A stretch of DNA of 38,319 nt, from the NCBI GenBank assembly GCA_027619995.1, contig JAQCGR010000002.1, positions 1-38,319 on the forward strand, read 5' to 3'. The position numbers were made by a program, and so were the translations under genes. Shown here in pieces: positions 1 to 38,319 of the stretch. The notes below the pieces were generated by a model. The model was not told the DNA's origin and did not search any database. It saw only the letters and a program-made list of their open reading frames with translations. Source of the DNA: Pseudomonadota bacterium (GTDB lineage: Bacteria; Pseudomonadota; Alphaproteobacteria; CADEGL01). Numbering within the stretch: the stretch's first letter is position 1; each line of letters starts with the position of its first letter.

Positions 1-35
1 TCCGCATCATGTTGCGCAGGCTTGCCGCAACACAT

Positions 36-590
36 TCAACCTAGATTCAAACTTTCCGGAACGGCTCTATGGACGTCCATCATCTCACGCATGGACTTCG
101 CCGTCACCAGCGCATATGCCGCCTCAACACCGCGGTCGAAATGCGACTTGGCGAATTCGCCCCATAGGGCGCCGGAGGTCTGCAGCCCTTCGACAAACGC
201 TGCACTCGACCTGTAGCAGGCAGCTGCTGCATCGGCCTTCGGCAGACGACCCGACGGAGAGGCCGCCGGACTTGGCTTGGAGCGCGTTTCAACCGGCGCG
301 CGCCGGGCAGAAGCTTTCGAAACCTTCGGCTTAATCGCTTCAACCCTGCGATCCCGTCGCGCGCTCTTGGTCTTCTTGGACGCGATCTTGGCGGGCGAGG
401 TTTTGGTCGCGGTTTCGGTCTTCGCGGCTTTGCAGGGCTTCTCGCTTGCAGCGCGCGCTGCCGCGGCCTGGCGCATCACCGCGCGAAAACGGGCCTTCGG
501 ATCGGCCAACGACTCGGTCGCCGCCGGCGAGGCAGCCGATACCCGGCTATTGGCCGGCCGCTTGGCCTTGCTCGTCTTTGACACCGTCAT
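36..590 (-). CDS. phasin-like protein with long Ala/Lys/Pro-rich N-terminal region
   Basis: 184-codon ORF, ATG 588-590, TGA stop 36-38. The first ~120 aa are low-complexity and A/K/P/S/R-rich (histone-H1/AlgP-like). The last ~60 aa (AAFVEGLQTSGALWGEFAKSHFDRGVEAAYALVTAKSMREMMDV) resemble the beginning of a phasin (PHA granule protein) domain. A PhaR-type box lies upstream. The phasin-like part is short and the ORF ends 35 nt from the window edge, so truncation cannot be excluded. Confidence 0.5.
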   Translation of the reverse strand: MTVSKTSKAKRPANSRVSAASPAATESLADPKARFRAVMRQAAAARAASEKPCKAAKTETATKTSPAKIASKKTKSARRDRRVEAIKPKVSKASARRAPVETRSKPSPAASPSGRLPKADAAAACYRSSAAFVEGLQTSGALWGEFAKSHFDRGVEAAYALVTAKSMREMMDVHRAVPESLNLG

Positions 591-638
591 TCTCCAAACC
601 CTTCAGGATCGAACCGAAACACAAAATAACCATAAATG

Positions 639-649
639 CTGCAGTGCAG
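639..649. promoter_or_regulatory. CTGC-N3-GCAG palindrome, candidate PhaR-type operator for the phasin-like gene
   Basis: Exact ctgcagtgcag lies 49-59 nt upstream of the ATG at 590, inside an AT-richer intergenic region. A degenerate second copy tcgcagtgcaa is at 694-704. From memory, CTGC-N3-GCAG / TGC-rich sites are what alphaproteobacterial PhaR binds at phaP promoters. Confidence 0.35.
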
Positions 650-888
650 TATGCAAAATGTAGCCAACCTTCCCCGAAAGTCAATAAACTTCTTCGCAGT
701 GCAATATAATCCTCCGATCCTCTGCGCCCGGCCCAACGCTCGCACGGATCACCGCAGACGCCCACACGCCGCGTCGCTGTTTTGCGCCAAAAGTAATGGT
801 TTTTACGGCGTATAGACAAAATTCAACATACCTTCTAGAATCAAACACAATTGCTTGACCGTCACTGAATATTGGCAGAGCCGAAACC

Positions 889-2226
889 TTGAAACACTGG
901 CACAAGCGCTTCGGAACAATCATCCTTGCTCACGGCACCGTCGCCTTGTTCGTGGTGGTTTTGGCCTTCGCCACATTTCCGTCGCAAGCCTTCGCCAAAT
1001 ATGCCTCGATTGTCGTGGATGCGGACACCGGCGCGGTCCTTCACGAAGAAAATGCCGATACCCGGAACTTTCCGGCCTCCCTCACCAAGATCATGACCCT
1101 TTACATGTTGTTCGAAGCGATCGACACGGGTCGTATCAAACTCGACCAGGAATTGCCTGTTTCCGCCAATGCGCAGAAACAAGAGCCGTCGAAGCTGAAC
1201 CTGCGCAAGGGCCAGACGATCAAGGCCCGCGACGCGATCCTGGCCCTTGTCACGAAATCCGCCAACGACGTGGCCGTGGTCGTGGCCGAGGCGGTCGGCG
1301 ATTCGGAGACGCGTTTCGCCCGCATGATGACGGTGAAAGCCCTGGCGCTGGGCATGAAACGGACCCAGTTTCGCAACGCCTCCGGCCTGCCCGACGACCG
1401 GCAGCTGAGCAGCGCGCGCGACATGTCCATCCTGGCGCGAGCGCTGATGCGCAACTTTCCACGCTATTACCCATATTTCTTGACGGAACAGTTCGCCTAC
1501 AAGGGCGAGATCTACGGCAATCACAACGGCCTTCTCGGCACTTATGACGGGGTCGACGGCATCAAGACCGGCTATATCCGTGCCTCCGGTTTCAATCTCG
1601 TGGCTTCCGCCGAACGCGATGGACGGCGCATCATCGGCGTGGTTTTTGGCGGCAAGACGAGTGCCTGGCGCAACAAGCACATGGTCGGCCTCCTGGATGA
1701 CGGTTTTGAGAAGGTCACAAGAATCGCCAGAGCGGCAAAACCGTTGCTTGAAACGGCCGACTACGAGCCGCCCCTGACCAAACCCGTTCTGAATACGGCC
1801 AAGCGCCCGTCGAGCAAAGTTGAATTGGCGCTTGCGCCGACCAAGGCACCCCCACCGCCGCCCCTAGCTGTGACGCCCAAAACAGTGGCGCCGGCAGCGG
1901 TATTGCCCGCAGCGGTAGCGCCGGAAGCAGTGGCGCTCGATGTGGCGGTGACGGAATGGAGCATCCAGGTCGGCGCGTTTCGCCAATTCGCCCTGGCCCA
2001 GGCGGCGGTGGATCGGGCATCGAGCCTCGCGCCGACGCTGCTGGAAGACGCGGTTGTCCATATCTTCCCGGTCCAAAGCCGGACGGGGCCCCTGTTTCGC
2101 GCCCGCCTGACTGGGTTCGACAAGGGCACAGCATCCAAAGCCTGTAGCCTTCTCATGGCGAAACGGATGGATTGCCTCGCGGTCCCGCCCCCGCAAGGCA
2201 CCGAGGTCGCCTTCGCCACCCAATAG
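889..2226 (+). CDS. D-alanyl-D-alanine carboxypeptidase (low-MW PBP, S11 family) with C-terminal SPOR domain
   Basis: 445-codon ORF with a signal-peptide-like N-terminus (ILAHGTVALFVVVLAFATFPSQAFA). The SxxK (SLTKIMT), SxN (KSANDVA) and KTG (IKTGYI) motifs occur in the canonical order. A Pro/Ala-rich linker precedes a SPOR-like end (WSIQVGAF...FRARLTGFDKGTASKACSLL). The first codon is TTG (889-891) and there is no in-frame ATG before the signal peptide. Confidence 0.88.
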   Translation: MKHWHKRFGTIILAHGTVALFVVVLAFATFPSQAFAKYASIVVDADTGAVLHEENADTRNFPASLTKIMTLYMLFEAIDTGRIKLDQELPVSANAQKQEPSKLNLRKGQTIKARDAILALVTKSANDVAVVVAEAVGDSETRFARMMTVKALALGMKRTQFRNASGLPDDRQLSSARDMSILARALMRNFPRYYPYFLTEQFAYKGEIYGNHNGLLGTYDGVDGIKTGYIRASGFNLVASAERDGRRIIGVVFGGKTSAWRNKHMVGLLDDGFEKVTRIARAAKPLLETADYEPPLTKPVLNTAKRPSSKVELALAPTKAPPPPPLAVTPKTVAPAAVLPAAVAPEAVALDVAVTEWSIQVGAFRQFALAQAAVDRASSLAPTLLEDAVVHIFPVQSRTGPLFRARLTGFDKGTASKACSLLMAKRMDCLAVPPPQGTEVAFATQ

Positions 2227-2263
2227 GATTCGCCGCGAATCGGCCCCGCCAAACGCGGCACGA

Positions 2264-3664
2264 TCAGAAGTCCGGTGCGTCCACCCCAGCAACCTCCAAC
2301 GCCGCCCGAAGGGCCGCTTTCAGGCGCGCCAGCCCGGCTTCATCCGACGCCTCGCAGCGCCCCACAAGGGCCGCCTGGGTATTCGATGCTCGCAACAGCC
2401 ACCAGCCGTCCGCCGTGCGCACGCGCACCCCGTCGATCAACGACACCTCGTCGCCCCGGGCGGCGACATAGGCCTTCACCGTATCGACGACCCCGAACTT
2501 TCGCTCCTCCGAGCATTCAAAACGCAATTCCGGCGTGTTGACGAATTCCGGCAGGCCGTCACGCAGAGTCGCCAGATCGACCTCCGACCGGGCCAGGATG
2601 CCGAGCAGGCGCACGGCGGCATAGAGCGCGTCGTCATAGCCGTAATAGCCGTCGGCGATAAAGATATGGCCGCTCATCTCGCCGGCGAGGGGCGCACCGG
2701 TCTCGGCCATCTTCGCCTTGATCAGGGAATGGCCCGTGCGCCACATCAGCGGCACACCGCCCAGGGCGGCGACCCGGTCGAACAGTGCTTGGCTAGCCTT
2801 CACATCGGCGATGACCGTGGCGCCCGGCCGGCGCTTCAACAGGTCTTCGGCCAGCAGCATGAGCAGCTGATCGCCCCAGAGAATCCGGCCCCGTCCGTCG
2901 AGGACACCGATGCGGTCGCCGTCACCGTCGAAGGCGATGCCGATTTCGCAATCGTTCGCCTCGATCGCCCCGCGCAGGCTTTCCAGGGTTTCGGGCAAGG
3001 TCGGATCGGGGTGATGATTGGGGAAGGTGCCGTCGATATCGGCAAAGAGCACCGTGTGGTCACCTGGCAGGGCTGAGGCCAGGGCGGCCGTCGCGGGGCC
3101 AGCCGCGCCGTTGCCGGCATCCCAGGCCACGCGCAGCGCCCGGCCACCCGTGAAATCGCCGACGAGCCGCGCGATATAGTCGTCGAACAGCGGCCTGTCC
3201 TCGACCGACCCCGATCCTTCCGCGAAATCGCCCTTGGCCGCGATGCGGCCCAGTTCCTGGATCTGCTCGCCGTAGAAGGGCCCGCCGGAAAGCATCATCT
3301 TGAAGCCGTTATAGTCCGGCGGATTGTGCGATCCCGTGATCATGATCGCGCCGTCGGCATCCAGCGCATGGCTCGCGTAATAGAGCATGGGCGTCGGACC
3401 GAGGCCGACGCGCAGCACCGTCAGGCCGCAGGCGGACAGGCCGGATGCCAATGCCTCCTCCAGCACGGGAGAACTCAGCCGGCCGTCATACCCGGTCGCC
3501 GCCCGCCCCCCGCCGGCGGCGCGCACCATCGTTCCGAAGGCCCGACCGATGGCATGGGCATCCCCCTCGTCCAAGGTCTGACCGACGATTCCGCGCATGT
3601 CGTATTCGCGGAGGATTGTTGGATCGAGACGGTGCGGCCCATTGCTCGTTCCTGCGGTCTTCAT
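2264..3664 (-). CDS. phosphomannomutase/phosphoglucomutase (alpha-D-phosphohexomutase family)
   Basis: 466-codon ORF, ATG 3662-3664. Active-site phosphoserine loop ITGSHNPPDYNGFK, metal loop FDGDGDR, and a sugar-binding GEMSGH-type segment. It is the last gene of the co-directional galU-ugd cluster. Confidence 0.9.
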   Translation of the reverse strand: MKTAGTSNGPHRLDPTILREYDMRGIVGQTLDEGDAHAIGRAFGTMVRAAGGGRAATGYDGRLSSPVLEEALASGLSACGLTVLRVGLGPTPMLYYASHALDADGAIMITGSHNPPDYNGFKMMLSGGPFYGEQIQELGRIAAKGDFAEGSGSVEDRPLFDDYIARLVGDFTGGRALRVAWDAGNGAAGPATAALASALPGDHTVLFADIDGTFPNHHPDPTLPETLESLRGAIEANDCEIGIAFDGDGDRIGVLDGRGRILWGDQLLMLLAEDLLKRRPGATVIADVKASQALFDRVAALGGVPLMWRTGHSLIKAKMAETGAPLAGEMSGHIFIADGYYGYDDALYAAVRLLGILARSEVDLATLRDGLPEFVNTPELRFECSEERKFGVVDTVKAYVAARGDEVSLIDGVRVRTADGWWLLRASNTQAALVGRCEASDEAGLARLKAALRAALEVAGVDAPDF

Positions 3665-3680
3665 GGCGCGCGGCTCCTGT

Positions 3681-4994
3681 TCAGCCGACCGGCTTGCGGC
3701 CGACGCTTACGTAACGGATGCCGGCTCTCGCCATCTCCGCCAGATCGTAAATGTTGCGCAGGTCGATCAGCAGAGGATGGCGCATCAGCGCCTTGATGCG
3801 GTCGAAATCGAGACCGCGAAAGGCGTTCCATTCCGTGACGATCACCAGGGCATCGGCCCCCGTCATCGTCTCATAGGCATCGCCGCACCAGGTCACGCCA
3901 TCGAATAGGCTGCGTGCCTCGTCCATGCCCGCCGGGTCGTGGGCGCGGAGGCTCGCCCCGGCCTTCTGCAAGGCCGGGAGGATCGCCAGGCTCGGCGCGT
4001 CGCGCATGTCGTCCGTATTGGGCTTGAAGGTCAGGCCGAGGACACCGACCGTCTTACCCTCGGCAACGCCGCCGAGCGCCTCGAGAACTTTGTCCGCCAT
4101 CCGCGTCTTGCGCGCGTCGTTCACCGCGACCACGGTCTCGACGATGCGTACGGGCGCGCCGACTTCCTGTGCCGTGCGGGCCAGGGCCAAGGTGTCCTTG
4201 GGAAAGCAGGAACCGCCGTAACCGGGGCCGGCATTGAGGAATTTGTTCCCGATCCGGCCATCCAGACCCATGCCGCGCGCGACCGCCTGAACGTCGGCGC
4301 CGACCTTTTCGCACAGATCGGCCATCTCGTTGATAAAGCTGATCTTGGTCGCGAGAAAGGCATTGGCCGCGTATTTGATCAATTCCGAGGTCTCCAGCGA
4401 GGTGGCAACCATCGGCGTTTCGCGCAAATAGAGCGGTCGATAGATCTCGCGCATGAGTTCGGCCGCCCGCGCGCTATCGGTGCCGATCACAATCCGGTCC
4501 GGCCGCATGAAATCGTTAATCGCGGAGCCTTCGCGGAGGAATTCGGGGTTGGAGGCGACGTCGAATTCGGCCTCGGGCGCGGCCCGCGCGACGACACGTG
4601 CCACCTCGCGGCCGGTCCCGACGGGAACGGTCGATTTGGTGACCACGACGGTGTAGCCGGTCAGGGCGTGGGCTATCTCTTCCGCCGCCGCGTAGACATA
4701 GGACAGGTCGGCATGGCCGTCGCCGCGCCGGCTGGGCGTGCCGACCGCGATAAAGACCGCGTCGGCCTCCGCCACGGCACTCGTCAGGTCGGTGGTGAAG
4801 GTCAGGCGGCCGGCCTTGGCATTGCTCTCGATCAGATCATCGAGTCCCGGCTCGTAGATCGGTACCTCGCCTTGCCGCAGACGCGAGATCTTGCCCTCAT
4901 CCTTGTCGACGCAGGTCACGTCAAAGCCGAATTCGGAAAAACACGTCCCGGAAACCAGCCCGACATAGCCCGTGCCGATCATGGCGATCCGCAT
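3681..4994 (-). CDS. ugd: UDP-glucose 6-dehydrogenase
   Basis: 437-codon ORF. N-terminal Rossmann motif MRIAMIGTGYVGLVSG and catalytic-Cys segment GGSCFPKD. Strong AAGGAGG upstream of the ATG at 4992-4994. Sits 16 nt upstream of the phosphohexomutase gene. Confidence 0.92.
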   Translation of the reverse strand: MRIAMIGTGYVGLVSGTCFSEFGFDVTCVDKDEGKISRLRQGEVPIYEPGLDDLIESNAKAGRLTFTTDLTSAVAEADAVFIAVGTPSRRGDGHADLSYVYAAAEEIAHALTGYTVVVTKSTVPVGTGREVARVVARAAPEAEFDVASNPEFLREGSAINDFMRPDRIVIGTDSARAAELMREIYRPLYLRETPMVATSLETSELIKYAANAFLATKISFINEMADLCEKVGADVQAVARGMGLDGRIGNKFLNAGPGYGGSCFPKDTLALARTAQEVGAPVRIVETVVAVNDARKTRMADKVLEALGGVAEGKTVGVLGLTFKPNTDDMRDAPSLAILPALQKAGASLRAHDPAGMDEARSLFDGVTWCGDAYETMTGADALVIVTEWNAFRGLDFDRIKALMRHPLLIDLRNIYDLAEMARAGIRYVSVGRKPVG

Positions 4995-5031
4995 TGTCGC
5001 CTCCTTTATTTTTCAGCCGGTTGGCCGCGCC

Positions 5032-5904
5032 CTAGGAAATATAGGAGCGCAATCGCTCACGCACAGCCGGTCCGAGATCTTCGCGCTCGAGCGCGAAGGC
5101 AATATTCGCCTCGATGAATCCGACCTTGTCGCCGCAATCGTAACGCTGCCCTTCGAAGCGCAAGCCATGGAACGGCGTGGTGCCGATCATCCTGGCCATC
5201 GCGTCGGTCAGCTGGATTTCCCCGCCCGCCCCGCGTTCCTGCGTTTCGAGATGGTCGAAAATCTCGGGTTGCAGGATATAGCGGCCGATGATGCTCAATG
5301 TGGAGGGCGCGTTCTCCGGCGCCGGCTTCTCCACCAATCCTTTGACCGACACCAGGCGGCCGTCATCCTTGTCGACGTCCAGGATGCCGTAGCGCCCCGT
5401 CTGCTCGCGCGGGACATCCACCACCGCCACCATATTGCCGCCGGTTTCCTGATAGGCCTCGACCATCTGCTTGAGGCAGGGCTTGCCCGCCAGCACCAGA
5501 TCGTCGGCCAGGAGGATTGCCACCGGCTCGCCGCCGGCCAGATGCCGGGCACACCACACCGCATGACCCAGGCCCAACGGCTCCTGCTGGCGAACATAGG
5601 CAATCTCGCCCGGGCGGCCGACCATCGCCGTCATGGATTCCAGCTCGGCCGTCTTGCCCCGGCTGCTCAGGGTCTCACGCAGCTCGAAACTATCGTCGAA
5701 ATGGTCCTCGATCGCCGTCTTGCCGCGTCCGGTGACGAAAACGATCTGCTCGATCCCCGCAGCTCTGGCCTCCTCTACCGCATATTGGATCAGCGGCTTG
5801 TCGACCACGGGCAGCATTTCCTTGGGCATGGCTTTGGTAGCCGGCAGGAAACGCGTGCCGAGCCCGCCGACCGGCAGGATCGCTCTACGAATGGGTCGTG
5901 GCAT
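5032..5904 (-). CDS. galU: UTP--glucose-1-phosphate uridylyltransferase
   Basis: Signature AILPVGGLGTRFLPATKAMPKEMLPVVDKPLIQYAVEE. I place the start at the internal ATG 5902-5904 (MPRPIRRAILPV...), because the 18-codon upstream extension of the tracked ORF (to 5958) has no family counterpart. Confidence 0.88.
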   Translation of the reverse strand: MPRPIRRAILPVGGLGTRFLPATKAMPKEMLPVVDKPLIQYAVEEARAAGIEQIVFVTGRGKTAIEDHFDDSFELRETLSSRGKTAELESMTAMVGRPGEIAYVRQQEPLGLGHAVWCARHLAGGEPVAILLADDLVLAGKPCLKQMVEAYQETGGNMVAVVDVPREQTGRYGILDVDKDDGRLVSVKGLVEKPAPENAPSTLSIIGRYILQPEIFDHLETQERGAGGEIQLTDAMARMIGTTPFHGLRFEGQRYDCGDKVGFIEANIAFALEREDLGPAVRERLRSYIS

Positions 5905-5985
5905 GATAAGTATCTGTTCGCTTTTCAGCTGGGGATGAGCGTCGGGCGTATGTGCCATAGGGTGGCTGGACCGTGCAACCGCGCA

Positions 5986-6702
5986 TCATCGGGCCAGGAG
6001 AACGTCCTTGGCCTGGTTGATCCGTGCCGCAAGGTAGGATGACCCGCCGGCATCGGGGTGAAACTGCGCCATCAGGCGACGATGGGCATCCTTGATCGCC
6101 GCTTCATCGGCATCCGGCTCTAGGCCAAGAATGCGGTAAGCTTCATGCCGGCTCAGCGCCGCGCTTTCGTTTCCGCCGGCATCGCCCGCCGCGTCCTCCG
6201 CTCCGGCGGCCCCGGCCTCGTCGCGCCAGTCCGGATGGCGATGGTCGAGATAGGCGATCAGAACGCGCGCCGATTGCTGGTCCGCGAGTGCCACCTCCCG
6301 CAGCAAGGTCAACAATTCGTCGATCGCCAGATCGTCGAGCGCTCTTCCAGCGAATGCGCCGGCGGTTATCTCTCCGGTCATCGTGCCGGTATCGTGGTCG
6401 AGACTCATGCGCAGAAAGGCAGTTTCGATACTGCTCGCCCGGCCGGGCGCCGGCCCGCGCATCGTCTTGAACATATTGGACAGCGATCGGGCGCGCATCA
6501 GCCAGGGAAAGGCGAAGATGCCGGCCGTCCGGATCCAGTTCCAACGCCCCGTCACGGCGATGTAGGCCAGGATCGCGACAGCCAGGGCAAGCCCGATCCA
6601 GCGCAATCCGCGCGCCACGGTTTTCGGGTCGGCCGAGACGAACCAGCGCAGCAGCAGGAACAGGCCGAGCGCGAGGCCGAGGGCGAGAATCAACCAGAAC
6701 AT
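5986..6702 (-). CDS. inner-membrane J-domain protein (C-terminal DnaJ domain)
   Basis: 238-codon ORF. Two N-terminal hydrophobic segments (FWLILALGLALGLFLLL; WIGLALAVAILAYIAVTG), an acidic middle region, and a C-terminal J domain with an HPD motif (YRILGLEPDADEAAIKDAHRRLMAQFHPDAGGS). Confidence 0.8.
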   Translation of the reverse strand: MFWLILALGLALGLFLLLRWFVSADPKTVARGLRWIGLALAVAILAYIAVTGRWNWIRTAGIFAFPWLMRARSLSNMFKTMRGPAPGRASSIETAFLRMSLDHDTGTMTGEITAGAFAGRALDDLAIDELLTLLREVALADQQSARVLIAYLDHRHPDWRDEAGAAGAEDAAGDAGGNESAALSRHEAYRILGLEPDADEAAIKDAHRRLMAQFHPDAGGSSYLAARINQAKDVLLAR

Positions 6703-6711
6703 CTCAGTCGC

Positions 6712-7419
6712 CTAACGCATCTGGCTGGTGATCTGAAGCGCGCCGCCGCCCCGCTTGCGCCCGAAATCCTCCAGCGCCCTGCGACCGCCCGCGGCATAGA
6801 CGGCAACGGCGCCCAACAGGTCCTTGAGTTGCTGGGCGCTGGTCGCGTCGAAGCTGCAATAGGCGCCCTTGGTCAGCCGCGCAATCTCGCGGAAGGCGCG
6901 GCCCGCAATCGGCTCGCCGCCCTCGTGGAAAACGAAGACGGGCACGCCCAACAGGCCTAACCGCCCGGCGGTCTCGCAGACCGAATCGATATCCTCCTCG
7001 AAACAATCGCCGACGAAGACCAGCGCGTCGAAGGGCTCGCGCCGGCCTTCATTGAGCGCGTGGCGCAGGACGCGGCCGATCTGCGTCTGTCCGCCGCGGC
7101 AGGACACGGCGGCCATCCGTTCCACCAGACTGTCCGCATTGTCGATCCACCGGCTGGCTTCGAACTCGCGGAAGCCGCGATAATGGACGAGCTGGATATC
7201 GAGACCGCCCAGAGCCTTGGTCGATTCGAACATCTCGGCCTGCAGATGGATGGCGCGATCCCAGCTCGCCTGGCGGCTGGCCGTCGCATCCATGGTGAAC
7301 ATCAGCCGGCCGCGACGGCCCGCCGGCTTGAGTGCAGGGGCACGCGCGACGGTGTCGAGAAAGGCATCGACCTCCGCTTTCGAGGATAGCGTCGTCAGAT
7401 CACCGGTCTTCTTCGCCAT
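6712..7419 (-). CDS. cytoplasmic von Willebrand factor A (vWA) domain protein
   Basis: MIDAS-like D-x-T-x-S (LMFTMDATASRQ) at the start of an alpha/beta domain; no signal peptide. The ATG at 7417-7419 is preferred over the adjacent GTG at 7420-7422. The stop is 9 nt upstream of the J-domain gene start. Confidence 0.75.
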   Translation of the reverse strand: MAKKTGDLTTLSSKAEVDAFLDTVARAPALKPAGRRGRLMFTMDATASRQASWDRAIHLQAEMFESTKALGGLDIQLVHYRGFREFEASRWIDNADSLVERMAAVSCRGGQTQIGRVLRHALNEGRREPFDALVFVGDCFEEDIDSVCETAGRLGLLGVPVFVFHEGGEPIAGRAFREIARLTKGAYCSFDATSAQQLKDLLGAVAVYAAGGRRALEDFGRKRGGGALQITSQMR

Positions 7420-7510
7420 CACGCCCTCTTGCCGGGCACGAAAACTCTCGGCCCCTCCCAGAAGGTAGTGTTTCGCAGCCCGGGCTTCCAGGCATGTCGC
7501 AAGGAAGGAA

Positions 7511-8662
7511 TCAGCCAGACGACGCGATCAGATGGTTGTCCCACCCGCCCGTGCCGTGCGGCGGCAGGTCCGCAAGCCGCCCCGGCGCAACGTCGAAACG
7601 CGCGATATGGCCCGCCGCACCGGTCAGAATGAAGCCTCCATCCTGCATTGCGGGCGCGATGCCGCAGACATCAGCGAAGGGGACTTCATACAAAAGCGCG
7701 CCATCCGCGGCGTCCCAGATCACGACGAGATTGCCACGGGGGCAGGTAACGGCGAGATAGCGGCCGCCACGATCGAACGCCACGCTGCCGGCATATTGGC
7801 GCATGCGGCGTTCGAGCGCATCGGGAACAGCGAGCGGGCGCAGCCCTCCACCGTCGAACAGGGCGGCCAGCGGCACGCAATCGCCCTTGCCGCCCTCATA
7901 TTGCATGGCCACCGCAACGCGGCCCTCGGCAGTCACATCGAGATGTCGGATCGAGAGTTTGTGATAGCGCGACGCCAAGCGGAAGCTGTCCAGGGTTCGG
8001 CCGCTTTCGATCTCCATGACGCTCAGGGCCGGGTCCATGGTCTCCAGGTTCAGCTTGGCCCGGCCGCTCTCCGGATGGGTGCGGATACCACCCACGGCGA
8101 CGGCAAGTGTCTTGCCGTCCGGCATCAGGCGCAGATCGTGCGGCCCGACACCCTCGACCTGCAATTCGCCGACCTGGCGGTAGCCGTCGGCCGCATCGCG
8201 CAAGCCGATGACGCTCCTGCCCCGCCCATAGTCGTTCTCAGGCGTCAGCAGATGCCGTCCATCCGCCGTGAAGAGGCCATGACCATAGAAATGCCGCCCC
8301 TCAGCCGCCTCGAACCGTCCCGTTTCAACCCCGGCCGCGGCGTCGAAGACGACGGCGAAAGTCCCCGGCCGCCGGGCGAAGGCCACACTCTCCGCAGAAT
8401 CCGGGCGCACGGCTATCCCATGCGGCCGCCCCGGCATGGCGATATCGAACCGCGCAGCGCCGGTGTCATCGAAACCGGTCAGCCAGAACCTGTCGCCGCC
8501 ATCGCCCCGGCCGCCGAGATAAAGCGCTCTTCCTTCCACAGACTCCCGGGCCAGAACCCGACTGAGAGGCGTCGTCAGACCGATCGCCAGCGTGGCGCCG
8601 CCCCCGACCAGAAAGCAGCGCCGCCCGACATCGCGCGACGACGTCGGGGTGCGCGGCGTCAT
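7511..8662 (-). CDS. DUF1513 domain protein with twin-arginine signal
   Basis: Tat motif GRRCFLVGGGATLAIG, then beta-propeller-like repeats matching my memory of DUF1513. The ATG at 8660-8662 overlaps the upstream gene's TGA (TGATG). The tracked ORF begins one codon earlier at TTG 8665. Confidence 0.8.
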   Translation of the reverse strand: MTPRTPTSSRDVGRRCFLVGGGATLAIGLTTPLSRVLARESVEGRALYLGGRGDGGDRFWLTGFDDTGAARFDIAMPGRPHGIAVRPDSAESVAFARRPGTFAVVFDAAAGVETGRFEAAEGRHFYGHGLFTADGRHLLTPENDYGRGRSVIGLRDAADGYRQVGELQVEGVGPHDLRLMPDGKTLAVAVGGIRTHPESGRAKLNLETMDPALSVMEIESGRTLDSFRLASRYHKLSIRHLDVTAEGRVAVAMQYEGGKGDCVPLAALFDGGGLRPLAVPDALERRMRQYAGSVAFDRGGRYLAVTCPRGNLVVIWDAADGALLYEVPFADVCGIAPAMQDGGFILTGAAGHIARFDVAPGRLADLPPHGTGGWDNHLIASSG

Positions 8663-9744
8663 CAATCGCCGTCCCGCGCATTGAATCCGATGGTCAGTCC
8701 GGTCCGATCGGCCAGGGGACCGGCCACCAGCACACGCAGCGAGCGAAGAAGCTCGATCAAGGTCTCCAACTTTTCGCGGGCGACCGAATCGGCCACCGCG
8801 TCGTGCAAGGGCATACCGATCCCGCCGGCCATGGCGATGGCCTCGTCGAATTGGCGCAACATGCCGTCGGCCAGAGGCTCGAGACCTTCCGCCGCCAGAA
8901 GATTCCGGAAGGCGCCGGGCGTGGCATAGAGCGCGCGAGCGGTTTCGAGATTGGCGGCGATATCGCGCAGAGAACGGCGACTGCGCCAGCTTTCGGCACG
9001 GGTCGGGCGCGCCTGCGCCAAGTCTTTGCCCAGGGGCCGTTCCAATTTTTCGACAACGATCTCATCGAGGAGGCCGGCTAGGTTTTTGAGATAATCCGCC
9101 GAAGCCTCCGCCGCATCAAAGAAGGCGTCATTCCCGCGCGCGGCCGTCACGATTTTGGTGCGAAAGCCGTCCTCGCCGGTCCAGGCTACCAGCAATTCTC
9201 GGGCGATAGCCGCCTGACGGTCCGCGATCGTAGCGGCCAGGGAGCAACGATAACTGCCGGGCACCGCGACCCCGCCATCCTCCGGAAAGAACAGATATTC
9301 GAGAGCCTTCAAGTCGCCCAAGGCGACGCTCTTGCTCTCCAATCCGGCAGAGGCGAGCAGGGCCGGGTCCTCGGCTTGAAGGGCCAGACGGATCTGACGG
9401 GCGCCGGTGCCGCGCTTGTCCGGCCAGAACTCGATCCGCGCTATTCCCGTGCCTTGCAGAATCGGGCCCATGGCGATAGGCCGGATCCGCTGCCAGGCGT
9501 CCATCGCGGCGTGATACTGCGCAACCACCGTCGCCTCGACACCCGACCTCGTCCCGGCGCAAAAGCCCTGCATGGCCTCGGCAAAATCCGCCGTCGCCGT
9601 GGCATGACCGGCATAGCCCGGCATGACGACATCATCGACCAGGGCAATGTTGAGCGCTTCGTATTCCGTGCTGCCATGCGCCCATGCCTGCGATCCGGCG
9701 AGCACGGCAAATAGGGTCAGAGCGGCGCAAACGCGGAGAATCAT
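8662..9744 (-). CDS. imelysin-like (peptidase M75 fold) periplasmic protein lacking the HxxE motif
   Basis: 360-codon ORF with a signal peptide (MILRVCAALTLFAVLAGSQAWA). All-helical imelysin-like sequence. The equivalent of the HxxE site reads KALEYLFFPED, with no His. Confidence 0.78.
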   Translation of the reverse strand: MILRVCAALTLFAVLAGSQAWAHGSTEYEALNIALVDDVVMPGYAGHATATADFAEAMQGFCAGTRSGVEATVVAQYHAAMDAWQRIRPIAMGPILQGTGIARIEFWPDKRGTGARQIRLALQAEDPALLASAGLESKSVALGDLKALEYLFFPEDGGVAVPGSYRCSLAATIADRQAAIARELLVAWTGEDGFRTKIVTAARGNDAFFDAAEASADYLKNLAGLLDEIVVEKLERPLGKDLAQARPTRAESWRSRRSLRDIAANLETARALYATPGAFRNLLAAEGLEPLADGMLRQFDEAIAMAGGIGMPLHDAVADSVAREKLETLIELLRSLRVLVAGPLADRTGLTIGFNARDGD

Positions 9745-9757
9745 ATTTTGGATACTG

Positions 9758-11266
<1,509 letters not shown>

Positions 11267-11315
11267 CACGCCGCCCCAATCCGGCCCGACCGATTCCGGC
11301 CCGGCCATTTCCGTC

Positions 11316-12597
11316 TTATTCGAAAACCCTGTCAGGGGCATCCAGGCTGTCCGAACCCTCGAATTCCAGACCCGCGATACTCAGGGCCGCGACCATGCGC
11401 TCGATCGACTTGGTCTGACCGACCAGCGCATCGACGAGCGACTGAATCAGGCTATTGCCCAACTCGTTGCCTTCGCCCAGCATCTGGTCATAGGCCATGA
11501 CACCACTATCCGCCTCGGCCTTGATCAGACCGGCGGCGTTCAGGCTGGCCTCCAGCCCCGCGCGCATCTCGCGGTCGAGCGCCGGGTCCTTGGCGCCGAT
11601 CAAATCGGAAAGGCCCGGCCCCTGCACGATGCGGCCGTCGATCCGCCGATAGGCCCCGATATAGACGTTCCGCATGCCCAGAACATCGTAGAAATGCGAG
11701 TTATGGGTGTTGTCGGAGAAGCAGTCATGTTCCTCCTCCGGATCGTGCAGCATGAGACCCAGCTTGATCCGCTCGCCCGCCATCTCGCCATAGGACAGGC
11801 TGCCCATCCCGATCAGGATCTTGGCCAGACCCTGTTCGGGATTGCCTTCCATGACCCCGGCGCGGGCCGCGCCGTCCGGGCCCCAATCGGCGGTCATCTC
11901 CTCGAGATCGGAAATGAGCAACCGGATAGCAGCCGTCAAATAGTCTCCCCGCCGGTCGCAATTCCCGCCCGTGCAGGCCTCGCCCGCCGCGAAATCGGTC
12001 CAGGGCCGCGCCCCCGCCCCCGCATTCGTGCCGTTGAGGTCCTGGCCCCAGAGCAGGAATTCGATCGCGTGATAGCCGGTGGCGACATTGGCCTCGACTT
12101 CGTCGATTTCATGCAGCGCTCGAATCAGGGTTTCGTCGATCTTGCTTGCATCGACGTCCTTCCCGCCGATGGACAGGGAAGGATTGGCGATGACATTGGC
12201 GTTGCGGAACAGGTTCTCGCCGCCGCCCTCGCCGTAGATGCTCGCCTCGACATAATCGATCAGACCTTCGTCGAGCGGCCAGGCGTTGACCTTGCCCTCC
12301 CATTCATCGACCAGGACGTTGCCGAAACGATAGACCTCCGACTGTTGATAGGGCGCGCGCTGCCCGCCAGGCTGCTTTCGCGGCTTCATGGCCCGCCGCG
12401 CTCGGTGCGGCCAGAAAGCGCTGAATGGTCGCGTCCAGGGCCATCGCGGCGACCAGAGAATCCTCATAGGTCGCCTGCGCGATATCGGCATAGGTCCGGA
12501 GGACGGCGTCCGGTTCGGCCGCCTTCGCCCCGCCGGGCGCAAGTCCGACCACAAACGCGAACGCCAGGGCGGCGCCGGGCAAAAGGCTGTTTCGCAT
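11316..12597 (-). pseudogene. imelysin (IrpA/EfeO-M75-like, HxxE-containing) split by a frameshift in a (GC)n run
   Basis: The N-terminal part is in ORF 12304-12714, starting at ATG 12595-12597 with AAGGA upstream: MRNSLLPGAALAFAFVVGLAPGGAKA...AAKAAWRAARA. It continues in ORF 11316-12554 in another frame (PYQQSEVYRFGNVLVDEWEGKVNAWPLDEGLIDYV...GYHAIEFLLWGQD). The junction lies at gggcgcgcgc, 12351-12360. Confidence 0.75.
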
Positions 12598-12702
12598 CTT
12601 CAATCCTTTCGTCGCGAAAAACGGAAACGCGGCGCCGAACCCATCTCCGGGCCGGCCGCCCCTGCAATTCGGTGTCATTCGCAGGTGTTTAACGCGACAA
12701 GA

Positions 12703-12726
12703 ATGAGAATGCAAACGATTCGCAAT
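12703..12726. promoter_or_regulatory. operator-like 24-mer upstream of the imelysin operon, shared with the Fe3+ ABC operon
   Basis: The reverse complement ATTGCGAATCGTTTGCATTCTCAT matches ATTGCGAATTGATCGCATTCGCAA (33121-33144) at 19/24 positions. It lies 106-129 nt upstream of the imelysin ATG, in an AT-richer spacer. Confidence 0.4.
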
Positions 12727-12789
12727 ACCGATTGCTTAACTGGTTTGGGATCGTTTCCGAAGGATGGAAAACGCGGCGAAAACGAAGAC

Positions 12790-14865
12790 TCAGGCGGCGC
12801 GAAGCCAGACGGCGGTATCGTGAAAGACCGCGCCGCCATTGGGCTGGCCCGCATCGGCGCTGACCAGGAGGTTAATACCGATCCCCTCCTCGAAGGCCTT
12901 GTTCGGCCATATGCTCTCGACCACGATCACGCCGCGCTGCAACCCGTCGAAGGGTTTGGCATGAACGACGACCGAGCCCTTCTTGTTGCCGATGCGCACC
13001 CGGTCCCCTTCCGCAAGGCCGAGAGCGGTGCAGTCCTCGGGATGGATCATCGCGGTCGGGCGACCCTCGCGCTTGATCGAGGTCGGGGTTTCCGTGAAGG
13101 AGGAATTGAGGTAGTTGCGCGCCGGCGCCGTAACCATCCGAAACGGCCGGTCGTCGGTCGCAACGTCGATCGCGTCGAAATGGTCCGCAAAGGCGGGCAT
13201 GTCCTTCGGATTGGCGCCCAGCCCGCCCCAGTCCGGCGCGAATCGGAACACGCCGTTCTCCGTCGGGAAACCGTCCAGGAAATGCGCGGTTTCGAAGGGT
13301 GGGCAAAGATCGTGGCCACCGGCCTGATAGATCGTCGCGGCATCGGGCAGGCCGCTCGCCCTCAGGCAATCGTCCATCAGTTCCCAGGCCGTCTTGGCAA
13401 AACCCGGATGCTCCGCGCCGAGCCGCTCGGCCAGCCCGCGAATCACATCGTGATTCGACCGCGCCTCGGCCTGCGGCTCGATCACCGCCTTGGTGACCTG
13501 CAGAAAGGTATGGCCGCTGCCCTTGTAAAAATCGTCATGCTCCAGGAAGGTCGTCGCGGGCAGGACGATATCGGCCATCGCCGCCGTCTCGGTCATGAAC
13601 TGTTCATGCACGCAGACGAACAGATCGTCGCGCGCGAATCCCTCATGCACCTTGGCGAGTTCCGGGGCCACCATCATCGGGTTCGTGTTCTGGATGAACA
13701 TGGCCATGACCGGCGGCCCGTCGCCCAGGTCGGCCTTGTCGCCGACGAGGCAGGGGCCGATGCGCGACTGATCCAGGCTGCGGATCGAGGGGTCGAGCAT
13801 GTCCAATCCCTTGATTTCCGTCTGGTCGATATGGGCGTAGACGTCACTCTGGCCGTAGAGCGCGCCGCCGCCCTCCTGCGCTCAGGCGCCTGTCACGCCC
13901 GGCAGGCAGGACACGGCATGGACCTGGGCCGCGCCGTTGCGCGTGCGCGAGAAGCCATAGCCGACCCGGATATAACTGCGCTTGGTCGAGCCGTAGAGCT
14001 TGGCGAAGGTTTCGATTTCCTCGACCGGCAGGCCCGTGATGGCCGAGGCCCATTGCGGGCCGCGCAGGCGCAGATGCTCCTCGAAGGCCTCGGAATGGTC
14101 GGTGTATTTGGCCAGGTATTCGCGGTCGGCCATGCCGTCGCGAAACAGGATATGCATGACCGCGCAGGCCAGCGCCCCATCGGTGCCCGGGCGCACCGCC
14201 AGATGCATATCGGCCTGGGCTGCCGTGCCGGTGCGGTAGGGATCGACGACGACCAGCTTGGCGCCGCGCGCCTTCCGCGCCTTGGCGATATGGGTCATCA
14301 CATTGACCTGGGTCGAAACCGGGTTGCCGCCCCAGACGACGACCAGATCGGAATGCTGGATCTCGCGCGCATCGACGCCGCGTTTCTCGCCCGCCCCCGC
14401 CTTCCACCCGGCATCGGCCAGATTGGTGCAGATCGTGCTGAACTGGCGGTCATAGCCCATCAAATGGCGCAGCCGTTCTATTCCGTCGCGCTGCACCAGG
14501 CCCATCGTGCCGGCGTAGAAATAGGGATAGACCGATTGCCGGCCGTGCTTCTCGGCGATCTCGGTCAGATTGTCGGCGACGATATCCAGCGCCTCGTCCC
14601 AGGAAATCGGCTCGAAGGCGGCCAGACCGACGCCCTTGTCGCCGACCCGGCGAAGCGGCTGCTTGAGCCGGTCCGGGTGATGCACCCGCTCGGCATAGCG
14701 CGCGACCTTGGCGCAGATCACTCCGTCCGTGTAATCGTTCCGCCGCGAACCGTGGACCCGCCCGATGGTCTTGGCGTCCAGGATCTCGACATCCAGCGCG
14801 CAGGTGCTGGGACAATCATGCGGACAGGCGCTGGGCAGGATCTGGATGGCATCGTCCCGCGGCAT
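12790..14865 (-). pseudogene. cytoplasmic molybdopterin (bis-MGD) oxidoreductase family protein interrupted by one in-frame TGA
   Basis: ORFs 13882-14865 (N-terminal half, 4Fe-4S motif CPHDCPSTC...C, ATG 14863-14865, GAGG upstream) and 12790-13806 (C-terminal half) are in the same frame. The 75 nt between them are open and encode family-like sequence (AQEGGGALYGQSDVYAHIDQTEIKGL). The only interruption is TGA at 13882-13884 (...CLPGVTGA-TGA-AQEGGG...). No signal peptide. Confidence 0.8.
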
Positions 14866-14962
14866 GGTTGGACCTCGCTGTCTGGATATCAGACTCGAAT
14901 CTATGCCTCGCGCCGAACCGCGGCAAGCCGGACGGGAAGGTCTGGCGAAAGCCTTCTCCCCC

Positions 14963-16117
14963 CTACTCCCATTCCGCGTCGGCCTGATCGGGCGCGCCGA
15001 TCAGGGTGCCGAGCGGATTGAAGGCGTAATAGACGAAGGCGAAGGTGAGCTGGAAGGGAATCGACACGAGGCCGTTTTCCGTCCGCCGCTCGACCGTCAC
15101 GATGCCGACATCGCGTCCTTGCGATACGAAGAGATGATCGAGCGCGGAGAGGCGCCCGGGTTCCCAGGTGATGACGAGATCGCCCTCCTTGAGCCTGCCG
15201 CGTTGGCGCAGATAAGCCAAGCTCCAAGCCTTGTCGCCGACCGCGACGACACGCGCCATGGGCGGCACCGCTGGATGGTAGGGCCCATCGTAGTAGGTCG
15301 TGAACGGCCCCGTGCGCGAATCATATTTGGGATAGGGGTTGCGCCCATAGGGATTGGAACCGCGATCGGTGGGAATCAACAATTGGCCGTCGGGATGGCG
15401 GGCCTGGAAGGACGCGACCGATTCCATCCGCGCCGGCAGCATGATCAGGCGCTCGCCCGCATGGGCGCCCGAAATGGCTTCGCCCGTGAACTGTTGCCAC
15501 CAGCTTTCGGTCTCGCGGTCGTACATGATGAGGTTCGAGGCCCGCAGCTTGCCCGTGACCCCGAAGTCGAGCAACTCGTCGCCCAGCCGCCTGTCGAAGA
15601 CGATTCCCGAATCGCAGAACGGACAATAGGTGACGGCCACGGGCACACCGCCGACCGTGTCGTTGACGACTTCGTGCCACATCAGGGTGCGCAGGGGATA
15701 GGCGCGCGCATCGTTGTTGAAGACGATGCTGATCACCGGTTCCTTCTTTGAAACGCTGCCCCTCGCCTCCGAGACCGGCTGGAAGATGGGCTGGTCGAGG
15801 GCCTGAACGATGCCGAAATCGACGGCTGTCACGATGCCCGCCGGATCGACCGTCATCTGATCGAAATCGCCCTTGGGAAACTCTTTCCGCCAGTACTCCA
15901 TCGGTCCGATCTTGGCGAGCGCCTGCGCCTCGGCGATGCCGTTCTTGATCGGTGGCCGCTCCGCCGGGGTCTCGACCTTGTAGGATTCGTGAGGATCGTT
16001 CGACTCGAAGAACCCCGTGAACAACCAGACCAGCACGCCCACGGCGATCGCCACAGCCACTGTCTGCAGCGCCAGCTTGATCATGGCCCGCTCGAACCCG
16101 AATCCGCCCTTGCTCAC
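14963..16117 (-). CDS. DUF3179 domain protein with N-terminal membrane anchor
   Basis: Core VAVTYCPFCDSGIVFDRRL...FGVTGKLRASNLIMYDRETESWWQQFTGEAISG matches my memory of DUF3179. TM segment LALQTVAVAIAVGVLVWLF. The tracked start is GTG at 16115-16117; an alternative ATG is at 16082-16084. Confidence 0.78.
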   Translation of the reverse strand: MSKGGFGFERAMIKLALQTVAVAIAVGVLVWLFTGFFESNDPHESYKVETPAERPPIKNGIAEAQALAKIGPMEYWRKEFPKGDFDQMTVDPAGIVTAVDFGIVQALDQPIFQPVSEARGSVSKKEPVISIVFNNDARAYPLRTLMWHEVVNDTVGGVPVAVTYCPFCDSGIVFDRRLGDELLDFGVTGKLRASNLIMYDRETESWWQQFTGEAISGAHAGERLIMLPARMESVASFQARHPDGQLLIPTDRGSNPYGRNPYPKYDSRTGPFTTYYDGPYHPAVPPMARVVAVGDKAWSLAYLRQRGRLKEGDLVITWEPGRLSALDHLFVSQGRDVGIVTVERRTENGLVSIPFQLTFAFVYYAFNPLGTLIGAPDQADAEWE

Positions 16118-16338
16118 GCCGTCCCATCCATTTCACAGGATTCCGCCACGCCGAATCCCAGCTGACTTTGGCCCCGACCCTAGCCCTGGGCGCGGGCACA
16201 GCAAGAGGAATGATTCCACGGCGCCCTGCGCGAGCGAAAAGAAGCACCGAATACGCCCTCGGCAGCGCCGGAAAAGCCCGATTCGGCTATGATGAAGGGA
16301 CCGCGCGAAACGCCGATCGGCAAAGCCAAGGCACACGA

Positions 16339-17550
16339 ATGAAAGACCCATCCTTCACCGCAGACCCCGCCGGACTTCGCCTCGCTCTGGAAGCACTTCT
16401 CGACGCGCCCGACGGGGCCGGTTCACAAGCGCTGCCGGACACGCTGCCGGAGAGCGGGCTGGGCGAAAAGGCCGTTATCGAACGGCTGAAGCCGATCGTA
16501 CTCGGCGGGGCGCGGCGTCTCGGCGCGCCTGATGCCTTCGCCCATATGGACCCGCCCACGCCCTGGATCGCCTGGGCAACGACCCAGTGGAACGCGGCAC
16601 TCAATCAGAATCTGCTGCACCCCGACGTGGCGCCCATCGCGCGCGGGATCGAAGCCCGGGTCGTCGATTGGCTCGCTCCCGGATTCGGCATGGACGGCGG
16701 CCATATGACGCCCGGCTCGACCGTCGCCAATCTGACCGCGCTCTGGGCCGCACGCGAGTTGCGCGGCGTTCGGGCCGTCATCGCCTCCGACGCCGCCCAT
16801 CTGTCGGTCGCCAAAGCAGCGCATCTGCTCGGCCTCGCCTTTCATCCCATCCCCGCCGATACTTGCGGAAGGTTGAACCGGGACCGGCTTCCCGACGATC
16901 TCGGCAACTGCGCCCTCGTCCTGACTGCCGGCACGACCAGTGCGGGCGCTATCGACGATCTCTCATTGTCGGGCCGCGCCGCCTGGACCCATATCGACGC
17001 AGCCTGGGCCGGGCCGCTGCGCTTCTCGACGCGCCACGCCGCGCGGCTCGATGGCATCCAGAATGCCGATTCCGTGGCGGTTTCGGCCCATAAATGGTTG
17101 TTCCAGCCGAAGGAGTCCGGGCTGATCCTGTTTCGCGACACGGAACCCGCCCATCAGGCGGTCAGTTTCGGCGGCGCCTATCTCGCCGCCCCGAATGTCG
17201 GCCTGCTCGGCTCTCACGGCGCGGTCGCAGTGCCGCTGCTCGCAACCCTGCTGGCCTGGGGCCGGACCGGGCTGGCAGAACGGATCGACAGGGCGATGGG
17301 ACTCGCGGAGGATCTCCGGCAGCGGCTCGACAGCCATCCCGGCGCGGTGCTGTTCGGGCCGAATGTCAGCGGCGTCCTGCTCTGGCGCCCGGCTTCGGAA
17401 GTGTCCGCGCCGGATTTCCTTGCCCGTCTGCCGGCCGGCTCGACCTCCGTCACCCGGATCGACGGCGTGGACTGGCTGCGCAACGTCGCGGCAAATCCCT
17501 GCGCCGATATCGACCTGCTATGGGCCGGGATCGAGCGCGCCCTCGCCTGA
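16339..17550 (+). CDS. pyridoxal-phosphate-dependent decarboxylase family protein (group II, fold type I)
   Basis: PLP-lysine segment SVAVSAHKWLFQPKESGLILFRD, with the preceding TAGTTSAGAIDD segment typical of group II decarboxylases. The start is placed at ATG 16339 (MKDPSFT...); the 57-codon upstream extension looks non-coding. Confidence 0.75.
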   Translation: MKDPSFTADPAGLRLALEALLDAPDGAGSQALPDTLPESGLGEKAVIERLKPIVLGGARRLGAPDAFAHMDPPTPWIAWATTQWNAALNQNLLHPDVAPIARGIEARVVDWLAPGFGMDGGHMTPGSTVANLTALWAARELRGVRAVIASDAAHLSVAKAAHLLGLAFHPIPADTCGRLNRDRLPDDLGNCALVLTAGTTSAGAIDDLSLSGRAAWTHIDAAWAGPLRFSTRHAARLDGIQNADSVAVSAHKWLFQPKESGLILFRDTEPAHQAVSFGGAYLAAPNVGLLGSHGAVAVPLLATLLAWGRTGLAERIDRAMGLAEDLRQRLDSHPGAVLFGPNVSGVLLWRPASEVSAPDFLARLPAGSTSVTRIDGVDWLRNVAANPCADIDLLWAGIERALA

Positions 17551-17553
17551 CCG

Positions 17554-18393
17554 TTATTTTCGCTTGGGCCGCATCTTGTCCCAATCGGCATCGCTCATCC
17601 GGTGCAGGAAGCTGAACTGGCCCGCGCCCTTGAGCCAATCGCCACCGTCGATGGTGACGCATTCGCCATTGATATAGCCGCACTCGTCGGCGACCAGGAA
17701 AACGGCAAGCTGGGCCAATTCGTCATGGCGGCCCGGCCGGCCGAGTGGCGGCCGGGTCTCGAACTCTTCGGCCAAGTCCTTGTTCGGCACCAGGCGCGAC
17801 CACGCCCCTTCGGTCGGGAAGGGCCCCGGCGCGATGGCGTTGAGGCGGATGCCCTTGGGACCCCACTCGACCGCGAGACTCTGTGTCATCGCCAGGACGC
17901 CCGCTTTGGCCATGGCCGAAGGCAGGACATAGGCCGATCCGGTCCAGGCATAGGTCGTGACGATGGACAGGACATTGCCTTCCCGCCCCGCGGCGATCCA
18001 CCGCTTGCCCGCGGCCAGGGTGCAATAGGCGGAGCCCTGCAGCACGATGCCCAGAACGGCGTTGATGGCGTTGGGACTCAACTCCTCGGCCTTGGCCAGG
18101 AAATTCCCCGCCGCGTTGTTGACCAGGATATCGAGCGGCCCCTCGGCCCAGATCGCCTCCATCATGTCATCGACCGCCTGGGGATCGCGGATATCGCAGC
18201 GGTGATAGCTGACCGTGCCGCCGGTCTCCGCGCTATGTTCTCGCGCGGTCTCCGCCAACACCTCCTCGCGCCGGCCGAAGATGACGAGTTCCGCGCCCAG
18301 TTCCAAGTAGCGCCGGCCCATGGCCTTGCCCAGGCCGGTGCCGCCGCCGGTGATGAGAATCTTCTTGCCCTTCAGCAGGTCGTCGCGAAACAC
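17554..18393 (-). CDS. SDR family oxidoreductase, 2,4-dienoyl-CoA-reductase-like
   Basis: Rossmann motif ILITGGGTGLG, NNAAG, and an S...AKAG active-site region. GTG start at 18391-18393 preceded by GGAGGAGG. Confidence 0.82.
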   Translation of the reverse strand: MFRDDLLKGKKILITGGGTGLGKAMGRRYLELGAELVIFGRREEVLAETAREHSAETGGTVSYHRCDIRDPQAVDDMMEAIWAEGPLDILVNNAAGNFLAKAEELSPNAINAVLGIVLQGSAYCTLAAGKRWIAAGREGNVLSIVTTYAWTGSAYVLPSAMAKAGVLAMTQSLAVEWGPKGIRLNAIAPGPFPTEGAWSRLVPNKDLAEEFETRPPLGRPGRHDELAQLAVFLVADECGYINGECVTIDGGDWLKGAGQFSFLHRMSDADWDKMRPKRK

Positions 18394-18449
18394 GCGCCAC
18401 CCTCCTCCATATGGTCGATGCTAAAGCCGCGCCGAGATGTACCCGGTCG

Positions 18450-18622
18450 CGCCAAGCTTGGCTATGGTGGCACGGCCCGGTCATGTTCCTCGAATACTGG
18501 CGCGACCCGAAGGCGCCGGAGAAGAAATTCGCTGCCTCCCTGCCCTGACCGCCACGGGCAAGATCATGCGCCGCGTGCTGCGCCAGCAGGAGATCGAGAA
18601 GACTCTGAACACGTCATCGTGA
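18450..18622 (+). pseudogene. relic of an AMP-forming acyl-CoA synthetase/ligase
   Basis: One frame reads ...HGPVMFLEYWRDPKAPEKKF (the GP-VM-GYW-P-T-F motif of adenylate-forming enzymes) up to TGA 18546-18548. A second frame, from about 18536, reads LPALTATGKIMRRVLRQQEIEK-stop (the C-terminal LP-T-SGKI-RR-LR motif). There is no room for the ~350 N-terminal residues or for the region between the two motifs. Confidence 0.55.
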
Positions 18623-18687
18623 CCGCTCCTCGAACCGCCGGGGACAAAACGCTATCCTTACCGCGAACCACCTAGAGGAGCACCGCC

Positions 18688-19284
18688 ATGGCCAGCCCTA
18701 TCGAGTATTTCTTCGCCCTGCCCTCGCCCTGGTGCTATCTGGGCCACCAACGCCTGATCGACACGGCCGCCAAGGCGGGGCGGAAGATACATTTCAAGCC
18801 CTGCATCACGGGCAAGCTGTTCCCGGCGGCCGGCACCTTGGCCCTGTGCGACCGGCCCCGGGCGCGCAAGACATACCGCATGGCCGAGCTCAAGCGCTGG
18901 CGCGACCATCTCGCAATGCCTCTGACCCTGGAGCCGGCCTATTTCCCGGTCGATGAAAGTGTCGCCGCGCGCACCGTGATCGTGCTGCAGGAACGCGGGT
19001 TGGATTGCGGCGCCCTGGCTGGGGCCTATATGCGCGCGGTCTGGGCCGAGGAGCAGGACATATCCGACCCGGCCGTGATCGACGAGATCGCCGCCGCCCA
19101 AGGCCATGACGGCCCGGGCCTGCGCGAAGCGGCGGAGGACCGCGCAGTCGGCGAACGGTACGAGGAATTTACCGAACAGGCCGTCGCCGCCTCGGTCTTC
19201 GGCTATCCCACCTTTATCGTCGAGGGCGAGATGTTCTGGGGCCAGGACCGGCTGGATTTCGTGGAACGGGCGCTGAAGGGCTAG
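18688..19284 (+). CDS. 2-hydroxychromene-2-carboxylate isomerase family protein (DsbA-like thioredoxin fold)
   Basis: 198-codon ORF, AGAGGAG upstream of the ATG at 18688. N-terminal IEYFFALPSPWCYLG and C-terminal FGYPTFIVEGEMFWGQDRLDFVE are typical of the HCCA-isomerase/DsbA-like family. Confidence 0.78.
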   Translation: MASPIEYFFALPSPWCYLGHQRLIDTAAKAGRKIHFKPCITGKLFPAAGTLALCDRPRARKTYRMAELKRWRDHLAMPLTLEPAYFPVDESVAARTVIVLQERGLDCGALAGAYMRAVWAEEQDISDPAVIDEIAAAQGHDGPGLREAAEDRAVGERYEEFTEQAVAASVFGYPTFIVEGEMFWGQDRLDFVERALKG

Positions 19285-19288
19285 CGCC

Positions 19289-20569
19289 TCAGTCCAGCAC
19301 CTTGTTCGCGCTCTCCTTCATCCGCAGCACCACGGCGAAGGACACGGCGGCGGCCAGCATCAGGTACCACGCGATGGCCAGGTCGTCGTGGCTGCGCGCG
19401 ATCAGCCAGGTCGAGACCATCGGCGTGGTGCCGCCGAAGACTGCGAGGCAGACGTTGTAGCCGACGCTCAGGGCGCTGACCCGCACCCGGCGCGGGAAGG
19501 CTTCGGCCATCGCCGCCGGGACTGCACCGAAATAGGACGCGATGAAAACCGCCAACCCGCACTGGCCGAGCAGGATCATGACCGGGTCCGGGTGGTGCAT
19601 CAGCCAGATCAGCGGCCAGCCGAAGACGAGCAGCCCGCCCGTGCCGAACAACATCAAGGGTTTACGCCCGATTCTGTCCGAAAGCGCGGCGGCTGCCGGG
19701 ATCAGCAAACAGAGCAGCGCCATCGCCACGGTGTTGAGGTCGAGCGCGTCAGAGCGCGGCTCCTTCACCCGGTCGACCAGCCAGGTCACCATATAGACGA
19801 AGATCATGTAGAAGCCGACGGCGTTGACCACGTTGAAGCCGATCACCCGCAGCATCGAGCGCCATTGGTGGGTGAAGGCCTCGACCACCGGGTTCTTGGG
19901 CTTGTCCTCCTCCGCCGGCGCGGGCAGGTCGTGGATGCCCCGGCGCACCAGCAGGCCGACCAGGCCCACGGCGATGCCCAGGATGAAGGGCAGGCGCCAA
20001 CCCCAGGACTGGAGCGCCGCGTCGTCCAGCAGGTTGCTCATCGCCGCGCTGACGGCCGAGCCCAGGAGGATACCGCCGACCGCACCAAACAGGGCCCAGC
20101 TGGAGAAATAGCCGCGCCGGCCCTTGGGGGCATGTTCGGTCAGGAAGACGACGGAACTGGTGTATTCCCCCCCCACGGACAGGCCCTGGAGCATCCGCAT
20201 CAGCACCATCACCACGGCGGCGGCCGCGCCGATCGTCGCATGGCCGGGCAGCAGGCCGATCACGCAGGTCGGGATCGCCATGAGAGTGACGGAAAGGATG
20301 AGGGCGCGCTTGCGCCCGATCTTGTCGCCGATATAGCCGAAGATCAGCCCGCCGAAGGGCCGCATCAGGAAGCCTGCAGCAAAGGCCCCGAAGGCCGCGA
20401 CCAGAGAGGCCACCGGATCCTCGGAAGGAAAGAAGATGCCGGCGATGATCGGGGCGAAATAGCCGTAGACGGCGAAGTCGTACCATTCCAGCACATTGCC
20501 GACGACGCCGGCCATGATCGTCCGGCGGCGCGTTTCCGGCGTGATATCCGCCATGGTCGTGGCTGTCAT
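19289..20569 (-). CDS. MFS transporter, metabolite:H+ symporter (MHS, ProP/KgtP-like) family
   Basis: 426-codon hydrophobic ORF. N-terminal VGNVLEWYDFAVYGYFAPII and the GDKIGRKRAL loop are typical of MHS transporters. GGAGG upstream of the ATG at 20567-20569. Last gene of the oxygenase operon. Confidence 0.85.
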   Translation of the reverse strand: MTATTMADITPETRRRTIMAGVVGNVLEWYDFAVYGYFAPIIAGIFFPSEDPVASLVAAFGAFAAGFLMRPFGGLIFGYIGDKIGRKRALILSVTLMAIPTCVIGLLPGHATIGAAAAVVMVLMRMLQGLSVGGEYTSSVVFLTEHAPKGRRGYFSSWALFGAVGGILLGSAVSAAMSNLLDDAALQSWGWRLPFILGIAVGLVGLLVRRGIHDLPAPAEEDKPKNPVVEAFTHQWRSMLRVIGFNVVNAVGFYMIFVYMVTWLVDRVKEPRSDALDLNTVAMALLCLLIPAAAALSDRIGRKPLMLFGTGGLLVFGWPLIWLMHHPDPVMILLGQCGLAVFIASYFGAVPAAMAEAFPRRVRVSALSVGYNVCLAVFGGTTPMVSTWLIARSHDDLAIAWYLMLAAAVSFAVVLRMKESANKVLD

Positions 20570-20654
20570 GTCTCGCCTCCCCCCAGAAGCGGGCCCCCCG
20601 GCCCAACCGCGGCTATCGTGCCACTATTTTCCCGCTCCGGCTAGGCGGCGCGCG

Positions 20655-21080
20655 TTACCCTGCTTTTTCGGGCGGCAGGATCACGTCGACGTCGATTTCC
20701 ATCACGTATTGCGGCCGGGCGAAGCCCTTGATGATGGTGATGGCCATGGTCGGATGGACGCCCTTGAGCCATTTGCCGACCGTGTTGGTCACCGGTTGGA
20801 CGAAGGCGCGGTCCGAGAGCCAGAGGCGTACGGCGCAGATATCGTCGAATTTCGCCCCTGCCTCTTCCAGCAGATCCTTGACGTTCTGCATGGCATTGTC
20901 GGTCTGGGCCACCGGGTCTTCGGCGCCGCCGCTGATCTCATCCTTGCCGCGCACCCGGCCGGTCTGGCCCCGGATGATGACGTGATTGCCGGCCTTCACG
21001 ATCCAGCAGAGATCGTTGTCCAACTCCTGCTCCGGAAAGGCGTCCCGCGTGTTGTATTGGTGCAGCCGTTCGTGGGCCAT
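20655..21080 (-). CDS. RidA/YjgF/Rut-C family enamine/imine deaminase-like protein (copy 1)
   Basis: 141-codon ORF. Segments NAMQNVKDLLEEAGAKFDDI and ...VMEIDVDV are typical of the family. Starts 39 nt after the HpaB-like copy 1 stop. Confidence 0.82.
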   Translation of the reverse strand: MAHERLHQYNTRDAFPEQELDNDLCWIVKAGNHVIIRGQTGRVRGKDEISGGAEDPVAQTDNAMQNVKDLLEEAGAKFDDICAVRLWLSDRAFVQPVTNTVGKWLKGVHPTMAITIIKGFARPQYVMEIDVDVILPPEKAG

Positions 21081-21119
21081 CGTGTCCCCCTTGATGCGTA
21101 AAATCGGCCGTCGCGGCCC

Positions 21120-22565
21120 CTAGCCCATCACCCGGTCGCTCAATCCGGCGGCCTTCTTCACGAAGCCCAGCGGCGCATCCCAGTCGAAGGTCTGGTAGAG
21201 CGCGTTGAGATGGGCGTAGGGCGGCGCCTGGGCGAAGAGGTGGTAGCTGATCCGGTGGCCGGCATGACTGGAATTCACCAGGTCGCGGGCGAAAGCCAAT
21301 AGACGGCGCCGGTCCTCGGCGCCCCAGCGCTCGTTCACCGTATAATATTTCTTGAGCCACTCGGCCGATTCACCCTCGTGGAAGGAGCGGTGATCGGGGG
21401 TCAGGCAGATCTGACCGCCGACCAGCTCGCGCGTCATGTGCATCATCGCCGGCAGCTCGGCGCAGGCCATCGCCCGGCCGGCATAGAAGGTCGACTGGTG
21501 CGGCATCATGAAGCCCGCCGTGCTCTCCTCAGCCAGTTCGACCGAGGCGGTCTGGAAGGCATTTATCCCCTCGCGGTAGACGATCATGCGGGCGAGCTTC
21601 TCGCGGACCGCCGGATTCTTGTCGAGCCCGGTCTGGCGCGCGTTGAAGCTGGCCGCGCCGATCAGCATGTCTGCCAGATGGATCATCCGCTCGACGAAGG
21701 GAAAGCCGGTATAGCGGTGCAACATGGCCCGCACGAAGGCCGCCGCCTTGGTGTGGCGATAGAAAAAAACGTACTCCCATGGGATCGTCACATTGTCGAA
21801 GATGATCAGGCTGTCGACCTCGTCGAACCGGGTCGAAATGGGATAGTCCTCCGGGTCCAAGCCGCGCGAGAGCGGGCTGCGGCAGATATGCTTGAGGCCC
21901 GGCAGGTTCATCGGGCAAAGGAAGCCGAGGGCGTAGTCCGACAGGGTCTCGTTGCCCCAGTTCGCGATGGTCGGCTTGACGAAGGCTTCATGGGCATAGG
22001 CCGCGCCGGTCTCGTATTTGGCGCCCCGCACGACAATACCCGCATCCGTTTCGCCCACGACATGAAGCAGCATGTCCGGGTCCTGCTCCTGCGGCGGCAG
22101 GGAGCGATCGCCCTTGGGATCGGTATTGGCGGAGACGACGAAGCGGTCCTCGATGCGCACCCGTTCGACCTGTTTCGCGATATTCTCGCCGAAGCGGGGA
22201 TCGACCGCGTCCAGCATCTCGCGCCCGTCGAGCAGCGACCACAAGGCCCCGACCGTTTCGTCGCCCATGCGCAGGGCCAGGCCGCCGACATCCTGCATGA
22301 CAAGACGCACCCAATCGCGCTTCTGGCGCCAATCGTCCTTGCTGCGCGGCCCCAGATTGGTAATGGCGTGGGGGCCGCCCTCATCGGCATAGGTCATGGT
22401 CGCGGCGTAGCGCTCCTCATGCGCCATATCGTAGATACGCGCGCGCAGATCGACGGCGTGGCGAAAGGCCGGATGGTTGGGCACGTCCTTGACCCGCTCG
22501 CCGTCCAGCAGGACCGTGCGGCCGTCGCGGATCGACTCCCTGTATTCATCGCCGGTCATGCGCAC
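21120..22565 (-). CDS. 4-hydroxyphenylacetate 3-hydroxylase (HpaB) family flavin-dependent oxygenase component (copy 1)
   Basis: N-terminus TGDEYRESIRDGRTVLLDGERVKDVPNHPAF is HpaB-like, and similarity to the paralogue at 23803-25254 runs the full length. I prefer the GTG at 22563-22565 as start: it lies 9 nt after GAGGAG and gives V-R-M-T-G-D, aligning with M-L-R-T-G-D of copy 2. An ATG at 22557-22559 is the alternative. The tracked extension to 22646 would overlap DUF1028. Confidence 0.83.
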   Translation of the reverse strand: MRMTGDEYRESIRDGRTVLLDGERVKDVPNHPAFRHAVDLRARIYDMAHEERYAATMTYADEGGPHAITNLGPRSKDDWRQKRDWVRLVMQDVGGLALRMGDETVGALWSLLDGREMLDAVDPRFGENIAKQVERVRIEDRFVVSANTDPKGDRSLPPQEQDPDMLLHVVGETDAGIVVRGAKYETGAAYAHEAFVKPTIANWGNETLSDYALGFLCPMNLPGLKHICRSPLSRGLDPEDYPISTRFDEVDSLIIFDNVTIPWEYVFFYRHTKAAAFVRAMLHRYTGFPFVERMIHLADMLIGAASFNARQTGLDKNPAVREKLARMIVYREGINAFQTASVELAEESTAGFMMPHQSTFYAGRAMACAELPAMMHMTRELVGGQICLTPDHRSFHEGESAEWLKKYYTVNERWGAEDRRRLLAFARDLVNSSHAGHRISYHLFAQAPPYAHLNALYQTFDWDAPLGFVKKAAGLSDRVMG

Positions 22566-22611
22566 GGTATTTTTCTCCTCGTCATCTATTCTTGGTGCCG
22601 GAACAGCGGGC

Positions 22612-23289
22612 CTATGTGTTGCCCGGCACTCCGTAGGACTGCGCATCGGCGGGGCTCAGCGCGCGGGTCAGATACATGCCCATCTGCGGCTGGTAGTCGG
22701 TCCAGATTGAGCGCAGTCGGGCGATCGGGGCCTCGTCCCAATCGACCCGCAGGTCACAGATCGGCCAGATATACTCATCCTTGACCTGCACGCCGGCGGA
22801 ATGGACGTCGCCATGCTCGCCGCCCGCCTTCAGACCCGCTTCCAACCCGCGCAGCAGGCGCTCTACCAAGACCTCACCCTCGGCAGCCTCGAAGCCGCCG
22901 ACCATGGCCTGGGCCACGTCGGAGTTCTTGAGCAGGTTGCCAATGGCCACGCTGTCCTTGCCGATCGCCTCGCCCCGGTTCGCGAAGACCTCGTCCCCCG
23001 AATAGGCCAGCGGCGTATCGGAGGCATTGAGCACCGCGAGTTGACGATACGCGATGTTCGCGCCGTCCTCGGCAATCATGGCGTCCATCACCTCCTGAGC
23101 CGTGGCACCCTTGGCGAGCAGGTCGAGACCGAACTTGCCGAGGGCCGGATTGGTCTGGTTCTGGGTACCGATCACCCCCACCCCTTCGCGCACCCAGATA
23201 CAGCGCGCGCCGACGCAGATGCTGGAGGTGGTGATCGCAATGCCGAACTGGCCGGTGCGCCGGCACCGCCCACTGATGGAAAATGTCAT
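22612..23289 (-). CDS. DUF1028 family protein (Ntn-hydrolase fold)
   Basis: 225-codon ORF beginning MTFSISGRCRRTGQFGIAITTSSICVGARCIWVREGVGVIGTQNQTNP, which matches my memory of the DUF1028 N-terminus. Thr would be residue 1 after Met removal. Confidence 0.78.
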   Translation of the reverse strand: MTFSISGRCRRTGQFGIAITTSSICVGARCIWVREGVGVIGTQNQTNPALGKFGLDLLAKGATAQEVMDAMIAEDGANIAYRQLAVLNASDTPLAYSGDEVFANRGEAIGKDSVAIGNLLKNSDVAQAMVGGFEAAEGEVLVERLLRGLEAGLKAGGEHGDVHSAGVQVKDEYIWPICDLRVDWDEAPIARLRSIWTDYQPQMGMYLTRALSPADAQSYGVPGNT

Positions 23290-23354
23290 CTCTCTGCTCC
23301 CTCTCGCTTCGCTACCTGTTTACTGCCTGGCCGCTCGTCCCTTGAGGTCGCGGC

Positions 23355-23771
23355 CTAAAGCTCGTCGTCCGGGATCACCGCCTCGATGTCGATTTCCATC
23401 ATCAGCTCCGGCCGGGCCAGGCCGTTGACGATCAGGCCGGTCGAGCAGGGATGCACGCCCTTCAGCGCCGCGCCGACCGCGCGGTAAACCGCCCCGCGAT
23501 AGGCCCGATCGGTGATGTAGATCGTCGTCTTGCAGATATGGTCGAGCTTGGAGCCGGCCTCTTCGAGGAGCTGCTTGACGTTCTTCATCGCCTGTTCGGC
23601 CTGCGCCCCGGCATCGCCGATGCCGACGAGATTACCGTCGAGATCCATGCCGACCTGGCCGCGCAGGAACACCCGGTTCCCGGCCCGCACCGCCATGGCG
23701 AGATCGTTGTCGAGCCCCTGGCCCTCCCAGGCGTCCTTGGTGTTGAACTTGCGGATACGCTGATGCGCCAT
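23355..23771 (-). CDS. RidA/YjgF/Rut-C family enamine/imine deaminase-like protein (copy 2)
   Basis: Start placed at ATG 23769-23771 (MAHQRIRKFNTKDAWEG...), aligning with copy 1 (MAHERLHQYNTRDAFPE...). Shared blocks: LDNDL, NVK-LLEEAG, KGVHP, MEID. The tracked 59-codon upstream extension is rejected. Confidence 0.82.
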   Translation of the reverse strand: MAHQRIRKFNTKDAWEGQGLDNDLAMAVRAGNRVFLRGQVGMDLDGNLVGIGDAGAQAEQAMKNVKQLLEEAGSKLDHICKTTIYITDRAYRGAVYRAVGAALKGVHPCSTGLIVNGLARPELMMEIDIEAVIPDDEL

Positions 23772-23802
23772 CGTGGTTCCCCGTCGTTGTGAGTGGCCGG
23801 TC

Positions 23803-25254
23803 CTAGCCGCGAACCTTGTCCGAAAGGCCCGCGCATTTCTGCACGAAATCGAGCGCGTTCTCGAAATCGAAATTGTTGTAGACCGCGTTGAGATGAGCGA
23901 AAGGCGGCGACTGGGCGAACAGCTCGAAAGTCGTCCTGTGACCGGCATAGTCGCTGTTCAGCAAATCGCGCCCGAAGGCCAAGAGCCTGCGCCGATCCTC
24001 TGCCGTCCATTTCTCATTCACGGTGTAGAACTTGTCCATCCAGGGCTTGGTCGCCGGGGCCTGGAAGGTGGCGAAATCGGGGGTCACGCAGATCTGACCG
24101 CCGCAGAGTTCGCGCGCGATATGCGCCATGGCCGGATAGTTGCTGATGGCATGGACGCGGCCCGTATAAAGCAGCGACTGGTTCGGCATCAAAAGACCCT
24201 TGGGGCTCTTCTCGGCCATCGCGATGGCCGCCGTCAGATGGGCGTTGATGCCTTCGCGCCAGCCCGCCAGGGCGGCCAGCTTTTCGCGCACCGCCGGGTT
24301 GTTCTCGAGGCCCGTCTGGCGGCAATTGAACAGAGCCGTGCCGATCATCATGTCGGCCAGATAGAGCACGCGAAGGACGAAGGGATAGGCGCTGTAGCGG
24401 TGCAAAGTACCGCGAATGAAGGATGCCGCGCGGGTGTGACGGTAGAACAGCACATTCTCCCAAGGCACCAGCACATCGTCGAAGATCAGCAGGGTATCGA
24501 CCTCGTCGAACCGCGTGGCGATCGGATAGTCCTCGGGCTTCTTCTTATCGGCGAAACCAGTCCGGCAGATATGCTTGAGGCCCGGCGCGCCCATGTCGCA
24601 GATGAAGCCGAGCGCATAATCCGACAGCTTCTCGTCGCCCCAATTGGCGATGGTCGGCTTGACGAAGGCCTGGTTGGCATAGGCGGCCGCAGTCTCGTAT
24701 TTCGCGCCGCGCACGACGATGCCGGCATCGGTCTCCTTGGCCAGATGCAGCAGCATGTCCGGGTCCTGGTCCTGGGGCCGCTTGGAGCGGTCGCCCTTGG
24801 GATCGGTATTGGCCGAGACATGGAAGATATCGCATTGGATGACCCGCTCGATATGGGCCGCGATATTCTTGGAGAAGCGCGGATCGACCTCGTCCAGCAC
24901 GTCGGAGCCGTCGTAGAGCGACCACATCTCGCCCACCGTCTCGTCGCCGATCCGGATGGCGACGCCGCCCATCTCGCGCAGCACCGTATCGACCCAGCGG
25001 GTCTTGTCGTGCCAGTCCTGTTTTTCGCGCGGCAGCTTGTAGGAGGTCGTGTTCGACTCGCCCGTGGCCGGGTCGGTATAGGCCATGGCCTCGCGATGGG
25101 CGTCCTCATGCGCCATGTCGTAGATCCGCGCGCGCAGATCGACGATCGGCTTGAAGGCCGGATGGCTCGGCACGTCCTTGACGAGCTCGCCGTCGATATA
25201 GACCTCGCGCCCGTCGCGGATGGACTCACGATACTCGTCGCCGGTTCTCAGCAT
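23803..25254 (-). CDS. 4-hydroxyphenylacetate 3-hydroxylase (HpaB) family flavin-dependent oxygenase component (copy 2)
   Basis: 483-codon ORF starting MLRTGDEYRESIRDGREVYIDGELVKDVPSHPAF. Long blocks are identical to copy 1 (VSANTDPKGDRS, ETDAGIVVRGAKYET, AFVKPTIANWG, PGLKHICR, EDRRRLLAF). First gene of the operon, divergent from LysR. Confidence 0.85.
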   Translation of the reverse strand: MLRTGDEYRESIRDGREVYIDGELVKDVPSHPAFKPIVDLRARIYDMAHEDAHREAMAYTDPATGESNTTSYKLPREKQDWHDKTRWVDTVLREMGGVAIRIGDETVGEMWSLYDGSDVLDEVDPRFSKNIAAHIERVIQCDIFHVSANTDPKGDRSKRPQDQDPDMLLHLAKETDAGIVVRGAKYETAAAYANQAFVKPTIANWGDEKLSDYALGFICDMGAPGLKHICRTGFADKKKPEDYPIATRFDEVDTLLIFDDVLVPWENVLFYRHTRAASFIRGTLHRYSAYPFVLRVLYLADMMIGTALFNCRQTGLENNPAVREKLAALAGWREGINAHLTAAIAMAEKSPKGLLMPNQSLLYTGRVHAISNYPAMAHIARELCGGQICVTPDFATFQAPATKPWMDKFYTVNEKWTAEDRRRLLAFGRDLLNSDYAGHRTTFELFAQSPPFAHLNAVYNNFDFENALDFVQKCAGLSDKVRG

Positions 25255-25403
25255 GCCGCCGCCTACCTGAAGTGATTATGGGCAATCGCAGCCGATACTA
25301 AACCGCATCCGCCGCCGCGCCGCATCGATATCAATGATGAAGCCGCGATTTTTCGTCGCGCAACCGAATGGCGAGGGAAGAGTGCTGCGTCGGATTGGAT
25401 TTG

Positions 25404-25418
25404 AAAAATACTATTTTT
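25404..25418. promoter_or_regulatory. AT-only 7-1-7 palindrome AAAAATA-C-TATTTTT in the LysR/oxygenase divergent promoter region
   Basis: Perfect inverted repeat inside a striking AT-rich patch (25395-25440) of an otherwise GC-rich window, 25 nt upstream of the LysR ATG. A second dyad with LysR-type T-N11-A spacing (atcgatatcaatgat) is at 25324-25338. Confidence 0.3.
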
Positions 25419-25442
25419 TTGTCTATTGCATAGATTAAGCCT

Positions 25443-26363
25443 ATGCCATTCACCCTTCAGCAACTGCGCTATTTCGTGACCGCCGCCGAACTCGGCAGCG
25501 TGACCGGCGCCGCGCGCGAGTTGAGTATCTCGCAGCCCTCGGTCTCGGCAGCGATCCGCAAGCTGGAGGATCAGTTCGGCGCCCAGTTCGTCCTGCGCCA
25601 TCACGCCCAGGGCATTTCGTTGACCGCCGCCGGGCGGCGCTTCATGTCCCATGCCCGCAGCCTGCTGGCCCAGGCCCAGGCTCTCGAATCCGACACCCGT
25701 GGGTTGGGCGGCGATCTCGGCGGCAGCCTGGAACTGGGCTGCTATTTCAGCTTCGCGCCCTTCCTGCTGCCCGGCCTGTTGCGGGGCTTCTCCCAGGACC
25801 ATCCCGACGTGACCTTGCGGCTGCGCGAAAACGATCATGAAAGCCTGCGGCGGGATCTGGAGAGCGGCGCGATCGAGGTCGCCCTGCTCTATGACCTGGG
25901 ACTCGGCCAGGACCTGACGGTCGAGCCCCTGGCCGAACTGCTGCCCTACGCCCTGCTCCCCATCGATCATCCCCTCGCCCGCGCGCCGACCGTCGCCCTG
26001 CGCGACCTCGCGCGCGAACCGATGATCCTGCTCGACCTGCCGACCACACGCGAATATTTCCTGACCCGGTTCCGCGCCCTCGGCCTCGATCCGGTGATCG
26101 GCCTCCGAACCACCAGCTACGAGACCATTCGCGGGTTGGTCGCCAACGGGTTGGGCTATTCAGTGTTGGTCATGCGGCCCTATGGCGACCGGGCCTATGA
26201 CGGCCGCCGCCTGGCCTGCCGGCCGATCGCGGAACCCGTCCCGCCAACCCGCATCGTCCTCGCCCGCTCCGCCGCCATCCGGCCGAGTCCCGTGGTCGAG
26301 GCCTTTGCCGCCCTCGCCCGCGCCTATGTTCCCGCCGCGATTTCAGGGACAACGCCGGAGTAG
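25443..26363 (+). CDS. LysR family transcriptional regulator
   Basis: 306-codon ORF. N-terminal wHTH LQQLRYFVTAAELGSVTGAARELSISQPSVSAAIRKLE followed by a LysR substrate-binding domain. Divergent from the oxygenase operon across 188 nt. Confidence 0.9.
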   Translation: MPFTLQQLRYFVTAAELGSVTGAARELSISQPSVSAAIRKLEDQFGAQFVLRHHAQGISLTAAGRRFMSHARSLLAQAQALESDTRGLGGDLGGSLELGCYFSFAPFLLPGLLRGFSQDHPDVTLRLRENDHESLRRDLESGAIEVALLYDLGLGQDLTVEPLAELLPYALLPIDHPLARAPTVALRDLAREPMILLDLPTTREYFLTRFRALGLDPVIGLRTTSYETIRGLVANGLGYSVLVMRPYGDRAYDGRRLACRPIAEPVPPTRIVLARSAAIRPSPVVEAFAALARAYVPAAISGTTPE

Positions 26364-26471
26364 CCGCCGGAAGCCGTCATCTGAAGCATCCTCACGGCCC
26401 CATCCGCATGGACGGAGCGAAGCCCCGCGCGCTAGTCTCCGCCCAAGATTCAGACAGTCAGGGGACGGACG

Positions 26472-27836
26472 ATGTCGAAGGGCATGATGACCATCGAGGA
26501 ACTGCGCGCGGCGGTTGAAGCGGGCGAGATCGACACCGTTCTCGTCTGCTTCGTCGATATGCAGGGCCGATTGATCGGCAAGCGGGTGACCGGCTGGTTC
26601 TTCCTCGAACACGGCCAGGAAGAACTTCATGCCTGCGACTATCTGCTGACCGTCGATATGGCGATGGAGCCGGTGCCCGGCTATGCCACGGCGTCCTGGG
26701 ACAAGGGCTATGGCGATTTCGTCATGCGCCCCGATATGGCGACCTTGCGCCGCGCGCCCTGGCTCGAAGGCACCGCCCTCATGCTCGCCGATGTGCTGGA
26801 TCACCACGGTGAATTGCTCCCCCATGCCCCGCGCTCGATGCTCGCCAACCAACTCGCGAAAGCGCGGGAGATGGGCTTCGTCTCCAAGATCGGTACGGAA
26901 CTGGAACTCTATGTATTCGACGAGCCGGTGGAAGCGATGGCCGAGCGCGGGTTCCGCAACCCGAAGACGGCCGGGCGCTATATCCAGGACTATCACATCC
27001 TCCAGACGACGCGGGAGGAGCCGCTGATCCGCGCCATCCGCAACGCCTTGGACAATTCCGGCATCCCGGTCGAATTCTCGAAAGGCGAATGGGGCCCTGG
27101 TCAGGAGGAGATCAATCTGCGCTACGCCGAGGCGCAGGAGATGTGCGACCGGCACACCATCTACAAGAACGCGGCGAAGGAAATCGCCCATCTGCAGGGC
27201 AAGGCGGTCACCTTCATGGCCAAATGGAATCACGATATGGCCGGCAATTCCTGCCATATCCACAATTCCCTATGGACCGCCGATACGGACGAGGCCGTGA
27301 TGCACGATCCGGCGGACCCGCATGGCATGTCCCAGACCTTCAAGCACTACCTGGCCGGGCAGCTCGCGGCCGTGCGCGACATGACCTATTTCCTCGCCCC
27401 GACCATCAATTCCTACAAGCGTTTCCAGGCCGGCTCCTTCGCCCCGACCAAGGCGGTGTGGAGCGGCGACAACCGCACGGCCGGATTCCGGCTGGTCGGC
27501 CAGGGCTCGGCGCTGCGGGTCGAATGCCGGATTCCGGGCGCGGATGTGAACCCCTATCTCGCCACCGCCGCGTTGGTCGGCGCCGGGCTCCATGGCATCG
27601 AAAACCAGATGGAGCTCGAACCCATGGTCAAGGGCAACGCCTATCACCAGAAGGTCCGCGAAATTCCCAAGACCCTGGTCGATGCCATCGCACTGCTCGA
27701 CGGCTCGGACCTGATGCGCGCGATATTCGGCGATCAGGTAATCGACCACTACGTCCACACCGCGCGCTGGGAACAGGCCGAATTCGACCGCAAGGTCACA
27801 GATTGGGAATTGCAGCGCTACTTCGAACAGGTCTAG
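26472..27836 (+). CDS. glutamine synthetase family protein (GlnA-like; possibly a gamma-glutamyl-amine ligase)
   Basis: 454-codon ORF, AGGGGA upstream of the ATG at 26472. GS catalytic-domain signatures GNSCHIHNSLW and NPYLATAALVGAGLHGI. The size and N-terminus resemble PuuA/GlnA-paralogue ligases. Confidence 0.82.
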   Translation: MSKGMMTIEELRAAVEAGEIDTVLVCFVDMQGRLIGKRVTGWFFLEHGQEELHACDYLLTVDMAMEPVPGYATASWDKGYGDFVMRPDMATLRRAPWLEGTALMLADVLDHHGELLPHAPRSMLANQLAKAREMGFVSKIGTELELYVFDEPVEAMAERGFRNPKTAGRYIQDYHILQTTREEPLIRAIRNALDNSGIPVEFSKGEWGPGQEEINLRYAEAQEMCDRHTIYKNAAKEIAHLQGKAVTFMAKWNHDMAGNSCHIHNSLWTADTDEAVMHDPADPHGMSQTFKHYLAGQLAAVRDMTYFLAPTINSYKRFQAGSFAPTKAVWSGDNRTAGFRLVGQGSALRVECRIPGADVNPYLATAALVGAGLHGIENQMELEPMVKGNAYHQKVREIPKTLVDAIALLDGSDLMRAIFGDQVIDHYVHTARWEQAEFDRKVTDWELQRYFEQV

Positions 27837-27877
27837 GCAGGAGGCACCCGCTCCCTCCCCGACCCGCCGATAACGGT

Positions 27878-28444
27878 CTAGTCGTCGGTCAGCATCTTCA
27901 TCTTGCCGTGGCCGCCGGCGTCCTTGTCCATCCCATCCTTGTCCATCCCGTCATGGCCGGTACCGTGCATCTTGCCGCCATGGCTGGCACCCATCGCGTT
28001 CGACGCCTTGACGATGACCTCAACCTGGATCGGACCCGATCGTTCGAGGATCAGGGTCAGAGGAAAGCTCTCGCCCTCCTTCAGAGGCTCCGTCAGACCG
28101 AGCAGCATCACATGCAGGCCGCCCGGCTCCATTATCGCGGTCTCGCCCGCCGGCAGATCGACAGCGGCGGCCGGGCGCATCTTCGCCACCCCGTCATCCA
28201 TCATATGAGTGTGCAGTTCGGCCTTGGCCGCGACGGGACTCTCGACGCCGACGATGCGGTCTGCCTTGTCACCCCTGTTCGACAATGTGATGAATGCCGC
28301 GCCGTTGGTCGTGCCTGCCAGGCTCGCGTTGGCCCAGACATCGACCACTTTGATGCCTTGAGCGTTGTCATCGGCTAAAGCGTGCGAACTCAGATGCATG
28401 ACGGCCGCGGCGAAAAGCACCGCGGCGATACGAATGGTGTACAT
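27878..28444 (-). CDS. copper chaperone PCu(A)C (DUF461) with His/Met/Asp-rich C-terminal tail
   Basis: Signal peptide, then the PCuAC core with HTHMM...M and GGLHVML copper-ligand segments. The extra tail is GASHGGKMHGTGHDGMDKDGMDKDAGGHGKMKM. Confidence 0.8.
   Translation of the reverse strand: MYTIRIAAVLFAAAVMHLSSHALADDNAQGIKVVDVWANASLAGTTNGAAFITLSNRGDKADRIVGVESPVAAKAELHTHMMDDGVAKMRPAAAVDLPAGETAIMEPGGLHVMLLGLTEPLKEGESFPLTLILERSGPIQVEVIVKASNAMGASHGGKMHGTGHDGMDKDGMDKDAGGHGKMKMLTDD
27921..27950. repeat. 2 x 15-bp tandem repeat inside the PCuAC tail (encodes DGMDK-DGMDK)
   Basis: tccttgtccatccca / tccttgtccatcccg, 14/15 identical, adjacent and in frame. Confidence 0.9.
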
Positions 28445-28530
28445 TCTCAGGTCCTCGAATTTCGATCGTCCGAGCGCGGCCGCGACATTGGCTGTGCCAT
28501 ACCGTGGGGCCGCGCGATGCTAGGGGGTCG

Positions 28531-28959
28531 TCAGACGAGCGAGGGCGGACCGCGCGGCGGATGCGCCGCCGGAATCAGATTCGACCGGAGGGCCAGGCGC
28601 GCCGAGATCGTCGGCGGCTCCGCCCATCCGGCCAGAACGGGCGTAACCGGCGTTTCGGGCGGGCCGAGAATATGGGCCGCCCCCATTGCCGTGCAGACGG
28701 GGCAGGACGGGGTCGAGCGATCGGTCGGCGCCGGCCGGTCGGCCGGCAGATCCCCGACCACCAGACGGACAACACCCCGCGCCGTGCAGATCTCGAGAAA
28801 ACCGGCGATCGCCGCCGTGCTCGATGCGCCGGGCGCCGGCACCGGCGAGGCGTGCAACGGACCGGCCGCGACCTGGATCAATACCAAGCCGACCGCCAGC
28901 GCGTGATTGACGCGCCGTCCGAAGCAACGAAGAAATTTGTGGCGGTGCCCGATAGCCAT
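28531..28959 (-). CDS. DUF2946-like small exported Cys-motif protein
   Basis: MAIGHRHKFLRCFGRRVNHALAVGLVLIQVAAGPLHA..., then EICTARG and PSCPVCTAMG. This resembles DUF2946 proteins, which I recall as neighbours of copper genes. It lies directly upstream of PCuAC on the same strand. ATG at 28957-28959; the tracked GTG is at 28977. Low-complexity composition makes this the weakest CDS call. Confidence 0.5.
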   Translation of the reverse strand: MAIGHRHKFLRCFGRRVNHALAVGLVLIQVAAGPLHASPVPAPGASSTAAIAGFLEICTARGVVRLVVGDLPADRPAPTDRSTPSCPVCTAMGAAHILGPPETPVTPVLAGWAEPPTISARLALRSNLIPAAHPPRGPPSLV

Positions 28960-29062
28960 GGCCGGACTATAGTTCACCCCCCGGCCGGGGCCACAGTTTC
29001 ATTGCCCGCCCGTCGCCGGATTCGTAGAAATGACCCTCGCGCCCTCAGAGGAAAGAAACGCC

Positions 29063-30232
29063 ATGTCGATCAAGCTCACCGGCAATTGGAGCTACCCCAC
29101 CGCCATGCGCTTTGGCGCGGGCCGGATCGCCGAATTGCCGGATGCCTGCAAGGCCCTGGGCATGGCCCGGCCGCTCCTGGTCACCGATCCCGGCCTGGCC
29201 GGCCTGCCTATGATTGCGGCGGCCTTGGCCCGGAACAGCGATGCCGGCCTGCCGACCGGCCTGTTCAGCGAGGTGCGCGGCAATCCGGTGGGCGCGAATG
29301 TCGACGCGGGCGTCGCGGTCTACCGGGCCGGCGGCCATGACGGCATGATCGCCTTTGGCGGCGGCAGCGCGATGGACGCCGCCAAGGGCATCGCCCTGAT
29401 GGTCGGCCAGGACCGGCCGATCTGGGATTTCGAGGATATCGACGACAACTGGACGCGCGCCAAGGCCGATGCGATCGCCCCCATCGTGGCCGTGCCGACA
29501 ACGGCAGGCACCGGATCGGAGGTCGGCCGTGCCGGCGTCATCGTGAACGAGGCGACCCATACCAAGGTCATCGTCTTCCACCCGCGCCTGCTGCCCGGAC
29601 AGGTCATCCTCGATCCGGAACTAACGGTGGGCCTGCCGCGGCATGTCACCGCGGCGACGGGCATGGACGCGCTGGCCCATAACCTGGAAGCCTTCTGCGC
29701 GCCGACCTTCCATCCCATGGGCGAAGGAATCGCGGTCGAGGGCATGCGTCTCGTCAAGGAATTCCTGCCCCGCGCGGTGGCCGACGGTACCGATATCGAG
29801 GCGCGCGGCAACATGATGGCGGCGGCCAGCATGGGCGCCGTCGCCTTCCAGAAGGGCCTGGGCGCGATCCATTCGCTGAGCCATCCCCTGGGCGCCGTCT
29901 ACGACACCCATCACGGCCTGACCAATGCCGTGGTCATGCCCTATGTGCTGGATTTCAACCGCCCGGCCATTGAAGAGAAATGCGCCCGCCTCGCGCGCTG
30001 GTTGGATCTACCCGAGCCGGGTTTCGACGGTGTCCGCCGCTGGGTTCTCGACCTGCGGGCGGAACTGGGTATTCCCCATACCCTGGCCGAGATCGGCGTG
30101 GATGACCGCCGCATCGACGAGATCGCCGCCATGGCGACGACCGACCCTAGCGCGGGCACAAATCCCGTGCCGCTCGACGATGCCGGACACCGCGCCATGC
30201 TCGAAGCCGCCCTCGCCGGCCACCTGGCCTGA
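29063..30232 (+). CDS. iron-containing (group III) alcohol dehydrogenase
   Basis: AGAGGAAAG upstream of the ATG at 29063. NAD-binding FGGGSAMDAAKG and metal-binding His cluster IHSLSHPLGAVYDTHHG. Confidence 0.85.
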   Translation: MSIKLTGNWSYPTAMRFGAGRIAELPDACKALGMARPLLVTDPGLAGLPMIAAALARNSDAGLPTGLFSEVRGNPVGANVDAGVAVYRAGGHDGMIAFGGGSAMDAAKGIALMVGQDRPIWDFEDIDDNWTRAKADAIAPIVAVPTTAGTGSEVGRAGVIVNEATHTKVIVFHPRLLPGQVILDPELTVGLPRHVTAATGMDALAHNLEAFCAPTFHPMGEGIAVEGMRLVKEFLPRAVADGTDIEARGNMMAAASMGAVAFQKGLGAIHSLSHPLGAVYDTHHGLTNAVVMPYVLDFNRPAIEEKCARLARWLDLPEPGFDGVRRWVLDLRAELGIPHTLAEIGVDDRRIDEIAAMATTDPSAGTNPVPLDDAGHRAMLEAALAGHLA

Positions 30233-30244
30233 CGCAGGCGCAAC

Positions 30245-31975
30245 CTAGAGGCGGAGCGTCTCGCCGGTCTGGCCCGATGCGCCGGGGCGGGTCCGGCGGA
30301 TCGCCGCCGACAGGCCGATCACCGGCAGGATGACCGTGGCGACGATCAGCAACGCCCAGACCGAAGCCTCGTCGTATTGCTCGTCGATCGCATATTCATA
30401 GGCCCGGATCGCCAGGGTGTTCACCCCAAAGGGCCGAAGGATGATGCTGGCCGGCAGTTCCTTCATCACCTCGACGAAGACCAACAGGCCGGCCGTCAGG
30501 ATGCTGCCGCTGACGATCGGCGCATGGATATGGCACAGCATGGAGACCGGCCGCTCGCCGAGCAGGCGGGCTGCACCATCTATGCTCTGCGGAATGCGCG
30601 CGAGGCCCGCCTCGACCGCGCCATAGCCCACCGCGACGAAGCGCACGAGATAGGCGAAGAGCATCGCCGCGACCGTGCCGCTGAGGATCAGGCCCGTGCC
30701 GAACCCGAGATTTTCTCGCGCCAGGCCGTCGACGAAATTGTCCAGGGCGCCAAAGGGAATCAGGATACCGATGGCGATCACCGACCCCGGCAGGGCGTAT
30801 CCGAGGCTGGCGAAACGCGCCAGGGCCCGCACGGGGGCTGAGCCGTCGAGCCGCACGCCGTAGGCTAGAATGACGCCCACGACGACGACCAGGGCGGCGG
30901 CGGCGGCGCCGAGCCCCAGGCTGGTCGCGGCGTCGCCCCAGAAACCCGCCAGAAGATCCGTGTCGATTACGCCCAGGGCGTTCACCAGCAGCACGGTTGC
31001 GGGCAGCAGAAAACCGAGAACGATAGGCGCCGCGCAACAAACCACGGCCAGACCGGCAGCCCCGCCGCGCAGCGGCAGGGTCGCCAGGCTGCGATAGCGC
31101 CCGGTCGTGTGCTGATAGCGCAACCGCCGACGCGACCAGCGCTCGATCAGGATAAGGCCAAGCACGAAGACCAGCAGCATGCAGGCCAGACGCGCCGCGG
31201 CAGGTACGTCGTACATGATCAGCCAGGCCTTGTAGATGCCGGTGGTGAAGACATTGACGGCGAAGAAGCTGACCGTGCCGAAATCGGCCGCCGTCTCCAT
31301 CAGCGCCAGAGCGACGCCGACGGCCACGGCCGGCCTCAGCAACGGCAAAGCAACCTGGAAAACCGAACCCCATACTCCGCAGCCCAGGGTGCGGCTGGCT
31401 TCGAGCACGCAGACCGACTGGGCGATCAGCGAGGCGCGGGCGAGAAGATATACATAGGGGTAAAGCGCCAGGGACAGCACGATGACCGCGCCGGGCAGGG
31501 AACGAATCTGCGGAAACCAGTAGTCGCGTGGTGACTGCCACCCGAAGACCTCGCGCAGGGCCCCTTGGACCGGCCCCGCGAATTCCAGGATATCGGTATA
31601 GAGAAACGCCAGGATATAGGCCGGCATGGCGAAGGGCAGCAGCAGCGCCCATTCCATGACCCGGACTCCGGGAAAGCGGCAATTGGTCACCAGCCAGGCC
31701 GTCGGCACACCGAGCAGGGTGGTGCCGATGGCGACCCCCGCCATCAGCAGGACCGTGTTCTTGAAATAGCCGGCGAGGACCGTGTCCAGCAGATGCGTCC
31801 AAGCGCCGTCCGATTCGGCCATCGCCATCCACACCACCGCGATCACCGGCAGAGCGAGCAAAAGGCAGAGCAGTCCGAGTCCCGTGGTCCAGAAACGCGA
31901 GGCGCGGGCGGAGCGGGACAACGTCCCGCCACGCCCGCGCCCGGCGGTATCGATGGTGAATTGTTGGGCGCTCAC
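30245..31975 (-). CDS. Fe(3+)-type ABC transporter permease (fused two-domain, FbpB-like)
   Basis: 576-codon hydrophobic ORF with two tandem ABC permease halves. GTG start 31973-31975 after GGAG. Sits 22 nt downstream of the binding-protein gene. Confidence 0.82.
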   Translation of the reverse strand: MSAQQFTIDTAGRGRGGTLSRSARASRFWTTGLGLLCLLLALPVIAVVWMAMAESDGAWTHLLDTVLAGYFKNTVLLMAGVAIGTTLLGVPTAWLVTNCRFPGVRVMEWALLLPFAMPAYILAFLYTDILEFAGPVQGALREVFGWQSPRDYWFPQIRSLPGAVIVLSLALYPYVYLLARASLIAQSVCVLEASRTLGCGVWGSVFQVALPLLRPAVAVGVALALMETAADFGTVSFFAVNVFTTGIYKAWLIMYDVPAAARLACMLLVFVLGLILIERWSRRRLRYQHTTGRYRSLATLPLRGGAAGLAVVCCAAPIVLGFLLPATVLLVNALGVIDTDLLAGFWGDAATSLGLGAAAAALVVVVGVILAYGVRLDGSAPVRALARFASLGYALPGSVIAIGILIPFGALDNFVDGLARENLGFGTGLILSGTVAAMLFAYLVRFVAVGYGAVEAGLARIPQSIDGAARLLGERPVSMLCHIHAPIVSGSILTAGLLVFVEVMKELPASIILRPFGVNTLAIRAYEYAIDEQYDEASVWALLIVATVILPVIGLSAAIRRTRPGASGQTGETLRL

Positions 31976-31997
31976 GCCGGAGCTCCGGCGTCCGGCT

Positions 31998-33059
31998 CTA
32001 CTGCCAGCCGGCGCGGTCGATCAGCTTCTGAGCCGCCGGGGACAGTTCCGCGATCTTTTCGATATTGACCGTATCGGGCTTCAACTCGCCCCAGGACGCG
32101 ACCATGGGATCGAGCGCCACGCCCGCCTTGATCGGGTATTCGAAATTGTCCCGGGCATACATCTCCTGGGCCTCGTCCCCAGTCAGGAACTCGATCAGGG
32201 CAATGCCCTCCTTCGGGTGCGGCGCGTGTTTGGTCAGGCCGGCACCGGAAATGTTCACATGGGTTCCCCGATCGTCGCCATTCGGGAAGAAGATCGACGT
32301 GGCCGCGGCCCATTCCTTCTCCTCGGGCTTCTCGTCGTTGGTTGCCATCTTGCCCATGTAGTATGTGTTGCCGATGGCGATATCGCACTCGCCCTCTTTC
32401 ACAGCCTTGACCTGGGCGCGGTCGTTGCCTTGGGGCTTGCGAGCGAAATTGGCGACGATTCCGCGCACGATCTCTTCCGCCTTCTCCTCGCCATGGGCCG
32501 CGATCAGCGACGCGACGAGAGCGACGTTATAGCCGTGGTTGCCCGTGCGCACGCAGATGCGCCCCTTCCATTTCGGATCGGCCAGATCCTCGTAAGTGGA
32601 CAATTCGGCCGGGTCGACGCGGTCCTTGGCGAAATAGATCACCCGGGCCCGCGTGGTCAGGCCGGTCCATTCTCCGCCCGGATCGCGGAAGGAGGCCGGG
32701 ATATTCGCGTCCACGACATCGGAACGAATCGGCTGCAACAGATCGTCGCCCTTGAGCGCGGCCAGATTCTCGACGCCCACGGTCAGCACGACATCGGCCG
32801 GCGTGTTCTTGCCCTCCGCCTTCAACCGTTCGATCAGCCCTTCTTTGATGAAGACGACATTGACCTTGACGCCCGTCTCTTCGGAGAAGCGGTCGAGGAA
32901 CGGCGAAATTAGATATTCCTGCCGGGTCGAATAGACATTGACCTCATCCGCCGCAACGGCGCGGCTCGCATCGAAACCCGTGGCGCCCGCCGCCAGCGCG
33001 CAAGCGGCCAGCATGCCCCTGCGCAGAAATCCGCGTTTCACTCCAACTTCCGCCTGCAT
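31998..33059 (-). CDS. Fe(3+) ABC transporter periplasmic substrate-binding protein (FbpA/AfuA-like)
   Basis: Start at ATG 33057-33059, with a signal peptide (KRGFLRRGMLAACALAAGATGFDASRAVA). The mature protein VNVYSTRQEYLISPFLDRFSEETGVKVNVVF... is typical of ferric-iron binding proteins. The tracked 75-codon upstream extension is rejected. Confidence 0.83.
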   Translation of the reverse strand: MQAEVGVKRGFLRRGMLAACALAAGATGFDASRAVAADEVNVYSTRQEYLISPFLDRFSEETGVKVNVVFIKEGLIERLKAEGKNTPADVVLTVGVENLAALKGDDLLQPIRSDVVDANIPASFRDPGGEWTGLTTRARVIYFAKDRVDPAELSTYEDLADPKWKGRICVRTGNHGYNVALVASLIAAHGEEKAEEIVRGIVANFARKPQGNDRAQVKAVKEGECDIAIGNTYYMGKMATNDEKPEEKEWAAATSIFFPNGDDRGTHVNISGAGLTKHAPHPKEGIALIEFLTGDEAQEMYARDNFEYPIKAGVALDPMVASWGELKPDTVNIEKIAELSPAAQKLIDRAGWQ

Positions 33060-33120
33060 ATTCGTCTCCGTCCCGCCCGGGGCTTGCCCCGTCGGTCCAT
33101 CCGAGGGGGACGGCATACAT

Positions 33121-33144
33121 ATTGCGAATTGATCGCATTCGCAA
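33121..33144. promoter_or_regulatory. TTGCGAAT-N7-ATTCGCAA inverted repeat, candidate iron-responsive operator of the Fe3+ ABC operon
   Basis: Perfect 8-bp arms (33122-33129 / 33137-33144), 62-85 nt upstream of the binding-protein ATG. 19/24 identical to the motif at 12703-12726. A related TTTGCGAAAT lies at 33152-33161. Confidence 0.45.
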
Positions 33145-33160
33145 GAGTGAGTTTGCGAAA

Positions 33161-34927
33161 TCAGAATCCGTCGAGGGCGTCGGCCACGCCGGAAACCGCC
33201 GTCGACCAGTCCCCCGCCTTGGTCTGACGCACCAGGCGCATGGTCGGATACCAGGGCATGCGTGCGCCGGACGCGAGCCAACACCAGTCGGGCGCATAGG
33301 GCACGAAGGTCAGGGACGGCGTGCCCAAGGCTCCGGCAAAATGGGCCACGGCATTGGTAGTCGAGATCACCAGGTCCAAGGCCGCGACCTGGGCCGCCAC
33401 CCCGTCAAGGTCGCGGGTTGGATCGATCGTCGGATCGCGGTGGACACGCACGAGGGTGCGCTCCGCCAGTTCGTGCAATTCGTTCCCGACATCGCCGTAT
33501 TGCAGGGTGACGAAATGCGCGTTTTGGCGCTGGAGCACCGGTTCGAGTTCCTCAAGGGTCACGCTGCGGCCCCGGGGATCGTGAGAGCCCGTGCGCCAGG
33601 CGATGCCGATCTTGAGCCCGGGACCGAGTTCGGCATAGCGAAGCCCTGCGGCCTCGATCCGCGCCGGATCGGCCGGAAGATAGCCGCGATGCGCCGGAAA
33701 GCGCCCGAGATCGTCGCGCAACCATCGGCCGAGACTGCCCATCGCGCATTGATAGGTGATGGCCGGATCCGTGGTCGGCGCCTCGGACGGATCCGCGCGC
33801 CCGGCCACCTCAATCCCCGGAAAGGACCGGCTAAACAGACGCACCAGCCGGGGATCGCACTCCACCACCACCGCGGCGCCCAGGGCCTGCAGATCCGGGA
33901 TCATCGACGCGAGCATGATTTCGTCGCCGATGCCTTGCTCGCCCCAGATCAGGATCGTCTCGCCGTCGAGCGGCTGGCCTTCCCAACGCGGCTGTCGGAA
34001 CGGCCGGGGCGCGACCAGTCGCCGCAACTCGCGAACCTGGAAGCGCGCCTCATAGCCTTCCCAGCCGTCCCGGAACCGGCCCTGGGTCAGCAGGGAGACC
34101 GACCGGTTGAACCGGGCATTGGCATAGTTGGGATCGGCCGCGATCGCCTTGTCGAAACGCTCGACGGCTTCCGGCATGCGCCGGAGGCGCTGCAGCAGGG
34201 TGCCGGTATTGTTATGGGCCTGAGCGAATTCGGGGCGCAACACGACCGCATAATCATAGGCCTTGAGCGCGAGGTCCGATTCGCCCAGAGCTTCGAGCCC
34301 TCGCCCCAAATTATAGAAGGCCATGGCCGATTTGGGCTGAAGCTGTACCAACTTCTGAAGATGGACGATCGCCTCGGCGGACTGATCGAGGGTCTGCAGC
34401 AGGGTCGCGATATTGTTGAGCGCACCGACATGATTGGGCGCCAGTTCGAGAGTCCGGCGATAGCATGTGATCGCCTTTTCCATGGCTTGCTGTCGGGCAT
34501 GGACGAAACCCAAGGCGAAATGCGCCTCAGGATCGTCCGCGTCGAGCGCGACCGCAAGGCTCAAGGCGGCTCCGGCCTCGGTGATTTCGCCGATCCGGAT
34601 CAGCGCGGTGCCCAGGTTCCGATAGGCGGCTTGCTGGCCGCCGCCCAGTTCGACCGCGCGGCGCAGGCTTGTCGCCGCCTCGCCGTTACGCCCGAGCTTG
34701 AGCAGCACCGTTCCCAGGCTGGCGTGATAGTCCGGCGCGGCATCGTGTTGCGCGATCGCCTTGCGAATCGATTCGACCGCCTCTTCCGACTGACCCTGCT
34801 CGTGAAGCGCCATGCCCAGCAGATGAAGCGAATCGGGGTCGTTGGGCCGTTGCGCGAGAATCTGCTCGAACATGCGCGCCGCATCGCTGAAACGCCGGGC
34901 TTTCATATGCTCAAGCCCCAGGCGCAC
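33161..34927 (-). CDS. TPR-repeat protein with C-terminal glycosyltransferase family 9-like domain
   Basis: The N-terminal ~330 aa are consecutive TPR units (repeated A-x-x-Y/F-x-x-A-L/I-x-x-x-P patterns). The C-terminal half (ILIWGEQGIGDEIMLASMIPDL...VISTTNAVAHFAGALGTP) resembles heptosyltransferase-type GT9 folds. GTG start 34925-34927; alternative ATG at 34904-34906. Confidence 0.72.
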   Translation of the reverse strand: MRLGLEHMKARRFSDAARMFEQILAQRPNDPDSLHLLGMALHEQGQSEEAVESIRKAIAQHDAAPDYHASLGTVLLKLGRNGEAATSLRRAVELGGGQQAAYRNLGTALIRIGEITEAGAALSLAVALDADDPEAHFALGFVHARQQAMEKAITCYRRTLELAPNHVGALNNIATLLQTLDQSAEAIVHLQKLVQLQPKSAMAFYNLGRGLEALGESDLALKAYDYAVVLRPEFAQAHNNTGTLLQRLRRMPEAVERFDKAIAADPNYANARFNRSVSLLTQGRFRDGWEGYEARFQVRELRRLVAPRPFRQPRWEGQPLDGETILIWGEQGIGDEIMLASMIPDLQALGAAVVVECDPRLVRLFSRSFPGIEVAGRADPSEAPTTDPAITYQCAMGSLGRWLRDDLGRFPAHRGYLPADPARIEAAGLRYAELGPGLKIGIAWRTGSHDPRGRSVTLEELEPVLQRQNAHFVTLQYGDVGNELHELAERTLVRVHRDPTIDPTRDLDGVAAQVAALDLVISTTNAVAHFAGALGTPSLTFVPYAPDWCWLASGARMPWYPTMRLVRQTKAGDWSTAVSGVADALDGF

Positions 34928-35031
34928 CGCGTCGCTCAGGGTCCAGGTTTCGGTCCCGGATCGACGCTGTTCGCCCGGCGGGCCGGCCTGGCCGGGACGC
35001 CCTATGGGCGTGAAGGGGGCGCGCTGATCGC

Positions 35032-38000
35032 TCAGCTCTCCTCCTCCTCCCGCAAGGAAAGCAGCGACGCATTGCCGCCCTGGGCAGTCGTGTTGATGGA
35101 AATCACCCGTTCGATGGCAAAACGGTGCAGATAGCGCGGCCCGCCGGCCTTGGGACCGGTGCCGGACAGGCCCTCGCCGCCAAAGGGCTGAACCCCGACC
35201 ACGGCGCCGATCATGTTCCGGTTCACGTAGGCATTGCCGACATTCACACGTGAGCAGAGATACTCGACCGTCTCGTCGATCCGGCTATGGACACCGAAGG
35301 TCAGGCCATATCCAGTGCGGTTGATTGCATCGACCACCTCGTCCATCCGGTCGGCGCGAAAACGCACGACATGGAGGATCGGGCCGAAGACCTCGCGCTC
35401 CAGCCGGTCGATGGAATCGATCTCGAAGGCCGTGGGCGCAACGAAAGTGCCGTGTTCCGTCTCGGCGGTCATAGGCGCGCGATGGAGCAGCTTCGCCTCG
35501 CGGGTCATGCGCTCGACATGGGCCTCCAGCATGGCACGCGCATCGTCGTCGATCACCGGGCCGACATCCGTGCGCAACAGGCCCGGATCGCCGACGACCA
35601 ACTCGTCCATCGCACCCTTGAGCATGGTGATGACCCGGTCGGCCACGTCCTGCTGGACGAACATCACGCGCAGGGCCGAACAACGCTGTCCCGCGCTCTG
35701 GAATGACGACACCACGGCATCCTGCACGACCTGTTCCGGCAGGGCCGAGGAATCGACGATCATCGCGTTCTGGCCGCCGGTTTCGGCGATCAGCGGGATG
35801 ATCGGCCCGTCTCGCCCGGCGAGGGTGCGGTTGATCAAGCGTGCCGTCTCGGTCGAGCCGGTGAAGGCGACGCCGGCGATGCGCGGATCGGCGACCAGCT
35901 TCGCGCCGACCGTCTCGCCCCGCCCGGGCAGAAGCTGGACGACGTCTTTCGGCACCCCGGCCTCGTGCAACAGCTGAACCGCCCGATGGGCGATCAGCGG
36001 GGTCTGCTCCGCCGGTTTCGAGATGACCGCGTTGCCCGCCGCGAGCGCCGCCGTGATCTGACCGCAATAGATGGCGAGCGGGAAATTCCACGGGCTGATG
36101 CAGACGAAAACGCCACGGCCATGCAGGGCGATCTGGTTATGCTCACCGGTCGGCCCGGGAAGGACCTCGGGCTCGGCGAAATCGGCCCGGGCGCGCAAGG
36201 CGTAGTAACGGCAGAAATCAACCGCTTCGCGCACCTCGGCGATGCCGTCGCGAACGGACTTGCCCGCCTCGCGCGTGCACATCGCCATCAGTTCGGCCGT
36301 ATGGGCTTCCATCAGATCGGCCATACGCTCCAGGCAGGCCGCCCGCTCCTCCGCCGGGGTGGCGTCCCAGCGCGGCGCGGCGGCGACCGCCGCGGTCAGC
36401 GCGGCATCGACATCCGCCTCCGTCGCCTCGCGCACGGTGCCGATCGCCCGCCGCCGGTCCGATGGATCGAACACCGTTTCACCGCCCTTGCCGGCAGTGC
36501 TACCGGCGATCAGAGGCGCCGCGCTCCAGGTCGCTTTCGTCGCCTTCTCCATGCCTTCCCCCAGGGGGAGGAGTTGTGCCGGGTCGGACAGATCGATGCC
36601 CTTGGCGTTCTTGCGCGCCACCCCGAACATGTCGGTCGGCAATGGAATGCGCGGATGGGGCTTTGACGCCAGGGCGCGCGAGGTCTCGACCGGGTCCTCG
36701 AGCAGCGCATCGAGCGGCATGTTGTCATCGACGATGCGGTTGACAAAGGAGGTGTTCGCGCCGTTTTCGAGCAGGCGACGCACCAGATAGGGCAGCAGAT
36801 CCTCATGGCTGCCCGTCGGCGCGTAGATGCGGCACGGCACCCCGTCGGCGCCCGGCGAAACGACCTGGTCGTAGAGCGATTCGCCCATGCCATGCAGGCG
36901 CTGGAACTCGAAGGCGCGGCTGTTGCCCGCGATCTCCTGGATAGTGGCCAGCGTCACGGCGTTGTGAGTCGCGAACTGGGGATAGATCGCCTCCGGCGCC
37001 GCGAACATGCACTTGGCGCAGGCGACATAGGACACGTCGGTCGAGGCCTTGCGGGTGAAGACCGGATAGCCATCGAGCCCCTCAAGCTGGGCCAGCTTGA
37101 TCTCCGTGTCCCAATAGGCGCCCTTGACCAGGCGCACGTTGAGGCGCCGGCCGTGGCGGCGGCCCATATCGGCGACCCAGTCAATCAGCGCGGTGCAGCG
37201 CTTCTGATAGGCCTGCACGGCGAGGCCGAGCCCGTCCCAGTCCTTGAGCGAGGGATCGGATGAGGCACGGTCCAGAATATCGAGGGACATCTCCAGCCGG
37301 TTGGCCTCTTCCGCGTCCACGGTCAGGCCGATGCCGACCTCCTTGGCGCGGCGGCTCAGCGCCGTCAGGCGATCCGCCAACTCGGGCACACAGATAGCCT
37401 TCTGGGCGAACTCGTAACGGGGATGCAGCGCGGACAGCTTGACCGAGATACTCGCGCGGGCATGGACGTCGCCGGGGCCGGCGCTGGCGCCGATCCGGCC
37501 AATCGCCTTCTCATAGGCCTCGAAATAGCGTTGGGCATCGGCCGCCGTATGGGCCCCCTCCCCCAGCATGTCGAAGGAATGGCGATAGCCCTTGGCAATA
37601 TCCGCCTTGGCGCGATCCAAAGCCTCGTCGATGGTCCGACCCATCACGAACTGGCGGCCCAGAATGCGCATCGCCTTGCGCACCGCTTGGCGGATCACCG
37701 GCTCGCCGCTCTGCGCGACCAGACGGCGCAGCACCTTGCCGACGCTCTGGCCTTCGTAGTCGTTGAGGCGGATCACCCGGCCGGTCAGCATCAGGGCCCA
37801 GGTCGAGGCGTTGACGAAAATCGATTCGCTGCGCCCCAGATGGCTTTCCCAATCGGCCGCCATGATCTTGTCGCGGATCAGGCGGTCGGCCGTCTCGGCG
37901 TCCGGAATGCGCAGCAGCGCCTCGGCCAGGCACATCAGAACGACGCCTTCCTGGGTCGATAGCTGATACTCGCTCATAAAGGATTCGATGCCGCCTTCCT

Positions 38001-38205
38001 TCGGGCGGTTCCGGCGCAGAACCTCGGTCAGCGCCCGCGCCTTGGCCAGGACTCGCCCGCGCGCCTCGGCGTCGAGCGATGCCATCTCCACCAGGTCGGT
38101 CACGACACGGTTTTCGTCCGCCCTATACAATCGGGTCAACGCCGCGCTGAGCGGTCCCTCATCCTTGGGCGGCGTGTCGAACATCATCGGCGGCGGGTTC
38201 TGCAC
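35032..38205 (-). CDS. putA: bifunctional proline dehydrogenase / L-glutamate-gamma-semialdehyde dehydrogenase
   Basis: 1057-codon ORF with an N-terminal PRODH barrel region and a C-terminal ALDH domain (FTGSTETARLI, ETGGQNAMIVD, catalytic-Cys segment SAGQRCSALRV). GTG start 38203-38205, 11 nt after AGGAG; alternative ATGs at 38187/38184. No ribbon-helix-helix N-terminal domain is apparent. Confidence 0.92.
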   Translation of the reverse strand: MQNPPPMMFDTPPKDEGPLSAALTRLYRADENRVVTDLVEMASLDAEARGRVLAKARALTEVLRRNRPKEGGIESFMSEYQLSTQEGVVLMCLAEALLRIPDAETADRLIRDKIMAADWESHLGRSESIFVNASTWALMLTGRVIRLNDYEGQSVGKVLRRLVAQSGEPVIRQAVRKAMRILGRQFVMGRTIDEALDRAKADIAKGYRHSFDMLGEGAHTAADAQRYFEAYEKAIGRIGASAGPGDVHARASISVKLSALHPRYEFAQKAICVPELADRLTALSRRAKEVGIGLTVDAEEANRLEMSLDILDRASSDPSLKDWDGLGLAVQAYQKRCTALIDWVADMGRRHGRRLNVRLVKGAYWDTEIKLAQLEGLDGYPVFTRKASTDVSYVACAKCMFAAPEAIYPQFATHNAVTLATIQEIAGNSRAFEFQRLHGMGESLYDQVVSPGADGVPCRIYAPTGSHEDLLPYLVRRLLENGANTSFVNRIVDDNMPLDALLEDPVETSRALASKPHPRIPLPTDMFGVARKNAKGIDLSDPAQLLPLGEGMEKATKATWSAAPLIAGSTAGKGGETVFDPSDRRRAIGTVREATEADVDAALTAAVAAAPRWDATPAEERAACLERMADLMEAHTAELMAMCTREAGKSVRDGIAEVREAVDFCRYYALRARADFAEPEVLPGPTGEHNQIALHGRGVFVCISPWNFPLAIYCGQITAALAAGNAVISKPAEQTPLIAHRAVQLLHEAGVPKDVVQLLPGRGETVGAKLVADPRIAGVAFTGSTETARLINRTLAGRDGPIIPLIAETGGQNAMIVDSSALPEQVVQDAVVSSFQSAGQRCSALRVMFVQQDVADRVITMLKGAMDELVVGDPGLLRTDVGPVIDDDARAMLEAHVERMTREAKLLHRAPMTAETEHGTFVAPTAFEIDSIDRLEREVFGPILHVVRFRADRMDEVVDAINRTGYGLTFGVHSRIDETVEYLCSRVNVGNAYVNRNMIGAVVGVQPFGGEGLSGTGPKAGGPRYLHRFAIERVISINTTAQGGNASLLSLREEEES

Positions 38206-38269
38206 CTGGTCTCACTCCTGAAGATCACTGAATAGCCTGACGGGCCCGCACTCTAGTGGATTGATCGGA

Positions 38270-38301
38270 ACAAAAGAATCCGATTTGGGATTCCGTTTTG
38301 T
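38270..38301. promoter_or_regulatory. imperfect palindrome ACAAAAGAATCC-N6-GGATTC(CG)TTTTGT upstream of putA
   Basis: GAATCC (38276-38281) and GGATTC (38288-38293) are perfect 6-bp arms, extended by ACAAAA/TTTTGT with a 2-nt bulge. It lies 65-96 nt upstream of the putA start, in an AT-richer region. Confidence 0.3.
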
Positions 38302-38319
38302 CTGTTGGCATGTGAGCCT

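Follow-up and report, generated by a model that had tools for sequence, protein, structure and literature searches.

On balance, we favour reading the locus described here as a modified form of the lower histamine pathway, in which imidazole-4-acetate (ImAA) would be led towards aspartate, with an oxygenase that is not orthologous to HinF taking over the oxidative step. The locus lies in a stretch of 38,319 nucleotides that was analysed as a whole (hereafter the window), and consists of an operon, its divergent regulator and two further neighbours:

25443..26363, plus strand: HinK-like LysR-type regulator, divergent from the operon (Pfam HTH_1 and LysR_substrate)
25255..25442, no strand: divergent regulatory spacer of 188 nt with an AT-rich patch (read from the sequence)
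23803..25254, minus strand: HpaB-family oxygenase 1 (HpaB1), predicted oxygenase of a two-component flavin monooxygenase (Pfam HpaB_N and HpaB)
23355..23771, minus strand: RidA1, Rid-family protein, putative HinL orthologue, non-canonical RidA (Pfam Ribonuc_L-PSP)
22612..23289, minus strand: DUF1028 protein, predicted Ntn-hydrolase, putative HinH orthologue (Pfam DUF1028, E=4e-59)
21120..22565, minus strand: HpaB-family oxygenase 2 (HpaB2), lineage-restricted paralogue of HpaB1 (Pfam HpaB_N and HpaB)
20655..21080, minus strand: RidA2, paralogue of the HinL-type Rid (Pfam Ribonuc_L-PSP)
19289..20569, minus strand: MFS metabolite:H+ symporter, final gene of the operon (Pfam Sugar_tr/MFS_1)
26472..27836, plus strand: glutamine-synthetase-like (GS-like) gene of the gamma-glutamyl-amine synthetase type, downstream of LysR (Pfam Gln-synt_C)
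29030..30232, plus strand: Fe-dependent alcohol dehydrogenase (Fe-ADH), accessory neighbour (Pfam Fe-ADH)

Recomputation returned the same open reading frames, minus-strand operon and 188-nt spacer to the divergent LysR gene as the initial annotation had reported, with intergenic gaps of 31, 65, 46, 39 and 85 nt, and a Pfam profile search agreed with its family calls (HpaB-like, RidA, DUF1028, MFS and LysR) for all seven genes. HpaB2 starts with a GTG at 22565, with the ribosome-binding site GAGGAG upstream. The MFS gene scores 400 bits against TIGR00883, just under the cut-off of 443, and occupies the same position in the related loci L001, L006, L081 and L083; its product is predicted to import the carboxylate substrate. 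No match to the sigma-70 consensus was found in the 188-nt spacer, and since related loci do not keep the ATC-N9-GAT dyad at 25324-25338, we do not assign an operator.

Kinship with HinK-linked gene clusters

Two papers summarising de la Torre et al. 2018 place the histamine/ImAA pathway in Pseudomonas putida U and P. aeruginosa, and in these summaries the products of hinFLHG appear as a FAD monooxygenase, an 'enamine deaminase', an amidase and an amidase or 'peptidic bond hydrolase' (PMC6467879, PMC8231116). According to the account in the second of these, HinK binds ImAA and activates both hinFLHG and hinDAC (PMC8231116). The window LysR is 44.5% identical to HinK over 265 aa, and could therefore differ from it in effector specificity; of the LysR genes beside the HpaB-like cluster, those of other phyla have 36-51% identity to HinK, and that of a Pseudomonas 89%. 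The top PDB matches of the window LysR are 3FZV, which we take to be a HinK structure, and 6M5F (E=3-4e-71, with the next full-length LTTR at 1e-28). The latter structure, matched at E=4e-71, is HinK of P. aeruginosa (PMC11495319). As such, the window LysR is predicted to be an ImAA-responsive activator.

Two HinK-linked clusters allow for a closer comparison. In B. multivorans (L093), a FAD-monooxygenase-RidA-DUF1028-ArgE cluster adjoins a HinK orthologue of 83.5% identity. In Pseudomonas sp. UMAB-08 (L058), the order is a flavin reductase, then HpaB-like-Rid-DUF1028-M20, then HinK (89%), and then ALDH and a class III aminotransferase. The neighbourhood is that of hinK-hinD-hinC, except that an HpaB-type enzyme occupies the hinF position. 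Despite their different oxygenases, the two clusters share Rid proteins of 85.5%, DUF1028 proteins of 69% and M20 proteins of 71% identity. RidA1 of the window is 66% identical to the Rid of both clusters, and its DUF1028 protein 49-50% to the genes at their HinH position. On sequence comparison, the window LysR, RidA1 and DUF1028 protein are the orthologues of HinK, HinL and HinH of HinK-linked clusters, and the initial statement that no characterised pathway with this gene set was known can no longer be maintained. It should be noted that orthology to HinL and HinH was judged against the L093 and L058 proteins; PA5391 is presumably HinH. That HinH is the DUF1028 protein we infer from gene order, the published descriptors and the adjacency to HinK, rather than from the PA5391 sequence.

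The likeness to the Hin pathway extends to the layout. The first gene encodes a flavin monooxygenase in both, and is followed in the window by a Rid and a HinH-type DUF1028 gene, with an M20 gene next in many relatives (an ArgE-like M20 follows DUF1028 in 23 related loci); furthermore, the window combines a HinK-type LysR with a HinL-type Rid that has the same Ser-for-Arg signature. However, HinF is a single-component, FMO-like enzyme, whereas the window has an HpaB-family oxygenase that would rely on a separate flavin reductase. The window holds no HinG-type (ArgE-like) M20, hinC-like or hinD-like gene and no reductase, and adds an oxygenase-Rid pair, the MFS transporter and the GS-like and Fe-ADH neighbours.

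RidA1 and RidA2 are 46% identical and share every motif listed for them before; RidA2 is 42-46% identical to the HinL orthologues. Neither passes the NCBIfam Rid and RutC cut-offs (RutC, 42 and 24 bits against 169). The canonical catalytic Arg105 (E. coli numbering) is replaced by Ser in 67 of 71 RidA1-type proteins and by Met or Gln in the RidA2-type, while the position of Ser30 holds an arginine that is invariant in the RidA1-type and kept in the RidA2-type; Glu120 is retained. Both the Ser and the Arg signature are common to RidA1 and the Rid proteins of L093 and L058. Since Arg105 is missing from both Rid proteins of the window, the imine-quenching role of RidA, which had been carried over to the pair, is not simply transferable.

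The DUF1028 protein starts with MTFSI, and the Thr2 that had been put forward as its nucleophile is invariant in 60 of 60 orthologues. In a Foldseek search, its AF2 model (pLDDT 93) matches 2IMH at TM 0.8, followed by proteasome-beta, HslV and Anbu at TM 0.4-0.5. With an exposable N-terminal nucleophile and a modelled alpha-beta-beta-alpha fold, it has the features of an Ntn-hydrolase, and catalysis is predicted. While 2IMH (SPO2555 of Ruegeria pomeroyi, an uncharacterised Ntn-hydrolase) shares this fold and the N-terminal Thr, it is a paralogue of 28% identity, with neither an assigned function nor a comparable gene context. We predict the window protein to be a C-N hydrolase acting on the opened ring, at either the formiminoaspartate or the imidazolone-acetate step.

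The oxygenases and their conserved neighbourhood

Both oxygenases carry the HpaB_N and HpaB C-terminal domains (Pfam, E=8e-85 and 1e-53 for HpaB1; E=7e-81 and 5e-48 for HpaB2), and they are paralogues as initially annotated, with every listed identical block present in both and an overall identity of 63%. They score far under the NCBIfam HpaB equivalog cut-offs (models TIGR02309 and TIGR02310; 209 and 236 bits against 480, and 169 and 161 against 885). HpaB1 shares about 30% identity with HpaB or chlorophenol monooxygenases of solved structure, with T. thermophilus HpaB as the top PDB match (best PDB E=1e-46). While the neighbouring genes belong to a published pathway, the oxygenases themselves nest in no clade of known specificity. 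The HpaB1-type is nevertheless strongly conserved, at 71-77% identity across at least six phyla and with 188 near-invariant sites. We take Arg100, Tyr104 and His142 of T. thermophilus HpaB, after Kim et al. 2007, to be its phenol-binding residues; the corresponding positions read Arg, Glu and Ser without exception in 86 HpaB1-type and 6 HpaB2-type sequences (92/92).

The arrangement conserved across more than 80 loci, which represent at least six phyla, is a HinK-like LysR gene next to HpaB-like-Rid-DUF1028. The latter three are linked in 59-74 of 79 loci, which bears out the co-occurrence that a survey of gene neighbourhoods had been proposed to look for, and the linked loci span Alpha-, Beta- and Gammaproteobacteria, Actinomycetota, Chloroflexota and Acidobacteriota, as well as a plasmid of Bacillus badius. 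The two oxygenase-Rid modules flanking DUF1028, as first described, are real in the window but atypical across genomes. HpaB2 is confined to double-module loci, where it is monophyletic, and its clade comprises only about 10 protein clusters. It retains 160 of the 188 HpaB1-invariant sites and has four fixed changes (H134Q, A289G, N358H and L362F). The HpaB2-RidA2 pair was seen only in the window, L001, L006, L081/L082 and L083; it is a divergent duplicate limited to a few Rhodospirillaceae-like lineages, and probably catalyses the same reactions as the first pair, either with a related substrate or as extra capacity.

The lack of a flavin reductase in cis likewise holds for the window (tblastn, best E=0.42) but not for its relatives, where a Flavin_Reduct gene adjoins the oxygenase in 26 loci, including L083, L086 and L091. 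Among double-module loci, L083 is the closest syntenic relative. The best-scoring families for the linked reductases are RutF, FerA and HpaC, and three loci encode a fusion of the reductase with a HinK-like effector-binding domain. Conversely, a HinF-like ORF is absent from the window and from 90 of 93 loci, being found only in L093, L041 and L050. HpaB1 is probably a two-component ImAA monooxygenase in place of HinF, although we know of no HpaB-family enzyme that hydroxylates imidazole. In L041 and L050, a HinF-like and an HpaB-like oxygenase lie within one operon and may therefore not be equivalent to each other.

The GS-like gene falls under all NCBIfam cut-offs. Its orthologues (63-65% identity) adjoin the operon in L002, L006, L015, L081 and L083, and in L081 it directly adjoins HpaB1 in divergent orientation. 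The top NCBIfam match of the Fe-ADH is 4-hydroxybutyrate dehydrogenase, at 362 bits against a cut-off of 500, and its orthologues (59-68%) lie beside the GS-like gene in L002, L004, L006, L011, L017, L018, L026, L081, L083 and L086. These two conserved neighbours are not accounted for by the ImAA model.

Proposed route and competing readings

So how could these proteins act together? The HinK-like regulator (25443-26363) would sense ImAA and switch on the divergent operon, and the MFS symporter would bring ImAA into the cell. HpaB1, supplied with reduced flavin by a reductase whose gene lies elsewhere in the genome, would then hydroxylate the imidazole ring, which is the HinF reaction (EC 1.14.13.5), and would as such replace the single-component HinF without being orthologous to it. 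The unstable hydroxy-imidazole or imidazolone would be converted by the HinL-type Rid and the HinH-type DUF1028 protein, through ring opening and C-N hydrolysis, towards N-formimino- and N-formyl-aspartate, leaving the last step to the deformylase HinG (ArgE-like M20), which the window does not encode.

More tentatively, the whole HpaB-type subfamily, which is large, crosses phyla and is universally annotated as '4-hydroxyphenylacetate 3-hydroxylase', might well be the ImAA monooxygenase and have taken the place of HinF in most bacteria other than Pseudomonas and Burkholderia, with HpaB2-RidA2 in the lineage of the window serving a second imidazole substrate that feeds the shared DUF1028 protein. 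If true, this would add a new substrate class to the HpaB family, with an Arg/Glu/Ser site instead of Arg/Tyr/His, and histamine/ImAA catabolism would be far wider than reported, including Gram-positives and marine Alphaproteobacteria.

The downstream chemistry could also be the same for another electron-rich N-heteroaromatic carboxylate, such as methyl-imidazoleacetate, imidazole-propionate or -lactate, or pyrrole-2-carboxylate, which would be hydroxylated and yield a lactam or enamine to be opened and deaminated by the HinL and HinH homologues. The joint presence of HpaB-like and HinF-like enzymes in L041 and L050 suggests distinct roles, and the flanks of the operon vary widely, with Rieske and StcD-like demethylases in L088, PhyH in 12 loci and PxpABC in L083. 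Moreover, L087 has a luciferase-type monooxygenase with Rid-DUF1028, and the identity of the window LysR to HinK is only 44.5%. Pyrrole-2-carboxylate is acted on by an orphan two-component monooxygenase, EC 1.14.13.130; pyrrole-2-carboxylate monooxygenase is reportedly a two-component enzyme (Becker et al. 1997), and no paper in the literature searched identifies the gene for it. However, the HpaB-type cluster of UMAB-08 adjoins an 89% identical HinK and the hinD- and hinC-like genes that lead from histamine to ImAA, and between HpaB-type and HinF-type clusters the Rid, DUF1028 and M20 proteins show 69-86% identity, as expected for identical intermediates. The 71-77% identity of the oxygenase across phyla, with its 188 invariant sites, furthermore argues for a single common substrate. 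As such, we consider a heterocycle other than ImAA unlikely.

We regard a gamma-glutamylation route of the Puu or Ipu kind, with an amine or an amino alcohol for its substrate, as very unlikely. In it, the GS-like enzyme would glutamylate, the Fe-ADH and the oxygenases would oxidise, and the DUF1028 protein would be a gamma-glutamyl-amide hydrolase. The GS-like and Fe-ADH genes are indeed kept beside the operon in the lineage of the window, with the divergent promoter region shared in L081, and it counts in favour that known gamma-glutamyl hydrolases, e.g. GGT, are Thr-Ntn hydrolases. Nevertheless, of more than 85 loci, only about 14-20 have the GS-like gene, and HpaB-Rid-DUF1028 is kept without it in all other phyla. 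In addition, HinK-linked clusters lacking a GS-like gene contain an orthologue of the DUF1028 protein as their hydrolase.

A classical two-component 4-hydroxyphenylacetate or phenol 3-hydroxylase, to which the Pfam domains, the '4-hydroxyphenylacetate 3-monooxygenase' label in public records and the top PDB match point, is extremely improbable, as the initial annotation had argued, given the scores under the cut-offs, the E-value of the best PDB match, the replacement of Tyr104 and His142, and the fact that neither the window nor the set of recurrent neighbours includes an extradiol dioxygenase or hpa genes. If ImAA is the substrate, the database name is a mislabel. HpaBC of E. coli and T. thermophilus and the chlorophenol and nitrophenol monooxygenases do share both domains and Arg100 with the window oxygenases, and the small flavin reductase beside the oxygenase in the 26 relatives is HpaC/RutF-like, but the window enzymes differ in their low identity and Glu/Ser pair, and in being linked to C-N hydrolases instead of ring-cleavage dioxygenases. 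The Rut pyrimidine pathway provides a further comparison. Its three enzymes are not homologous in family to those of the window, RutA being luciferase-like, RutB isochorismatase-like and RutC a weak match, and its substrate is another. What it has in common with the ImAA route is a two-component flavin monooxygenase (RutA/RutF) acting on an N-heterocycle, followed by an amidohydrolase (RutB) and a Rid protein (RutC) on the opened ring, and the general chemical inference first drawn by analogy with RutC, of a nitrogen-containing substrate or N-heterocycle processed through imine or enamine intermediates, holds.

The operon and its recurrence across genomes

The locus comprises seven genes, six on the minus strand and a divergent LysR gene, and its coordinates match those of the initial annotation exactly:

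25443-26363, plus strand, LysR regulator
23803-25254, minus strand, HpaB-like oxygenase (HpaB1)
23355-23771, minus strand, Rid protein (RidA1)
22612-23289, minus strand, DUF1028 protein
21120-22565, minus strand, HpaB-like oxygenase (HpaB2)
20655-21080, minus strand, Rid protein (RidA2)
19289-20569, minus strand, MFS transporter

The intergenic gaps within the operon are 31, 65, 46, 39 and 85 nt, and a spacer of 188 nt separates it from the LysR gene. Profile checks returned the families that had been named from the sequence (Pfam HpaB_N plus HpaB twice, Ribonuc_L-PSP twice, DUF1028, MFS and LysR), and all of the peptide blocks described as shared were found in both members of each paralogue pair, with HpaB1 and HpaB2 being 63% identical and RidA1 and RidA2 46%. 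The absence of a flavin reductase in cis also stood, as none was found by tblastn in the 38-kb window or by Pfam among its remaining genes. An ATC-N9-GAT dyad in the spacer was rejected as LysR operator, since it is not conserved even in L001, a 96% identical Rhodospirillaceae MAG.

HpaB1 has at least 591 relatives among the species-representative genomes scanned. The 80 closest (71-96% identity) belong to Alpha-, Beta- and Gammaproteobacteria, Actinomycetota (Arthrobacter, Gaiellales), Chloroflexota (Thermomicrobiales) and Acidobacteriota (Bryobacterales); a relative of 60% identity is carried by a Bacillus badius plasmid. Neighbourhood analysis of 79 loci showed that the unit kept is HpaB-like, Rid and DUF1028, in that order, with Rid present in 74 and DUF1028 in 59, which answers in the affirmative the question whether these families co-occur across genomes. 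A divergent or adjacent LysR gene is usual at these loci, an ArgE-like M20 deacylase gene lies 3' of DUF1028 at 20-23 loci, and a PhyH dioxygenase gene is a recurrent addition (12 loci), as are GS-like, ALDH, SDR, DAO and ABC-transporter genes. Flanking genes vary; demethylases (Rieske and StcD-like) and PhyH are among them, as is a luciferase-type monooxygenase beside Rid-DUF1028. The latter occurs at L087 (Methyloligella sp. 2.7D, 7578-11140), where Rid-DUF1028 and a HinK-like LysR (42%) adjoin the luciferase-like monooxygenase and an HpaB-like gene is absent; the luciferase-like enzyme may represent a third kind of partner oxygenase.

Proposed relationship to imidazole-4-acetate catabolism

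In Pseudomonas, histamine is converted to imidazole-4-acetate (ImAA) by HinC and HinD, and ImAA to aspartate by the products of the hinFLHG operon: the FAD monooxygenase HinF (EC 1.14.13.5), HinL, published as an 'enamine deaminase', the amidase HinH, and HinG, an amidase (EC 3.5.1.8) or 'peptidic bond hydrolase' (PMC6467879; PMC8231116). Both operons are under the positive control of HinK, an ImAA-binding LysR regulator (PMC6467879; PMC8231116), whose structure is PDB 6M5F (PMC11495319). In a PDB search with the window LysR, no other LysR-type regulator came near the matches to 3FZV and 6M5F (E=3-4e-71). BLAST comparison of HinK with all collected loci gave the following clusters:

L058 (Pseudomonas sp. 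UMAB-08), LysR 89% identical to HinK: flavin reductase, HpaB-like, Rid, DUF1028 and M20, then ALDH and class-III aminotransferase
L093 (B. multivorans), LysR 83.5%: FMO-like FAD monooxygenase, RidA, DUF1028 and ArgE-like M20
Cassette-adjacent LysR genes of other phyla, 36-51%: HpaB-like, Rid and DUF1028
Window LysR, 44.5%: the HpaB1-RidA1-DUF1028-HpaB2-RidA2-MFS operon

The ALDH and aminotransferase genes of L058 reproduce the arrangement of the PAO1 hinK-hinD-hinC region, and L093 has the gene order and composition of hinF-L-H-G. Although their oxygenases differ, the two clusters share Rid (85.5%), DUF1028 (69%) and M20 (71% identity) proteins. Window RidA1 shares 66% identity and the Rid signature residues with its counterparts there, and window DUF1028 is 50% identical to its own. 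Because of these identities to HinK-linked clusters, we assign RidA1 as the putative HinL orthologue and DUF1028 as the putative HinH orthologue, both by way of the L058 and L093 proteins, and the LysR as HinK-like. The earlier note knew of no characterised pathway with this gene set, a reading that does not hold, and the operon is not a categorically new pathway. An HpaB-like gene occupies the hinF position, and we consider it reasonably probable that the operon is a variant of the Hin ImAA pathway that uses a two-component HpaB-type oxygenase, misannotated in databases, in place of HinF and has gained a lineage-specific second oxygenase-Rid pair. Public names of the Burkholderia and other orthologues are generic ('DUF1028', 'RidA family protein', 'acetylornithine deacetylase'), and none of those in the Burkholderia cluster carries a Hin label. 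Literature searches for 'DUF1028' and for HpaB+RidA+Ntn returned nothing relevant, and no paper found in them ties HpaB-type enzymes or DUF1028 to histamine or imidazole catabolism.

The classical ImAA pathway uses enzymes of EC 1.14.13.5, 3.5.3.5 and 3.5.1.8. In the window's variant, ImAA would be imported by the MFS symporter, and HpaB1 would hydroxylate the imidazole ring with flavin reduced by an enzyme whose gene lies elsewhere in the genome. The Rid and DUF1028 proteins would then open and hydrolyse an imidazolone/formimino intermediate, individual steps that we infer by analogy with the classical pathway, and a deformylase encoded elsewhere would release aspartate. At the position of the catalytic Arg105 of canonical RidA, 67 of 71 RidA1-type sequences have Ser and RidA2-type sequences have Met or Gln, while the position of E. 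coli Ser30 is an invariant Arg in both groups. The initial reading of DUF1028 as an Ntn hydrolase with an N-terminal Thr gains predictive support from an invariant Thr2 and a distant fold match: the AF2 model (pLDDT 93) matches only 2IMH, an uncharacterised DUF1028 structure (TM 0.8), and, distantly, Ntn hydrolases of the proteasome-beta/HslV type.

The same downstream chemistry could also serve another N-heteroaromatic carboxylate as substrate of the HpaB-like oxygenase. At L041 (9456-15230) and L050 (about 9900-15150), an HpaB-like and a HinF-like oxygenase (the latter 68-70% identical to that of B. multivorans) share one operon with Rid, DUF1028 and M20, which could be a transitional state or could mean a different substrate for each. 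A pyrrole-2-carboxylate monooxygenase, our first specific hypothesis, was downgraded on the links to HinK, HinL and HinH and survives only as one such alternative substrate; no paper found in the literature searched identifies a gene for that enzyme.

If the Hin assignment is true, it gives a concrete function to three poorly annotated families (the HpaB subfamily, a non-canonical Rid subfamily and DUF1028), and provides a clean example of non-orthologous enzyme displacement within a conserved operon. Furthermore, histamine/ImAA catabolism, reportedly common in Pseudomonas but missing from Gram-positives, would extend to many soil and marine phyla, well past that range.

RidA-DUF1028-ArgE genes resembling HinL/H/G also occur on more than 100 Klebsiella and E. 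coli plasmids, their DUF1028 being about 47-50% identical to the window's. On the sole plasmid examined (L092, E. coli IncFIB plasmid NZ_CP081712.1, 7562-9848), an ISKpn28 transposase gene lies upstream at the oxygenase position, and the genes look like a truncated hin-type cassette.

The oxygenases and linked flavin reductases

Databases label this HpaB subfamily, with members in no fewer than 591 species-level genomes, as a phenol hydroxylase, a label that is probably wrong. HpaB1 and HpaB2 score far under the NCBIfam HpaB equivalog cut-offs, and neither matches a solved HpaB-family structure better than E=1e-46. Relative to T. thermophilus HpaB, Arg100 is retained, and Tyr104 and His142, which we take to be the phenol-activating residues, are replaced by Glu and Ser in 92 of 92 aligned sequences. 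A 4-hydroxybutyryl-CoA dehydratase (AbfD-like) is considered unlikely, its PDB matches (1U8V/6VJR, E=1e-30 to 1e-33) being weaker than those to HpaB, and the flavin reductase genes adjoining the oxygenase at related loci point to a monooxygenase instead.

Whether a reductase is ever linked had been left as a question; a Flavin_Reduct gene directly adjoins the oxygenase gene at 15 loci by strict clustering and at 26 by BLAST. The oxygenase is predicted to be a two-component enzyme because of these 26 linked reductases, an FAD-synthetase-like gene inside the B. badius operon, and the fusion of a reductase to a HinK-like effector-binding domain at three loci:

L051, 13881-15020, reductase-LysR_substrate fusion
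L090 (Paracoccus aminophilus pAMI6), 13767-15122, the same fusion
L088, 6161-7324, the same fusion

The LysR_substrate part is 34-41% identical to the effector-binding domain of HinK. This suggests that flavin reduction is gated by substrate, which makes the fused protein a candidate gated reductase serving the HpaB-type oxygenase.

Among the collected loci, the HpaB2-RidA2 pair is restricted to the window, L001, L006, L081/L082 and L083. Of 188 positions that are at least 97% invariant across phyla in the HpaB1 family, HpaB2 retains 160, with only four fixed substitutions. The HpaB2 clade holds ~10 protein clusters, beyond which matches merge into the HpaB1 family. In a neighbour-joining tree it is basal to the entire HpaB1 family, a placement that may reflect long-branch attraction, and the clade is either an ancient paralogue or a duplicate that evolved fast.

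Neighbouring genes

Several further genes of the window have counterparts at related loci:

26472-27836, plus strand, GS-like
29030-30232, plus strand, Fe-ADH
16168-17550, plus strand, PLP-decarboxylase
13882-14865, minus strand, split Mo-oxidoreductase (residues 4-324, 68%, of a 695-aa molybdopterin oxidoreductase)
12790-13806, minus strand, split Mo-oxidoreductase (residues 350-687, 61%, of the same protein)

The first three of these genes (GS-like, Fe-ADH, PLP-decarboxylase) are repeatedly found next to the operon at L081-L083, L002, L006, L015 and L086, joined by an ELFV-type amino-acid dehydrogenase in L081 and L086, and may form an upstream route making the operon's substrate. Within the window's lineage, the GS-like/Fe-ADH pair is a conserved neighbour of the operon; it lies directly divergent from HpaB1 in L081 and is outside what the ImAA model explains.

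The 695-aa molybdopterin oxidoreductase gene is intact downstream of HpaB-Rid-DUF1028 in nine related loci; in the window it falls into two ORFs, through a frameshift, decay to a pseudogene or an error of assembly. Near L093 and L091 there are FdhF/YdeP and fdhD genes. Formate dehydrogenase was nevertheless discarded as support for the pathway, as the recurrent Mo-oxidoreductase is not clearly Fdh (248 bits against Fdh-alpha, cut-off 666) and is unrelated to the YdeP of L093.

In L083, the closest NCBI relative, PxpABC 5-oxoprolinase genes (13553-16087) lie just 3' of the double-module operon; PxpABC is not in the clusters recurring at four or more loci. In the window, a PCu(A)C copper-chaperone gene (27878-28444, minus strand) lies between the GS-like and Fe-ADH genes, which are directly adjacent in L081 and L083.
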